64,000 bases of DNA, from positions 2,144,001-2,208,000 of the forward strand of contig CAXXLQ010000004.1 in assembly GCA_963668695.2 (NCBI GenBank), written 5' to 3'. Below the pieces are notes generated by a model. The model saw only the letters and a list, made by a program, of their open reading frames with translations. It was not told the origin of the DNA and did not search any database. Of the stretch, positions 1-64,000 are shown piece by piece. Made by a program: the position numbers and the translations under genes. The stretch comes from Vicinamibacteria bacterium (GTDB taxonomy: Bacteria > Acidobacteriota > Vicinamibacteria > Marinacidobacterales > Marinacidobacteraceae). Within the stretch, counting starts at the first letter, position 1. Every line of letters begins with the position of its first letter.

Positions 1-1
1 C

Positions 2-859
2 TTGAGGCCGGGCTCGTGGTCATTACGGACCGTGCGAACTGCGATCCTGGAGGGACTTTCAGCCTGGAACGAGGTTCCGACCTCCACCGCACGCGCCGAG
101 CTCTCACTGGAGGCCTTGGTCGCCGACCGGACCGGGGTCCACGGCGTGAATGAGATCGGCTTCTCGGCCGAACTCGACGGATTCCACCGTCCCGGCACCA
201 CGCGCATCTTCGGTGATTGGAGCGGGGGGATCCACGAGTGCGATATCGCCCTGAATCCGAACGGCTGGGAGGGCGAGCGGACTGAGGTTCGTCCGTGGTT
301 CGAGTACGTGCTGATGCACGAGATCGGACACTGCCTTGGCCTCCACCACAGCGAGCCGTACCCGTTGGCCGACTGGGAGGGAGCGGTGCCCAGCACGTGG
401 TCGCCCCCGCCGCTGATGGCGCACTCCTGGACCGCGGTGCCCGAGCTCGCGGAAGATGACCGCACCGGCCTGACGCTGCTCTATCCGACCCTGTTCTCGA
501 GTCTGTCGCACGGAGCGGTCGCGGGACGCGTAGTGCTGGAGGGGGCTCCCGTCCGCTTCGGCTACGTCCAGGCGTTCCGGACGGGAATCCCGACGGGCGC
601 CGGGCCGGGAACGTTCACCGACGAGAACGGCGAGTTCCTGCTCGAGGGGCTGCTGCCCGGGTCGTGGCTGCTGTGGATGCACCCCCTGCTGATCACCCAT
701 TCCAACCCGCATCCGCGGCTGGTGCTGCAGGCGCCGGCGGCGTCGCTCGGCCGGAACGCGATCCGCGACCAGTGGCGCTGGGTGACCGCCACCGCGGGAG
801 ACACCCTGGTCATCTCGGACATCGAGGCGGTCCGGGGGCGGCGGGTGCCGCCGTCGTGA
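2..859 (+). CDS. Matrixin-like (M10-type) zinc metalloprotease with C-terminal carboxypeptidase-regulatory-like domain; 5' end outside window
   Basis: HEIGHCLGLHH (HExxHxxGxxH), Met-turn LMAH, then GAVAGRV...FTDENGEFLLEGLLPG beta-sandwich; paralog of 29081-30109. Confidence 0.8.
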   Translation: MRPGSWSLRTVRTAILEGLSAWNEVPTSTARAELSLEALVADRTGVHGVNEIGFSAELDGFHRPGTTRIFGDWSGGIHECDIALNPNGWEGERTEVRPWFEYVLMHEIGHCLGLHHSEPYPLADWEGAVPSTWSPPPLMAHSWTAVPELAEDDRTGLTLLYPTLFSSLSHGAVAGRVVLEGAPVRFGYVQAFRTGIPTGAGPGTFTDENGEFLLEGLLPGSWLLWMHPLLITHSNPHPRLVLQAPAASLGRNAIRDQWRWVTATAGDTLVISDIEAVRGRRVPPS

Positions 860-2358
860 GCGGGAGGGGAGGCGTCCGCCGGGCCGCCGCGCTGGTTCTG
901 GCCCTCTCCTGGGCCCTGGCGTTCGCCGGCTGCGAGGGGGACGGCGGCGGCTCGCCGGCGGCCCCCACTCCGGCTTTGGCGGCCGAGGCTTCGGCGCCCG
1001 AGGCGCCGCCGCCCGAGGCGTCGCCGCCCCGGACCCCCGCTGCCCCGGTCACGCTCCGCGTGGCGCAGGCCGGCCCGTCCGGGGGGACCACCGGGGCGGA
1101 GCCCAACCAGGTGGTGGGCCCGGCGGATCCGGTCACGCTGGTGGACGGGGGTTCGGGACGGCATGTTCCCCTGGATCGGCTCTTCAGCGGCGGCGACCCG
1201 GGCACCGTGGAGGTGACGTCGGAAGACGAAACGGTGGTGACGGCGCAGTTCGTGAGCGACGCCGCGCCGCCTTACGTGAACATCGCGCCGGCCGGTCCCG
1301 GAGAGACGACGGTAGTGGTCACGGCGGCCACCGCGGCCGGGTCCGCGACGCAGCGGATCTCGGCGACCGTCGAGGCGGCCGAAGCCCCTCGCGTGATCGG
1401 CGAGATCCCGCCCGCCGTGCTGGTGGTCGGGGCGCGGGGCATCCACTGGAGCCTCGACGCCGTCTTCGAGCCGGCCGGGCTCCGGGTGGAGGTCGAGTCG
1501 CCGGACGATGACGTGGTACTCGCGGAGGGGGTGGACGGCTACGGCGGGAGCCTGACGCTGGCGCCGGTGGGGCCGGGAGAGACCTCCGTGGTGGTGACGG
1601 CGAGGAACGCCGCCGGCCACGCCGACGCCACGATGGCGGTGACCGTGCTCGACAAGCTGCGCATCGGGCTCGCGAGCCGGGTGGGGGCCGCCGGGGGCGG
1701 GATCCGGCTTGCCGAGGGAGCGCGGCTGCGCCTGGAGATCCGGCCGCAGGAACGGGCGCTGGCAGCCCACGCCCCGGGAGTGGTGACGTTTCGCGTCGTG
1801 AGCGAGGGCCCGGAGGGCCAGGTGGAGCTTCCCGAGACGGTCAGCGCCGGCCGGCTCGGGGACTTCAACGAACGGACCGCGTTTGCCGTCGAGGCGCTCC
1901 GCGACGAGACCGCCGGCGAAGAGGAGGCGGCCTATTCCATTTCCCTCGCGCCGGAGGCCGAGGGCCTGCCGTCCTGGATGGAGATCGTTCCGGACGAGAT
2001 CTCGCTGGTCGTCGTGGACTCGCCCGCCGCCGACTGCTCCCGGCTGGCGGTGGACGGCGCCATCCGCCAGGTAACGGGCGGCAGCGTTCGCGGGACCGTG
2101 ACCATCCAGGCGCCCCATCCGGATACGTCGCTGAATTTCATCTCGCCCTACGTGGAGCGGCCCCGGCAGGCCGCGGTCTGGCGTACCGCGGCCGCCTACG
2201 TGTTTCCCGAGGCGTTCCCGTATCAGGAGATGCCGGACGGGTTCGAGCAGATCGCGCGCCTCCGCTGGTGGGACGAAGAACTGCGCTTCACGGTCGAAGC
2301 CCCCGGCTGCGACCCGATCGAGATGGTCTGCGACGAGCTCGGCTGCGACGTGGAATAG
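856..2358 (+). CDS. Lipoprotein with Ig-like repeats and Cys-containing C-terminal domain
   Basis: GTG at 856 overlaps upstream TGA (GTGA); lipobox LAFAGC; two repeats ending APxGPGETxVVVTA as in 21469-25086. Confidence 0.7.
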   Translation: MSGRGGVRRAAALVLALSWALAFAGCEGDGGGSPAAPTPALAAEASAPEAPPPEASPPRTPAAPVTLRVAQAGPSGGTTGAEPNQVVGPADPVTLVDGGSGRHVPLDRLFSGGDPGTVEVTSEDETVVTAQFVSDAAPPYVNIAPAGPGETTVVVTAATAAGSATQRISATVEAAEAPRVIGEIPPAVLVVGARGIHWSLDAVFEPAGLRVEVESPDDDVVLAEGVDGYGGSLTLAPVGPGETSVVVTARNAAGHADATMAVTVLDKLRIGLASRVGAAGGGIRLAEGARLRLEIRPQERALAAHAPGVVTFRVVSEGPEGQVELPETVSAGRLGDFNERTAFAVEALRDETAGEEEAAYSISLAPEAEGLPSWMEIVPDEISLVVVDSPAADCSRLAVDGAIRQVTGGSVRGTVTIQAPHPDTSLNFISPYVERPRQAAVWRTAAAYVFPEAFPYQEMPDGFEQIARLRWWDEELRFTVEAPGCDPIEMVCDELGCDVE

Positions 2359-2429
2359 CGGGGCCGGAGCACCGGGCCCTTCCGTTCCCTGCGAGTCCGA
2401 GGCGCGCTGGCGATCCGCTCGGTTCGGCC

Positions 2430-2912
2430 TTCACCCCGATCTCCATTCCTGTCGTGGCGCCCACCGACGACGTTGCCGGCGAGCCCGACGCCTCCTACTC
2501 CATCTCCCTGGCCCCGGTGCCCGGACTCCCGTCGTGGGTCGAGTTGAGTGAGACGCCGGTTCGGGTGGTGGTCGTGGATTCTCCGGCCGCCGCCTGTGAG
2601 GACCTGGAGGTGCTGGCCACGGTGGATCGCGGCCCGGGCGCCGGCACGCTTGGAACCATCGTCATCCAATCGCCCCATCGGGACACCTCGGTGTCCATCG
2701 CGGCGCCGTACTTGGTGCGCCCGACAGGGCAATATCCACTGGCCACCCACTTGGTCCCGGAGCAACTTCCGTTGCGTGAGACAGCAGACGGGTTCGAGCA
2801 AACCGTCCGGCTGCGTTGGTGGGGCGGCGACCTGCGGTTGGCGGTTGAAGCCCCGGGCTGCGAGCCGGTCCAGGTTGTCTGCGACAGGTTCGCCTGCGAC
2901 GTGGAGGAGTAG
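2430..2912 (+). pseudogene. Orphan, diverged second copy of the C-terminal domain of the upstream lipoprotein
   Basis: YSISLAP..GLPSW..VVVDSPAA.C ... GFEQ..RLRWW...VEAPGC.P...VCD...CDVE aligns with the end of 856-2358; no convincing start or signal peptide; 5' boundary approximate. Confidence 0.65.
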
Positions 2913-3141
2913 GGCGGGGAGTCGGCAAGGAGCGCCGGCCAGTTCTCCCGGCGAGGGCCTTCAGACCGGCATCGCTCCCCGCAGGGAAGCGAAACTCCCG
3001 TCGTTGTTCCCTGTATGGCACCGCAGAGGCCAGGAGCCGCATGCCGCGAAACTCCCGTCGCTACGTTCGCCCATAGCTGGGACCCCCATCCGCAGGCCGC
3101 GAAACTCCCGTCGCCAGTCGCGTGAGAGACTCCCGGCAGCC

Positions 3142-4443
3142 GTGGTTTTTCGCGACGCTTTCCCGCTGATCGGCCGTGGGGTTCTCCTTGCCGCGGCCCT
3201 GAGCGCGGTTGGGGCGACTGCCGGCCCTGCCGCCGAGGTGACTGCCGGCCCCGCGGCCGCGCAGCCCGCCGCCGCCAACTCGGCGGACGAACTCGCCGCC
3301 GCCGAGACGGCGGGGTCCCAACTCCTCTTCGACTACGACTTCGACGAGGCCCTCGGGCACTACGCGCGGGTCAGCGAGCGGTTTCCGGAACATCCCACCG
3401 GTCCCTACAACCTCGCCACCACCATCTGGATCCGGCTCGCCCAGCGCAGTAACGGGATGCGGGGCTCGACCCTCCGGAACGACCGGTTCTTCTCGCAGCA
3501 GGGCCGCCCGGAAACCACCCCGGAAGAGGTGGCGGCCTTCCGCGAGCAGCTCGAGGAGGCATACCGCCGGGCCCAAGCCTTGCTGGAACGCGACCCGGAC
3601 GACGTGGAAGCGCTCTATTACCTCGGCGCCACCGAGGCGCTCGAATCCGGCTGGGCGATGATCGTGGACCGCGCCTGGTTGCGCGCCGCCCGCACGATCC
3701 GGCGCGGGGTGCGCCGCCATCGGCGGGTCCAGGAACTCGATCCCGACTTCCGGGACGCCTACGCCGTCCCGGGGGCCTACGAGTACGGGATCGCCGCCCT
3801 GCCGCGCCCGCTGCGGATGCTCGTTTTCCTTTTCGGGATGCGCGGCGACCGAGAGGGCGGCCTGCGGGGGGTGCAGATCACCGCGAACGAGGGCCGGCGG
3901 GCGCGCTGGGGCGGCCTTTGGACCCATGCGCTCCTGATGCAGCGCGAGGAGCGGGAGGACGAGGCGCTCGCGGCGGTGCGGCGGCTGCGGCGGCAGTTTC
4001 CCAAGAACCCGGACTTCGCGCTGGACGAGGTCAGCATCCTGACGGCGCGGGGCGAGTTCGGGAAGGCCCGCGCGTACGCCGAGGTCGTCCTTGAGCGCCG
4101 CGACGCCGGCTACGGGAACTACCGCCTCGCGCTGCCGGGTCTCGCGGAGGCGCGGCTCGGGGAGGCGCTCCTGTTCGCGGAGCGCTGGGAGGAGGCGGAG
4201 GCCGTCCTGACCCGCGGTCTCGAAGCCGGGCGGAACGATGCGGTCCGGGCGATCCTGGCCTTCCGGCGCGGCAACGCCCGGGACGGCGCCGGGAGACGGC
4301 CGCAAGCGCTGTCCGACTACGGCGAGGTCATCCGGATCGACGCGGATGACGTCCTGAGCGACTGGGCGAAGGACCTGCGGCGGGCTCCCTGGCCGGACGC
4401 CGCGCCCGACGGATCGCACCCGGGACGGCGCGCGGCCGAGTAG
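3142..4443 (+). CDS. Secreted tetratricopeptide-repeat-like protein
   Basis: Signal-like GVLLAAALSAVGATAG; helical repeats (DPDDVEALYYLG, ELDPDFRDAY, FPKNPDF); start uncertain. Confidence 0.7.
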   Translation: MVFRDAFPLIGRGVLLAAALSAVGATAGPAAEVTAGPAAAQPAAANSADELAAAETAGSQLLFDYDFDEALGHYARVSERFPEHPTGPYNLATTIWIRLAQRSNGMRGSTLRNDRFFSQQGRPETTPEEVAAFREQLEEAYRRAQALLERDPDDVEALYYLGATEALESGWAMIVDRAWLRAARTIRRGVRRHRRVQELDPDFRDAYAVPGAYEYGIAALPRPLRMLVFLFGMRGDREGGLRGVQITANEGRRARWGGLWTHALLMQREEREDEALAAVRRLRRQFPKNPDFALDEVSILTARGEFGKARAYAEVVLERRDAGYGNYRLALPGLAEARLGEALLFAERWEEAEAVLTRGLEAGRNDAVRAILAFRRGNARDGAGRRPQALSDYGEVIRIDADDVLSDWAKDLRRAPWPDAAPDGSHPGRRAAE

Positions 4444-4465
4444 CTAGGGGGCGGGTTTCGCTCAG

Positions 4466-4717
4466 CAGCCCGTGGATGAAGTGACGTGAGCGCCGAGACC
4501 GGCCAGTTCTCCCGGTGGGGGCGAGGCGCCCGGCTGACAAGACGCGTGAGGGAGGAGCCCCCACCGGGAGAACTGGCCCGAGTGTATTCCGACCGAAACG
4601 CAACGCAGAGCGACGCGAAGCGCCAGTTCTCCCGGTGGGGGGGCGGTTCAGCCGGGATGCATCGCCGGTCGAGCCCCCACCGGGAGAACTGGGCCGCGTG
4701 ACTTTGTCCACAGGCTG
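4466..4717 (-). mobile_element. Family A MITE-like element, 252 bp, 4 inserted modules
   Basis: Terminal inverted repeats CAGCCCGTGG/CCACAGGCTG; abuts CTAG, which supplies the stop codon of 4718-5176. Confidence 0.8.
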
Positions 4718-5176
4718 CTAGCTTGGCGGTCCTGACTGCGAGGGCTTACGAGTCGCCAGAAACGCCGTCGCCAATCCCACCACGGTAGTCGTTCCGACAG
4801 CGCCGGCTGCCAGGGCATGTCCCAAGTGTCCGAGCCAAACAGCGACCCCCAATGCCGACACCACGGAAATCAGCCCGACGATCTGGCCGCGCCGAGTTGC
4901 CAACGCGACGCTTCTGGCGGCTTCTTTCGCCAGCTCATGCGCAACCATCTGCTCTCGTTCCGCCATCTGAAGGATTCGTTCGGCGGCTCCCTCGACGATC
5001 CGTTCGTATTCCCGAAGGTCAGTCGGGGGCGGAAGCGGACCCCTGAATTCCTGGATCCGAACAGTCGTGGAGGCTGTTACTTCGGGTGGTTGGGGCGGAG
5101 CGTTAGTGAGCCGTCGGAGACTCTTTCCTTGCCCGGGTTTGCTTCCGGTGGCCGATCTCGGCATCGCGGTAACCAT
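4718..5176 (-). CDS. DUF2335-family membrane protein
   Basis: FRGPLPPPTDLREYERIVEGAAERILQMAEREQ followed by two hydrophobic helices. Confidence 0.8.
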   Translation of the reverse strand: MVTAMPRSATGSKPGQGKSLRRLTNAPPQPPEVTASTTVRIQEFRGPLPPPTDLREYERIVEGAAERILQMAEREQMVAHELAKEAARSVALATRRGQIVGLISVVSALGVAVWLGHLGHALAAGAVGTTTVVGLATAFLATRKPSQSGPPS

Positions 5177-5336
5177 CCATCGCGTTACGGAGGTGTCCCC
5201 CCACTCGTTGCCAATGTTCGGCGAGCCGGTCTTCCGCGCTCCCGGTCAGTAGAAGGTCCTCATAACGCTGCGGGCCAGGGTAGATGTTGAGGAGGCTGCC
5301 AACCCCCCGAAGCATTGCCCGCACTTTCTCGGCCAT
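5103..5336 (-). CDS. Small protein resembling those usually found upstream of DUF2335 genes
   Basis: GVGSLLNIYP...EDRLAEHWQRVGGHLRNAM pattern; overlaps the DUF2335 start. Confidence 0.6.
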   Translation of the reverse strand: MAEKVRAMLRGVGSLLNIYPGPQRYEDLLLTGSAEDRLAEHWQRVGGHLRNAMDGYRDAEIGHRKQTRARKESPTAH

Positions 5337-5420
5337 GGGAGCCTCGATCCTAGCCTGCTTCAGGCGTGCCGGCGTCTTGCACACAGGGCGCGCTGGCGTT
5401 GCCGGCCGCCGCTGAACCAG

Positions 5421-6011
5421 TTGCCGCCTGATCCCGGTGCGGCCAATTGGCCGGGAGCCGCCCGGCAGGGGTCACAGCCGGGGCGACGGGCGGCCAACCA
5501 AGGGGCGGGCACGGCTCCGGCCTCGGCAGTAACATTGAGGAGCGCTTTGACAGCGAGACGCATGGCACCGGCACTGGACGTTACCGAGGCACCCAAAGAG
5601 GTCCCCCCCCGTACCGGAATCGACATCCGCAGCCAGCTCGATTCGATGCGGACGATGAAGGACGGCTGGCTTGAAGGAGGCGGTGCCGCCCCGAGTCCCG
5701 GCGGACTCGACTGGCTCGCCCAAGTTTTTGCGACGTACTACCCGGACGATTGCCCGCGGCCGTACCTCTATCCGACTGAAGATGGGGGAGTGCAGGCGGA
5801 GTGGTCGCTGGAGCAATGGACTGTGTCCTGGGACATCAACCTTGAATCACGTTCGGGCGATTGGTTCGCCCTGAACCGGAAGACCGACCAAGCCGTCGAG
5901 AAGCCTCTCCGTTGTGACGAGGCCTCCGACTGGCGGTGGTTGGTCCAACAGATTCGGGAGTTGTCCCGGGGCCTTGAATGTCGGGTGCAACCCTCCTCTG
6001 GCGACAGGTAA
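5421..6011 (+). CDS. Hypothetical protein (possibly a fragment), candidate antitoxin-like partner
   Basis: Protein-like core MKDGWLEGGG..P...LDWL...PYLYPTEDGGVQAEW; true start uncertain. Confidence 0.55.
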   Translation: MPPDPGAANWPGAARQGSQPGRRAANQGAGTAPASAVTLRSALTARRMAPALDVTEAPKEVPPRTGIDIRSQLDSMRTMKDGWLEGGGAAPSPGGLDWLAQVFATYYPDDCPRPYLYPTEDGGVQAEWSLEQWTVSWDINLESRSGDWFALNRKTDQAVEKPLRCDEASDWRWLVQQIRELSRGLECRVQPSSGDR

Positions 6012-6445
6012 ATCCCCACTGGGTCCGCGCCGGGAGGGTGACCTCCCAGGCGTGGAGCAGCCTGTGGTGAAACCCACGCGGCCCAGTTCTCCCGGTGGGG
6101 GCTCGGCCGGCGATCCACCACCGGCTGTTCACCGCGTCGCTTCGCGCCGCTCATCGTTGCGCTTCGGTCGAAATACACCCGGGCCAGTTCTCCCGGTGGG
6201 GGCTCCTCCCTCGCGCGCCTTGTCAGCCGGGCGCCTCCCCGGCCTCGGCGCTCACGCGGGTTCCACTACAGACTGCTTAACCGACCAGGAAGGACAACAA
6301 CAAGTTGTCGGTGGACGACGGGGACCTGGTGTCGGCCCAACACGCGTATCGGACCTTCACCGAAGACTACCCGTCCGCGGGCGTCGCCGGCCGTCGCTGC
6401 TGAACCAGTGGCCGCTGAAAACGTTCCCCGGCTTGCGCTGACCGG
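5978..6445 (+). pseudogene. Small gene interrupted by a family A MITE
   Basis: ATG 5978 gives MSGATLLWRQVNPHWVRAGRVTSQAW; after the MITE, 6281 resumes PTRKDNNKLSVDDGDLVSAQHAYRTF...SAGV; not in the ORF track; 3' end approximate. Confidence 0.6.
6058..6275 (+). mobile_element. Family A MITE-like element, 218 bp, 2 modules
   Basis: CAGCCTGTGG...CTACAGACTG termini with conserved internal CGTTGCGCTTCGGTCGAAATACAC. Confidence 0.8.
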
Positions 6446-6514
6446 ATGCAGCTCAAGGCGGCGGGCGCGTCGGCAGGGCTCTCCTCTCGCGGTCCGCCTC
6501 GGGCCGAACCCCTC

Positions 6515-6766
6515 CTACAACTGCGGGATCCTGGCTTTCGCTTCGGACAGCTTGCCGAAGAACCCAAACATGTTCTTGACGTGGAACAGTGAGATCTCCG
6601 GGTTGGTGCGGCCGTGCGCCCCCTTGGGTAGCGCCACGAAGGCTCTGTCTCGCAGGGCCGGGCAGTAGATGTGGATCCCGTGTTCCTTTAGCTTCATCTC
6701 CCAGCCGGGCAGAAGCTCATCCATCCATCCTGTGAGCTGGTTCCAGCGGATCTGGCCGGAACCCAC
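6515..6766 (-). CDS. HicA-like small basic protein (putative toxin)
   Basis: 83 aa, GWEMKLKEHGIHIY...LPKGAHG...EISLFHVKNM resembles the HicA G-W/H...P.H...EI layout; resemblance only. Confidence 0.45.
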   Translation of the reverse strand: MGSGQIRWNQLTGWMDELLPGWEMKLKEHGIHIYCPALRDRAFVALPKGAHGRTNPEISLFHVKNMFGFFGKLSEAKARIPQL

Positions 6767-6785
6767 CGCCAGCTCTCCGCGGCGG

Positions 6786-7274
6786 CTAGGCCGCCATCGC
6801 CATTTCGAGTGCCTGGGCCGCGACCCTGGGCTCCGGATTCATGGCCGGCGAAGACGACGAGGGCAGCAGATTCTCAATGTTGATCTCGGCGGGAAGAGCT
6901 TCCGTTTCGCGCCTGAGGTCTACCCCTTCGGCAGGGGTCGTTCCCGCCCGGATTCCGGTGCGCGCGTTCTCCCACTCCCGCACGCTCTCGTCATCGGTCG
7001 CCGTGATGAAATCCTTCGCTGCTTCTTCGAACTGCTGGAACGTGCCGGCGTCCTTGGCGAGATCGAACAGAGTTGCGGCAAGCCCGGCTCGGAAATCCAG
7101 ATAGGCGGAGTGCATGTCTTCGCCGCCTGCCGCCAACCCTCCGGGATTGACGCCGTAGATACAGGTCGCGCCGTACTCCTCCATGCAGGTGATCCGGCCC
7201 CGGATGCGGACATCGGCCACAAAGCCCTGTCCGTACACAGGAGTTCGGAACTGGAAATAGAGAGGGATCGTCAT
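6786..7274 (-). CDS. HicB-like protein (putative antitoxin)
   Basis: IYGVNPGGLAAGGEDMHSAYLDFRAGL resembles the HicB P.G...G.T.EEA helix motif; acidic; 19 bp upstream of the HicA-like ORF. Confidence 0.45.
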   Translation of the reverse strand: MTIPLYFQFRTPVYGQGFVADVRIRGRITCMEEYGATCIYGVNPGGLAAGGEDMHSAYLDFRAGLAATLFDLAKDAGTFQQFEEAAKDFITATDDESVREWENARTGIRAGTTPAEGVDLRRETEALPAEINIENLLPSSSSPAMNPEPRVAAQALEMAMAA

Positions 7275-7384
7275 CGGGCCGTTATTGGGGGGTCGCTGTT
7301 TACCCGATTGTATTGCGCGAGTCCAAACCGGTGCCGCGAAAGGCAAACGCTCCGTAGCGCCCAGCGGTTCCTATAATCGCCCGG

Positions 7385-8518
7385 ATGTCGCTCCGCCGCA
7401 CTCCGCTCCACGGCCTCCACCAGGAACTCGGCGGCCGGCTCGTTCCGTTCGCCGGCTGGGAGATGCCGGTGCAGTTTTCGGGAGTGGTCGCCGAGCACTT
7501 CGCGGTGCGGCAGGCGGCCGGGCTCTTCGACGTGAGCCACATGGGCGAGTTGCGGGTCACCGGGCCGGGGGCGCTGCCGCTGCTGCAGTCGCTGACCCCG
7601 AACGACGTCTCCCGGCTGGTGCCGGGGCGGGCGCAGTACTCGGCGCTCACCACCGACTCCGGCGGCTTCGTGGACGACATCATCGTTTACCGGCGCGGGG
7701 CAGAGTCCTTCCTGCTGGTCACGAACGCGGCGAACACGCCGAAGGACCTCGCCTGGATCCGGGAGCGGGGCGGCGCCGCCGCCGAGGCGGTCGAGGACCT
7801 CAGCGACGAGACCGCGCTGCTCGCGCTCCAGGGGCCGCGCTCCCCGGCGATCCTCCAGAAGCTCACCGACCTCGACCTCGCGGCGATCCGCTACTACCGG
7901 TTCGCCGAGGGGCGGATCGCCGGCGTCCCCGGGACCGTCGCCCGCATGGGATACACCGGGGAGGACGGCTTCGAGATCATGGTGCCGGCCGGCGAGGCGG
8001 AGGGGCTCGCCCGGCGCCTCCTGGAAGCGGGCGCGCCCGAGGGGCTCGTGCCTACCGGGCTCGGCGCCCGGGACACCCTGCGCCTCGAGGCCAAGATGGC
8101 GCTCCACGGGAACGACATCGACGAGGACCACTCCGTCGAAGAGGCGGATCTCGGCTGGATCGTGAAGCCCGACAAGGGCGACTTCGTCGGCCGCGCCGCG
8201 CTCGTGGCCCAGCGGGAGGGAGGCCTCTCCCGGAAACTCGTCGGCTTCGAGCTGCGCGGGCGGGGCGTGCCGCGCCACGGCTATCCCATTCGCGTGAACG
8301 GCGAGCCGTTCGGCGAAGTGACGAGCGGCGGCCACGCTCCCTTCCTGAAGAAGAGCATCGGCCTCGCCTATCTTCCCGCCGACGCCTGCGATCCCGGCCA
8401 GGCGTTCGAGGTCGAGATCCGGGGCCGTGCGGTTCCCGCCGAAGTGGTGCCTACGCCGTTCTACGTGCGGCCGGGAAAGAAAAAGAAGAAGAAACGCGCA
8501 GCCGTGGCTGCCTCCTGA
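7385..8518 (+). CDS. gcvT: Glycine cleavage system aminomethyltransferase T
   Basis: LRRTPLH..H..LGGRLVPFAGWEMPVQF, FDVSHMGE, RMGYTGEDGFE, GLGARDTLRLEA. Confidence 0.97.
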   Translation: MSLRRTPLHGLHQELGGRLVPFAGWEMPVQFSGVVAEHFAVRQAAGLFDVSHMGELRVTGPGALPLLQSLTPNDVSRLVPGRAQYSALTTDSGGFVDDIIVYRRGAESFLLVTNAANTPKDLAWIRERGGAAAEAVEDLSDETALLALQGPRSPAILQKLTDLDLAAIRYYRFAEGRIAGVPGTVARMGYTGEDGFEIMVPAGEAEGLARRLLEAGAPEGLVPTGLGARDTLRLEAKMALHGNDIDEDHSVEEADLGWIVKPDKGDFVGRAALVAQREGGLSRKLVGFELRGRGVPRHGYPIRVNGEPFGEVTSGGHAPFLKKSIGLAYLPADACDPGQAFEVEIRGRAVPAEVVPTPFYVRPGKKKKKKRAAVAAS

Positions 8519-8524
8519 CCTAAA

Positions 8525-8739
8525 CAGCCTGTGAACAAAGTCACGCGGCCCAGTTCTCCCGGTGGGGGCTCGGCTGGCGATGCATCCCGGCTGAACCGCG
8601 CCTCTTCGAGGCGCTCATCGTTGCGCTTCGGTCGAAATACACTCGGGCCAGTTCTCCCGGTGGGGGCTCCTCCCTCGCGCGCCTTGTCAGCCGGGCGCCT
8701 AGCCAGCCTCGGCGCTCACGCTACCTTGTCCACAGGCTG
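8525..8739 (+). mobile_element. Family A MITE-like element, 215 bp, 2 modules
   Basis: CAGCCTGTG...CACAGGCTG followed by TTAA; lies between gcvT and gcvH. Confidence 0.85.
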
Positions 8740-8754
8740 TTAACCGGAGACACG

Positions 8755-9144
8755 ATGATTCCTGACGATCTTTACTACAGCAAAGACCACGAGTGGCTGC
8801 GCCTCGAAGGGGACGGCATCGCCACCATCGGGATCACGGACCACGCCCAGCAGGAACTCGGCGACATCGTCTACGTGGAGCTTCCCGACTCGGACACGGC
8901 CCTCGAGGCCGACGAGGCCATGGGGAGCGTGGAGTCGGTGAAGGCCGTCTCCGAGATCTTCTGCCCGGTCGGCGGGACCGTGGCCGAAATCAACGACGCC
9001 CTCGAAGACGCCCCCGAGCAGGTCAACTCCGACCCCTACGGAGACGGCTGGCTCATCCGGCTGCGGCTGGAAGATCCGGGATCCCCGGCCGCGACCATGC
9101 TCTCCGCGGCCCAGTACGAGCAGCACGTCGCGAGCGACGACTGA
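8755..9144 (+). CDS. gcvH: Glycine cleavage system H protein
   Basis: YSKDHEW, GITDHAQQELGDIVYVELP, lipoyl site VESVKAVSE. Confidence 0.97.
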   Translation: MIPDDLYYSKDHEWLRLEGDGIATIGITDHAQQELGDIVYVELPDSDTALEADEAMGSVESVKAVSEIFCPVGGTVAEINDALEDAPEQVNSDPYGDGWLIRLRLEDPGSPAATMLSAAQYEQHVASDD

Positions 9145-9380
9145 GCGGGCCGGGAGGGGGGCACATTGCTGGCCTGGTTCGGGTGGTCAAGTGGGAGGAG
9201 AGATTGAGCCCCCCTCCCGAACCGCCCGGCGCTCCGCGCCGGAATCGAAACTCCCTCGCGCGCTAGCGCGCCCTTCGGCGAGTCCCGATTCGACGTCACT
9301 GATTGTGAAAGGGGGTGCCCCCCTTTCACACTTTCCCCCCGGTCATGCGGGCAGCGAACAGAGTTCGCTGCCGTTGGTTT
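9143..9380 (+). repeat. Family B multi-hairpin repeat
   Basis: Stem GCGGGCCGGGAGGGGGGC/GCCCCCCTCCCGAACCGC around a 45-nt loop; then hairpins TGTGAAAGGGGG..CCCCCTTTCACA and GGCAGCGAAC..GTTCGCTGCC. Confidence 0.85.
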
Positions 9381-10441
9381 CTGCTCAGTAGAGGCTGCGC
9401 CGTGCGCCTTCGCGGGACGCAGGGCAGGGAACGCAGGGCAGGGAACGCCGGGCAGTTCTCCCGGTGGGGCCCTTCAGACCGGCACCGCGGCCCGTCGGGC
9501 CGCGAGATCGCGTACGTCTGAGCTGCGTGAAGCGCGGCCGGGGCAGGGAACGCCAGCCATCGCATAGGGGGCCGGCACAGCCCGCCGCAGGCGGGCGGAA
9601 CCGCGTATCGCCGAGTTGCGGGATCTCCCGCACCGCCGTTCCTGCTGAGCTACGCGACGACGCACGCACCACCCCGATGTTTGGCGCTGTTCCCTTTTGC
9701 TGCGCTGTCGCGCAACGGTGCTGATCCCCTACACGCGCACAGGTACAGGGCCGCCACCAGCGGAACGAACGCCCGTTTCCCGGCTCGCGCCGGCGTTGCC
9801 ACCCGGAGGAAAACGGTCAACGGGACGCTCCAACTACGGCAGATTCATTCCGTTCTTGGGGCCCGACGCCTCGTCTCTTCCAAGATGCGGGATTGTGCTG
9901 TGAATTCCCAAGTGTACGGGTTGTGTCACTTGGGCGACCAATCGCGGTCTGGGGATGGGTTGGCGGTGCTCCGTTCCCGGTCCGACGCGTCGTTCTGTGC
10001 CGACTCCGGCGCGCCGGCGGTCTTTGGCGACACTTTTGTCGGCGGAAGGCTTCAGGACCAGGGCGACGGACCCAGTCGGGACCACATCCGACGAACCAGG
10101 TTTCGGCCTGGGGGACGGGAGGAAGCGGTTCTCGGGTGGCCGGCTGGCGGGAAACCCCCGTACCCGAAAGAGCCTTGTTTCCCGGTGCGCGCTCTTACGG
10201 AGAGCAACGATGCGCGTTTCGACTGCCGTCGGCGGTCGGTGAAGGCCCCCACCGGGAAGACTGGCCGGCGTTCCCCGAGATGCCGGTTTTGAGAGCGGAG
10301 CGCCCGCCCCCCTCCCTGATAAAATCCCGGGTCCGGCTGGATGGGCAATGGGCTGGACGATAGTCGGCGGTCAGCCCGGCGGGTCGGAGTTTCCCGGCGC
10401 CGTTCCGGCACTTTGCTGACCCCCACTTCCCCTCAAGTTCC

Positions 10442-13408
<2,967 letters not shown>

Positions 13409-13503
13409 CCCCGTGGAGAAAGCGCCCCGCACCGGCCACGGGACGGCAACTGCGCCGAAGCCGGCGGTTCTTCCGCGTGCGGGGCGCTTTCCCCACGGGC
13501 AAG

Positions 13504-13682
13504 CAGCCTGCAGACAAAGTCACGCGGCATTCGAGCGGCGATGCATCCCGTCTGAAACGCCCCGCTTCGCGTGGCTCATCGTTGCGCTTCGGTCGAAATA
13601 CACTCGGTATTCCTCCCTCGCGCGCCTTGTCAGCCGGGCGCCTCGACGCTCTCGGTGCTCACGCGACTCTGTCCACAGGCTG
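13504..13682 (+). mobile_element. Family A MITE-like element, 179 bp, no modules
   Basis: CAGCCTG...CAGGCTG then CTAG; reads CACGCGGCATTCGA and CACTCGGTATTCCT at the sites where other copies carry the module. Confidence 0.85.
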
Positions 13683-13789
13683 CTAGTGGTGCAAATCGCT
13701 ACGCGATTCGCACCATCTTTTTCTGTGGGGAGGGGAATCCCCTCCCCACGCCCCTCCCCCGCGGCGCTTTGCGCCGCGAATGATGGGGT

Positions 13790-14231
13790 CAGAGTTTCAT
13801 CACCGGCTGCTAACCGCCGGTGGAAAAACCCACGCGGCCCAGTTGCTGTGAAAATGCAGTTGCGCCGAGCCCCCAACAGGGCGGATGGCGCGCAGGCACG
13901 GGAACGCCGACCTCTGGCCAGTTCTCCCGGTGGGGGCCGGCACGCGCGGGAGCGCGAAACCTGCGCTGGTGACGCCGAGTTCTGCCGACGTGAGTGGCGC
14001 ACCACCTTTTCATGCCGGCGGGGTGAACGGGCCGACCCGATCATGTGGGCTTCTCCCGGTGGGGGCTCGGCCGGCGATCCATCCCGCCTCCGCTTCGCTC
14101 CGTTTCGGTCGAAATACACCCGGCCCAGTTCCCCCGGTGGGGGCTCCTCCCTCGCGCGCCTTGTCAGCCGGACCCCCAGCGGGAGAACTGGCGCTCTCGG
14201 CGCTCACGCGAGTTCCATCACCGGCTGCTAA
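13790..14231 (+). repeat. Mosaic of fragmented family A ends, a REP-like unit and four module copies
   Basis: CACCGGCTGCTAACCGCC occurs at ~13801 and ~14219; partial MITE body 14049-14227. Confidence 0.7.
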
Positions 14232-14267
14232 CCGCCCAACCGCGAGTACCCCTCAAGGGACCCAACA

Positions 14268-15647
14268 TTGACGAAGAAGAGAAGCTTCCGCGCCTGCGCG
14301 GCCCAGATCAGCCCCGTCTTCATGGACAAGAAGGCGAGCGTCGAAAAATACGCCGAGACGATCCGCGAGGCGGGGCGGCAGGGGGTGGACCTCATCGTGA
14401 CCCCGGAGACCGGGATCCCCGTCTATCCCTACTGGCGGAACAACTTCGGCTACACCGACCCCCAGTCGGCGCGCCTCTGGAAGGAGACCGTGGTCCGCTT
14501 CTACGACGAGGCGGTGCGCATCCCGGGGCCGGAGACCGACGAACTCGGACGCGCCGTCAAGGCCGCTGGACTCACGGCGGTGATCGGCCTCAACGAACAG
14601 GACGACCGGCCGGGCTCGCGCACGCTCTACAACACGATGCTCTTCATCGGTCCCGACGGCGAGATCCTGGGCCGGCACCGGAAGCTCATGCCGACCCACC
14701 AGGAGCGGATCTTCTGGGGCCGGGGGGACGCGAGCGATCTCCGGGTCTTCGACACCCCGTTCGGCGTGCTGGGCGGACTCATCTGCTTCGAGAACCACAT
14801 GACGCTGCTCAAGGCGGCGATGGCGGTGAAGGGCGAAGAGGTCCACGCCGCCTGCTGGCCGGGTTACTGGGCCTACGGCGGGCCCGGCAACACCGTCCGC
14901 GACATGAGCGGGACCCACTATCCGCTCCACCACTCGGACCAGGACTCCGCGGTGCGCGAGTACGCCTTCGAGACCCAGACGTTCGTGGTCTCGGCTTCGC
15001 TCTTCATGACCGAAGCTGACGTGCCGGACGACTTCCCCTACAAGAAGACGACGAACTGGAAGTGGGCGATGGGCGGCAGCGCCATCGCCACCCCCTTCGG
15101 GACCTACGCGGCGGAGCCGCTCTTCGGCAAGGAGGGGTTGGTGATCGCCGATCTCGACCTCGCCGACCGGATCGTCGCGAAGAACGTCTTCGACTGCATG
15201 GGTCACTACACCCGCTGGGACGTGGCCCAGTTGCGCCTCAAGCGCGAAGGTGTCGGCCCGGAGCCCGGGCGGGACGATTTTCGGGCCGACCTTCGGCCTG
15301 GGCGGGCTTCGCGGATCGTGGCAGTTCCCGCGCCGCCGATGGCTCCCGGACCGGAAGACGAGGAAGAGCGCGAGGAGGCGGCCGCCCCGCCGAAGGCCAT
15401 CATGGGCGCGCTCCCGGACAACCTGGCGAAACCGCTACTCGCCGCCCTCAGCGAGAAGTTCGGCCCCGGGACGTTCTCCGCCGCCCGCGCCGAGCTCGAC
15501 AGCGACGACCTCGACGAACTGGCCCGCTCGCACGGCCTCTCGCAAGACGAGGTGATTTCGTTCATCCACGACTTTATTGATCTCATCCGCCGCCGCAGCG
15601 AATTCGTGGTGCCGGATCTGGTCCTCGAAGAGCCCGCTGACGCCTGA
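14268..15647 (+). CDS. Nitrilase (carbon-nitrogen hydrolase family) with C-terminal extension
   Basis: E-K-C triad: VTPET, RHRKLMPT, GLICFEN; FDCMGHYTR; TTG start preceded by AAGGGA. Confidence 0.9.
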   Translation: MTKKRSFRACAAQISPVFMDKKASVEKYAETIREAGRQGVDLIVTPETGIPVYPYWRNNFGYTDPQSARLWKETVVRFYDEAVRIPGPETDELGRAVKAAGLTAVIGLNEQDDRPGSRTLYNTMLFIGPDGEILGRHRKLMPTHQERIFWGRGDASDLRVFDTPFGVLGGLICFENHMTLLKAAMAVKGEEVHAACWPGYWAYGGPGNTVRDMSGTHYPLHHSDQDSAVREYAFETQTFVVSASLFMTEADVPDDFPYKKTTNWKWAMGGSAIATPFGTYAAEPLFGKEGLVIADLDLADRIVAKNVFDCMGHYTRWDVAQLRLKREGVGPEPGRDDFRADLRPGRASRIVAVPAPPMAPGPEDEEEREEAAAPPKAIMGALPDNLAKPLLAALSEKFGPGTFSAARAELDSDDLDELARSHGLSQDEVISFIHDFIDLIRRRSEFVVPDLVLEEPADA

Positions 15648-15680
15648 ACCCGGCGTCCTCTTCGTAATTCCCGTTCCGCC

Positions 15681-16217
15681 ATGGTCCTCGGTCTCCTGAC
15701 CGTCCATCTGGCCGGGATCATCGTGTTCGCCTACACCTGCTTCGGGGTCGGCTCCGGGACGCTCGCCTTCCACATCGGCGCCGGACTCATTGCGGTGCTG
15801 CTGGTGGTGTTCGCCCACACCATGAGCTACTTCTACCTGGTCGCCATGACCAGCATGATGCGGAAGGCGCTCGCCGGGGAGAGCGGGCCGCCGGTGCTGG
15901 TGGACGACCCGCGGGGGCCGGAGCTGCTCGCGCGCAGCCGCCGGCTGAAGGCGAGCGCGATGCCGTGGGGGATGGGGGGCATGGTCCTGCCGATGGCCGC
16001 CTTCATCCTGGGGGGCGGCGCCCACACCCGGGCGTTCCCGGCCGTCATCCACACCGCCGCGGGATACCTGGTGTTCGCGTTCGCCGTCCTGGCGATGGTG
16101 ATGATCGGCTTGGCGCTCCTCCGCCAGAACCGCATCATCGAGGCTTTCCAGGCCTGTGCGGGGACATCGAGCGGTCCGGCAACGGGGGCACTGGACCAGG
16201 TTGGTGGTAGCCAATAG
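15681..16217 (+). CDS. Membrane protein, about 4 transmembrane helices
   Basis: Four hydrophobic segments containing His residues; follows the nitrilase closely. Confidence 0.75.
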   Translation: MVLGLLTVHLAGIIVFAYTCFGVGSGTLAFHIGAGLIAVLLVVFAHTMSYFYLVAMTSMMRKALAGESGPPVLVDDPRGPELLARSRRLKASAMPWGMGGMVLPMAAFILGGGAHTRAFPAVIHTAAGYLVFAFAVLAMVMIGLALLRQNRIIEAFQACAGTSSGPATGALDQVGGSQ

Positions 16218-16226
16218 GCTCGTCGT

Positions 16227-16477
16227 GGTCGAGCGGTCCGGAAGGGGGGCGTCGATCCCCGTAGGGGGTTGGTTATTCGTTTGTTTGAAGCTGAGCCCCC
16301 CTTCCGAACCGCCCGGCGCTACGGGCCGGCAATCGAAACTCCCTTGTGCGCCGTAGGCGCACTGTGGCGAGTTCCGATTGGTCGTTACCTTTTGTGAACG
16401 GGGGGCGGTAGCCCCCCGTTCACACTTTCCCCCCGGTCACGCGGGCAGCGAACGAAGTTCGCTGCCATCAGTTTTTT
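16227..16477 (+). repeat. Family B repeat
   Basis: Same hairpin series; 44-nt loop 16251-16294. Confidence 0.85.
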
Positions 16478-16552
16478 GCGCGCTCAGGTGAGCGCCGCCA
16501 ACCGCAGGTGGCGCGTAGGGCACACAACGCCGGCCCTTCGGTCGGCACCCTA

Positions 16553-16790
16553 GGTCGAGCGGTCCGGAAGGGGGGCGTCGATCCCCGTAGGTGGTTGGTT
16601 ATTCGTTTGTTTGAAGGTGAGCCCCCCTTCCGGACCGCCCGGCGCTTCGCGCCGCGCATCGAAACTTCCTTGCGAGCCTCCGGCGCGCGGCGGCAAGTTC
16701 CGATGCGTCGTTACCTTTTTGTGAAAGGGGAGAATCCCCCCTTTCACACTTTCCCCCGATAACGCGGGCAGCGAACAGAGTTCGCTGCCG
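16553..16790 (+). repeat. Family B repeat (tandem second copy)
   Basis: Near copy of 16227-16477. Confidence 0.85.
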
Positions 16791-16829
16791 TTTGTTCCTG
16801 CTCGGGTGACGGTGCGCCGCCTGGAGAAC

Positions 16830-17030
16830 GTGGCGCACAGGCCCGGGAACGCTGGGCAGTTCTCCCGGTGGGGCCGTTCAGACCGGCACCGCTGCCCGCA
16901 GGGCAGCGAAAGGCGCAGAGCTCGACTCCGGAGTGGTGTCCTTCTCGGCACGGACTTCAAGCAGGGAAGGTGTCGCACCGGCCCGGGAACGCTGGGCAGT
17001 TCTCCCGGTGGGGCCGTTCACACCGGTACC
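16830..17030 (+). repeat. Two REP-like (family C) units, each interrupted by the module
   Basis: GGGAACGCTG-GGCAGTTCTCCCGGTGGGGCC-GTTCA(G/C)ACCGG at 16845 and 16985. Confidence 0.75.
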
Positions 17031-17285
17031 GCCCCGCGCAGCGGGGCGAGACAGCGTATCCCTTCTGACCCGCGTTTGAGGACACCTCCGCACCACCATT
17101 CATACCGTAACGTCGCCCCGCGTATGTCGTTATTTCACAAACACCTAAGAGGTAATCTCAGGTAGGGAACCCCATCAATCGGAAGTCGTCCGACTGTCCA
17201 TTTCTGTAACCGGAATCGCTGCGCTCTTCCGTATAGTCATCCGCTGGCTCCGTCGCGCCGCGGCCGGTGCGGAGGTTTCTCTCTC

Positions 17286-19616
17286 ATGCATCGCCGAGCG
17301 CCGGTTCCCTGCCGTTTGCTGTTTCGGGGTCCGCTGGCGGCCGTCCTCATCCTCGGCGGAATGGTCCCGGCCAGCGTCGCCGCGCAGACGACGCTCTCGG
17401 GAACGGTCGTATTCGACGGGAACGACGAACCGGCCCACAACGCGGAGGTCGTTCTCCTCGGCACCGACCAAGTTACCCACACCGACGAAGAGGGCCGCTT
17501 CGAGTTCACCGTGGCAAAACCGCACGCCGCCTACGTGGTGCACGCGGACCTTGGCTTCCTGAGCGGCATCCTGACGGTCCTCGCGGACGAACACCCAACC
17601 GACTCGATCCGGCTCGAAGCGCCCGTCGTGCTCCGGGAGGATCACATTCACGAGCGGGTCATGGTGAATTCGCCCGCCGGGACGCTGTCTCTGTTCGAAA
17701 TGCACGGCTCGGTGCGTGTGCTGGAGGGCATGGATCTTCAGGAAAAAACGGCCTTCGATGTCGCCGGAGTGGTGGAGGGAACTCCGGGGGTGGCGCTCAG
17801 CAGCGCCGGCCCCGGCGCCACCCGCCCCATCGTGCGGGGACTCGACGGGGACCGGGTGGTCGTGCTGGAAGACGGCGTGCGCACGGGAGACCTGGGGAGC
17901 CAGTCCCCCGACCGCGGACTGCCGCTCGACCCGCTCCAGGCGGAACGGGTGGAAGTCATCCAGGGACCGGCGATCCTTCTCTACGGACCCTATGCGATCG
18001 GCGGCGCCGTGAATGTCATTTCGATGGGCGCCCACCTCGCGCACGGACCTCCGCGCGGCTTCCGGGGCGTGGGGAGGGGGGACCTCTCTTCCAACGGCCG
18101 GGGACGCCGGGGCGGAGCCCGGGTCATGGCCGCGGGCGCCGGCTGGTTCGCCTGGGGCGGGGCGACCACGGTCCGCAACGACGCGTATTCCAGTCCTGTC
18201 GGCCTGGTGCCGTTGGCCGAATCCTTGATGAACCGCGGCGAGGCCGGTTTCGGGCTCTTCAGCCAACGGACCTGGCTCTCCGGGAGCGTGCGTTTGGAGG
18301 AGAACGCCCGGCTGCTTCCCTTCACCAGCGAGTTCCTCGGGGATGACGTCGAGGAGTCGATCGATTTCACCGATGTGGTGGTGGACGCGGCGCGCCGGCA
18401 GGTTCGCGGCGATTTCGGGATCCGGGATCTGGATTTCGCGTTCCCGGAAGCGGAGTTCACGCTCCGTTTCAGCGATTTCGACATGGACGAGAGGGGACCG
18501 CCCGCTTCCGGCGGCATCCCGGGAATCTCCACCCACTTCGAGAACCGTTCGCTGGTGTTCCGGGGCGAGTTGAAGCGGCCGTCCGGCCGCTGGACCGGCA
18601 CGGTCGGACTGTGGGGCGACCGGCGCGACTACGACGGGTTCGGCCAGGACGCCCGAGCGCCGAGCACCCGCCAGAACGCGCTGGCGGCCTTCGCCTACAA
18701 CGAGATCCAGGCGACCAACCGGTTCGCGCTGCAGTTCGGCGCCCGGCTCGAACGAAACGCCTATGACGCGGGAAACCGCCCGGAATCCGCGGGGCGCGTG
18801 GCGAGCGGAGCATCGGCAAACACATACGAGGCCCGCGCGGTCGTGAACCGGGATTTCCTCGGGGCGTCGGGAAGTGCGCGCGGCCGCCTGACGCTGAACG
18901 AAACCACCGTCCTGACGGGAACGGCGAGCCTCGCCACGCGCAGTCCGTCCATCAAGGAGCTCTACGATTTCGCTCCCAGCATCGCGACCCGAGGCTTCCA
19001 GATCGGGAATCCGAACCTCGCTTCCGAACGTCCGTTTGGCCTTGAGTTGACGCTGAGCCGCACCGCGGAGCCTTTTTCGGGCACGGTCAGCGTCTTCCGC
19101 AACTCCATCGCCGACTTCATCTTCGCCGGGACCACCGGGGATGCGCTGGGCGTCTATCAGGTCATCGAGTTCCGGCAGTCGGACGCCCTCTATCAAGGGT
19201 TCGAAGTCGAGGCGCACCTGGAGGTCGGTTCCGCCGAGGTCGTGGCCGATGTTGCCTATGTGGATGCGCGGCTCACCACGACCGGGGAATACCTCCCGCG
19301 GATCCCCCCGCTCGGCGGCGCCTTGGAGCTCAAGATACCCGCCGGTGACTACCGGCTCTCCTCGCGGCTGCGCTGGGCTGCCCGCATGGATCGGGTGCAC
19401 GTCGGCGAAACGCCCACCGACGGGTACGGAGTGCTGAATCTCACCGCTTCCCGCGCCTTCGTCGGCCTCTTCGGGCACCACACGATCTCGAACGTCTCGC
19501 TCGAGCTGTTCAACGTCACGAATGCCGTGGCCCGCCCCCACACGCACCTGCTGAAGGCGTTGATGCCCGAGATCGGCCGGGGACTCCGGATCAGCTATTC
19601 GCTCGGGTTCTTCTAG
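17286..19616 (+). CDS. TonB-dependent receptor
   Basis: Signal peptide; plug motifs RPIVRGLDGDRV and ERVEVIQGPAILLYG..AIGGAVNVI; GNPNLASE; terminal aromatic F. Confidence 0.92.
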   Translation: MHRRAPVPCRLLFRGPLAAVLILGGMVPASVAAQTTLSGTVVFDGNDEPAHNAEVVLLGTDQVTHTDEEGRFEFTVAKPHAAYVVHADLGFLSGILTVLADEHPTDSIRLEAPVVLREDHIHERVMVNSPAGTLSLFEMHGSVRVLEGMDLQEKTAFDVAGVVEGTPGVALSSAGPGATRPIVRGLDGDRVVVLEDGVRTGDLGSQSPDRGLPLDPLQAERVEVIQGPAILLYGPYAIGGAVNVISMGAHLAHGPPRGFRGVGRGDLSSNGRGRRGGARVMAAGAGWFAWGGATTVRNDAYSSPVGLVPLAESLMNRGEAGFGLFSQRTWLSGSVRLEENARLLPFTSEFLGDDVEESIDFTDVVVDAARRQVRGDFGIRDLDFAFPEAEFTLRFSDFDMDERGPPASGGIPGISTHFENRSLVFRGELKRPSGRWTGTVGLWGDRRDYDGFGQDARAPSTRQNALAAFAYNEIQATNRFALQFGARLERNAYDAGNRPESAGRVASGASANTYEARAVVNRDFLGASGSARGRLTLNETTVLTGTASLATRSPSIKELYDFAPSIATRGFQIGNPNLASERPFGLELTLSRTAEPFSGTVSVFRNSIADFIFAGTTGDALGVYQVIEFRQSDALYQGFEVEAHLEVGSAEVVADVAYVDARLTTTGEYLPRIPPLGGALELKIPAGDYRLSSRLRWAARMDRVHVGETPTDGYGVLNLTASRAFVGLFGHHTISNVSLELFNVTNAVARPHTHLLKALMPEIGRGLRISYSLGFF

Positions 19617-19621
19617 CGCGG

Positions 19622-19870
19622 GGTCGAGCGTTCCGGAAGGGGGGCACCGACCCCCGCAGGTGTTCGTTATTGGTTTGTTTGAAGGTGAGCCCCCCTTCCG
19701 AACCGCCCGGCGCTTCGCGCCGCAATCGAAACTCCCTTGCGCGCCTTCGGCGCACAGCGGCGAGTTCCGATTGGTCGTTACCTTCTTGTGAAAGGGGGGC
19801 GGTAGCCCCCCTTTCACACTTTCCCCCCGAAAACGCGGGCAGCGAACGGAGTTCGCTGCCATCAGTTTTC
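19622..19870 (+). repeat. Family B repeat
   Basis: Same hairpin series directly after the receptor stop codon. Confidence 0.85.
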
Positions 19871-20148
19871 TGCGCGCTCGGCTGAGCGCCGCCAACAGAA
19901 CGTGGTGCGCTCGGCAGGGAACGCCGACCTCCGGGCAGTCCTCCCGGTGGGGCCCGGCACCGCTGCCCGACAGGGCGGCGAAACTCCCGTCGCTATTCCC
20001 CGCGTGGCACCGCGATGAATAGGAGCGCCGGTCTTCAGACATCGCGGCCGAAGGCCGCGAGACTCCCATCGTTGTTCCCTATATGGCACCGCGGTGAATA
20101 GGAGCGCCGGTCTGAAGACCGGCGCTCCCGTTGTACGATCCGGCCGCC

Positions 20149-21003
20149 GTGCTCCGAGCCCTGACCCCCCTCATCCTCCTCCTCGCCGCGACCCTCCTCG
20201 CCCCCCCGGCAGCCCCCGCCCAGGACATCGTCCCCGCCCCCGCGGACGCCTCCACCGGCCCGGACACGGTGTTCGTCCAGGAACTCACCTGGACCGAGGT
20301 CGCGGCGCGGGTGCGCGCCGGCACCCGCTCGGTGATCGTGCCGACCGGCGGCACCGAGCAGAACGGGCCGCACATGGTGCTCGGGAAGCACAACTTCATC
20401 ATCCGGGAGGCGTCCGATCGGATCGCCCGCGAACTCGGCGACACGCTGGTGGCCCCGGTCGTCGCCTACGTCCCGGAGGGTGGAATCGATCCGCCGACCG
20501 GCCACATGCGTTACGCCGGCGCCATCACCCTCCCCCAGGAGCACTTCGAGGCGCTCCTCGAATACACGGCGCGCGGCTTCGCGCTCCACGGGTTCGACAA
20601 CATCATCTTTATAGGGGACAGCGGCGGGAACCAGCGGGGCATGGAGGCGGTGGCCACGAAGCTCAACCTCGAATGGCAAGACTCCGGCGGAAAGTCCCGG
20701 GTGCTCTACGTCCCCGAGTATTACCGCGGGAACGGCTTTCGCGAGTGGCTGCTGGAGCAGGGGGTCCCGGAGGACGCCATCGGGAGCCACGCCGGGGTGA
20801 CCGACACCTCGCAGCTCTGGTACGTCGCGCCGGAACAGATCCGGCCGGAGGCGCGAGTCAAGAACGGCGGCTTCGAGGGAAGCGGCGTCAGGGGCGACCC
20901 CACACTCGCCTCGCGGGAATTCGGCGAAAAGGGCATCGAGTTCAAGGTTCAGACGGCGGTCCGCCGGGTGCGCGAGATGCTCGCCGCGCGCTCCCGCGAA
21001 TGA
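20149..21003 (+). CDS. Creatininase-family protein with signal peptide (copy 1)
   Basis: ELTWTEV, IVPTGGTEQNGPHMVLGKH, GDSGGN, GSHAGVTDTS, GVRGDP. Confidence 0.9.
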   Translation: MLRALTPLILLLAATLLAPPAAPAQDIVPAPADASTGPDTVFVQELTWTEVAARVRAGTRSVIVPTGGTEQNGPHMVLGKHNFIIREASDRIARELGDTLVAPVVAYVPEGGIDPPTGHMRYAGAITLPQEHFEALLEYTARGFALHGFDNIIFIGDSGGNQRGMEAVATKLNLEWQDSGGKSRVLYVPEYYRGNGFREWLLEQGVPEDAIGSHAGVTDTSQLWYVAPEQIRPEARVKNGGFEGSGVRGDPTLASREFGEKGIEFKVQTAVRRVREMLAARSRE

Positions 21004-21025
21004 CGGCGGCTTCCCGCCCCGCGCC

Positions 21026-21338
21026 GTGATCCCGTCCCAGCGGCATCTCTTCGACATCCCGCGGGACGTCGCCTACCTGAACTGCGCGTACATGTCGCCA
21101 ATGCTCAACAGCGTGGTGGAGGCGGGGACCGCCGGCCTCCGGCGGAAGGCGCACCCCTGGGAGATCACCGTCGGCGACTTTTTCGACGACTTGGAGGCGC
21201 TCCGCGCGACGTGAGCGGAGTTGCCGGGGGCCGGACCCAACGCGCTGGCCATCACCCCCTCGGTGGGCTACGGCCTCTCGCTCGCCGCGAACAACGGGGC
21301 GCTCGGGGCGGGACAGGTGGTCCTGCTCGCGAACGAGC
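21026..21338 (+). pseudogene. Truncated class V aminotransferase (copy 1)
   Basis: Matches the 5' part of 31338-32483; TGG>TGA at 21212-21214; similarity stops at ~21338. Confidence 0.85.
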
Positions 21339-21468
21339 GTCATCTTTCCGGTCTGCCGGGCACCGGTTACGACGGTTGGCGGAGCCGCCCCGAGATGGAT
21401 CGCGCGCTCCGATCCCTCTTGTCGCGGACAGTTGCGGTGGCCGGCGCTTCTCGCGGAGAATCGAGGGG

Positions 21469-24400
21469 GTGGAGCGCCCGACTTCCGTTCAGGCGGGCAG
21501 GCGCGCGCATCATCTGTTGGGCGTGATCGCGGTCCTGGCCCTCGGGAGTTGCGCGGACCCGGGAAGCACGCCGAGTCCGGCGCCCCCCACCGTGCCTCTG
21601 GTCCCGGCGCCGCGCGTCACGGGTGAGTTCCTGGATCTGGTGCTGACGGAGCAGGGGGACTCCTTCGCCGTGGACCTTTCCGCCGGGATTGCCGGCGAGG
21701 TCACCGAATGGTCGGCAACCTCGTCCGACCCAAACATCGTGACCGTAGCCGTCGCGAACGGGCGGTTGGAAATCGCGCCGGTGCGGGTGGGCACCGTCGA
21801 GGTCGCGGTCATCGCCCGCAATGCGGGAGGCCAGGTGGAAGCGACTTTCACGGTGCGTGTGATTTCGCGGCCGATAACGCCCCCGACCATGGCCGGCGAG
21901 TTGCGGCCGCTCGTGCTGGATGTTGGCGCCGGCTCGATCCTGGTGGATCTCGGCGGCGCCTTCTCGCCGCCGGGGTTCATCCTGACCGCGCGTTCCCTGG
22001 ACCCTGGGGTCGTCACGGCTTCCGTGTCGGGGACGGTCGTCGTTTTGACGGTAGTCGCCGCGGGCAGCACCACGCTGGAGATCGTCGCGCAGAATTCGGC
22101 CGGGTCGGCGGCCCGAACACTGTCGGTCACGGTGGTGCCGGCCCCGGACACGGTCGGGGACCTGGAGCCACTGGAGCTCATCGCCGGCGCTGCTCCGACC
22201 GTCGTGGATCTTTCGACCGTTTTCCGCCTCTCCACCGGGCTCTTCTTCGAGGCGCGATCGGACGATGACGAGATCGCCACCGCATCCGTCAGCGGGCACG
22301 AACTGACGGTAACCCCGGTCGCGCCTGGAAACACGGCCGTCACGATCACCGCGATCAATGCTGCGGGGAGCGCTAGCCGCATCATCCCGGTAGCCGTGGT
22401 TGCGGAGGGCCGGACAGCGGCTCCGACGCCGGTCGGAACGCTTCCGCCACTGACTCTCAGCGTGGGCGGCGGTTCGGCCGTCATCGACGTCAGCGCCTCC
22501 TTCTCGCCCGGCGGCTTCAGCCTGGAGGCCCAATCGCTCAACCCGAATGTTGCGAGAGTCTCGGTGCGCGAGGATGCGATACTGACCGTGAGGCCGGTGG
22601 GCGCCGGCAGGGCGTCGATCGAGTTGATCGCCCGCAATGCGGCTGGTTCCGCCGCGCGTTACCTCGAGGTGGAGGTCGCGGCGAGTCTGCGGCCGTCCGG
22701 CCAAATCCAGCCTCTCTCGCTAAGTGTCGGTGCGAGCCCTGCGGTCGTGGACCTACAGGACGCGTTCTCGCCCCCGGGATTCGAGGTGGAGGCACGGTCA
22801 TTGAACGAGCGCGTCGCCACGGTGTCGGTGGCGGAGGGGCTGTCGCTGGTGGTGACGCCGGTAGCCGCGGGCAGCACCTCGGTGGTGGTGACGGCGCGCA
22901 ACGCGCACGGAATGGCGACGCAAACGATTCCGGTGACCGTGGCCGCAGCGTTCCCTCGGGCGGTGGGAACGTTCGGGATGGTCTCCTTCGCGGCCGGCGG
23001 ACCGGGGTTCAGGTGGGATGCACAGGCCCACTTCACCCCGGCGGGCCTCCAAATCGAGGCCCGATCCGGAAATCCCCAGGTCGTGACGGCCACGATGAGC
23101 GGGATCTTCCTCACCCTCACGCCGGTGGGGGAGGGCAGCACGTCGGTGGTGGTGACGGCGCGCAACGCGAACGGAACGGCGACGCAAACGATTCCGGTAA
23201 CCGTGGCCGTAGCGGCCCCTCGGGCGGACGGAACGTTGGCGCCGGTCTCCCTCTCGGTCGGCGGACCGGCGGTTGCGGTGGATGTAGAGGCCGGCTTCAC
23301 CCCGGCGGGCCTCCAATTCGAGGCCCGATCCACGAATCCCCAGGTCGTGACGGCCACGATGAGCGGGACCTTCCTCACCCTCAGGCCGGTGGGGGAGGGC
23401 AGCACGTCGGTGGTGGTGACGGCGCGCAACGCGCACGGAACGGCGACGCAAACGATTCCGGTGACCGTGGAGGCACCGGCTCCTCGGACAGACGGAACGT
23501 TGCCGTCGGTCTCCCTGTCGGTCGGCGGACCAGCGGTTGCGTTGGATGTAGGGGCCGGCTTCACCCCGGCGGGCCTCCAAATCGAGGCCCGATCCGGAAA
23601 TCCCCGGGTCGTGACGGCCACGATGAGCGGGACCTTCGTCACCCTCACGCCGGCGGGGGAGGGCAGCACGTCGGTGGTGGTGACGGCGCGCAACGCGAGC
23701 GGGTCGGCGACGCAGACGATTTCGGTGACCGTGGCCGCAAGGTTCCCTCGGGCGGTGGGAACGTTCGCGCCGGTCTCCCTTTCGGCCGGCGGACTGGCGA
23801 TTGCGGTGGATGCAAGGGCCGGCTTCACCCTGGGGGGCCTCCAATTCGAGGCCCGGTCCGGAAATCCCCAGGTCGTGACGGCTACGGTGAACGGGCCCCT
23901 CGTCACCCTCACACCGGTAGCCGCGGGCAGCACGTCGGTGGTGGTGACGGCGCGCAACGCGAACGGATCGGCGACGCAGACGATATCGGTGACCGTGGCC
24001 GCAGCGCCCCCTCGGGCGGTGGGAACGTTCCCGCGGGTCTCCCTCTCGGCCGGCGGACCGGCGGTTGCGGTGGATGCAAGGGCCGGCTTCACCCCGGGGG
24101 GCCTCCAATTCGAGGCCCGGTCCGGAAATCCCCAGGTCGTGACGGCCACGGTGAACGGGCCCCTCGTCACCCTCACACCGGTAGCCGCGGGCAGCACGTC
24201 GGTGGTGGTGACGGCGCGCAACGCGAACGGATCGGCGACGCAGACGATATCGGTGACCGTGGAGGCAGCGGCCCCTCGGGCAGACGGAACGTTGGTGCCG
24301 GTCTCCCTCTCGGTCGGCGGACCGGCGGTTGCGGTGGATGTAGAGGCCGGCTTCACCCCGGCGGGCCTCCAATTCGAGGCCCGATCCACGAATCCCCAGG

Positions 24401-25086
24401 TCGTGACGGCCACGATGAGCGGGACCCTCGTCACCCTCACTCCGGCGGGGGAGGGCCGCACGTCGGTGGTGGTGACGGCGCGCAACGCGAGCGGATCGGC
24501 GACGCAGACGATTTCGGTGACCGTGAATCCTCCGGCGCCCGAGGCGGTCGGGACGCTGGCGCCGGTATCGCTCTCCGTCGGGGGGGCCACGGTGGAGATG
24601 GTCGTCTTCAGCGCCTTCAACGGGTGGCTTACGATGGAGGCCGAATCGGAAGACGGCGCAATCGTGACGGCCGGGATAGTCGACCGATACGTCGTCACCT
24701 TCACACCGGTGGGCGAGGGTGACACCTCGGTGGTCGTAACGGCGCGGAACGAAAGCGGCTCCGCGTCCCACATCGTTTCGGTCAACGTGGTGGCGGAGGC
24801 TCCGCAAGCGGTGGTAAGGCTCGGGGTGGGTCACGTCCAGCTTGACGGAAGTTACGTGCTTCTTTCCACCTCGAGGTACTTCACCCCGGCGGCCCTCATG
24901 ATCGAGGCGCGTTCCAACGACACGGGAGTGGTGACGGCGGAGGTCACGAGGGACGGCTACGAAAGAACTCCGGTGGTCAAGATCATCCCGGTGGGTCTCG
25001 GAACCACGACCGTGGAGATCACGGGAACAAATGCGAACGGTTCGGCGATGCACACCCTGTCCCTGACCGTCGTGGCGCCGCCGTAG
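21469..25086 (+). CDS. Large lipoprotein of tandem ~88-aa Ig-like repeats (putative adhesin/surface protein)
   Basis: Lipobox LALGSC after GTG 21469; about 13 repeats ending G.TSVVVTARNA.GSATQTI.VTV. Confidence 0.85.
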   Translation: MERPTSVQAGRRAHHLLGVIAVLALGSCADPGSTPSPAPPTVPLVPAPRVTGEFLDLVLTEQGDSFAVDLSAGIAGEVTEWSATSSDPNIVTVAVANGRLEIAPVRVGTVEVAVIARNAGGQVEATFTVRVISRPITPPTMAGELRPLVLDVGAGSILVDLGGAFSPPGFILTARSLDPGVVTASVSGTVVVLTVVAAGSTTLEIVAQNSAGSAARTLSVTVVPAPDTVGDLEPLELIAGAAPTVVDLSTVFRLSTGLFFEARSDDDEIATASVSGHELTVTPVAPGNTAVTITAINAAGSASRIIPVAVVAEGRTAAPTPVGTLPPLTLSVGGGSAVIDVSASFSPGGFSLEAQSLNPNVARVSVREDAILTVRPVGAGRASIELIARNAAGSAARYLEVEVAASLRPSGQIQPLSLSVGASPAVVDLQDAFSPPGFEVEARSLNERVATVSVAEGLSLVVTPVAAGSTSVVVTARNAHGMATQTIPVTVAAAFPRAVGTFGMVSFAAGGPGFRWDAQAHFTPAGLQIEARSGNPQVVTATMSGIFLTLTPVGEGSTSVVVTARNANGTATQTIPVTVAVAAPRADGTLAPVSLSVGGPAVAVDVEAGFTPAGLQFEARSTNPQVVTATMSGTFLTLRPVGEGSTSVVVTARNAHGTATQTIPVTVEAPAPRTDGTLPSVSLSVGGPAVALDVGAGFTPAGLQIEARSGNPRVVTATMSGTFVTLTPAGEGSTSVVVTARNASGSATQTISVTVAARFPRAVGTFAPVSLSAGGLAIAVDARAGFTLGGLQFEARSGNPQVVTATVNGPLVTLTPVAAGSTSVVVTARNANGSATQTISVTVAAAPPRAVGTFPRVSLSAGGPAVAVDARAGFTPGGLQFEARSGNPQVVTATVNGPLVTLTPVAAGSTSVVVTARNANGSATQTISVTVEAAAPRADGTLVPVSLSVGGPAVAVDVEAGFTPAGLQFEARSTNPQVVTATMSGTLVTLTPAGEGRTSVVVTARNASGSATQTISVTVNPPAPEAVGTLAPVSLSVGGATVEMVVFSAFNGWLTMEAESEDGAIVTAGIVDRYVVTFTPVGEGDTSVVVTARNESGSASHIVSVNVVAEAPQAVVRLGVGHVQLDGSYVLLSTSRYFTPAALMIEARSNDTGVVTAEVTRDGYERTPVVKIIPVGLGTTTVEITGTNANGSAMHTLSLTVVAPP
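22870..24530 (+). repeat. Intragenic 264-bp tandem repeat, about 6-7 near-identical units
   Basis: GGCAGCAC(G/C)TCGGTGGTGGTGACGGCGCGCAACGCG at 22870, 23134, 23398, 23662, 23926 and 24190; variant at 24454. Confidence 0.9.
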
Positions 25087-25364
25087 GGGCGGCCGGCGGG
25101 CTGGGGAGCCCGCCGGGAGACCGGGGCCCCGACCTCCGGCCGCCTGAGTACGAGACCGGGTCAGGGCCCTCGGCCCTCTTGCGGGACCTCGTCGAGGTGG
25201 GTCTACCCTGATTGCGACCGGCTACTTCTCAGAAATGCCATCTGGCAACTCGTGGCTCCGGGGACGCCCGCAACCATCCCGGCGGGGCCCGCCCGCCGCG
25301 CCGGCGACGGCGGTTCCCCTCGATCCGCGAGCAGATGGCTGCGCGATCCCAGCGGCGCGGCGAG

Positions 25365-28300
25365 TCACGGGTCGATGAGTCGGATCTGGATCTGGTTGGG
25401 AGACGTCGAGCACCCGGATGAGCCGGACACGCTCGTGCCCGGAACCAGTGAGATGTCGTACTGGACTTTCAGAATCTCATCCCCTTGGGAGAGAGCGTCC
25501 CGATCGGCCGAGAGTTGGAAATCCACCCTTCCCGTTCTGGGCGGGCCGGGGCGGATCTGCAGCGTCTGCCGCTCCGGCGTTCGATGCAGCGTTCTGCTAT
25601 GGGTGGACGTCAGGGGTTCGCCGAAACTCCCGGCGATGAAGGAGATGCGGATCTGGAAATCCGCGCTCAGGTCTTCCCTGGCGACTTCATAGTGGAGCGG
25701 GATCTCCAGGGTTTCCCCCTCGGCGAGTTCCCTGATGTCCGAATACCCCCAGGGAGCAGAGAACCGAAGTCTCAGATCGGGAAGCGTGACCGCCGGAACG
25801 CTTGCCTCATCGGGATAAACGCGACACTCCGAACCCGAGCATGCCAGCACCGATTCCGCCCCCCCGGCCGGACACGCCTGAATGATCATCGGCTGCATTG
25901 CCGTCGAAGATGCACGTCGGGCAAACTGTTCGTCGTAGGGATCCCAGAGGACCCGGACATCGTGCCGATAGCGGTTGTCCACCTCCTGGATGTTCCAGTC
26001 CAGGATGGGATACCCGCGATAGAGATCCATGATGGTCGAATCCGCCTTGTTGGTTTCAACGCGGAAGTCCACGATCTGCGCGTCGCAGATGTCATGGCGG
26101 CCGGCAGACATCGTCGTCCCGGAAATGCTGACCGCCTGACAAAGGACCGGCTCCGGCGGGGTGAAGCTGATGGCCACGGTGGGCGGGGGATTCAAGTTCC
26201 CCCCGGGGCCGTGAGCGTCCAACCGGTACCGGACGGACTTGGTCGGGCAGATTTCGCGGGATCCTTCGGGAGCCACGCTGCCGATCCCCGTCAGCCAAAC
26301 CTGGGTGGTCTCCTCGGTTGTCCAGGTCAAGGTCGAGCATTGGTCTCGATCGATTACGGGAGGATTCGCGATCAGCGTTCCGGCCGGCGCGCGCCACTCC
26401 CTTACGGAAACCGTGACGGTCGGCTCGGGATCGAGGATTGCGCCGTTTCCCGAGCCGGTGAGCGTGTAGGTGGTCGTCTCCGTCGGGCAGACCCGGCGGC
26501 TGCCGCTGGCCTCCACTACCCCGATCCCCGGATCGATGGACTGGGTGGTGGTGTTCGCGGTGATCCAGGCCAGGGTCGTGCACTCGCGCCGCCGAAGATG
26601 CTCCACGGTGGCGGTAAGGGTGCCGGTGGGGAGCGCGGAGCGGAGCCGCACCGCAACCGTGACGGTGGGCGGGGGGGCGAGCGACCCGCCGGGGCCGGTA
26701 GCGGTCAGCGAGTAGGTGGTGGTGGCGGACGGACAGACCTCCCGGGATCCGGTGCCCGCCACGTTCCCGATCCCGTGGTCGATCGAGACGCCGGTGGCGT
26801 CCACCGTGTTCCAGCTCAGCCGGGAACACTCTCCGGACTCGACCTCCAGTGGATCGGCGCTGATGCCCCCGCTCGGCGCCGGCACCGAAACCGCGACCGT
26901 GGCGGACGGCTCCGGGCTCAGAGTGCCGCCCGGCCCGGAGGCCGATAGCGTGTAGGTGGTGGTAGCGGTCGGACAGACCGCTCGGGACCCGTTGGGAGCC
27001 ACCGAACCGATCCCCTGATCAATGGACCGGGTCGTGGCGCCGCTGATCGCCCAGCTCAGGTCGGAACACTCACCTCGGGTGATCGCGGCGGGATGGGCGT
27101 CCAGATTGCCGACCGGGGGCGGTTGGGCGACGGTGATCGTGGCGCTTGGCTCGGGCGTGAGCGTCCCTCCCGGACCCGAGGCGGACAGGGTGTACGTCGT
27201 GGTGGCCGCCGGACATATCGAACGCGAGCCGCTGGCGCTCACGTTCCCGATTCCCTGGTCGATGGACCCACTGGTGGCGCCGGTTGTGTTCCAGCTCAGC
27301 CTCGAGCATTCGCCCGCCAGGACGGTAGGCGGATCGGCAGCCAGGGTTCCGGTCGGCGCCGCCTCGGAGGCCACCGAAACCGTCGCCTGGAGCACCGGGC
27401 TGAGCGAGCCTCCCGGCCCGGAGGCGGTCAACGCATAGGTGGTGGTCGCGCCCGGGCAGACCGACCGCGACCCGCTCGGGCTTACGCTCCCGATTCCCTG
27501 ATCGATCGACACACTGCTGGCGTCGTCGATGCGCCAGATCAAGTTGGAACAGGCGCCCGCGTCTATGGACGGCGGATCCGTTTCCAGACTTCCCGATGGC
27601 CGAGGATCGGTGACGGTGATCGTGACGCTGGGGCTTGGAGCCAGTGCTCCGCCCGGGCCCGATGCGATCAACAGGTAGGTCGTCGTCGTGCTCGGACAGA
27701 TCGAGGCGTGCGACCCGGCGGCCGCTACGTTCCCGAGTCCGGGTTCGATGGTGCGACTCGTCGTTCCGGTCGAGGTCCAGTGAATCGCGGTGCACTCCCC
27801 GCGTACGATCGTGGTCCGGGACGCGCTGAGTCTGCCGGTGGGCGCCGGGTCAGCGACCCGGACGCTCGCGGTAGGTCTTGGGTCCAGCGATCCATCCGGC
27901 CCGGTGGCGGACAGCGTATAGGTGGTGTCGGTCGCCGGGCACACCGAGCGCGAGCCGCCGGCCGCAACCGGGCCGATGCCGGGGTCAATGGACTGGCCGG
28001 TGGTATGCGCGGTGCTCCAGGTCAAAATGGCGCACTCGCCTCTGGCGATGATGCCGGGAATGACCCGCAGGGTCCCCGCAGGCCCCGACGGCGACTGCAC
28101 CAGGATCGCCACCGCCGGTGAGGGTTCAAGTGCACCGCCGGCGCCGGAGACCTCGAGGAAATACGTCGTGGCCTGCGCCGGACAGACCTCCCGGGATCCG
28201 GAGGCCGGTACCGGGCCCACGTTGGGGAATATGGACTGGCTCGTCGAATCATCCGTCCGCCAGGTCAGCGTCGAGCACTCACCCAGGACGATTTCGCGAG

Positions 28301-29078
28301 GACTGGCGGTGAGGCTCCCCGTCGGGGGCGCCCGGACCCTGACGGTGACCCGGGGCTGGGGGGAGAGGTCCCCTCCCGTTCCGGAAGCGGAGAGCGTGTA
28401 GGTGGTGGTCACGCGCGGCGACACGACGCGCGTGCCGGAAAGATCGACGGACCCCACCCCGGGGGTGATGGACGCGCTTTCGGCGCCGGTGATCGCCCAA
28501 CTGAGGACTGAGGAGGCGCCCCGGCGAATCGTCTCCGGGACCGCCGCAAGACTGCCGCTCGGCCGGTGCGACCGCGGTTCGGTGACGCTGCCCCCGCCGC
28601 CTCCACCTTCACCTTGCCCCCCGCCCTCACCGCCGCTGCCGCCTTGCCCCCCACCCTCACCGCCGCTGCCGCCGCCACCACCGCTCGGCGGCGGCTGGGA
28701 GGGATCCACCACAACCACCGTGACGGTGACGGGCGGGTCGAGTGTTCCACCCGAGCCGGAGGCGGTGAGCGTATAGGTCGTGGTGACGGCCGGACAGACA
28801 ACCGCGACCCCTCTCGCCGACACCTGATCGATGCCGTGATCAATCATGAGCGTCGTCGCGTCGGTGGTGGTCCAACGGAGGACGGCGCACGCCCCGGGGG
28901 AAATCTGCGACGGCTGAGCCTCGAAGCTCCCGGTCGGGGCCGACGGAGGGGTGGGCGCGGGGAGTGGCGCAGGGACAGCGCTCGGAAGCGGCGTCACCGT
29001 CGAATCGCAGCTGAGCCCGGCGGCCAGCACGACCGCTGCGGACCCGGGCAGAAGCCCGGAGGCCCGATTGATCCGCAT
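25365..29078 (-). CDS. Large lipoprotein with about 10 Cys-paired PKD/Ig-like repeats, Gly-rich linker and distinct C-terminal domains
   Basis: Lipobox AGLSC; ~81-aa repeat GEC..L.W.T....SID.GIG.V...GSR.VCP..TTTYTL.A.G.GG. Confidence 0.85.
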   Translation of the reverse strand: MRINRASGLLPGSAAVVLAAGLSCDSTVTPLPSAVPAPLPAPTPPSAPTGSFEAQPSQISPGACAVLRWTTTDATTLMIDHGIDQVSARGVAVVCPAVTTTYTLTASGSGGTLDPPVTVTVVVVDPSQPPPSGGGGGSGGEGGGQGGSGGEGGGQGEGGGGGGSVTEPRSHRPSGSLAAVPETIRRGASSVLSWAITGAESASITPGVGSVDLSGTRVVSPRVTTTYTLSASGTGGDLSPQPRVTVRVRAPPTGSLTASPREIVLGECSTLTWRTDDSTSQSIFPNVGPVPASGSREVCPAQATTYFLEVSGAGGALEPSPAVAILVQSPSGPAGTLRVIPGIIARGECAILTWSTAHTTGQSIDPGIGPVAAGGSRSVCPATDTTYTLSATGPDGSLDPRPTASVRVADPAPTGRLSASRTTIVRGECTAIHWTSTGTTSRTIEPGLGNVAAAGSHASICPSTTTTYLLIASGPGGALAPSPSVTITVTDPRPSGSLETDPPSIDAGACSNLIWRIDDASSVSIDQGIGSVSPSGSRSVCPGATTTYALTASGPGGSLSPVLQATVSVASEAAPTGTLAADPPTVLAGECSRLSWNTTGATSGSIDQGIGNVSASGSRSICPAATTTYTLSASGPGGTLTPEPSATITVAQPPPVGNLDAHPAAITRGECSDLSWAISGATTRSIDQGIGSVAPNGSRAVCPTATTTYTLSASGPGGTLSPEPSATVAVSVPAPSGGISADPLEVESGECSRLSWNTVDATGVSIDHGIGNVAGTGSREVCPSATTTYSLTATGPGGSLAPPPTVTVAVRLRSALPTGTLTATVEHLRRRECTTLAWITANTTTQSIDPGIGVVEASGSRRVCPTETTTYTLTGSGNGAILDPEPTVTVSVREWRAPAGTLIANPPVIDRDQCSTLTWTTEETTQVWLTGIGSVAPEGSREICPTKSVRYRLDAHGPGGNLNPPPTVAISFTPPEPVLCQAVSISGTTMSAGRHDICDAQIVDFRVETNKADSTIMDLYRGYPILDWNIQEVDNRYRHDVRVLWDPYDEQFARRASSTAMQPMIIQACPAGGAESVLACSGSECRVYPDEASVPAVTLPDLRLRFSAPWGYSDIRELAEGETLEIPLHYEVAREDLSADFQIRISFIAGSFGEPLTSTHSRTLHRTPERQTLQIRPGPPRTGRVDFQLSADRDALSQGDEILKVQYDISLVPGTSVSGSSGCSTSPNQIQIRLIDP

Positions 29079-29080
29079 GT

Positions 29081-30109
29081 TTACCAGCGGTAGTCGCCGC
29101 GTCTCACGGTGATCGCTACCGGGCCGGCAATGGTTCCGGCGCGGACAGCCACCGGCGCGGTCTGGAGCGTGTCGCGAATGTCGGCCTCGGCGCGGTACCG
29201 CAGCGCCCCATGGGCCCGCGGGATCGTGAGCGGACGCACGAGCAGGGAGTAGGCCCCCGGCGCCAGGCCACGGATGAGGAATTCCCCGTGGACATTGGTG
29301 AAGACGCCGACGCTCTCGACCATGTCGCCTTGGCCGTCGAGCCTGGTGGCGACGACGTGAACGGCTGCGGCCCCGCCTTCATCCTTGACGAGCACGCTCC
29401 CCCGGATGCTCCCCGTTGTCGCCTCCCAGCCGGCCGCGGGCCGAAGCAGCGACGCTCCGGCCCGATCGTCGGCCGTAATTGTTCCCCCCCGCAGATGGCC
29501 GTAGGACATCGCGGGATCGGCGCCCCAGGCCGTCGGCAACGCAACCCGGTATCGCAACACATCGCGAGTCCACAAGGCCCCGGCGTGATGCAGGCCGAGA
29601 CAATGACCCAACTCGTGGATCAAGGCGTTCCGGATGTCGTCCTTGGAACGCGTCACCTGACCCGGTGCAATGTAGATGTCGCAAACGTCGATCCGCACGC
29701 GGCCATCGGGGCCGTTCCTGGTACCGATCAGAGCCCCACCAGCTCCCGGCGCATACCCGTGTTCGAGATAGACCTCGCTGATGTCAGAGTCCCGTTCGGT
29801 CGCCGTCCCGCTGACGTTCCAGCGAATGTCCGCCGTGGAAATTCCGGACCAGCCGGACATTGCCTCCTCGATGAGTTCTTCCACGGCGCCAAGGCTCGAA
29901 AAGCCATCCAACCAGGTCGAGTCTTCCACCAACCGGAAGGAGAGGGTTTCTCCCGGGCCCCACACCTCGTCGCTCCACTGCACGGGCGTCGGCTCGGACC
30001 AGACATCGTGGTAGAGGAACCGGTATCCGGAGACCGGGAAGGGCCCCAGAACAATTCCGAGGAACGCAACAACCCCGAGAACCTGGGGGAATCTGGTTCT
30101 GATGGTCAC
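29081..30109 (-). CDS. Matrixin-like zinc metalloprotease with carboxypeptidase-regulatory-like domain
   Basis: HELGHCLGLHH, Met-turn AMSY, FTNVHGEFLIRGLAPGAY; signal peptide; start approximate. Confidence 0.85.
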   Translation of the reverse strand: MTIRTRFPQVLGVVAFLGIVLGPFPVSGYRFLYHDVWSEPTPVQWSDEVWGPGETLSFRLVEDSTWLDGFSSLGAVEELIEEAMSGWSGISTADIRWNVSGTATERDSDISEVYLEHGYAPGAGGALIGTRNGPDGRVRIDVCDIYIAPGQVTRSKDDIRNALIHELGHCLGLHHAGALWTRDVLRYRVALPTAWGADPAMSYGHLRGGTITADDRAGASLLRPAAGWEATTGSIRGSVLVKDEGGAAAVHVVATRLDGQGDMVESVGVFTNVHGEFLIRGLAPGAYSLLVRPLTIPRAHGALRYRAEADIRDTLQTAPVAVRAGTIAGPVAITVRRGDYRW

Positions 30110-30460
30110 CCGCTCGTCCGCTTCCAAGTCCTGTGCTCGAATCCGGAAGATGTTAACCGGGTGTACGAGACCCATGGGATTTGGCATTCGGGGACATCGA
30201 GCTGGCTTGGCAAGGGGTTGGAGTCGCTACGCGCGGATGGTGATCGGGGGCGCCGACACGGGAGTCGCCGGTGGAAACTGCCCCCCTGGGCAAATCGCCG
30301 CCCTCGCCCCCCGGCGTCGTCGGCCCGCTGTCCCGGGTCGAGCGATCTGCCCCCTGCGGTGGCGTGTGCCCGGGTTCGGGAAACAGACCAACGGCGCACC
30401 GCAGCGGGGCGAACCGCACCCTGCCGATCCGCCGGGATGGCGTTGTACGATCCGGCCGCC

Positions 30461-31315
30461 ATGCTCCGAGCCCTGACCCCCCTCATCCTCCTCCTCGCCG
30501 CGACCCTCCTCGCCCCCCCGGCAGCCCCCGCCCAGGACATCGTCCCCGCCCCCGCGGACGCCTCCACCGGCCCGGACACGGTGTTCGTCCAGGAACTCAC
30601 CTGGACCGAGGTGGCCGCCCGGGTGCGCGCCGGCACCCGCTCGGTGATCGTGCCGACCGGCGGCACCGAGCAGAACGGGCCGCACATGGTGCTCGGGAAG
30701 CACAACTTCATCATCCGGGAGGCGTCCGATCGGATCGCCCGCGAACTCGGCGACACGCTCGTCGCCCCGGTCGTCGCCTACGTCCCGGAGGGCGGGATTT
30801 CCCCGCCGACCGGCCACATGCGTTACGCCGGCGCCATCACCCTTCCCCAGGAGCACTTCGAGGCGCTCCTCGAATACACGGCGCGCGGCTTCGCGCTCCA
30901 CGGGTTCGACAACATCATCTTTATAGGCGACAGCGGCGGGAACCAGCGGGGCATGGAGGTGGTGGCCACGAAGCTCAACCTCGAATGGCAAGACTCCGGC
31001 GGGAAGTCCCGGGTGCTCTACGTTCCCGAGTATTACCGCGGCAACGGCTTTCGCGAGTGGCTGCTGGAGCAGGGGGTCCCGGAGGACGCCATCGGGAGCC
31101 ACGCCGGGGTGACCGACACCTCGCAGCTCTGGTACGTCGCGCCGGAACAGATCCGGCCGGAGGCGCGAGTTAAAAACGGCGGCTTCGAGGGAAGCGGCGT
31201 CAGGGGCGACCCCACGCTCGCCTCGCGGGAATTCGGCGAAAAGGGCATCGAGTTCAAGGTCGAGACCGCGGTCCGCCGGGTGCGCGAGATGCTCGCCGCG
31301 CGCGCCCGCGAATGA
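30461..31315 (+). CDS. Creatininase-family protein with signal peptide (copy 2)
   Basis: Near-identical to 20149-21003, with ATG start. Confidence 0.9.
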   Translation: MLRALTPLILLLAATLLAPPAAPAQDIVPAPADASTGPDTVFVQELTWTEVAARVRAGTRSVIVPTGGTEQNGPHMVLGKHNFIIREASDRIARELGDTLVAPVVAYVPEGGISPPTGHMRYAGAITLPQEHFEALLEYTARGFALHGFDNIIFIGDSGGNQRGMEVVATKLNLEWQDSGGKSRVLYVPEYYRGNGFREWLLEQGVPEDAIGSHAGVTDTSQLWYVAPEQIRPEARVKNGGFEGSGVRGDPTLASREFGEKGIEFKVETAVRRVREMLAARARE

Positions 31316-31337
31316 CGGCGGCTTCCCGCCCCGCGCC

Positions 31338-32483
31338 GTGATCCCGTCCCAGCGGCATCTCTTCGACATCCCGCGGGACGTCGCCTACCTGAACTGCGCC
31401 TACATGTCGCCAATGCTCAACAGCGTGGTGGAGGCGGGGACCGCCGGCCTCCGGCGGAAGGCGCACCCCTGGGAGATCGCCGTCGACGACTTTTTCGAAG
31501 ACTCGGAGGCGCTCCGCGCCGCCTGGGCGGAACTGCTCGGGGCGGGGCCCGACGCCGTGGCCCTCACCCCCTCGGCGGGCTACGGCCTCTCGCTCGCCGC
31601 GAACAACGTGCCGCTCGCGGCGGGACAGGTGGTCCTGCTCGCCGCCGAGCAGTTCCCCTCGAACGTCTATCCCTGGACCGACAAGGCGCGGCGCGCGGGT
31701 GGCGAGGTCCGCTTCGTCTCGCGCCCCGAGGACGGCGACTGGACGCGGGCGGTGCTCGCCGAGCTCGACGAGCGGGTCGCGGTGGTCGCGCTGCCGAACG
31801 TCCACTGGACCGACGGCGGAATCTTCGACCTCGCGCGGATCGGCGCCCGGGCCCGCGAGGCGGGGGCGGCGCTGGTGGTGGACGCCACCCAGTCGCTCGG
31901 CGCGCTGCCGTTCGACGTGGGCGCCATCCAGCCGGACTTCGTGGCCGGCGCGGGCTACAAGTGGCTCATGGGCCCTTACTCGCTCGGCTACCTCTACGCC
32001 GCGCCCCACTGCCGGGAGGCGGCGCCCATCGAACACAACTGGATCCAGAAGGCGAACGCGCGCGAGTTCTCGCGCTTGGTGGACTACACCGAGGACTGGC
32101 AGCCGGGCGCGCGCCGCCTCGACGCCGGGGAGCGTTCCAACTTCGCGCTGGTGCCGGCGGCGCTGGCGGCGGCCCGCCAGGTGCTCGACTGGGGCCCGGC
32201 GAACATCCTCGGGACGATCGGCCCGATGACCCGGCGTCTCGCCGCAGCGGCGGCGGAACTCGGCTTCACGTCCGGGCACACCGAGCGCCGGTCTCCCCAC
32301 TACCTGGCGCTCGGGCTCCCGCTGGGGAGCGGGCCCGAGGATCTCTCCCGGGTGCGCGCGGCGCTCTCCGAGCGGCGGGTGTTCGTGAGCATCCGCGGCG
32401 ACACCGTGCGGGTGACCCCGCATCTCTACAACGACGAGCAGGATCTCGACGCGTTCATCGACGCGCTCGGGTCCGCGTTGTAG
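31338..32483 (+). CDS. Class V PLP-dependent aminotransferase / cysteine desulfurase-like
   Basis: YLNCAYMSP, VVDATQSLG, PLP-Lys AGYKWLMGP, RVTPHLYN. Confidence 0.92.
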   Translation: MIPSQRHLFDIPRDVAYLNCAYMSPMLNSVVEAGTAGLRRKAHPWEIAVDDFFEDSEALRAAWAELLGAGPDAVALTPSAGYGLSLAANNVPLAAGQVVLLAAEQFPSNVYPWTDKARRAGGEVRFVSRPEDGDWTRAVLAELDERVAVVALPNVHWTDGGIFDLARIGARAREAGAALVVDATQSLGALPFDVGAIQPDFVAGAGYKWLMGPYSLGYLYAAPHCREAAPIEHNWIQKANAREFSRLVDYTEDWQPGARRLDAGERSNFALVPAALAAARQVLDWGPANILGTIGPMTRRLAAAAAELGFTSGHTERRSPHYLALGLPLGSGPEDLSRVRAALSERRVFVSIRGDTVRVTPHLYNDEQDLDAFIDALGSAL

Positions 32484-32716
32484 CAGCCTATGGACAAAGT
32501 CACGCGGCCCAGTTCTCCCGGTGGGGGCTCGACCGGCGATCCATCCTGGCTGAAACGCTCGGCTTCGCCTAACTCATCGTTGCGCTTCGGTCGAAATACA
32601 CTCGGGCCAGTTCTCCCGGTGGGGGCTCCTCCCTCGCGCGCCTTGTCAGCCAGGCGCCTCACCGCCAGTTCTCCCGGTGGGGGTCTCGGCGCTCACGCCA
32701 CTTTGCCCAACGGCTG
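32484..32716 (+). mobile_element. Family A MITE-like element, 233 bp, 3 modules
   Basis: Starts right after the TAG stop; ends CGGCTG then CTAG. Confidence 0.85.
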
Positions 32717-32732
32717 CTAGGCCAGCCATCCG

Positions 32733-33599
32733 TTGAAGGTCTATCTGGACACCGTCCGCCGGGTGCTCGAGACCGGGACCCGGCGTCCGAACCGCACGGG
32801 GGTGGACACCATCTCCACCTTCAACGTGAACTCGGTGATCAGGGTGGACGAGGGCTTCCCGCTGCTCACCACCAAGAAGATCAGTTGGAAGAACATCGTC
32901 GTCGAAAACCTCTGGTTCCTCTCCGGCGAGCCGACCATCGCGCTGCTCAAGAAGCACAAGTGCCGGTTCTGGGATCCCTGGGCGGACGAGAACGGCGCGG
33001 TGCCGAGCCCCTACGGGAACCTCTGGCGGGAACATCCGGGGTCGCGCGGGCCGGCGGACCAGGTCCGCTGGGTGCTCGAGGAGATCAAGCGCAACCCCAC
33101 CTCGCGGCGGCTGGTGATCAGCGCCTGGTCACCGGAGAACGCCCACCACAGTTCGCTCCCGCCCTGCCACTTCGCTTTCGTGCTCAACGTGCAGTACGAC
33201 GCGGCGGGGGAGCCGCGGCTCAACCTGCACCTGACCCAGCGGAGCTGCGACGTCGCGCTCGGACTTCCGTACAACATCGCCGGCTACGCGCTGCTGCTGC
33301 ATCTCTTCTCGGCGTGGACCGGGCTCCGGCCGGGGGTGATGGGGCACACGCTGGTGGACGCCCACATCTACACGAAGAACGCGGACGGCTCGATGGCGGA
33401 ATACGACCACGTGCCGGGGCTCCGGGAGCAGCTTGAGCGTGAACCCCGCCCGCTGCCCCGGCTGACGCTCTCGGACACGGTGTCGTCGCTGGACGGAGTG
33501 ATGTCGCTCCTCGACAAGGACACCGCCGAGATCATGTCCCACTTCCAGCTCGACGGGTACGACCCCCACCCGGGCATCCGCTTCGCCGTCGCGGTATGA
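32733..33599 (+). CDS. thyA: Thymidylate synthase
   Basis: NRTGVDT, FPLLTTKK, SRRLVISAW, LPPCH, QRSCD..LGLPYN, DAHIY. Confidence 0.96.
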   Translation: MKVYLDTVRRVLETGTRRPNRTGVDTISTFNVNSVIRVDEGFPLLTTKKISWKNIVVENLWFLSGEPTIALLKKHKCRFWDPWADENGAVPSPYGNLWREHPGSRGPADQVRWVLEEIKRNPTSRRLVISAWSPENAHHSSLPPCHFAFVLNVQYDAAGEPRLNLHLTQRSCDVALGLPYNIAGYALLLHLFSAWTGLRPGVMGHTLVDAHIYTKNADGSMAEYDHVPGLREQLEREPRPLPRLTLSDTVSSLDGVMSLLDKDTAEIMSHFQLDGYDPHPGIRFAVAV

Positions 33600-33617
33600 G
33601 CCCGGCATGAAGGCAGC

Positions 33618-34148
33618 ATGAACGACGTCTGGCTGAATCCCGAAGTGCGCCCACCTGGTCCCTTCCGGGCCAGCATGGCGGCGGTCTCGCCGGAGGGGAT
33701 CATCGGGGTGGACGGCGGGATCCCCTGGGACTACCCGGGCGATCGGAAGCGGCTCTGGCGGCTCACCCGGGACACCACCATCATCCTCGGCCGGCTCACC
33801 TGGGATTCGCTCCCCCGCCGGCCGATGCGCCGGCGGCGGAACATCGTGATCAGCTCGCGGCCGGTGGAGGGCGCGGAGTCCTTCCGTTCGCTCGGCGAGG
33901 CGCTCGCGGCCTGCGAAGGGACCGTCTGGTTCCTGGGCGGCGCCCGCATCTACGAGGAGGCCATGCATTACGCGGACTTCCTCGACATGACAACCGTTCC
34001 CGACCGCATCACGCTCCAGCCGGAGCAGAGCGCGGTCTACTTCCCGAACATTGACGAGGCCCGCTGGCTGGCGGGCCCCCCGCTACCCGACCCCGACGAC
34101 ACCGGGGTCGTGCGGCGCCGGTTCACGAGGCGCCGAATGGAGACATGA
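33618..34148 (+). CDS. folA: Dihydrofolate reductase
   Basis: GIIGVDGGIPW, ILGRLTWDSL, RRNIVIS, FLGGARIY; follows thyA. Confidence 0.9.
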   Translation: MNDVWLNPEVRPPGPFRASMAAVSPEGIIGVDGGIPWDYPGDRKRLWRLTRDTTIILGRLTWDSLPRRPMRRRRNIVISSRPVEGAESFRSLGEALAACEGTVWFLGGARIYEEAMHYADFLDMTTVPDRITLQPEQSAVYFPNIDEARWLAGPPLPDPDDTGVVRRRFTRRRMET

Positions 34149-34149
34149 G

Positions 34150-34539
34150 ATGAGCGACGAGATCACCCTGATCGCCGGCGAAGGCCTGCCGAAGCCGGCC
34201 GGCCCCTACAGCCCCGCCACCAAGGTGGGCAATCTGGTGTTCGTTTCCGGGCAGGTCGGTGTGGACCCGAAGACGGGATTCGCGCCGCATGGCGTTGCCG
34301 CCCAGACCGAGCAGGTGTTCAAGAACCTCGCCTCCATCCTGGAGGCGGCGGGGTCGAGTCTCGATCGGATCGTCCGCTGCGGCGTCTTTGTGGCCGACAT
34401 GGACGAGTTCGGGAAGATGAACGCGGTCTACGAGCGCATGCTGAACGGCCACCGCCCGGCGCGCTCCACGATCCAGCCCGAGCGCCTCCCCGGCACGGGT
34501 TTCCTGGTGGAGATCGACGCCATCGCCGTCTGCGACTGA
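34150..34539 (+). CDS. RidA/YjgF-family enamine deaminase
   Basis: GPYS, VFVSGQ, MNAVY, RPARS, LVEIDAIA. Confidence 0.93.
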   Translation: MSDEITLIAGEGLPKPAGPYSPATKVGNLVFVSGQVGVDPKTGFAPHGVAAQTEQVFKNLASILEAAGSSLDRIVRCGVFVADMDEFGKMNAVYERMLNGHRPARSTIQPERLPGTGFLVEIDAIAVCD

Positions 34540-34698
34540 GCGAAGCGCCGACCCGGGAAGGTGAAGCCCCCGGGAAGGTGAAGCCGGCGGACGGGAACGC
34601 CGGCGACGGCAGCGGCGGGGCGCGGTTACCGCCGAGGGCGGGGCGGGCGGGGCGCGGTTACCGCCGACCTTGGGGGTCGCCGGTCAGGTTTCCCCCGG

Positions 34699-37047
34699 TC
34701 AGGTTTCCCCCGGTCGGGCCATGCGGTAGCCAACCCCACGCACGGTGTGGACGTAGGCGGGGCGGCTCGCGTCGTCGCCGAGCTTCTGGCGCAAACGCTT
34801 GATGACGGCGCGCACCAGCTTCGCGTCGCCGGAGTTCCGCTCGTTCCACACCTGGCGCAACAGCGAATCGTACGTCGAGACCCGTCCCGCGTTGAGCGAG
34901 AGCACGCGCAACACGCCGTACTCGGTCGCCGTGAGTTCGATCTGGCGCCCCGCCACGCTCACCCGGCGCCGGTCGTAGTCGATCGCGAGATCGCCCCGTA
35001 TGAACGGGTCGGGGTCGGTGCGGCGGCGAAGCGCCGCCTGGATCCGGGCCGCGAGTTCGGTCGGCGAAAAGGGCTCGACGATGTAGTCGTCGGCGCCGGC
35101 CTCCAGCGCCTTGGCGATGGTCTCGTCGCGCCCGTACCCCGAGATGAAGATGACCGGAAGGTCGGAGAGCCCGGGCACGGTTTCCATCAACTCGATGCCG
35201 TCGGTCCCGGGCAGGATCAGATCGAGCAGGACCAGCGCCGGCTCCTCCGTCTCGATGATGCGCGCCAGCTCGCGATGGTCGCCGGTGACCAGCGGCGCAT
35301 AGCCCGCATCGACGAGCGCGTCCCGCACGTAGCGCAGCAGCTGCGGGTCGTCTTCCACCACGAGTATCCGCGCCCGCTCCCCGGTCTCGCGGAGCACTCC
35401 CGCCCGGCGCCGCGTGAGGCCGGGCGCGGTGCTCTCCGCCTCCGCCACCGGGACCGTGAAGGTGAACCGCGCCCCTTGCTCGGGGCCGGCGCTCTCCGCC
35501 CGGATCCGTCCGCCATGCGCCTCGACCAGCCCCTTGCAGATGGCGAGCCCCAGGCCGCCCCCCACGCCGCGCTTCCCATCTTCGGCAGCGGCGTACTTGC
35601 GGAAGAGGTGCGGCAGCCTCTCCCGCGCCACCCCCCGGCCTTCGTCGGAAACCGAGACCGCGACGTACATGCCGTCGCGCTCCGCCGAGACCCGGATGGA
35701 CGAGGAGTCCGGAGAATGCCGGGCGGCGTTGGCCAGGAGGTTGCTCAGCACCTGCACAATGCGGTGCCGGTCGGTCAGCGCCCGGGGCAGGTCCGGCGGC
35801 AGTTCGATCAGCACCGGGTGCCTGGCGCCGCCGGCAAGGAACATGGTCCGCGCCTCGTCCACCAGCGCACCCACCTCCGTGGGCTCGGGCGAGACCGACA
35901 ACGTGCCCGTCTCGATGCGCCCCACGTCGAGCAGGTCGCCGATGAGTCCGCTCATGCGGTCCGCCTGCTCGTCAATGATGCGGAAGAACTGCTGGGTCTC
36001 GGCCGGACCGAAGCCTCGACCGGCGCCGAGCACCGTGGCCGTTGAACCCTTGATGGCGGCGAGCGGCGTGCGCAGCTCGTGGCTCACCATGCCGAGGAAC
36101 TCAGCCCGCATCCGCTCCAGCGCTTCGAGCGGCGCGAGATCCTGCAGGGTGACGACCACGGATTCGACCTCCCCATCATCCCCGGCGTGGATCGGGGTGG
36201 CGTTGACGAGCGTCGTGACGCTGCGTCCGTCGGGCGTCGAGAGCACGATCTCCTCGGCGCGCACGGTCTCCGCGGCGCCGAGCGCGGCCGAGAGCCGCAA
36301 TTGGTCGAGCGCAATCTCGCGTCCATCGCCACGCCGGCAGGTGAGGACCCGAAGCAGCGCTTCGGCGGGGTGGCCCGGCATGCGCAGGCTCTCCACGATG
36401 CGCCTCGCCTCGCGGTTGAGCGAGACGGCGTGGCCAGTCCGCGCATCGAACACCACGACGCCGACCGGCGAGGTCTCGACCAGCGCCTCGAGGTCGGCCC
36501 GCGCGCGCCGCTCGTCGCGGAAGGCGCGGGCGTTGGCGATGGCGCTCGCGGCCTGCGAGGCGAACAGCACCAGGACCTCCTCGTCCCCACTCGTGAACTC
36601 CGCTCCCCCTTCCTTCTCGGCCAGATAGAAGTTGCCGACATGCACGCCGCGATGGCGCATCGGCGTGCCCTGGAAGGTGCTCGACGAGAACCGGTCCGTA
36701 GAGAAGCCGAGCGAGCGCACGTAGGCGGGGACGTCGCTGAGCCTCAGCGGCCCCGCGAGGTCGCGCAAGTGCTCGAAGAGCCGCGGCCCGTCGGGCCACT
36801 GGGCCAGCCGGCGATGCTCTTCCTCCGTGAAACCGGAGGTCACGAAGTCCTGCGGCGCGCCCTTTTCGTCGATGGTGACGATGGTGCCGTAGCGGGCGCC
36901 GGTCAGCGCCCGGGCGCTCTCCACGATCTCGCGGAGAACCGTTTCGAGGTCGAGGCTCGCGCTGATGCGCAGGAGCGCCGCGCTCAAGGTGGAGACGCGC
37001 TCGTCCGGTCCCTTGTTCTTCCGTCCCGCTTCGTCGTGACCGTTCAA
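34699..37047 (-). CDS. Hybrid sensor kinase: GAF-PAS-HisKA-HATPase-REC-OmpR-type winged helix
   Basis: VSHELRTPL, NLLANA, DEGRG, GLGLAICK, ILVVEDD, LLDLILP, LRQKL...HTVRGVGY; TTG start after GAGGAGG. Confidence 0.9.
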   Translation of the reverse strand: MNGHDEAGRKNKGPDERVSTLSAALLRISASLDLETVLREIVESARALTGARYGTIVTIDEKGAPQDFVTSGFTEEEHRRLAQWPDGPRLFEHLRDLAGPLRLSDVPAYVRSLGFSTDRFSSSTFQGTPMRHRGVHVGNFYLAEKEGGAEFTSGDEEVLVLFASQAASAIANARAFRDERRARADLEALVETSPVGVVVFDARTGHAVSLNREARRIVESLRMPGHPAEALLRVLTCRRGDGREIALDQLRLSAALGAAETVRAEEIVLSTPDGRSVTTLVNATPIHAGDDGEVESVVVTLQDLAPLEALERMRAEFLGMVSHELRTPLAAIKGSTATVLGAGRGFGPAETQQFFRIIDEQADRMSGLIGDLLDVGRIETGTLSVSPEPTEVGALVDEARTMFLAGGARHPVLIELPPDLPRALTDRHRIVQVLSNLLANAARHSPDSSSIRVSAERDGMYVAVSVSDEGRGVARERLPHLFRKYAAAEDGKRGVGGGLGLAICKGLVEAHGGRIRAESAGPEQGARFTFTVPVAEAESTAPGLTRRRAGVLRETGERARILVVEDDPQLLRYVRDALVDAGYAPLVTGDHRELARIIETEEPALVLLDLILPGTDGIELMETVPGLSDLPVIFISGYGRDETIAKALEAGADDYIVEPFSPTELAARIQAALRRRTDPDPFIRGDLAIDYDRRRVSVAGRQIELTATEYGVLRVLSLNAGRVSTYDSLLRQVWNERNSGDAKLVRAVIKRLRQKLGDDASRPAYVHTVRGVGYRMARPGET

Positions 37048-37388
37048 CCGTCCGCCCTCCTCGCGCCGAGCCCGGACGTCGTTCCGGTCCGTCCGGACCG
37101 TCCGGACCCGGAACGAGCGGCGAGATGGGGTTTTCGGGCCGGTCCGGTGCGCCCGTCGCACAGTGAAGGCCAAAATCGCATAATCGTCACTCTATCTCCA
37201 GCAAAATGCACGTTCTTGTCGGGTACACTCTCCGCAGGTTCACGACCTGATGGTTTGGTGGGCCAAGACGAGGTGTCCGGATGCACCAAGGAAGATATCG
37301 AAGGCCTTTACGGGCGGAAGTCCACGCCCGTTCCCGCGGTCTTCCGAAACCGGCGCCGGTGGGCTTGAGCGAGTAGCCGGCGGGACGC

Positions 37389-37742
37389 ATGGACGCTGGG
37401 AGTCTCGCGTGCGCCGTGGATCACGAGGTGATCTACCGGTTCATGGACGGGTACCGGGGACAGCACCGAATCGCCACCATGGCCCGCACGCTCGGAGTCT
37501 CGCGGAGCGGTTACTACGCTTGGAAGAGTCGTCCCCAAAGTTGCCGCGCCCGGGTGGACGAGCTTCTCAAGCAGGAGATCCGCAGCGTCCACGCCTGCCA
37601 TCACGGCGAGTACGGCGCGCCTCGAATCCACGGGGAACTGCGGGTGCAGGGATGGCGGGTGGGGCGCAAGCGGGTTGCCCGACTGATGCGGGAACTTGGA
37701 ATCGACGGTCTTTCCGGAAGCTCGCGCCGAACCCGAAGGGCC
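37389..37742 (+). mobile_element. IS3-family transposase OrfB 5' remnant
   Basis: LGVSRSGYYAW...YGAPRIHGEL...VGRKRVARLMRELGI; no DDE domain, truncated by the repeat array. Confidence 0.88.
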
Positions 37743-38526
37743 AAACAGCCGGTGGTGGAACCCACGCGGCCCAGTTCTCCCGGTGGGGGCTCGGCCGGCG
37801 ATCCATCCCGGCCAAACAGCCTGTAATGAAACCCGCGCGGCCCAGTTCTCCCGGTGGGGGCTCGGCCGGCGATCCATCCCGGCCAAACAGCCGGTGATGA
37901 AACCCACGCGGCCCAGTTCTCCCGGTGGGGGCTCGGCCGGCGATCCATCCCGGCTGAACCGCGTCGCTGCGCGCCGCTCATCGTTGCGTTTCGGTCGCAA
38001 TACACCCGGGCCAGTTCTCCCGGTGGGGGCTCCTCCCTCACGCGCCTTGTCAGCCGGGCCCCCACCGGGAGAACTGGCCCCACCGGGAGAACTGGGCCTC
38101 GCCGGCCTCGGCGCTCACGCGGGTTCCACCACCGGCTGTTCACCGCGTCGCTTCGCGCCGCTCATCGTTGCGTTTCGGTCGAAATACACCCGGGCCAGTT
38201 CTCCCGGTGGGGGCTCCTTCCTCACGCGCCTTGTCAGCCGGGCCCCCACCGGGAGGACTGGCCCCACCGGGAGAACTGGGCCTCGCCGGCCTCGGCGCTC
38301 ACCCGGGTTCCACCACCGGCTGTTGACCGCGTCGCTTCGCGCCGCTCATCGTTGCGTTTCGGTCGAAATACACCCGGGCCAGTTCTCCCGGTGGGGGCTC
38401 CTCCCTCACGCGCCTTGTCAGCCGGGCCCCCACCGGGAGGACTGGCCCCACCGGGAGAACTGGGCCTCGCCCCCACCGGGAGAACTGGCCGGTCTCGGCG
38501 CGCACCCGGGTTCCACCACAGGCTGC
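37743..38526 (+). repeat. Amplified family A element: 3 x 71-bp left part plus 3 x 184-bp right part, about 13 modules
   Basis: AAACAGCC at 37743/37814/37885; module at 38012/38196/38380; ends CCACAGGCTG-CTAA. Confidence 0.88.
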
Positions 38527-38743
38527 TAACCAGCCCGGTTTGCCAGCGCGGTTTCGCAAACCGCGCGGCGCCGACCGCGCAAAAACGCGGCCGGGCACCG
38601 CATTCCCCGGGGAGATCCCCCGGGGAGAACTGCCCCGGAGGCGGGTCGGCGTCCGGTGGCCGGCCGCGCTCCTGCTCCACCGGCGTTCCCTCCCCGGCGG
38701 GGCCATCGAGCGAAGCGAGATGGCCCCGCCGGGGAGGGATTCC

Positions 38744-40273
38744 CTACTGGCCCTTCGGGACCACCTCCAGCGTGAGCGGATCGCGTTCCGGGAGATGCGT
38801 CACCTCGCCATTCAGCAGATCGGCCATCTTGGCGCGCCCCTCGGGATCGCCCGGGCCGATGTCGTCCCAGACCCCGACCACCAGCATCACCATCTGGTCC
38901 GGACGGAGGTACTTTTGCGCCACCGCCATCACGTCGGCGGCGGTGACCGCCTCGATCTGCTCGCGCCAGCGCACCCAGTACCCGTGGTCGCGCTCCAGGA
39001 ACGCGTCGTTCGCGAAGATGCCGGCGCGGGCCTGCGCGCTCTCGAACCGGCGCGGGAAGCTGTCCACCAGCGAACGCCTGGCAAGCTGGAGTTCCTCCGG
39101 CGACACTGCTTCGTCGCGCATCCGATGGACCTCTTCCAGAGCGATCGCGGCAGCCAAAGCCACCGTCGGGCTCTTCGATTGGTAGCCCATCGAGTAGGCG
39201 CTCGGCCCGAGGGGATTGAAGCCGAAACGGCCGCCGGCGCCGTACGCCAGCCCCTCGTCGGACCGTACCCGCTGCATGATCCGGGAGGTGAAGCCGCTCG
39301 CTCCCAGGATGTGGTCCATCACCTGGATGGCGGCCCGCTCGGGGTTGTCCCAGTCGTCCCAGCGCGGCGCCAGGTTGCCGATCCGGACCTTGCCCTGCGG
39401 GATGTCCTTCTCGACGTGGTAGATGCCCGGGGCAGGGTTTGGCACCTCGTGCGGGGGCGGCCAGTCCACCGCCGCCGCATCATCCGCCGCCGGCCACGCT
39501 CCGAGCCGCTCCTCCAGCATCGCCAGGATCTCCGCGGTGTCCACGTCGCCCGACACCGACCACACCATGTGCTCCGGCCGCCAGTAACGGCGGTGGAAGT
39601 CCCGCAAGTCGTCGGGAGTGATGGCGTCCAGGTGCCCGGAGGTCATCCGCCGCCCGAGGTAGTGGTCTTTTCCGTACAGCAGGAAATCCCACTCGCGGCC
39701 GAGCAGGCTGTCGGCGTCGTCGTTCCGCTGCTTCAGGTCCTCCCGCACGTTCTCCCGCCGCACCGAGAACCGCGCCTCATCGAACCGCGGGCGCATCAGC
39801 ACGTCGAAGAAGAGATCGAGGCTCTCCTCGAACACCGGGGTGATGGTGCGGAGCGATCCCCGCGCCTCGGTGTCCCGGGAAGAGGCCGAAATCCGGGCGG
39901 CGAGGAAGTCGATCCGCTCGTCCAGTTCCTCCGGACTCCGGTCGCCGGCCCCGCCCTCGCGCATCATCGTCGCGGTCAACGACGCGAGCCCCACCTGGTC
40001 CGCGGGCTCCAGGAAGCTGCCGATCCTGAGCGTCACGCCCAGCCGGATCAGCGGCAGGGTGCGGTCCTCAACCACGATCACCGGGATGCCGCTGCTCAGC
40101 TTGTGGTGGTAGTCCGAGCCGTCGGGCGTCTCGAACACGAAGTCCGGGAAGACCAGCTCTTCGGGCCGGTCCGGAATGTCCTGCCCGGCAACTTCCTGCC
40201 CGGCAACTTCCTGCGCGGGGGAAAGACCCGCCGCCACCAGGGCCAAACCCAGGAAAACCGTCCGTCCTTTCAT
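38744..40273 (-). CDS. M16 peptidase family, non-catalytic-type subunit, exported
   Basis: LSSGIPVIVVED..LP, GLASLTATMM (no HxxEH), SRIMQRVRSDEGLAY; start overlaps partner stop. Confidence 0.88.
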   Translation of the reverse strand: MKGRTVFLGLALVAAGLSPAQEVAGQEVAGQDIPDRPEELVFPDFVFETPDGSDYHHKLSSGIPVIVVEDRTLPLIRLGVTLRIGSFLEPADQVGLASLTATMMREGGAGDRSPEELDERIDFLAARISASSRDTEARGSLRTITPVFEESLDLFFDVLMRPRFDEARFSVRRENVREDLKQRNDDADSLLGREWDFLLYGKDHYLGRRMTSGHLDAITPDDLRDFHRRYWRPEHMVWSVSGDVDTAEILAMLEERLGAWPAADDAAAVDWPPPHEVPNPAPGIYHVEKDIPQGKVRIGNLAPRWDDWDNPERAAIQVMDHILGASGFTSRIMQRVRSDEGLAYGAGGRFGFNPLGPSAYSMGYQSKSPTVALAAAIALEEVHRMRDEAVSPEELQLARRSLVDSFPRRFESAQARAGIFANDAFLERDHGYWVRWREQIEAVTAADVMAVAQKYLRPDQMVMLVVGVWDDIGPGDPEGRAKMADLLNGEVTHLPERDPLTLEVVPKGQ

Positions 40274-42030
40274 CGTGCATCCTCCCCTTCGGGCGGGAGT
40301 TCGGCGAGCCGCTCCCGGATCACCTGCTCCACGTACTGGAGCGCCCCCTGCATCTGCGGCGGCGCCTGTCCCATCATCTGGCTGAACTGCGCGAGCGTCG
40401 CCTCCAGACTCGCCCGGTCCGTGGACTCCCGGATCTGCCGGATCTGGGCCAGCATCTGGGTCTGCACCGCCGCCGGCAGGCCGGCGAGCTCGGCCGGCAC
40501 CGGCTCCGAAGCCGTCCCGGCCGTGCGCGTGTAGTGCGCGACCGCCCGGTTCGTGGGGACCAGGTACTTCCCGGCAACCCGTTTGACGTCCTCTTCGGTG
40601 ACCGCGAGGGTCGCGTCGGTCCACTCGTTGATGTAGTTCCAGTCGCCCAGCGAGTCGTAGACGAGGAGCTGGATCAGCAGGAAGAACCCGCTGTCGAGCC
40701 GCTCCCACGCCGCGGCGGCAACCTGGTTCTTGACCTTCTGGATCTCCTCGGGGGGGATCGGCTCTTCAACGAGCCGCCGGAGCTCCCGCTCGATGGCGGC
40801 CTCGAGATCGGCCGGGGTCGCCTCGCCCTTGGCTTCCGCGCTGATCTCGATCAGTCCCGCCCACTTGCGGTTGTCCTGGAACGCCGCCGCGGAGCTCGCG
40901 ATCTCGTCCCCGAGCACCATGGTCTTGTAGAGCCGCCCGGTCCGCCCGTTCAGCAATCCGGACAGCACGTCGAGCGCGTACTGGTCGCGGTGCCGGAAGG
41001 GCACCGTGTGGTAGCGGAGGGCGACCTGCGGCTGGCAGTCGCAGGTCGCATCCAGCCGCTTCCCGGCGTTTTGCTCCATCTCCAGGGTGACCACGTCGGG
41101 GGCCTCGGGACCCGGCGAGAGGCGCCCGAAGTACTTCTCGGCCAGCGCCTTCGCCTCTCCGAGTTCGAAGTTCCCGACCAGCGCGCCGGTGAGGTTCCCG
41201 GGGGCGTAGTAGGTGTCGTAGTACTCCTGCGCCTGGGCGAGGGTGAACACCTGGAGGTCCGACGGCCAGCCGACCACCGGCCAGGAATAGGGGTGCGACT
41301 GCCAGAACATGGCGTCGAACGCCTCGTCGAACTCCCCGGTGGGGGTGGACTCGGTGCGGAGCCGGCGCTCCTCGTAGACCACGTCGCGCTCCGAATAGAA
41401 CTCGCGGAAAACCGGCCGCAGCAGGCGCTCCGACTCCATCCAGAACCACAGCTCCAGCCGGTTCTGCGGCACTGTGATGAAGTACACCGTCTGGTCGTTG
41501 GAGGTGAACGCATTCATCCCGCTGGCGCCCGCCTCGGTGTAGATGCGGTCGAACTCGTCCTTGACCATGAGCGTCCGCTGCTCTTCCACGAGCGCATCGA
41601 ACTCACCCCGCAAGGCGACCAGCTCTTCGGGCAGGTCCGTCTCGCCGAAGGGGTCGTCGATGAGGCCCAGCCGGCTCGCCTCCCGCCGGTCCCGGTAGAT
41701 GGCCCGGATCTTCTCCTGGACGGCCTCCTGCTCCTCGATGATGGCCTGATCCCGCTCGGCGTCGGTGGTCCCGACGGTCGGCGTTCCCTTGAACATCATG
41801 TGTTCGAAGAAGTGGCTCAGCCCGGTGATCCCCGGCCGTTCGTTGGCCGATCCCACGTGGGCCGCCCAGCCGGCGGATACGGTGGTCATTTCGGGACGGA
41901 CGACGGCGAGAAAGCGCATCCCGTTCGAGAGGGTGAACTCCTCCACGGGGACCTTCGCCTGCCCGAGCACGGGGGCGGGGACCGCGAGCGCGAGGACGAG
42001 CGCCGCGAGCCGGAGGGTCGGATGTTTCAT
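40270..42030 (-). CDS. M16 peptidase family, catalytic subunit, exported
   Basis: GLSHFFEHMMFKGT (HxxEH), NAFTS.D.T.Y, ERDVVYEERR; signal peptide. Confidence 0.92.
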   Translation of the reverse strand: MKHPTLRLAALVLALAVPAPVLGQAKVPVEEFTLSNGMRFLAVVRPEMTTVSAGWAAHVGSANERPGITGLSHFFEHMMFKGTPTVGTTDAERDQAIIEEQEAVQEKIRAIYRDRREASRLGLIDDPFGETDLPEELVALRGEFDALVEEQRTLMVKDEFDRIYTEAGASGMNAFTSNDQTVYFITVPQNRLELWFWMESERLLRPVFREFYSERDVVYEERRLRTESTPTGEFDEAFDAMFWQSHPYSWPVVGWPSDLQVFTLAQAQEYYDTYYAPGNLTGALVGNFELGEAKALAEKYFGRLSPGPEAPDVVTLEMEQNAGKRLDATCDCQPQVALRYHTVPFRHRDQYALDVLSGLLNGRTGRLYKTMVLGDEIASSAAAFQDNRKWAGLIEISAEAKGEATPADLEAAIERELRRLVEEPIPPEEIQKVKNQVAAAAWERLDSGFFLLIQLLVYDSLGDWNYINEWTDATLAVTEEDVKRVAGKYLVPTNRAVAHYTRTAGTASEPVPAELAGLPAAVQTQMLAQIRQIRESTDRASLEATLAQFSQMMGQAPPQMQGALQYVEQVIRERLAELPPEGEDAR

Positions 42031-42133
42031 GGCGAGGATGGTAGCGGCGGGCCCGGAGCCCACGGATTGATGGGGTTACCGACTGTTACGATATCCGGCT
42101 AACCCGGGTTCTCCGGGACGGGGGAAATCGGAC

Positions 42134-43867
42134 ATGAATCTGACGCTCAGGAACCCCGAGCGCCTCCGGATTCCGGCGGCGCTGCTGCCGGCGCTGCTGC
42201 TCCTCGCGCCGCTCTCCGCGAGCGCCGAGAGCGCCGCGATTCGCGCCCGTCAGGGCATGGTGGTGTCGCAGAGCGCGATCGCCTCCGAGGTCGGCGCCGC
42301 GGTGCTGCGCGACGGCGGAAATGCGGTGGACGCCGCCGTGGCGACCGCCTTCGCGCTCGCCGTCACCCATCCCACCGCCGGGAACATCGGCGGCGGCGGG
42401 TTCCTGGTCTGGCGCCCGGCCAGCGGGGAGCCGCTCGCCTACGACTTCCGCGAAAAGGCCCCGGCGGCCGCGACCCCGGACATGTGGCTCGACGAGAACG
42501 GGGAGTACAGCTTCCAGATCCACCACCTGAGCCACAAGGCGGTGGGAGTCCCCGGGACGGTGGCGGGCCTCCGCCTCGCCTGGGAACAGCAGGGCTCGCT
42601 GCCCTGGGAGCGGCTCGTGCGGCCGGCGGTGGACCTCGCGAGCGACGGTTTCCCGATCTCCCACGGCCTCGCCGGCTCGCTCGCGCGGGTGCTCGAACGG
42701 ATGACCCAGCATCCGGCCTCGGTGGCCCAGTTCTCGAAGGACGGCACGCCCTACGAGCCCGGCGAAATCCTCCGCCAGCCCGATCTGGCCGGCAGCCTGG
42801 AGCGGATCCTCGAGAACGGGACCGCCGGTTTCTACGAGGGAGAGACCGCCGGGCTGCTGGTCGAGGAGATGGATGCGGGAGGCGGCCTCATCACCCTCGA
42901 GGACCTGAAGAACTACCAGGCGATGGTCCGGGAGCCGATCCGGGGCGAGTACCGCGGCTACGAGATCATCTCGATGCCGCCCCCGAGTTCGGGCGGCACG
43001 GCGATGGTCCAGATGCTGAACATCCTGGAAGGATTCGACGTCGCCGCGAACGGGTTCGGATCGGCCGCCAACATCCACCTGATGGCCGAAGCCATGCGCC
43101 GGGCCTACGCGGACCGCGCGCTGCACCTGGGCGATCCTGACTTCAACCCCGCGATCCCCATCTCCCGGCTGACCTCGAAGGACTACGCGGAGGAGCTGCG
43201 GGGCACGATCGACGAGGAACGGGCTTCCGTTTCCTCACCGTCCAGTTTCGAGTGGACCACCGAGAGCAACGAGACGACCCATTTCTCGGTGGTGGACAAG
43301 GACCGCAACGCCGTGTCCCTCACCTACACCCTGGAGTTCGGCTTCGGCTCGGGGATCGTGGTGCCGGGGGCCGGCTTCTTGCTGAACAACGAGATGGGGG
43401 ACTTCAACGGGGCGCCGGGCCTGACGAACGAGCGCGGCCTGATCGGCACGGATCCGAACCTCGCGGAGCCGAACAAGCGGATGCTCTCCAGCATGAGCCC
43501 GACGATCGTCGCGAAGGACGGGGAGCTGTTCATGGTCACCGGCACCCCGGGCGGACGGACGATCATCAATACCGTGATGCAGACCATCCTGAACGTGGTG
43601 GACCACGGCATGAACGCCCAGGAAGCGGTGGACGCCGGCCGGGTGCACCACCAGTGGCTCCCCGACCGGATCAACTACGAAAAGCAGATGTTCTCGCCCG
43701 ACACCCTTTCCATCCTGGAGGCCTACGGCCACCAGGTGAACGAGATCGGGGCCCAGGGCGCCGCCGAGGTGATCGTCAACCTCGTCGAGGAGGGCGTCCT
43801 TGAGGGTGGCGTGGACCAGCGCCGGGCTGACGGCGGAATCGCCATCCACGACGAGAACCCCCAGTAG
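42134..43867 (+). CDS. ggt: Gamma-glutamyltransferase
   Basis: GGNAVDAAVA, DFREKAP, ETTHFSVVD, LNNEMGDF, KRMLSSMSP, GTPGG. Confidence 0.96.
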   Translation: MNLTLRNPERLRIPAALLPALLLLAPLSASAESAAIRARQGMVVSQSAIASEVGAAVLRDGGNAVDAAVATAFALAVTHPTAGNIGGGGFLVWRPASGEPLAYDFREKAPAAATPDMWLDENGEYSFQIHHLSHKAVGVPGTVAGLRLAWEQQGSLPWERLVRPAVDLASDGFPISHGLAGSLARVLERMTQHPASVAQFSKDGTPYEPGEILRQPDLAGSLERILENGTAGFYEGETAGLLVEEMDAGGGLITLEDLKNYQAMVREPIRGEYRGYEIISMPPPSSGGTAMVQMLNILEGFDVAANGFGSAANIHLMAEAMRRAYADRALHLGDPDFNPAIPISRLTSKDYAEELRGTIDEERASVSSPSSFEWTTESNETTHFSVVDKDRNAVSLTYTLEFGFGSGIVVPGAGFLLNNEMGDFNGAPGLTNERGLIGTDPNLAEPNKRMLSSMSPTIVAKDGELFMVTGTPGGRTIINTVMQTILNVVDHGMNAQEAVDAGRVHHQWLPDRINYEKQMFSPDTLSILEAYGHQVNEIGAQGAAEVIVNLVEEGVLEGGVDQRRADGGIAIHDENPQ

Positions 43868-43918
43868 AACCCCCAGTAGAACCCCCAGTAGAACCCCCAG
43901 TAGAACCCCCGTTAGAAC
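43854..43918 (+). repeat. 12-bp tandem repeat (AGAACCCCCAGT, about 5.4 copies) spanning the ggt stop codon
   Basis: Units at 43854, 43866, 43878, 43890 and 43902. Confidence 0.92.
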
Positions 43919-43955
43919 TGAACCTTCCGGCCGCAGCCGGAGAGGAGGTCGCAGC

Positions 43956-44531
43956 ATGTCTCGATCGCACCCGCAGCTCGCGCCTCTCGCGCTCATCGCC
44001 GCTCTCGGCGGTGCGGGCGTCGCCGCGTCCCAGGAAGCGGATTTCTCCGGGGTCTACAACTTCGTGAAGATCTCCGACCAGCTCTCCACCTCCGGCCAGA
44101 TCTCCCTGGACGACATCGAGGCGGTGGACTCCGCGGGCTTCGACGTGGTGGTGAACCTCGCCCCCGCCCGCTGGGAGCGCAACTTCGAGGAGGGCTTCCG
44201 GGTCACCCAGGCCGGGATGACCTATATCCAGATCCCGGTGGACTGGGCGAACCCGGCGCTCCGGGATCTCGAGCTCTTCTTCGACGTGATGGAGGCGAAC
44301 GAGGACCGGGACGTGTACGTCCACTGCTTCGCCAACATGCGCGTCTCGGTCTTCGTGTACCTCTACCGGACGCTCCGCAAGGGAGTTTCCGAGGCCGAGG
44401 CCTGGCAGGACGTGCTGAAGGTCTGGGATCCGCCAAACAACCCCGAGACCCCCCAGTGGCCCCGCTTCATCACGGCCGCGAAGGAGCGGTTCGGAAGGGG
44501 GGCATCTGATCCGGGTAGCGATACGAAGTGA
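43956..44531 (+). CDS. Exported protein-tyrosine-phosphatase-like protein (DUF442-like)
   Basis: LSTSGQ, VVNLAP, YIQIPVDW, VYVHCFANMR (CX4R); RBS GAGGAGG. Confidence 0.85.
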   Translation: MSRSHPQLAPLALIAALGGAGVAASQEADFSGVYNFVKISDQLSTSGQISLDDIEAVDSAGFDVVVNLAPARWERNFEEGFRVTQAGMTYIQIPVDWANPALRDLELFFDVMEANEDRDVYVHCFANMRVSVFVYLYRTLRKGVSEAEAWQDVLKVWDPPNNPETPQWPRFITAAKERFGRGASDPGSDTK

Positions 44532-44830
44532 GGTTGTGTGGGGGGTGAACCCCCCTTCCGAACCGCCCCGGCGCTTCGCGCCGGCTCGACCCACCAAGCG
44601 GTTTCCGGATGGGGCCAGACAGAAGATTTGGTCCGGGTCTTCTTGCCCGGGCGAGTCCGGCCCCCTCCAGCAACAGCCCGGCGCTTCGCGCCGGCAATCG
44701 AAACTCCCTTGCGCGCCTTCGGCGCGCTGCGGCGAGTTCCGATTGGTCCTTACCGTCTTGTGAAAGGGGGTCACCCCCTTTCACACTTTCCCCCGAAATC
44801 GCTCGCAGCGAACCAGAGGTTCGCTGCCAT
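44484..44830 (+). repeat. Family B repeat with two tandem stem/variable-loop units
   Basis: Unit 1 44486-44566, degenerate unit 2 ~44597-44677, then the constant hairpins; overlaps the last codons of the upstream CDS. Confidence 0.75.
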
Positions 44831-45183
44831 TCGTTTGTTGCGCGGTCGGCAGTACGCCGCCGGTTCTGATGTGAGGGCTGCGGACCCGCGTATCGCCGAG
44901 GGTGAAGAAGCGCGGGGACGGCTTGGAGCGCAGACCTCCGGTCGGCACCCCGGCCCGCAGGGCCGCGAACCGCGTATTGCCGATCCACGTGAAGCGCGCG
45001 CGACAGCGGGCCCCCACCGGGAGAACTGGCCACCGGTCTCCGACCGGCATCGCGCGGGAGCGCGAAACCTGCGCCGACGACGCTGCGCTACGCCAATGTG
45101 AGGGCCGCGAAGCCGCGTACCGCTGACCTGCATGGAGTGCGGCCGGGGTAGGGAACGCCGGTGTTCACACCGGCACAAGTCCG

Positions 45184-45420
45184 GAGCGGTCCGGGGACGG
45201 GGGCACTCCTCCCGACGAATCCAATCGAGACAGGTTAGGACGGGTGAGCCCCCGTCCCCGAACCGCCCGGCGCTTCGCGCCGGCAATCGAAACTCCCTTG
45301 CGCGCCTTCGGCGCGCGGCGGCGAGTTCCGATTGGTCCTTACTGATTGTGGAAGGGGGGCGGTGGCCCCCCTTTCACACTTTCCCCCCGGTCAGGCGGGC
45401 AGCGAACAGAGTTCGCTGCC
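45184..45420 (+). repeat. Family B repeat
   Basis: Stem GGGGACGGGGGC/GCCCCCGTCCCC, 43-nt loop. Confidence 0.85.
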
Positions 45421-45557
45421 ATCAGTCTTTCCCCGGTGGGCTCTGCGCCACGAGATCGCGTACCGCCAACCCGCGCAGTGGTCCGGGAGGCCAGGGAACG
45501 CCCGCCACTGGCACAATCCCCACGATCACACCGGAAACCCGGTGGAGGGAGCACACC

Positions 45558-47309
45558 ATGCGCGACCGCAGGGCAGACAGCAGGGCACTGGCCGCGGCTC
45601 GGCCGCTCGCCATCATCGCGGCGCTCGCCGCGTTCGGTTGTGGGGGGCCCGGAGGCGCCCAGTTCTCGGTGACGTTCGGCGCGGACCGGAGTCCCGAGCC
45701 CCTGGACGGCCGGCTGGTCCTCATGCTCTCCCAGGACGACGCGGCGGAGCCGCGCTTCCAGATCGTGGACGGCCCGGACAGCCAGTTGGCGTTCGGGGTG
45801 GACGTCGAGGGGTGGGCGCCGGGCGAGCCGGTCACAGTGGACGGCGGGGCTTTCGGCTACCCGATCCGCAGCCTGGAGGATGTCCCGGCCGGGGAGTACC
45901 GGGTTCAGGCGCTGCTGAACCGCTATCAGACCTACCAGCGCGCCGACGGCCACACCGTCAAGCTTCCGCCCGACCGGGGTGAGGGACAGCAGTGGAACCG
46001 CAAGCCCGGGAACCTGCTCTCCACCCCGCAGACGGTCTCGCTGGGGCCGGGAGGACCGGCCCGCATCGACATCGTGCTCGACCAGGAGATCCCCCCGCTG
46101 GCGGTGCCGCCCGAGTCGGAATACGTGAAGCACGTGAAGATCCAGAGCGAGCTCCTCACCGACTTCTGGGGGACTCCCACCGAACTCGGGGCCTGGGTGC
46201 TCCTTCCGCACGGCTTCGACGAGCATCCGGAGGCGCGCTATCCGATCGCCATCAACCACGGCCATTTCCCCTACACCTTCGGCAACTGGCGGGAGGAGCC
46301 CCCGGACCCCGACCTGGAGTGCGAGTACTCCGCCCGGTTCGACCTCCCCTGTTACAACCGGATCCAGCAGGAACACGCGTGGCAGCTCCATCAGGACTGG
46401 ACCGGCGACGACTTCCCCCGGATGCTGGTGGTGGAGATCCAGCACGCCAATCCGTTCTACGACGATTCCTACGCGGTGAACTCCGAAAACCTCGGCCCCT
46501 ACGGGGACGCCATCACCTACGAGCTCATTCCCGAGATCGAACGCCGGTTCCGCGGGATCGGGGAGGGGTGGGCGCGCTTCCTCTACGGCGGCTCCACCGG
46601 GGGCTGGGAGGCCATGGCCGCGCAGGTGCTCTATCCCGAGGACTACAACGGGGCGTGGATCGCCTGTCCGGACCCCATCGACTTCCGGGCGTTCACCGTG
46701 GTCAACCTCTACGAGGACGAAAACGCCTACACCCTCGACAGCGCGTTCAAGCGGACCCCCAGACCCGGGCGGCGGGACGGACGGGGACACGTCGCGGCGA
46801 CGCTCGCGGAGATGAACCACCGGGAGCTGGTGCTGGGAACCCGCACCCGGTCGGGGCAGCAGTGGGACGTGTGGGAAGCGGTCTACTCGCCGGTCGGCGA
46901 CGACGGGTATCCCCGCCGCATCTGGGACAAGGTCACCGGCGAGATCGACCCGGAGGTGGCCGCCTACTGGCGGGAGAACTACGACCTCAGCTACATCCTG
47001 CGCCGCGACTGGGAGACCCTGGGGCCCCGGGTCGCCGGCAAGCTGCACATCTACGTGGGGGACATGGACAACTACTACCTGAACAACGCGGTGAAGCTCA
47101 CCGAGGACTTCCTCGAGGCCACCTCGGATCCCCCTTACGGCGGGGAAGTGGACTACGGGGACGGCGACGAGCACTGCTGGAACGGCGACCACACCCGCGG
47201 CAACGGGTTGTCCCGCCTCCGCTACATCCAGATGTTCGCCCCGCGCATCGTGGAGCGCATCCGGCGAAGCGCCCCCCCGGGCGCCGATACCTCAAGCTGG
47301 CGGTACTGA
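45558..47309 (+). CDS. Lipoprotein alpha/beta-hydrolase (esterase family)
   Basis: Lipobox AAFGC; nucleophile elbow YGGSTGGW; IYVGDMD; GDEHCW. Confidence 0.85.
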   Translation: MRDRRADSRALAAARPLAIIAALAAFGCGGPGGAQFSVTFGADRSPEPLDGRLVLMLSQDDAAEPRFQIVDGPDSQLAFGVDVEGWAPGEPVTVDGGAFGYPIRSLEDVPAGEYRVQALLNRYQTYQRADGHTVKLPPDRGEGQQWNRKPGNLLSTPQTVSLGPGGPARIDIVLDQEIPPLAVPPESEYVKHVKIQSELLTDFWGTPTELGAWVLLPHGFDEHPEARYPIAINHGHFPYTFGNWREEPPDPDLECEYSARFDLPCYNRIQQEHAWQLHQDWTGDDFPRMLVVEIQHANPFYDDSYAVNSENLGPYGDAITYELIPEIERRFRGIGEGWARFLYGGSTGGWEAMAAQVLYPEDYNGAWIACPDPIDFRAFTVVNLYEDENAYTLDSAFKRTPRPGRRDGRGHVAATLAEMNHRELVLGTRTRSGQQWDVWEAVYSPVGDDGYPRRIWDKVTGEIDPEVAAYWRENYDLSYILRRDWETLGPRVAGKLHIYVGDMDNYYLNNAVKLTEDFLEATSDPPYGGEVDYGDGDEHCWNGDHTRGNGLSRLRYIQMFAPRIVERIRRSAPPGADTSSWRY

Positions 47310-47310
47310 C

Positions 47311-47550
47311 GTCGAGCGGTTCGGAGGGGGGCGCCGGACCGGAACGGAGGCGGGGACTCAGCCCTGCTCAGACGGGTGCGCCCCCCCCCGAACCGCTCGG
47401 CGCTTCGCGCCGCGAATCGAAACTCCCTCGCGCGCTGGTGCGCGCTTCGGCGAGTCCCGATTCGTCGTTACCTTCTGGTGAAAGGGGGGCGGTGGCCCCC
47501 CTTTCACACTTTCCCCCCGGTCACGCGGGCAGCGAACGGAGTTCGCTGCC
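47311..47550 (+). repeat. Family B repeat
   Basis: Same hairpin series with a different loop sequence. Confidence 0.85.
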
Positions 47551-47820
47551 GTTGGTTTTCTTGCTCGGTGCGCGCTGCACCGTGAATCCTGTCCACAGCC
47601 GGCCCCTACACCCTGCTTCTCAGCGAACCGCAACTCCCTTGCGCGCGGGAGCGCCGGTCTTCATTCAGACCGGCATCGCTGCCCGGAGGGCAGCGAGACG
47701 CTGAAACCGCCGCGCCTGGATGGCACGGCGTTGATCAGTTCCCGCGGCGGCGAGTTCCGATTCGTTGTTGCCTTCTGGTGAAAGAGGCCATGTAGATGAG
47801 GAATCAGGCCCTCTGGCCGC

Positions 47821-49500
47821 TCAGGATCCTGGTCGGGCTCTCACCATCATGAGCGCCTCAAACGCGTCCACTTTGCCATACCCCCAGAGTGGGTTCGGAG
47901 TCGGCCCCGTGAACTCGTCGCTCCGGGCCGACTCTTGCAAGATCCTCTTGACCGAGAGAGCGTCCAACGTCGGGTCGACCTCGAGCATCAGGGCGATGAT
48001 GCCGGTCACGACCGGCGCCGCGGCGCTCACGGCCCCCGCCATTCCATACAGCCCGCCGCCGTCCTCGATCAGCAAATGCGGGTAGGTGGCCCAATCCGAC
48101 CGTGGGGCGTATGCCGTAACGATCCTGTCCCCGGGGGCGGAGATGTCCACGCCGATCCGCCCGTCAACCGTAGGTCCAACGCTGCTGCCGGCCCAAAGCT
48201 CGCCAACGTTCCCTTCACCCCTCAGCTCCTGGCCTACACCATCAATGTTCGTCCACTTTGTGCGAATGACGTAGCTGTTGGGCGCCACATTGTGAAACGC
48301 GGTCGCTCCGTCCCAGATGCTGCCCGGCGTCACGAAATTCAGGAATCGGCCTGACCCGTTGAGCGAGGCGTCGAAGTGGATGCTGGAACCGGTGGAGCTA
48401 GCTGCGTGATCCAATCTCAGAATGTAATCGCCGGCTCCAGCGGCGCTGTCGAAATCGATAAGAAGCAGCCGCTTGTCGTTCGCCGCCCCGTAGAAGTCAT
48501 CTCCCCCGCGATCGTGGTACACACGAACACCGGTGCCTTCCGCGTAGGACTGCGAGGCCGGGAAAGGACCGAGCATCCCCATCGGAGTATCGATCGACAC
48601 GGTAAACGCCTCGTTCCGGTCGTACCACATCTCGAGACGACCGTCGCCGGTGTCGAGCGCGAATCGCAGGTCAAGAGTCCCGCCGTTGGGCACGTCTCCC
48701 GCTGCGCGGATTTGCGTTTGCCACCCATCGTCTCCGGTTCCGGTGACGAACACGACGCCGGGGTGATCGGGACCGACGGTCTCGTCGATCTTTCGACTGA
48801 ATGCGCTCGTGCCGTCGGTCGGTCCGCCGATCGATCCGAGATTGAGGAGCATCACCACCGGCATCGACAGTTCCCGCGCCTTGTCGACCACGAAATCGAT
48901 CGCGACGAATAGATCCGAGTCGAAGTCGGGCTCGGCCGGCTCATCTCCATGCGCCGGGGCGCCGCCCGTGACCTTCACCGAGATGATGGTGGCGTTCGTC
49001 GCCACGCCTCGATACTTCCGGTCGGGAAGGTTCCGCCCGTTCCCGGCGGCAATGCCAGTGGTTGAGGTCCCATGGCCGACGGCATCCCGTGTCGGCAGTC
49101 TGGTGCCGGAAAAGAGCGCCTGATTGATCTGCTCCTCGGTGTAAATGGTGCCCAGCCCGTAGGGGTTGCCCGGGGCGAAGGCGCCGGAATCGTCGGAGAA
49201 ATCGAAGATGTAGGCGATCCGCGTGCTGCCATCGCTGTTCCGGAAGTCGTTGCTCTCCCAGTCGATGCCGCGGTCCAAGATCGCAACGATGACGCCCTCC
49301 CCAGACACGCCCAACGCTTCGACGGCCTTGTCGACTCCCGTTTCAATGCGGAATGACACGGCAGGTGGTTCTGGCTCTGGCGGCGGAGATGGAGGCGGCG
49401 CCGGCACCGGAGTGACGGGCGGCGAAGCGGCCGGAATGGGACCCCCATCGCCGCCGCAGGAGGCGAAGATGAGCAGGGAGAAAAGGACCAGGCGACGCAT
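47821..49500 (-). CDS. S8 subtilisin-like serine protease lipoprotein with an inserted domain
   Basis: Lipobox FASC; VAILDRGID, GHGTSTTGIAAG, DISAPG, GAVSAAAPVVTG, WGYGKVD. Confidence 0.9.
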   Translation of the reverse strand: MRRLVLFSLLIFASCGGDGGPIPAASPPVTPVPAPPPSPPPEPEPPAVSFRIETGVDKAVEALGVSGEGVIVAILDRGIDWESNDFRNSDGSTRIAYIFDFSDDSGAFAPGNPYGLGTIYTEEQINQALFSGTRLPTRDAVGHGTSTTGIAAGNGRNLPDRKYRGVATNATIISVKVTGGAPAHGDEPAEPDFDSDLFVAIDFVVDKARELSMPVVMLLNLGSIGGPTDGTSAFSRKIDETVGPDHPGVVFVTGTGDDGWQTQIRAAGDVPNGGTLDLRFALDTGDGRLEMWYDRNEAFTVSIDTPMGMLGPFPASQSYAEGTGVRVYHDRGGDDFYGAANDKRLLLIDFDSAAGAGDYILRLDHAASSTGSSIHFDASLNGSGRFLNFVTPGSIWDGATAFHNVAPNSYVIRTKWTNIDGVGQELRGEGNVGELWAGSSVGPTVDGRIGVDISAPGDRIVTAYAPRSDWATYPHLLIEDGGGLYGMAGAVSAAAPVVTGIIALMLEVDPTLDALSVKRILQESARSDEFTGPTPNPLWGYGKVDAFEALMMVRARPGS

Positions 49501-49583
49501 CTCAACAACCCTACACGCGGCGGTTGACAGCATGGTTTGCCTTGATTTCCCATGACCGCTGTTTCTTCAGGTATGGAATCCCC

Positions 49584-49660
49584 TTTGTGAAAGGGCGCGG
49601 TGGCCCCCCTTTCACACTTTCCCCCCGGTCACGCGGGCAGCGAACGGAGTTCGCTGCCGT
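49584..49660 (+). repeat. Partial family B repeat (3' hairpins only)
   Basis: TGTGAAAGGG..CCCTTTCACA and GGCAGCGAAC..GTTCGCTGCC. Confidence 0.8.
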
Positions 49661-49921
49661 CAGTCTTTCCTCGGTCGGCAATGCGCCACCTACAAGACGT
49701 GACGCGCACGCCCGGGAACGCCGGTGTTCACACCGGCACCCCTGGGCGGAGCCCGGCGAAAGCCGCGTATCGCCGACCCGCGTCACGTTCCCTGGGCTCC
49801 TCCTGCGGGAGGGGGTGCCGAGATGTAACCCTTCCAATGATCAGCGCTACGCGGTCTTCGCCCGCCTGCGGCGGGCGGTGCCGACCCTGGAGGTCGGTGG
49901 TCCCTTTTGCCGGTCTCCCCC

Positions 49922-50869
49922 CTACACCCCGCTTCTCAGCGTCCGCTCCGCCTCCGACAGCTCCGAAAGGTCCGGCACCACCAGCGTGCCGCAGCCCTCC
50001 GGCGTAAAGACCTCCAGCAGCAGGCTGTCCGGCGTCCCCGCCGGCAACAGGTGGGCGCGCGCGACACCCCCCTGCAGTGCTTTCTGGATGCACAGGGCCT
50101 TGGGCAGCATCCCGGTGCGGATGGCCCCGGACTCCCGCATCCGCTCGAGGCCCGCGAGGTCGAGGAACGAGATCACGCTCCGCGGATCGCCGGGATCCGC
50201 GAGCAGCCCGGGCGCCTCCCCGAGCACGATCAGCTTCTCCGCGCCGAGCGCCACCGAGAGCGCCGAAGCGACGGTGTCCGCGTTGATGTTCAGCAGCGTC
50301 CCGGCCTCATCCGCCGAGATCGGGCTCACCACCGGCAGCGCGCCGATGCCGAGCAGCCGTTCCAGCAGCCCGCTGTCCACGCGGTCGATGTCCCCGACGT
50401 AGCCGTAGTCCACCGTCTCCTCGGCGGCCCCCTCGCCCACCTTCACCGGGGGCCGGCGATGGGCGCGGATGAGTCCGGCGTCCACCCCGGAGAGACCGAT
50501 CGCCGGGAGCTCGAAGTCGCGGCAGGCAGCCAGGATGCGAGTGTTGATCTCCCCGTTCAGCACCATCGTGGTGACCCGGAGCGCCTCGGAGTCGGTGACC
50601 CGGCGCCCGTCCACGAAGCGAGAGCGCACCCCCAGCTTCCGCGCCAGCTCGGTGGACTGCGGGCCGCCGCCGTGGACCAGCACCACCCGGATGCCGAGTT
50701 TGAAGAGCAGCGCCACCTGCTCTACCAGCCCCTTCACCGCCTCCTCCGCCGCGACCGCGGCGCCCCCGGTCTTGATGACGAACGTCTTCTCACCGAAGCG
50801 CTTCAGGTAGGGCACGGCGTGCTTGAGCGCCCGGACCCGGATCTGCCGCTCGGCGGCTGTCTCGCTCAT
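49922..50869 (-). CDS. argB: Acetylglutamate kinase
   Basis: VIKTGGAA, VHGGGPQ, FVDGRRVTD, NINADTVA, GMLPK. Confidence 0.95.
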   Translation of the reverse strand: MSETAAERQIRVRALKHAVPYLKRFGEKTFVIKTGGAAVAAEEAVKGLVEQVALLFKLGIRVVLVHGGGPQSTELARKLGVRSRFVDGRRVTDSEALRVTTMVLNGEINTRILAACRDFELPAIGLSGVDAGLIRAHRRPPVKVGEGAAEETVDYGYVGDIDRVDSGLLERLLGIGALPVVSPISADEAGTLLNINADTVASALSVALGAEKLIVLGEAPGLLADPGDPRSVISFLDLAGLERMRESGAIRTGMLPKALCIQKALQGGVARAHLLPAGTPDSLLLEVFTPEGCGTLVVPDLSELSEAERTLRSGV

Positions 50870-51864
50870 GCCAGCATCCGATGGAGCGCCGCCATCTGGG
50901 CCCACATGCGGTTCTCCGCCTGGCGGACCACCGCGCTCCGCGGTCCGTCGAGGACCTCGCCCCGGACCACGACTCCCCGCCGGACCGGCAGGCAGTGCAT
51001 GAACCGGCAGTCGTTCTGCGCGCCGCCGAACCAGCTCTCGTCCACCGTCCAGCCGCCGAGTCCGGCCCGCAGCGCCAGGTCAGCCGCGGGATCCCCGTAG
51101 TGCCGCGTCGAGGCCCACGACTTCGCGTACAGCACGTGGGCGCCCGACATCGCCTCGGCGGGATCGTCGCTCTCCCGCACCGATCCCCCCGACCCCGCAG
51201 CGAGCCGCCCCGCCTGCGCCATCACGCTCTCCGGCAACTCGTACCCCTCCGGCCGGAGCACGGTGACCTCCATCCCCCGCATCGCCGCCATCCGCAGCGT
51301 GTCCAAAGCCACCGCGAGGGGCAGGGGGTGCGTGTGTTTGGCCCACGACAACACGAACCGGCCGCCCTCGGCCGGAACCCCCAGATCGTCCAGAGTCCGC
51401 CAGTCGGAGATCGCCTGGCAGGGATGGCGGGCCGCCGACTCCATGTTGAGGAACGGCTTCCCGCACAGTCTGCGGATCGTCTCGAACCGCTCGTCGGCGA
51501 GATCCTCGGCGAGGTCGCGCTGCGGGGCGAACATCCGCACCCCGAGCGCGTCGCCGTACGACGCGAGTACCGGCAACGCCTCGGCGATGTTCTCGGCCGT
51601 TTCCCCGTCCATCACCGCGTCCGGGTCGAACTCCAGCTTGTGGATGAACCCGTCCGGAGCGATCACGAACGACCCGCCCCCGAGCCGGGTCATCGCCGCC
51701 TGGAAGGACGCCTGGGTGCGCAAGGAAGGATTCAGGAACAAGAGCGCGAGGACCTTCCCCTCGAGCGCCCGCGGTTCCGGCCGCTCCCGGAGCCGGGCGG
51801 CGAGCGCCACGATCTCGCGGATGCCGGCCGGCCCCAGCTCCTCCAGCTTGTGGACTTCGCGCAT
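50866..51864 (-). CDS. argF: N-acetyl/N-succinyl-ornithine carbamoyltransferase (ArgF')
   Basis: FLNPSLRT, VMDGETAEN, NMESAARHPCQ, HPLP.AV, YAKSW, FMHCLPVRRG: ArgF'-type rather than classical OTCase. Confidence 0.88.
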   Translation of the reverse strand: MREVHKLEELGPAGIREIVALAARLRERPEPRALEGKVLALLFLNPSLRTQASFQAAMTRLGGGSFVIAPDGFIHKLEFDPDAVMDGETAENIAEALPVLASYGDALGVRMFAPQRDLAEDLADERFETIRRLCGKPFLNMESAARHPCQAISDWRTLDDLGVPAEGGRFVLSWAKHTHPLPLAVALDTLRMAAMRGMEVTVLRPEGYELPESVMAQAGRLAAGSGGSVRESDDPAEAMSGAHVLYAKSWASTRHYGDPAADLALRAGLGGWTVDESWFGGAQNDCRFMHCLPVRRGVVVRGEVLDGPRSAVVRQAENRMWAQMAALHRMLA

Positions 51865-51875
51865 CGCCGCTTCCC

Positions 51876-53021
51876 TCAACCCGGGATGTCTCGAAGCGCC
51901 GCGACCAGCGCGTCCACGTGCTCGTCCTCCAGCACCAGCGGCGGCATGAGGCGGAGCGCCGCCGGGTCCGTCGAGACCCCGGCGAAGATCCCGCGCTCGA
52001 GGAGCGCGTTCCGCACTTCCTTCGCCGGCCGGGAGCAGACCAGCCCGAGCAGGAATCCGCGGCCCTGCACCCGGCGGACCGGCCCCACGACCGCCTCGCT
52101 CCGGATCCGGTCCGAGAGGCGACATACCCGGGAGAGCAGATCCTGCTCCCGGATCACCCGGATCACCGTGGCGATCAGTGCGCTCGCCACCGGGGCGCCG
52201 CCGAAGGTGGTGCCGAAGGACCCCATCGGAAGGCCGCCGGCGAGCGCCTCGCTCGCGAGCACCGCCCCCGCGGGAAAACCGCCCGCGAGCGCCTTGGCAG
52301 TGGTCAGCAGATCGGGACGGACGCCGGACCACTCGCAGGCGAAGGGCTTGCCGCTGCGGCCCATGCCGCACTGGACCTCGTCGAAGATGAGCAGGGCGCC
52401 GGCCGCGTCGCAGGCCTCCCGCGCCGCGCGCAGGAAAGCGTCTGAAAGGTCCACGGCGCCGGCCATCCCGAGCACCGGCTCCATGATGACCGCCGCCACC
52501 CGGGAGTCCACCGCCGCGGCGAGCGCCGCCGCATCCTCCCGCGGGACCGTGCGCACCCGGAACGGGGTCTGGGGGAAGGCGTACCACTTCGACGACCCGT
52601 CGGTCACCGCCGACGCGGCGGCAGTCCGCCCGTGGAATCCGCCGGACACCGCGACCACCGTGTCCCGTCCCGGGAGGGTGCGGAAGGCGAGTCGCAGCGC
52701 GTTCTCGTTCGCCTCGGCGCCGCTGTTCACGAAGAAGGCGCGGTCGAGGCCGTCGGGGGCGAAATCCACCAGCGCCTCGGCGGCGGCGGCGCGCTCGGGA
52801 CTCGGAATCGCGGTCGTCTGGAAGAAGAGCCGCGAAGCAGTGGCTTCGAGGCACTCCAGCATCTCGGGATGGCGGTAGCCGAGCCCGGCGACCGCGTGTC
52901 CTCCGTAGAAGTCGATGAGCGTCCGCCCGTCCTTGGTCTGCAGGCAGACGCCCTCCCCCGAAACCACCTCCAGCGGAAGCTGGGGGTACACCGGAAAGAG
53001 CGCGGGGGATTCACAAGACAT
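51876..53021 (-). CDS. argD: Acetylornithine aminotransferase
   Basis: NSGAEANE, GFHGRT, FDEVQCGMGRSG, TTAKALAGG; in arg cluster. Confidence 0.92.
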   Translation of the reverse strand: MSCESPALFPVYPQLPLEVVSGEGVCLQTKDGRTLIDFYGGHAVAGLGYRHPEMLECLEATASRLFFQTTAIPSPERAAAAEALVDFAPDGLDRAFFVNSGAEANENALRLAFRTLPGRDTVVAVSGGFHGRTAAASAVTDGSSKWYAFPQTPFRVRTVPREDAAALAAAVDSRVAAVIMEPVLGMAGAVDLSDAFLRAAREACDAAGALLIFDEVQCGMGRSGKPFACEWSGVRPDLLTTAKALAGGFPAGAVLASEALAGGLPMGSFGTTFGGAPVASALIATVIRVIREQDLLSRVCRLSDRIRSEAVVGPVRRVQGRGFLLGLVCSRPAKEVRNALLERGIFAGVSTDPAALRLMPPLVLEDEHVDALVAALRDIPG

Positions 53022-53075
53022 GGGGAGGGCCCCTTAGAGCCGGGATTTCAGAACCAGACCTCTGGAGCCACCCAT

Positions 53076-54167
53076 CTAGAGCCAAGCTGGCGCGGGCACG
53101 GTGAGCCCCATTGCCTCGTCGAACCCCAGGATCGAGTTCATCCACTGGACGCCGCCGCTGGCGGCGCCCTTGCCGAGGTTGTCGAGAGCGGCGAAGGCGA
53201 CGACGGTCTCGCCGTCGGTCCGGGCGCCCACCACCGTGATCGCCGATCCGACCGCGTCCTTCAGCCGGGGGGCCGAAGAGATGCGGACCAGTGGACAGCT
53301 CCGGTAGGAGTCCTGGTAGGCGGCCTCGAGCTGAGCATCAGTCACCGGAGCCAGGCTCCGCAGAAAGACGGTGGCGTGGATTCCGCGCGCGAAGGGGCCC
53401 GAATGCGGGACGAAACGAACGCGGGGCTGCCGGTCTCCGGGGAGCCAAAGCAGGTCTTCCATCTCCGGGGCGTGACGATGGACGAGCGGTTTGTAGGCGA
53501 AGAGGTTGGCGTGGCGAAGCGGATGGTGGGTGGTCTCCTTCGGCACCCCGCCCGATCCCGTGCTCCCGGTGACGGCGGACACGTGGAGTTCGGGTTCGAC
53601 GAGTCCGAGGCTCAGCAGCGGGAAAGCAGCGAGGGCGACCGCAGTGGCGAAGCAGCCCGGATGGGCGACGCGGCCGGGTGTCTTGCCGAAATCTCCGGGA
53701 TTCAGCTCGGGTAGTCCGCAGGAGAACTCCGCGAGGAGGTCCGGCGCCGGATGCGGGATCCCGTAGATCTCGCGGTAGCGGTCCGGGTCGGAGTGGCGAA
53801 AGTCGGCGGAGAGATCCACCACCGGAAGCTCGCAGGGGGTCGCCGCGGCGGCTTCGAGGAGCGCCGCCACCTGGGGCGCCGAAGCCTTGTGCGGGGCTGC
53901 CGAAAATGCGGCGAGGCCGGAATATTCACCGGCGGCGCGGCGGAGCAGCTCCCCGAGTTCGCCCGGGGCGGTGAATGTTTCGTCCGGGAAGACCGCGGCC
54001 AGGTTGGGGAACGACTCCCGGATCGGAAGGTCGGCGTGGCTCGCCGAGACTGCTCCCGCGAGCCGCATCCGGGGGTGTCCGGCGATCCAGCGGAGGAGTT
54101 CCCCAGCCACGTAGCCCGAGGCGCCGAGCACGACAATCCCGATGGGGCCCCTGAGGTCCCGGGTCAC
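53076..54167 (-). CDS. argC: N-acetyl-gamma-glutamyl-phosphate reductase
   Basis: LGASGYVAGEL, DLSADFR, HPGCFAT, HRHAPE, DNLGKGAA; GTG overlaps the argR stop. Confidence 0.94.
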   Translation of the reverse strand: MTRDLRGPIGIVVLGASGYVAGELLRWIAGHPRMRLAGAVSASHADLPIRESFPNLAAVFPDETFTAPGELGELLRRAAGEYSGLAAFSAAPHKASAPQVAALLEAAAATPCELPVVDLSADFRHSDPDRYREIYGIPHPAPDLLAEFSCGLPELNPGDFGKTPGRVAHPGCFATAVALAAFPLLSLGLVEPELHVSAVTGSTGSGGVPKETTHHPLRHANLFAYKPLVHRHAPEMEDLLWLPGDRQPRVRFVPHSGPFARGIHATVFLRSLAPVTDAQLEAAYQDSYRSCPLVRISSAPRLKDAVGSAITVVGARTDGETVVAFAALDNLGKGAASGGVQWMNSILGFDEAMGLTVPAPAWL

Positions 54168-54640
54168 GACGGGGTCTCTCCCACGCCGTTCGTGCCGATT
54201 GCGGCCCGCAGCCGGTCCATGATCCCGTCCTGCCCCGACTTCGTGTGACTCGCGATGAAGATGGTGTCGTCGCCGGCCACCGAACCAGCCACCTCCGACC
54301 ACGCCTCGGTGTCGATGGCGTGCGCGACCCGCTGGGCGCCCCCGGGCAGGGTGCGAATCACCACCAGGTGCGGTCCGGCGGCGGCGATGCTCTCCACGAG
54401 TCCGGCAAGTCCGGGCAGTCCCGGCCGGCGGTCGGGAGCGATCCGGTAGTGGCCGCCGATCTTCCGGGCGCCGATGTCGCGGAGATCCCGGCTCACGCAG
54501 GACTGGGTTACGGAGTGGCCGAGCGCCTCCAGATGCGCGACGAGTTCGGCCTGGTTACGCACCTGCGCCTCGAGCAGCGCAGCGCGCACCAGGGCGCGTC
54601 GCTCGGCGGCCTCGTCCGGCCGGGCGGTTTGTATCGACAT
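54164..54640 (-). CDS. argR: Arginine repressor
   Basis: NQAELV..L...G.SVTQSCVSRDL..IG..K; RTLPGGA; GSVAGDDTIF. Confidence 0.94.
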   Translation of the reverse strand: MSIQTARPDEAAERRALVRAALLEAQVRNQAELVAHLEALGHSVTQSCVSRDLRDIGARKIGGHYRIAPDRRPGLPGLAGLVESIAAAGPHLVVIRTLPGGAQRVAHAIDTEAWSEVAGSVAGDDTIFIASHTKSGQDGIMDRLRAAIGTNGVGETPS

Positions 54641-54662
54641 AATATGAACACATTATACAAAA
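54641..54662 (-). promoter_or_regulatory. Candidate -10 box overlapping an ARG-box-like site, nearly leaderless
   Basis: Minus strand TTGTATAATGTGTTCATATT immediately before the argR ATG; AT-rich in a GC-rich context. Confidence 0.55.
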
Positions 54663-54818
54663 GAGACAGGAAAGGGAACCCCGGGGAGTTGCTGTGAGAA
54701 TGCAGACCTGCGGGGACCCAGACCACCCGGATGTCGCGCGACAGCGGGCCCCCACCGGGAGAACTGGCCGCCGGATCTCCGGCCAGGAGCGCCGGTCTTC
54801 AGACCGGCATCAAGTCCG

Positions 54819-55155
54819 GAGCGGTCCGGGGATGGGGGCACTTCTCCCGACAAGTCCGAATCACACAGACGGGATCGGTAGACCCCCATCCCCGAACCGC
54901 CCGGCGCTTCGCGCCCAGGGGTCGAGCGTTCCGGGAAGGGGGCACATCGCTGGACTAGTTCGGGTGGTCAAGTGGGAGAGAATTGAGCCCCCCTCCCGAA
55001 CCGCCCGGCGCTGCGCGCCGGAATCGAAACTCCCTCGCGCGCTGGCGCGCCCTTCGGCGAGTTCCGATTCGAGGTTGCCTTTTTGTGAAAGGGGGGCGCG
55101 CCCCCCTTTCACACTTTCCCCCCGGTCACGCAGGCAGCGAACGGAGTTCGCTGCC
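54819..55155 (+). repeat. Family B repeat with two tandem stem/variable-loop units
   Basis: Loops 54839-54882 and 54944-54986 differ from each other; constant hairpins follow. Confidence 0.85.
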
Positions 55156-55409
55156 ACTAGTTTTTCCCCGGTGGGCTCTGCGCCACAAGACCGAGTACTG
55201 CCGACCCGCGTCAAACGCGGCCGGGTCAGGGAACGCCGGTCAGTCCTCCCGGTGGGGGCGTTCACACCCGCACCGCTGCGCGACAGCGCAGCGAAAGGGG
55301 CGGACGCCGAACAGCGGCATGTTTCCCATCTCGGCGAGTACCCCAGCCACCGACGGTGGCGCTGCCGGTCAGGGAGCACGGGCCCCTCGCTATCCTCCCC
55401 TCCATCCCC

Positions 55410-55940
55410 GTGACCGACGCCGACCGCGCCGCCGCCCGCCGCATCGTCCGCACCGCCTTCTTCATCGGCGGGGCGATCTTCGCCTTCATCATCTGGCAGC
55501 TCTACCTGCGGCCGCCCGCGACCTCGGTCCCGGAATGGACCGCGTCGCTTCCCGCGATGAATGCCGCCTTCAATGCGACGACCACCACCCTCATCTGCCT
55601 GGGCGTGCTCGCGATCAAGAACGGCCGCCGGCGCCTCCACATCGGGTTCCAGATCGCCGCGCTGGTATCCGCCGCCCTTTTCCTCGTTGGCTATCTCACC
55701 TACCACCACTTCCAGGGCGACACCCCGTATCCCGGGACCGGCTTTTGGCGCCCCATCTACTTCTTCTGCCTGATCACCCACGTCCTGGCTTCCGCCGTCT
55801 CGGTGCCGCTCATCCTCGCGACGGTGTCGTTCGCCGCGAAACGCCGGTTTTTCTGGCACCGCCGCTGGGCGCGGGTTACCGTTCCCGTCTGGCTGTACGC
55901 ATCGCTGACCGGCCTGATCGTGTACGGAATGCTGCACTAA
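55410..55940 (+). CDS. DUF420 membrane protein
   Basis: LPAMNAAFN, FLVGYLTYH, YFFCLITH, HRRWARVTVPVWLYASLTG. Confidence 0.9.
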   Translation: MTDADRAAARRIVRTAFFIGGAIFAFIIWQLYLRPPATSVPEWTASLPAMNAAFNATTTTLICLGVLAIKNGRRRLHIGFQIAALVSAALFLVGYLTYHHFQGDTPYPGTGFWRPIYFFCLITHVLASAVSVPLILATVSFAAKRRFFWHRRWARVTVPVWLYASLTGLIVYGMLH

Positions 55941-56013
55941 AGGTCGAGCGGTCCGGAACCGGGGCCAACATCCGGCAATCTGAGACACCGCCCTCGACCG
56001 GGCTTGTCCCTAG

Positions 56014-56192
56014 CAGCCTGTGGCAAAACCCACGCGGCGTTCGACCGGCGATCCATCCCGGCTGAACCACTCCGCTTCGCTGCGTTCTGCGTTGCGTTTC
56101 GGTCGAAATACACCCGGTATTCCTCCCTCACGCGCCTTGTCAGCCGGGTGCCTCACCGGCCTCGGCGCTCACGTGGGTTTCACCACAGACTG
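56014..56192 (+). mobile_element. Family A MITE-like element, 179 bp, no modules
   Basis: CTAG-CAGCCTGTGG...CCACAGACTG-CTAA; otherwise near-identical to 61918-62151. Confidence 0.88.
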
Positions 56193-56265
56193 CTAAGTTT
56201 CCGGTCTGCTCGCGCCGGAGAGTTGTTTCGACGCTCCCGGCGGAGTCGCAACAAGGAGTTGTCCC

Positions 56266-56838
56266 ATGTCCCGAATCACATTCCTCGCCGCGCTGCTCGC
56301 CGCGGCCTTCGCGCTGCCGGCAGCCGCCCAGAACCCGAACCCGCGGGGTACGGTGAAAGCCGATGCCGGCGGCGCCATGGTCTCGATCGACTACGGCCGC
56401 CCGGCCCTCGGCGACCGGATGCTCGGCGACCTGCTCAGCATGCTGCCCGGGGACCGGGTCTGGCGAGCCGGTGAGAACCAGGTCACCATCCTCGAGACCT
56501 CGGCGCCGCTGAAGATCGGCACCGAGACCGTGCCGGCGGGCCGCTACAGCCTCTATCTCCACGTTCCGGAGAACGGCGATTGGCATCTGCTCGTCAACCG
56601 GCACCAGGGCATCGCGCTTGGCGAGCTCTGGTCCGAGGCGCCCGCTGCGATGCGCGCCGAGCCCTGGCCCATGCTCAGCGGATACGGCCAGATCGAGGAC
56701 CAGGAGCAGGCCCGGATCGCGCTCGAGGGGGCGGAGACCTCCGGCGACGGGAACGTCTTCGAGATCAGCGCCGGAAGCGGAATGATCCGTTTCTCCTGGG
56801 GCGGAACCGCCTACCAGACGACCCTCGGGTCTCCCTGA
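56266..56838 (+). CDS. DUF2911 exported protein
   Basis: VSIDYGRP, VWRAGEN, VPAGRYSLY; signal peptide; RBS AAGGAG. Confidence 0.85.
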   Translation: MSRITFLAALLAAAFALPAAAQNPNPRGTVKADAGGAMVSIDYGRPALGDRMLGDLLSMLPGDRVWRAGENQVTILETSAPLKIGTETVPAGRYSLYLHVPENGDWHLLVNRHQGIALGELWSEAPAAMRAEPWPMLSGYGQIEDQEQARIALEGAETSGDGNVFEISAGSGMIRFSWGGTAYQTTLGSP

Positions 56839-56887
56839 CGGGGGCTCGGGTCTCCCTGCCGGCGGCTCGGGTCTCCCTGCCGGCGGC
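56824..56887 (+). repeat. 21-bp tandem repeat (about 3 copies) spanning a stop codon
   Basis: CTCGGGTCTCCCTG recurs with period 21. Confidence 0.85.
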
Positions 56888-56962
56888 GGCGCGCCGGGCG
56901 GCCCGGCGCTCCCCGCTTCGGGAACGGATCGTGCGAGAGCGCGTTTTGTCTTCCCGAAGCAC

Positions 56963-57613
56963 ATGGCCCCCGCAACCCTGAACCCGGCGATCCCCTTCGC
57001 CGCCTCCGGCCCGGGTGCGGTTGCGCTCGACTCGGACGCCGCCCTCATGGCGCGGGTCCAGGAGGGTGACCTCGACGCCTTCGAACCCCTCGTCCACCGC
57101 TACGAGAAACGTCTGTTCGGGTATTTCCTGAACCTCGTCGACGATCCCTCGACGGCCGCCGATCTGGCGCAGGAGACCTTCGTCCGCGTCTATCGGGCGG
57201 CCCCGCGCTACCAGGAGTCCGGCAGGTTCGAGTACTGGCTCTTCCGGATCGCCGCGAACCTGGTCAAAAGCCGGCGGCGCCGCCCGGACCAGCGGGCCCC
57301 GCACGTGTCTCTCGAAGAGGCGCCGGCCGCCGAGCGGGAACTCGCGGGCCGCAGTACCCAGGGCCGTCCGGATGAAGCCGCCTGGCGGGCGGAACTCCGG
57401 GACGCCCTTCAGGAGGCGTTGCCCCGGGTGCCGCTGGTGTTTCGGGAGGCCGTCCTGCTCCGCGACGTGGAGGGATGGACCTACCGCGAAATCGCGGAGA
57501 TGCTGGGCGTCCAGGAAGGGACCGTGAAGTCCCGCGCCCACCGGGGCAGACAGCGCCTCAAGGAGATGCTGGCCCCGATGTTTGGAGAAGGCTGTTTCGA
57601 GGGAGTTTCCTGA
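56963..57613 (+). CDS. ECF-type RNA polymerase sigma factor
   Basis: DLAQETFVRVY, WLFRIAAN, YREIAEMLGVQEGTVKSRAHRGR. Confidence 0.93.
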   Translation: MAPATLNPAIPFAASGPGAVALDSDAALMARVQEGDLDAFEPLVHRYEKRLFGYFLNLVDDPSTAADLAQETFVRVYRAAPRYQESGRFEYWLFRIAANLVKSRRRRPDQRAPHVSLEEAPAAERELAGRSTQGRPDEAAWRAELRDALQEALPRVPLVFREAVLLRDVEGWTYREIAEMLGVQEGTVKSRAHRGRQRLKEMLAPMFGEGCFEGVS

Positions 57614-58116
57614 TGGCTGGCAGACCCACCGACGACGAGCTGCGCGAGATGCTGCGAGCACTGCCGCGTCACGAACCGCTTCCCGGCTTCGCCGAGGAGG
57701 TCATGGCCCGCGTGCGCGCGGAAGACCGGCGTCGCCGCTTCCGGCCCTGGCTGCTCGCCGCCGCGGCGGCGGCGCTGGTCGCGTCGGGACTTCTGGTCCG
57801 CTCCGTCTGGGACGGGTCGTCTTCCGGGAACGAGGAAACGCTCGTCGCGACCGCCCCCGCGCCGGATGGGGCGATGGATTCCGCCGATGCCGACCGCCGC
57901 GAGTTCGAGGCGATCCTCGAGGAGTACCGGCTCCTCGCCGAGGAGTTCGAGTCGCTCCGGCAACTCGGTGGCGACTCGCCGAACGGCCCGCTGATCCGGG
58001 TCGGCGGCAACGACGATCTGGACCTGTTCCTGGATCTCGAGTCGTATCTCGACCGCCCGTCCCGTCCGCCGGGCGCGTCCCTCGTGGTCCCCGCCGCGAA
58101 CCGTCCGCGCCGGTGA
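57613..58116 (+). CDS. Putative membrane-anchored anti-sigma factor
   Basis: TGATG coupling to the sigma gene; P..GFAEEVMARV then a transmembrane helix. Confidence 0.8.
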   Translation: MAGRPTDDELREMLRALPRHEPLPGFAEEVMARVRAEDRRRRFRPWLLAAAAAALVASGLLVRSVWDGSSSGNEETLVATAPAPDGAMDSADADRREFEAILEEYRLLAEEFESLRQLGGDSPNGPLIRVGGNDDLDLFLDLESYLDRPSRPPGASLVVPAANRPRR

Positions 58117-58144
58117 CCTGCTCACTTCCAAGGAGAAATTGACG

Positions 58145-58867
58145 ATGACGATGAACCGCAATCGCTTCCGCGCCGCCGCGCTGGCGGCCGCTACCGCCCT
58201 CGCCTTGCCGGCGCTCGCCGGCGCCGCCAACGGGCCGTCGCGCGAAAACCCCCACCAGATCCTCGTGCGTGGGCCGATCAAGACCCGGGTGGTCATGGGC
58301 TCGGTGGGACGTGGGTACCTGGGCGTCCAGTTGCTGGACATCACCGAGGAACTGCGCGAGTTCTACGGTGCCCCGAAGGATGCCGGGATCCTGATCTCGC
58401 GGGTGGCCGCCGACAGTCCGGCGGCAGCCGCCGGGTTTGAGGTCGGCGACGTGATCACCGGGGTAGGCGGCGAACGGGCGCACACCTCGCGGGATGTCAT
58501 GCGTGAGGTGGCGCGGTTCGAGCCGGAAGACCAGGTCGCGGTGGAGGTCATCCGCGCGGGTGCTCCCCTCACCGTGAACGCCACGCTCGGCGAACGGGAG
58601 CGAGGCGTGTGGTTCAGCCGCGATTTCGGCGAACCCGAACTCCAGGAATTTCACTTCGAGATGCCTGAGATGCAGGGTCTCGAGGTGCTGCGGGACCTCC
58701 CGAGCACCATCAATGAGGCAACCCGGGAGGCGGTGCGGGAGGCGATGGAGGCAGCCCGCGAGCGCATGAGCGAGATCGATTTCGAGGGACTTAAGGAGCG
58801 CCTCGCGGAAACCGAAGCGCGCCTCCGCGAACTGGAGAAAAAGCTCGCGGAACGTCGGGAGGAGTAG
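58145..58867 (+). CDS. Exported PDZ-domain protein with C-terminal coiled coil
   Basis: GYLGV, DSPAAAAGFEVGDVI; signal peptide. Confidence 0.88.
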   Translation: MTMNRNRFRAAALAAATALALPALAGAANGPSRENPHQILVRGPIKTRVVMGSVGRGYLGVQLLDITEELREFYGAPKDAGILISRVAADSPAAAAGFEVGDVITGVGGERAHTSRDVMREVARFEPEDQVAVEVIRAGAPLTVNATLGERERGVWFSRDFGEPELQEFHFEMPEMQGLEVLRDLPSTINEATREAVREAMEAARERMSEIDFEGLKERLAETEARLRELEKKLAERREE

Positions 58868-58899
58868 GAGCGCCGGTGTTCACACCGGCATCAAGTCCG

Positions 58900-59135
58900 G
58901 AGCGGTCCGGGGATGGGGGCACTTCTCCCGACAAGTCCAAATCACACAGATTGGGACCGGTAGGCCCCCATCCCCGGTCCGCCCGGCGCTTCGCGCCGGG
59001 AATCGGACCTCCCTTGCGCGCCTTCGGCGCGCGGCGGCGAGTTCCGATTGGTCGTTACCTTTTGTGAAAGGGGGGATGCTCCCCTTTCACACTTTCCCCC
59101 CGGTCATGCGGGCAGCGAACAGAGTTCGCTGCCGT
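58900..59135 (+). repeat. Family B repeat
   Basis: Stem GGGGATGGGGGC/GCCCCCATCCCC; loop related to 54839-54882. Confidence 0.85.
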
Positions 59136-59314
59136 TAGTTTTTGCGTGTGGCTGCGCCGTGTGCTCGTGCGGGACGCAGGCCCGGGAACGCCGGTCTTCA
59201 GACCGGCACCCGCGGCCCGTAGGGCCGCGAACGGCGAAGACCCCGACGGGTCGGATGGCACGCCACAAAGGGAAGGCTTACCCTCCGCCGTACACCCCAC
59301 TTCGGGAGGTCTCC

Positions 59315-60562
59315 ATGCCCCGCACCCCGTTCTCCCCCCTCCTCCGTCCCCTCGGCTTCGAGTGCTACCCGTCCGGCCTCGGCCCGAGCCGCCGCGCCTT
59401 CTTGCAAGCCGTCGCTGCCACCGCGGCGGGCGCGGCGACTGCTGGCGCCCTCCCCGGATGTGACACCGCGCCCGGCGCGCAGGATGCCGCCCCGGCCCCG
59501 GCGGCGAGTGCCGCGGATGTCCTGAATTCCGTCCCGACCTTCCCCGAGGGAGGCTTCGCCGAGGGCGCCGTCCGGATCGGCTTCAACGAGAACCCGCTCG
59601 GACCGTCCCCCAAGGCGCTCGCCGCCATCGCGGCCGACGGCCTCGCCGCCGGGAACCGCTACAACTACCCCGACACCGTCCGCGGCGAGATCGGAGCCCA
59701 CCACGGCACCACCCGCGAACACGTCCTCGTCGGCTGCGGCTCGACCGAGTTCCTGCAGTTCCTGCCCTGGGGCTTCCTGAAGCCGGGCACGACCAGCCTC
59801 GTCCTGCCGGAGATCACCTACGGTTGGTGCGGCGGGGTGGCGGCGGCGATCGGCGCCGAAGTGATCCGCACCCCGATGGGGGCGGAGGGAACGCTCGATG
59901 TCGCGGCGATGCGCGGCGCCATCCGTCCCGACACCCGGATCGTCTACGTCGCGAACCCCAACAACCCGACCGGAGCGGCGGTGTCCCACGACGAGATCGT
60001 CTCGCTGGCGGAAGCCGTGCCCGAGGGCGGGATCCTCATCGTGGACGAGGCCTACGCCGAGTTCCTCCCCGAGGGTGGAGACGCGGTGTCGCTGGCGCTC
60101 GCCGGCGGACCCGTCATCGTGGCCCGGACCTTCTCCAAGGCGTACGGAATGGCCGGCCTCCGCATCGGCTACGTCGTGGGCTCCGGCCCGATGTTCGAAA
60201 AGGCGACCGGCGTCTGGTGGGGCGACTTCGGGCTGAACACCGCGGCGGCGGTCGCCTGCGGACCGGCCCTCGCCGACCGGGACCACGTCGCGAAGTACGT
60301 GCAGACGGTGGACGACGGCCTTGCCGAGCTGCGCGCCGGGCTCAGCGAACTCGGCTGCGTCTCCTGGCCGCACCGGGCGCCCTTCCTGATGACGGATCTC
60401 GGGAGCGAAGCCCTTCCGGTGGTCTGGGAGCTCTTCCGGCGCGGGATCTACGTGCAGGACGGTGCCGGCTGGGGTCTTCCGACCTTCCTCCGGATCTCGG
60501 TGGGCCTCTCGGAGCACCACCAGGCGCTCCTCGGCGCACTCCGGGAAATCCGAACCGCCTGA
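59315..60562 (+). CDS. HisC-like class I/II aminotransferase with Tat/lipoprotein leader
   Basis: SRRAFLQ, LPGC; NENPLGPS, NPNNPTG, VDEAY, RTFSKAYGMAGLRIGY. Confidence 0.88.
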   Translation: MPRTPFSPLLRPLGFECYPSGLGPSRRAFLQAVAATAAGAATAGALPGCDTAPGAQDAAPAPAASAADVLNSVPTFPEGGFAEGAVRIGFNENPLGPSPKALAAIAADGLAAGNRYNYPDTVRGEIGAHHGTTREHVLVGCGSTEFLQFLPWGFLKPGTTSLVLPEITYGWCGGVAAAIGAEVIRTPMGAEGTLDVAAMRGAIRPDTRIVYVANPNNPTGAAVSHDEIVSLAEAVPEGGILIVDEAYAEFLPEGGDAVSLALAGGPVIVARTFSKAYGMAGLRIGYVVGSGPMFEKATGVWWGDFGLNTAAAVACGPALADRDHVAKYVQTVDDGLAELRAGLSELGCVSWPHRAPFLMTDLGSEALPVVWELFRRGIYVQDGAGWGLPTFLRISVGLSEHHQALLGALREIRTA

Positions 60563-60683
60563 CACCAGGAGCCCGGCCTGATCGCCTTCTGTGGAAAATC
60601 CGCTACGCGAGCCATGGCGTGCATCGACATCCCTTCGCACAGCATGGCGAAGACCTGAGTTGGGTAGCTTGTTCATGGCGATT

Positions 60684-60757
60684 AGGTTGACAACCTCCCG
60701 GAAATGGTTGACAATAATGCTATAATAAGTTTCCAGCGTCAACAGTAAGGTTGTCAA
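60684..60757 (+). promoter_or_regulatory. Promoter region with repeated GGTTG(A/T)CAA operator-like sites
   Basis: Palindrome AGGTTGACAACCT 60684-60696; related sites at 60706 and 60748; TATAAT at 60721. Confidence 0.6.
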
Positions 60758-60769
60758 AAGGAGAGAGCG

Positions 60770-61804
60770 ATGACTGGAGTCCGCGCCCGAGGCGAGAAGA
60801 TCAGGCGCTTCATTCTTGAGCGTGTGGAGAAATCTCCGGGCGATGTGGTGAAAGCAACATCCGCGAAGTTTGGGATCACCCGACAAGCGGTCAATAAACA
60901 CCTTCGGCGACTTCGTGCCGAAGGTGTCCTTCGTCGAACAGGTAACACCCGCGCCAGCGCTTATCAGCTGGCTCCATTATCGCAATGGGAGTACACCTGC
61001 CGGATTGAGCCAGATCTGGCGGAAGATGTTGTATGGATGCGTGAGGTTAGGGGCGCTCTGGGCGACTTGCCAGACAACGTTCGAGAAATCTGGCAGTATG
61101 GTTTCACCGAGATGTTTAACAATGCAATTGATCACGCGGATGGCACGCACATTGGGGTTCAGATGATAAAGACCGCCGCTACCACAGAAATGATGATTTA
61201 TGACGATGGATACGGCATCTTCAAGAAGATTCAAACTGCAATGGGCTTGTTGGATGCACGACACGCGATCCTGGAGCTCTCAAAGGGGAAGCTAACAACC
61301 GACCCGACGCATCATACTGGTGAAGGCATTTTCTTCTCCTCCAGGATGTTTGATCTCTTCGACATCGTTTCCGAAGGGGTTTACTTTTCTCACGAATTCG
61401 AAGGTGCAGAAGACTGGATCATCGAAGGAGACAAGAAGTCCAAGGGAACAGCTGTGTGGATGAGGCTGAATAACCACACGGCAAGAACAACCAAAAGTAT
61501 TTTTGACCAATACAATTCCGGTGATGACTACGGATTCACAAAAACAGTTGTTCCGGTGAGAATGGCCCAATACGGGGAAGACAAGCTTATTTCCCGCTCG
61601 CAAGCAAGACGAGTACTGGCCCGCGTAGAGTTATTCAAGACCGTTCTATTCGACTTCACAGAAGTTGAAACCATCGGCCAAGCTTTTGCAGATGAGATAT
61701 TCCGCGTATTCGCCATGCAGCATCCAGAGATCCAGTTGGTTCCGATTCACGCGAACTCGGAGACGAAGAGGATGATTGCAAGGGCAACACGAGGGAGCGA
61801 GTGA
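60770..61804 (+). CDS. HTH + HATPase-like + STAS-like (DUF4325) protein
   Basis: FGITRQAVNKHL; TEMFNNAIDH, DDGYG, GEGIFFSS; LISRSQARR...FDFTEVETIGQAFADEIFR; lower GC. Confidence 0.88.
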   Translation: MTGVRARGEKIRRFILERVEKSPGDVVKATSAKFGITRQAVNKHLRRLRAEGVLRRTGNTRASAYQLAPLSQWEYTCRIEPDLAEDVVWMREVRGALGDLPDNVREIWQYGFTEMFNNAIDHADGTHIGVQMIKTAATTEMMIYDDGYGIFKKIQTAMGLLDARHAILELSKGKLTTDPTHHTGEGIFFSSRMFDLFDIVSEGVYFSHEFEGAEDWIIEGDKKSKGTAVWMRLNNHTARTTKSIFDQYNSGDDYGFTKTVVPVRMAQYGEDKLISRSQARRVLARVELFKTVLFDFTEVETIGQAFADEIFRVFAMQHPEIQLVPIHANSETKRMIARATRGSE

Positions 61805-61917
61805 CGATAGGGAAACGCGATCCCAATCGTGTGCGCGCGGCTGTTGGCGGCGGGAGAAAAGCGCGGTCGGCAGCTCAGGTGCGGGCTCATCGCGGCGGGT
61901 TCGACTACTGTCCTTAA

Positions 61918-62151
61918 CAGCCTGTGGCAAAACCCACGCGGCCCAGTTCTCCCGGTGGGGGCTCGACCGGCGATCCATCCCGGCTGAACCACTCCGCTTC
62001 GCTGCGTTCTGCGTTGCGTTTCGGTCGAAATACACCCGGGCCAGTTCTCCCGGTGGGGGCTCCTCCCTCACGCGCCTTGTCAGCCGGGCGCCTCGCCCCC
62101 ACCGGGAGAACTGGCCAACCTCGGCGCTCACGCGGGTTTCACCACAGGCTG
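61918..62151 (+). mobile_element. Family A MITE-like element, 234 bp, 3 modules
   Basis: TTAA-CAGCCTGTGG...CCACAGGCTG-TTAA (perfect 10-bp TIR, TTAA on both sides). Confidence 0.9.
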
Positions 62152-62154
62152 TTA

Positions 62155-62276
62155 ACGGTTGCAGCATCCCTCCCTTGGATCGCGTCTCGGAGCGGCACTA
62201 TCTGTCCCGTCGTCTGCCGGACGATCTGGAAGGCGCGCTGATTCCAGTCGCGCGGTCGGGATGGGGTTCGTGACAT
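62155..62276 (-). pseudogene. Small-protein 5' fragment cut by the MITE
   Basis: MSRTPSRPRDWNQRAFQIVRQTTG resembles the RPRDxNQ small proteins seen near mobile elements; resemblance only. Confidence 0.35.
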
Positions 62277-62364
62277 ACCGGCACCGTGGCAGGGTCCGTA
62301 GGTCACGTCAACCCCCGCAGAATTCAAACTGAGCCACTACCTTCTAATCCACCTTCTTTCCCTC

Positions 62365-62700
62365 AGAGCCGTCGAAGGTAGATGAAGGACAGAAGGAGAG
62401 CTAGCGAAAGCGGAACCAGGTTTCCGCCGATCATCCACCGCTCCATCCTCTCCAGCGGCTATTCCGGAAAGGCCCACCACAACGCCAGGTTGAAGCAGAG
62501 TGATCTGGCCGCGGCGGCAACCATGAACCACCCTGACGCGCGATTGGCCGGATACCAGACCTCCGGAGACGAAAGGGTTTTTGGCGTCCTGAAGCCAAAT
62601 ATGCGGTTGGGGGACCTTGCCCAGGATCATCGGTATGGACGACGCCAAGACCACTAGCGGAACGACGTAGCCGAGCAGGTGTTGGCCATATTCCCTCCAA
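62365..62700 (-). pseudogene. SdpI-family membrane protein, frameshifted
   Basis: Joined frames read IPMILGKVP/NRIFGFRTPKTLSSPEVWYPANRASGW; frameshift in a C-run and an in-frame TAG. Confidence 0.65.
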
Positions 62701-62901
62701 GTGAACCAGGGTGGCCGGGGGCGTGCTCCGCTTCAGCCCTCGTCTCCGACTGCCACCGGACACGAGCCATGGTATTCGACGACCCCGACAGTTGACAGGG
62801 GAGGCCGCCACGCGACATCCCGCAGCCGATTCAGCGCCGACATGCTCCGCTGCCAAGACCTGGAGCGCCTGAAGCCGGCTACCAAACGAACGTCAGTTCG
62901 T

Positions 62902-63186
62902 TCAGATCTCGCTGGCAGGCGCCGCCACCATCCGCGGATCAGCCAAGGGCAGGACGTCCTGCCCGGTGTGGAACAGCACCCCCCCGGCGAAGTCCGCTCC
63001 GCAGCGTTCGGCGAGCCGGGCAAGTCCCCGCCCGTCGCGAGCGGCAAAGGACGAGGAAGCCTTGATCTCGAACCCCCAGGTCCGAGCGCCGCGGGTCATC
63101 ACCAGATCCACTTCCACCTGGTCCTTGTCCCGGTAGTGCCAGAACTCGAGGTCCGGATCCGTCCAGGCCGCCTGGGCGATCAACTG
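62902..63186 (-). pseudogene. C-terminal remnant of an AAA ATPase/DUF4143 protein
   Basis: WHYRDKDQVEVDLV...GFEIKAS (PD-(D/E)xK-like), GGVLFHTG; 5' part replaced by REP-like repeats. Confidence 0.75.
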
Positions 63187-63384
63187 GGTGCCGGCCTGAA
63201 GGCCGGCGTTCCCAGCCTGCGCACCATCCTCCCTTCCGGGATTCACCCCGAGACGGGAACCAGCCCGGATGTCGGGGTTCTTCGCCGCCGTCCGCCTTCG
63301 GCGGGCTGTGCCGGCCGGAGGCCGGCGTTCCAAGCCGTCCCCGCGCTTTTTCTCCGGCCGCGATGCGCGATGCCGGTGTCAACG

Positions 63385-63446
63385 CCCCCGCCGGGAGGAC
63401 TGGGCCTCCCCGCTCTCGGTGCTTACCCGGGTTCCACCACAGGCCG
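63385..63446 (+). repeat. Right-end fragment of family A element with one variant module
   Basis: CCCGCCGGGAGGACTG...GGTTCCACCACAGGCCG then TTAA, which is the stop codon of the next gene. Confidence 0.7.
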
Positions 63447-64000
63447 TTAACGCACGAACAGGAAGTAGTCGTGCGCGGCGCGCGCCGCCTCGGCGATCGC
63501 CCGCTCCCGGTCGGGGACCGGGTCGTCCGACTCCTTGACGAAGGCGACCACCACCACGTGCCCGGCGTCTGACGGCAGGTAGACGATCCCCACGTCGTTC
63601 GTGGTGCGCCCGATGGTGCCGGTCTTGTGGGCCACCACGGTGCCCTCCGGCAAGCGGCCCTTCAGCCGACCGGCGCCGGTCTCGCACCGCTCCATGATGT
63701 CGATCAGGAGGTCCCGGCTCGCCTGCGAGAGTCCTTCCCCGTTCCAGATCTTGACGAGCAGGTCTGCCATCCCCCGCGGGGTCGCGGTGTCCCTGGGGTC
63801 CGCCTCGAATCCGTCGCGGGCCATGGCGCGATCCTCTTCGGAGACCTGCTCGTAGTACTCGGTGTAGGTCGCGCGGGTCCGCTCGCTGCGCGGCGGCAGC
63901 CCTTCCGCCCCCACGTAGTCGGTGATCAGGTCCGCCGTCGAGCGGGCCACCCGGACCCCCTCCACGCCGAGTTCCGCCATCCGGGCGGTGACCCGCTCGC
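63447..64000 (-). CDS. Class A beta-lactamase-family serine hydrolase, 3' part
   Basis: DPRDTATP, TGAGRLKGRLP, VAHKTGT, NDVGIV; SxxK and SDN motifs lie outside the window. Confidence 0.85.
   Translation of the reverse strand, partial: ERVTARMAELGVEGVRVARSTADLITDYVGAEGLPPRSERTRATYTEYYEQVSEEDRAMARDGFEADPRDTATPRGMADLLVKIWNGEGLSQASRDLLIDIMERCETGAGRLKGRLPEGTVVAHKTGTIGRTTNDVGIVYLPSDAGHVVVVAFVKESDDPVPDRERAIAEAARAAHDYFLFVR

Follow-up and report, generated by a model that had tools for sequence, protein, structure and literature searches.

How does a word of some twenty nucleotides come to lie, unchanged, at dozens of places inside other repeats? The question was raised by a window of 64,000 nucleotides from a Vicinamibacteria bacterium (genome G000), in which a preliminary description had counted by hand about 40 copies of a 21-nt module in both orientations. 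This count was borne out: the 16-mer core CAGTTCTCCCGGTGGG had 41 matches at ≤2 mismatches, spread over both strands from 2940 to 63402 (31 exact, six with one mismatch and four with two), whereas 100 shuffles averaged 0.11 matches and never exceeded 1. Genome-wide counting, which the same description had recommended as a check, gave 1,659 matches in 4.1 Mb (1,325 exact, 271 with one mismatch and 63 with two), 840 on the plus and 819 on the minus strand. The module is indeed a fixed short unit, but its invariant part is a 20-mer, CCAGTTCTCCCGGTGGGGG followed by C, T or G, and the two preceding bases are the target's own. Upon entry, target bases are swapped out as had been claimed, the range being 1-3 bases where 2-3 had been given as usual, with a net gain of 18 nt at most sites or 19 nt. 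The junction tables contained neither terminal inverted repeats (TIRs) nor a target site duplication (TSD), target bases being replaced instead; these features and the lack of coding capacity agree with what had been noted before. The module did not fold into a hairpin (-3.4 kcal/mol, z = 0.43), by contrast with the REP-A palindrome discussed below, and Rfam models had 0 matches to the window at gathering scores. Read in the inverted direction, the core contains a Shine-Dalgarno-like GGGAGAA.

Identical modules were found at identical sites in at least 15 species whose genomes had been assembled independently, and it is therefore very unlikely that the module is an assembly artefact, a concern raised at the outset. 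The contigs from public runs that could be placed break at the MITEs, so that individual junctions cannot be confirmed from those contigs. The core is perfectly conserved over four genera at 2 to 1,600 copies per genome, with approximate module counts of 1,600 in G000, 800 in G004, 267 in G018 and 72 in G019, and with 52, 20 and 10 modules in the low-copy genomes G006, G010 and G012, respectively. Altogether the module occupies at least 17 different sites, distributed over four or more repeat families that are unrelated, and 80 of 188 flank contexts have both empty and filled alleles, the inserted 20-mer being always the same.

Although the copies lie mostly in repeats, the earlier view that they are confined essentially to intergenic and repeat DNA does not hold for one module outside the window, which occupies unique coding DNA: it lies in frame within an AcrB-family gene that is intact. 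This site is filled in G000 and G001 and empty in five of seven aligned genomes, the match to the gene is 18 nt shorter in 13 of 15 other genomes of the genus (as judged by match length), and the flanks of the insertion have no MITE homology. The insertion is derived in the G000/G001 lineage, indicating that true de novo installation of the module occurs; it is the one polarised de novo event documented in unique DNA. Together with the at least 17 sites, this gain supports the claim that a fixed oligonucleotide is installed at new places, and together with the ortholog and occupancy data it contradicts a history in which all modules are ancestral and only losses took place.

Most of the ~1,650 copies are secondary rather than independent insertions: they travel with a MITE, here called MITE0, and are swapped between its copies, as indicated by site-specific variants and co-varying flank SNPs. 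MITE0 is a classical bacterial MITE (~185 bp, TIRs of ~21 bp, ~700 copies), and 1,094 of the 1,659 modules lie within MITE0 matches at five or six fixed sites. Because most modules occupy these sites, the lengths of MITE0 form a ladder; the ladder first noticed in the window is true genome-wide, with 394 full-length copies clustering at ~185, 203, 221, 239, 257 and 275 bp (measured including short flanks), in steps of 18 bp. At site S1 the empty GGC-GT-TC becomes GGC-CCAGTTCTCCCGGTGGGGGC-TC, and at site S3 the empty CCCGG-TAT-TCC becomes CCCGG-GCCAGTTCTCCCGGTGGGGGC-TCC; the alleles quoted initially, empty at 56014-56192 and filled at 61918-62151, proved exact, including the third, inverted copy at 62095-62114.

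Occupancy of the MITE0 sites was near-combinatorial, with 30 of 32 patterns present among 303 scorable copies. It was almost uncoupled from backbone similarity: pairs with a backbone distance below 1% differed at 1.37 of five sites, versus 2.03 in random pairs. Occupancy varied among copies sharing 97-99% identity, and orthologous MITEs varied too (three modules versus none). Across 283,630 nt of duplicates that are 96-99.9% identical, eight canonical presence/absence differences were found, some of them accompanied by clustered flank SNPs. Variants were tied to sites, single modules at S4a having a GT end and copies at S2 a GGGGGG end, and a CAGTCC variant was concentrated at S4a and S4b. A true deletion (C4:3818864) left a non-canonical remnant, unlike the canonical empty allele, and head-to-tail module doublets had a period of 18 nt. 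The features of the window are collected in the table.

Table. Modules, host repeats and element X in the window (positions counted from its first nucleotide)
Feature	Position	Strand
MITE0 without module; empty GGC-GT-TC, CCCGG-TAT-TCC and CTC-ACC-GGC	56014..56192	+
MITE0 with three modules; G004 ortholog 179 bp with none	61918..62151	+
S1 module, 20-mer in place of GT	61943..61962	+
S3 module, G + 20-mer in place of TAT	62041..62060	+
S4b module, inverted, net +19	62095..62114	-
MITE0 with four modules; cores at 4504, 4560, 4624, 4676	4466..4717	-
MITE0 with two modules (S1, S3)	6058..6285	+
MITE0 with two modules; G004 ortholog has an extra third at S4a; no MITE at the orthologous place in G001 and G008	8525..8745	+
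MITE0 with three modules; orthologous sites of G001, G004 and G008 without the MITE	32484..32717	+
Array of partial and tandem MITE0 units, 13 modules including 18-nt head-to-tail doublets	37740..38530	+
Fourteenth match, two mismatches, just beyond that array	38617	
Element X, non-coding, no TIR, within an S1 module	13845..14050	+
Module nested in that X copy	13918-13937	
Split module, left half GGCCCAGTT	13836..13844	+
Split module, right half TTCTCCCGGTGGGGGC	14051..14066	+
REP-A palindrome, empty; 7-bp stem, 4-nt loop	59189..59207	.
Further empty REP-A copies	20105, 45156, 49719, 54790, 58871	
Module in 5' arm of REP-A palindrome	9452..9471	+
Other REP-A modules (cores)	2940, 10248 (- strand), 16857, 16997, 55241	
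Module in REP-B type repeat, site d	19935..19954	+

The preliminary description had suggested a search for a longer element whose joined ends give the module. Such an element, X, was found; it is ~230 bp long, non-coding, and its flanks together make up the module, which it splits between CCAGTT and CTCC. Of 41 right ends of X, 27 adjoin a module half, as do 13 of 17 left ends. The module is thus either the empty target of X or the joined ends of X. X occurs at S1, S3, S4b, REP-A and REP-B, that is, at the module's kinds of sites, and its copies are older and more diverged (70-94% identity). Modules outnumber X by ~40 to 1 in G000, and X-left junctions with CAGTT compare with whole modules as 38 versus 20 in G010, 75 versus 52 in G006 and 14 versus 10 in G012.

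The module has its older host in the 5' arm of the hairpin-forming REP-A palindrome, which carries it in the low-copy genomes. In sister species, the locus syntenic with the window holds a RAYT-like HUH gene with REP-A palindromes on its flanks (six upstream and 11 downstream in G010, six and nine in G001). That no candidate enzyme is visible in the window is true for G000, where, as in G004, G018 and G019, no Y1_Tnp (Y1 HUH) gene was found, but this does not extend to the syntenic locus of the sister species. The repeats on either side of the gene in relatives are REP-A or REP-B and not the module, of which a single copy lies near it across eight loci. Since G010 has the gene yet carries only 20 modules, presence of the enzyme does not track copy number; the four genomes in which the gene was not found carry from 72 to ~1,600 modules. 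IS110, an installer named earlier as a candidate, was not supported, the sole family present targeting a different repeat, REP-B.

Targets of IS200/IS605 elements have conserved bases directly 5' of the insertion, and insertion into single-stranded DNA of the lagging strand is expected to produce a replichore bias. The module resembles these elements in having no TIR and no TSD and in inserting at a defined short sequence, and X acts as a site-specific element directly after CCAGTT, its 5' neighbour being recorded as always CCAGTT. In contrast, the 20-nt module is too small for two subterminal hairpins, its 5' neighbours are not conserved (GG, GC, CG or CC), and it has no strand or replichore bias; for 110 copies in REP-A, with replichores assigned by GC skew only, orientation gave an odds ratio of 1.01 (p = 1). 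We also know of no HUH signature that consists in the loss of 1-3 target bases.

Small dispersed repeats (SDR1-8) of Nostocaceae, 21-27 nt long, were reportedly described by Elhai et al. in 2008. As far as the excerpted text of PMC5861425 treats these repeats, which are also cited in PMC3116915, they appear to be the closest known kind, a precedent overlooked when no described element of like behaviour was said to be known. Judged by those excerpts, both are tiny, high-copy and non-coding (a 20-mer with 1,659 copies in our case), both are nested in MITEs or other repeats with the same site empty and filled, and for both mobility is deduced from paralogs and orthologs of a site that are filled in some cases and empty in others, with the enzyme known for neither. 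The module differs in its host (Acidobacteriota, Vicinamibacteria, not Cyanobacteria), in its G+C-rich sequence, provisionally taken as unrelated to SDR1-8, in having no hairpin and replacing 1-3 target bases, and in being linked with REP/RAYT surroundings and with the element X that splits it.

IS elements that target REPs are said to have been described by Tobes and Pareja in 2006. According to the portions of PMC3116915, PMC3337134, PMC3733652 and bioRxiv 2021.07.10.451892 that concern REP and REPIN-RAYT systems, the likeness extends to short extragenic repeats that number in the hundreds, vertical inheritance within a clade, repeats serving as targets of other elements, and an HUH gene in single copy with its repeats on both sides, as in the sister species. 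By the same portions, the module differs in being non-palindromic and inserted into REP-A, which flanks the RAYT-like gene instead, and the highest-copy genome, G000, has no RAYT; a cognate single-copy, repeat-flanked RAYT gene was not found there, the search for Y1_Tnp having given no match. Classical bacterial MITEs, as outlined in part of the review PMC3184786, include the host MITE0, with its TIRs of ~21 bp, ~185-bp length and hundreds of copies, whereas the module is about ten times smaller and has neither TIR nor TSD.

We tentatively propose, with a confidence somewhat short of an even chance, that the module is a lineage-specific tiny insertion unit that was installed by an HUH/RAYT-type activity and then spread passively on MITE0. 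Of this, occasional de novo installation at a new site is shown, with 1-3 bases replaced and no target duplication, and the module has entered five or six sites of the abundant 185-bp MITE0. MITE0 transposition copies the module and homologous exchange (gene conversion) shuffles it among the ~700 MITE0 copies, the two processes together giving rise to the 18-nt ladder and the near-combinatorial occupancy. The installer may be an HUH/RAYT-type enzyme that cuts and joins single-stranded DNA and acts on REP-A and X, and the module may be either an empty site after resealing or the ends of X joined together. The gene of this enzyme would have been lost from G000 and kept at the syntenic locus in the sister species, and the copies in G000 would now spread only passively. 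Several results weigh against the proposal: the four module-bearing genomes without a match to a Y1 HUH gene, the mere 20 modules of G010, the REP-A or REP-B flanks of the RAYT-like gene, the failure of the module to fold, its variable 5' neighbours, the even orientation across replichores, the loss of 1-3 target bases, and the single polarised event in unique DNA.

It is possible, if rather doubtful, that the mobile entity was instead X plus the module halves (CCAGTT...TTCTCCCGGTGGGGGC), which entered a new site and from which the inner part was then precisely removed to leave the 20-mer, such that every founding module would be a footprint of X and not a separately inserted oligonucleotide. 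The site kinds shared by X and the module, the excess of CAGTT junctions over whole modules in low-copy G010, G006 and G012, and the greater age and divergence of X are consistent with this, but there are ~40 modules per X in G000, and the in-frame AcrB-family insertion would require a gene-breaking 230-bp intermediate. Furthermore, an unsystematic look found no orthologous pair of sites with X in one and the module in the other, and no enzyme for precise excision was identified. That there was no independent insertion at all, the modules being segments of MITE and REP subfamilies that are old and variable, with presence/absence differences due to inheritance, deletion and gene conversion, seems very improbable. 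It is contradicted by the derived AcrB-family gain in flanks without MITE homology, and the single 20-mer at at least 17 unrelated sites, the 18-nt-period doublets and the non-canonical remnant of the real deletion all argue in the same direction, even if the site-specific variants, the co-varying flank SNPs at some polymorphic MITEs and the handful of sites that holds most copies would suit it.

A perfect core across four genera with 2 to 1,600 copies, an even strand frequency and a density that we take to resemble that of uptake sequences might also point to a selected recognition word (an uptake-type signal or a protein binding site) maintained by molecular drive or selection. We regard this as very improbable, as copies arise by 18/19-nt indels rather than point mutations, their distribution tracks the MITE0 copies, and no binding or uptake factor is known for the word. 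Templated addition, by a reverse transcriptase or otherwise, in which the module is copied into breaks from a template of RNA or DNA, had been suggested by the preliminary description and would agree with a fixed inserted sequence, tandem repeats of 18-nt period and the loss of few target bases, which is also seen in target-primed reactions. However, RVT_1 had no match in any of the five genomes searched (G000, G004, G008, G010 and G018), no Rfam family was found in the window and no master template locus was found, making this route very improbable.

An unlikely but far-reaching reading is two-step writing, in which a small HUH-mobilised X would sometimes take its flanking target halves along to a new place, excise precisely and leave behind the fixed 20-nt word. 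If this were true, the cell would stamp a defined oligonucleotide at new loci, including in-frame additions of six codons to genes, and the stamped word would be a fresh landing pad for X, amplified by any MITE that it had entered. Such a target site would propagate itself, and no element of this kind is known to have been described in bacteria.

The modules total ~33 kb of the 4.1-Mb genome and are too small for repeat finders and annotation pipelines; they make hundreds of intergenic repeats vary in length, and an efflux-pump gene has become six codons longer through one of them. To our knowledge, there is no second such system besides the SDRs of cyanobacteria, for which we know of no mechanism reported since 2008. 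Beyond what SDRs provide, the present system has a clade whose genomes range from ~10 to 1,600 copies, a genic insertion of established polarity, REP/RAYT surroundings and an element X that cuts at one exact bond, and these handles make the installation of a 20-nt sequence directly testable.

In the window, the 16-mer core of the module, CAGTTCTCCCGGTGGG, was found at 41 positions with at most two mismatches, 31 of them exact, against an expectation of 0.11 in shuffled window sequence, bearing out the roughly 40 copies of the preliminary description. The genome-wide count that it proposed, run on the source genome G000 (4,095,246 bases in four contigs, 67.5% G+C), yielded 1,659 matches, of which 1,325 are exact, with 840 on the plus strand and 819 on the minus strand. 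All 15 genomes sampled from the same genus carry the core, with 10 to ~800 copies apiece, as do 22 of 24 from the family; 16 genomes belonging to two other families of the order gave only single hits, mostly with one mismatch. The module word is restricted to one family. An Rfam search of the window found no family.

The 24-nt flanks of the module copies were clustered into 235 contexts, and the same flanks joined together were then sought genome-wide; short flanks were used because single linkage on 156-nt flanks put 538 of the 565 copies outside MITE0, the main host MITE, into one cluster. Empty counterparts were recovered for 80 of 188 flank contexts. In every empty/filled pair, the inserted piece is invariant, consisting of CCAGTTCTCCCGGTGGGGG followed by C, T or G, and it takes the place of either a single base (net +19) or two to three (net +18). 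The net +19 sites are the palindrome REP-A, the MITE0 site S4b and site d of REP-B, another repeat type holding modules, with an empty allele that is mostly GGT; the net +18 replacements are GT at S1, GC at S4a and S2, AT at S1b, TAT at S3 and GT at site c. Target bases are not duplicated, inverted terminal repeats are lacking, and the bases immediately 5' of the insertion point are variable (GG, GC, CG or CC). The module alone does not fold into a hairpin (-3.4 kcal/mol, z = 0.43), and its interpretation as the palindromic footprint of an inverted-ended transposon was rejected because it is not palindromic. The inverted module includes GGGAGAA, a Shine-Dalgarno-like word.

With a 179-bp copy free of modules as the query, nhmmer returned 725 MITE0 hits in G000, chained into 723 elements, 394 of them full length. 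The terminal inverted repeat of MITE0 is CAGCCTGTGGTGAAACCCACG. Element lengths as measured cluster at ~185, 203, 221, 239, 257 and 275, and the length ladder first noticed in the window holds genome-wide with an 18-nt step. Modules inside MITE0 hits account for 1,094 of the 1,659 matches. Pairwise alignment to the empty copy showed that insertions fall at a few fixed positions, and anchored extraction resolved these into clean two-state sites: S1 is empty in 191 copies (179 reading GGCGTTC) and filled in 123 of 317 scorable, S3 is empty in 208 and filled in 156 of 376 scorable, S4 is empty in 175 with filled forms of +18, +19, +36 or +37, and the filled form of S2 is +18. Modules also form head-to-tail doublets that repeat every 18 nt. 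The MITE alleles, empty and filled, given in the preliminary description were found letter for letter in the window. Genome-wide, MITE0 orientation is mildly associated with the replichore, assigned by GC skew (OR 1.6, p = 0.002).

REP-A is the older module host. In the low-copy genomes G007, G010, G012 and G016, the module mostly stands in the context ...GGAGCGCC-GG[module]-CTTCAGACCGGCA, the empty form of which is the REP-A palindrome, folding with a 7-bp stem and a 4-nt loop. The window holds six empty REP-A copies and several filled ones, and no replichore bias of module orientation was found in REP-A contexts.

One copy stands in unique coding DNA, within an intact gene of the AcrB/AcrD/AcrF family (1,051 residues, 802 bits). 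In a seven-genome alignment, the inverted 20-mer replaces the central CG of the palindrome CCCGCGCGGG in G000 and G001 and is absent from G008, G004, G013, G012 and G007. Over the same 901 bases, the match falls 18 nt short of G000 in 13 of 15 further genomes of the genus and 6-7 nt short in G009, and it is 12 nt longer in G001. The reading frame is kept (+18), and the flanks have no MITE0 similarity. This copy is a polarised, derived gain and shows that installation of the 20-mer at a fresh site does occur. In contrast to the placement essentially only in intergenic or repeat DNA given in the preliminary description, this copy lies in a gene. A second unique-site candidate (G000:C4:3267756) lies within a ~125-nt lineage-specific intergenic insert, so it provides no clean module gain.

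Searching for half-modules uncovered X, an element interrupting the module at a single bond, CCAGTT|CTCC. The right half TTCTCCCGGTGGGGGC frequently comes after ...GACCCGATCATGAGGGT (28 places), and TGCTGTGAAAATGCAG frequently comes after the left half CCAGT, with an end-to-end spacing of 140-370 nt. The interior of X is non-coding, 70-94% alike between copies and usually includes a REP-A or REP-B unit; no inverted ends were found in X. In a scan independent of the module, module halves adjoin 27 of the 41 right ends of X and 13 of its 17 left ends. Further out, X is bordered by sites at which modules usually occur (S1, S3, S4b, REP-A and REP-B). The module is hence either a specific target into which X inserts or a junction of X ends, left behind or taken along by the element. 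A longer element of the kind envisaged in the preliminary description, whose joined ends would give the module, has therefore been found, with the landing site as the other reading. X-left junctions are confined to this genus (present in 11 of 13 further genomes sampled from it and in 0 of 12 from six other genera), and they outnumber whole modules in G010 (38 vs 20), G006 (75 vs 52) and G012 (14 vs 10). X was rejected as a gene start, as the frames from the ATG beside GGGAGAA run for 11-469 codons and are not conserved, and as a structured RNA or DNA, given a fold z-score of -0.07. Beside X, this ATG stands 6-7 nt after the GGGAGAA of the inverted module.

Coordinates of individual features (window positions, or genome, contig and position)
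Feature	Location	Strand	Remarks
X copy	window 13845-14050		inside S1 module of a MITE0 copy; only one in window
Hybrid sensor kinase, 824 residues	window 34699-37173	-	GAF, PAS, HisKA, HATPase, receiver, Trans_reg_C
Module copy in unique coding DNA	G000:C4:~394436		twin on C1
IS110-family element	L162-L171 (G004, G008); G000:C4:~482100-483900		

Several observations bear on how the copies multiplied. Module sequence variants are site-specific: single modules at S4a terminate in GT (a form with 76 copies), those at S2 in GGGGGG (55), and the CAGTCC variant is concentrated at S4b and in the distal member of the doublets at S4a. Occupancy over five MITE0 sites is nearly combinatorial and hardly tracks the MITE backbone, with 30 of 32 patterns present among the 303 fully scorable of the 394 copies, and with a mean of 1.37 site differences in 94 pairs of <1% backbone distance compared to 2.03 in random pairs. 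Near-identical duplicates within G000 (C1 and C3 against parts of C4, and C4 end against end; 96-99.9% identity) gave ten difference rows over 283,630 aligned bases and 103 modules, which we read as eight canonical presence/absence differences, located at S3, S4a and one REP-A site, one 1-nt deletion and one 15-nt internal deletion, the last leaving a non-canonical remnant unlike the canonical empty allele. One polymorphic MITE carries six further substitutions clustered within ~100 nt, a gene-conversion signature. Between species, the presence/absence polymorphism for which the preliminary description had proposed a test was seen: MITE0 61918-62151 has three modules and its G004 ortholog none, with flanks 97-98% identical and a backbone different at two positions, and MITE0 8525-8745 has two modules against three in G004. 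Module occupancy thus turns over rapidly between homologous copies. Since variants are site-specific, occupancy is combinatorial and near-identical duplicates differ, the bulk of copies are not independent insertions; together with the cross-species differences, these data fit frequent exchange between MITEs plus copying by MITE transposition, and simple subfamily inheritance of modules does not fit them. Among public runs, six contain 92-95% of the sampled words of 55800-62400; in three of these, X9, X10 and X14, the listed contigs cover the unique parts of this interval and deviate in 0-7 letters each, all of them ending at the edges of the two MITEs (e.g. 61940/61941, 62128).

Contigs C1, C2 and C3 and both C4 ends (C4:13629-148038 vs C4:3783325-3913787) are copies of other C4 parts, 92-99.9% identical, and probably represent haplotypes of different strains or an assembly overlap left unresolved, and not plasmids, in agreement with a CheckM-type contamination of 9.3%. 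A ~23-kb tandem array at G000:C4:2803874-2826790 (period ~351 nt, units 90-94% identical) presumably represents one very large repetitive gene. Window 20129-21330 and 30441-31642 are two copies of a 1.2-kb segment, which matches the same places in G001, G004 and G008.

As to the responsible enzyme, the preliminary description had named reverse transcriptase, IS110, HUH and recombinase genes. Its RT-type templated addition found no counterpart, as a search for RVT_1 (reverse transcriptase) matched none of five genomes. IS110 is present and unrelated: the family element is 2.1 kb long, with one copy in G000, truncated at its left end, and 10 each in G004 and G008, where Transposase_20 gave 10 hits each, 5-7 of them in 437-aa frames. 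It ends in TATACC...GAAGGTC and enters the REP-B hairpin at GGAGGTC|GGCG, sometimes adjoining a module; because it targets REP-B and its ends are unrelated to the module, it was rejected as the module source. A search for IS91-type Y2 transposases matched none of five genomes, and the control genomes were also without a match.

The Y1 HUH family gave no match in G000 and has hits in relatives. Neither the PF01797/Y1_Tnp profile nor a RAYT-like protein of G001 as the query matched G000, G004, G015, G018 or G019, and a RAYT was consequently rejected as a resident enzyme of G000; of 15 further genomes of the genus, 13 gave one or two weak Y1_Tnp hits, all above the cut-off. One of the two hits in G001, and likewise in G008, lies at the locus syntenic to window ~34.5-38.7 kb, and from their coordinates we place the hits of G010 and G014 there too. 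The RAYT-like protein has 270-279 residues, a Y1_Tnp score of 38 bits, and an HVH motif with a downstream tyrosine as putative catalytic motifs. Its gene is surrounded by REP-A arrays in G010, with 6 units upstream and 11 downstream, and at the second copy in G001, where the numbers are 6 and 9; in G008 it is flanked by REP-B. This arrangement is the classical one of RAYT systems, and sister species thus have a REP/RAYT neighbourhood. In the syntenic interval of G000, a hybrid histidine kinase and a MITE0 array with 13 modules are found instead. Around the RAYT-like gene at L175 (G010:C1:750013-753243) and L179 (G001), the REP-A units are regular (periods 80, 85 and 111 nt), and on the opposite strand the arrays contain long open frames of proline-rich repeats that gene callers may take for proteins. 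At window 37650-37745, a reading frame ending ...GRKRVARLMRELGIDG is cut short by the MITE0 array; it resembles the start of an IS3-type integrase region, and a Pfam search of this 215-residue frame found nothing.

We hypothesize that an HUH-type single-strand nuclease installs, or once installed, the module, that its gene may have been lost from G000, and that present-day spread in G000 would be passive. This proposal is weakened because the RAYT-like gene and module copy number are uncorrelated, the 5' neighbour is not conserved and there is no strand bias. Small dispersed repeats of Nostocaceae were reportedly treated by Elhai et al. 2008. They are the nearest described kind to the module. 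The study on them is cited in PMC3116915 and mentioned in PMC5861425. A literature search of limited scope returned no relevant description of such an element in the present bacteria. On this basis, the module would be a further form of an already known, mechanistically unexplained kind of element.
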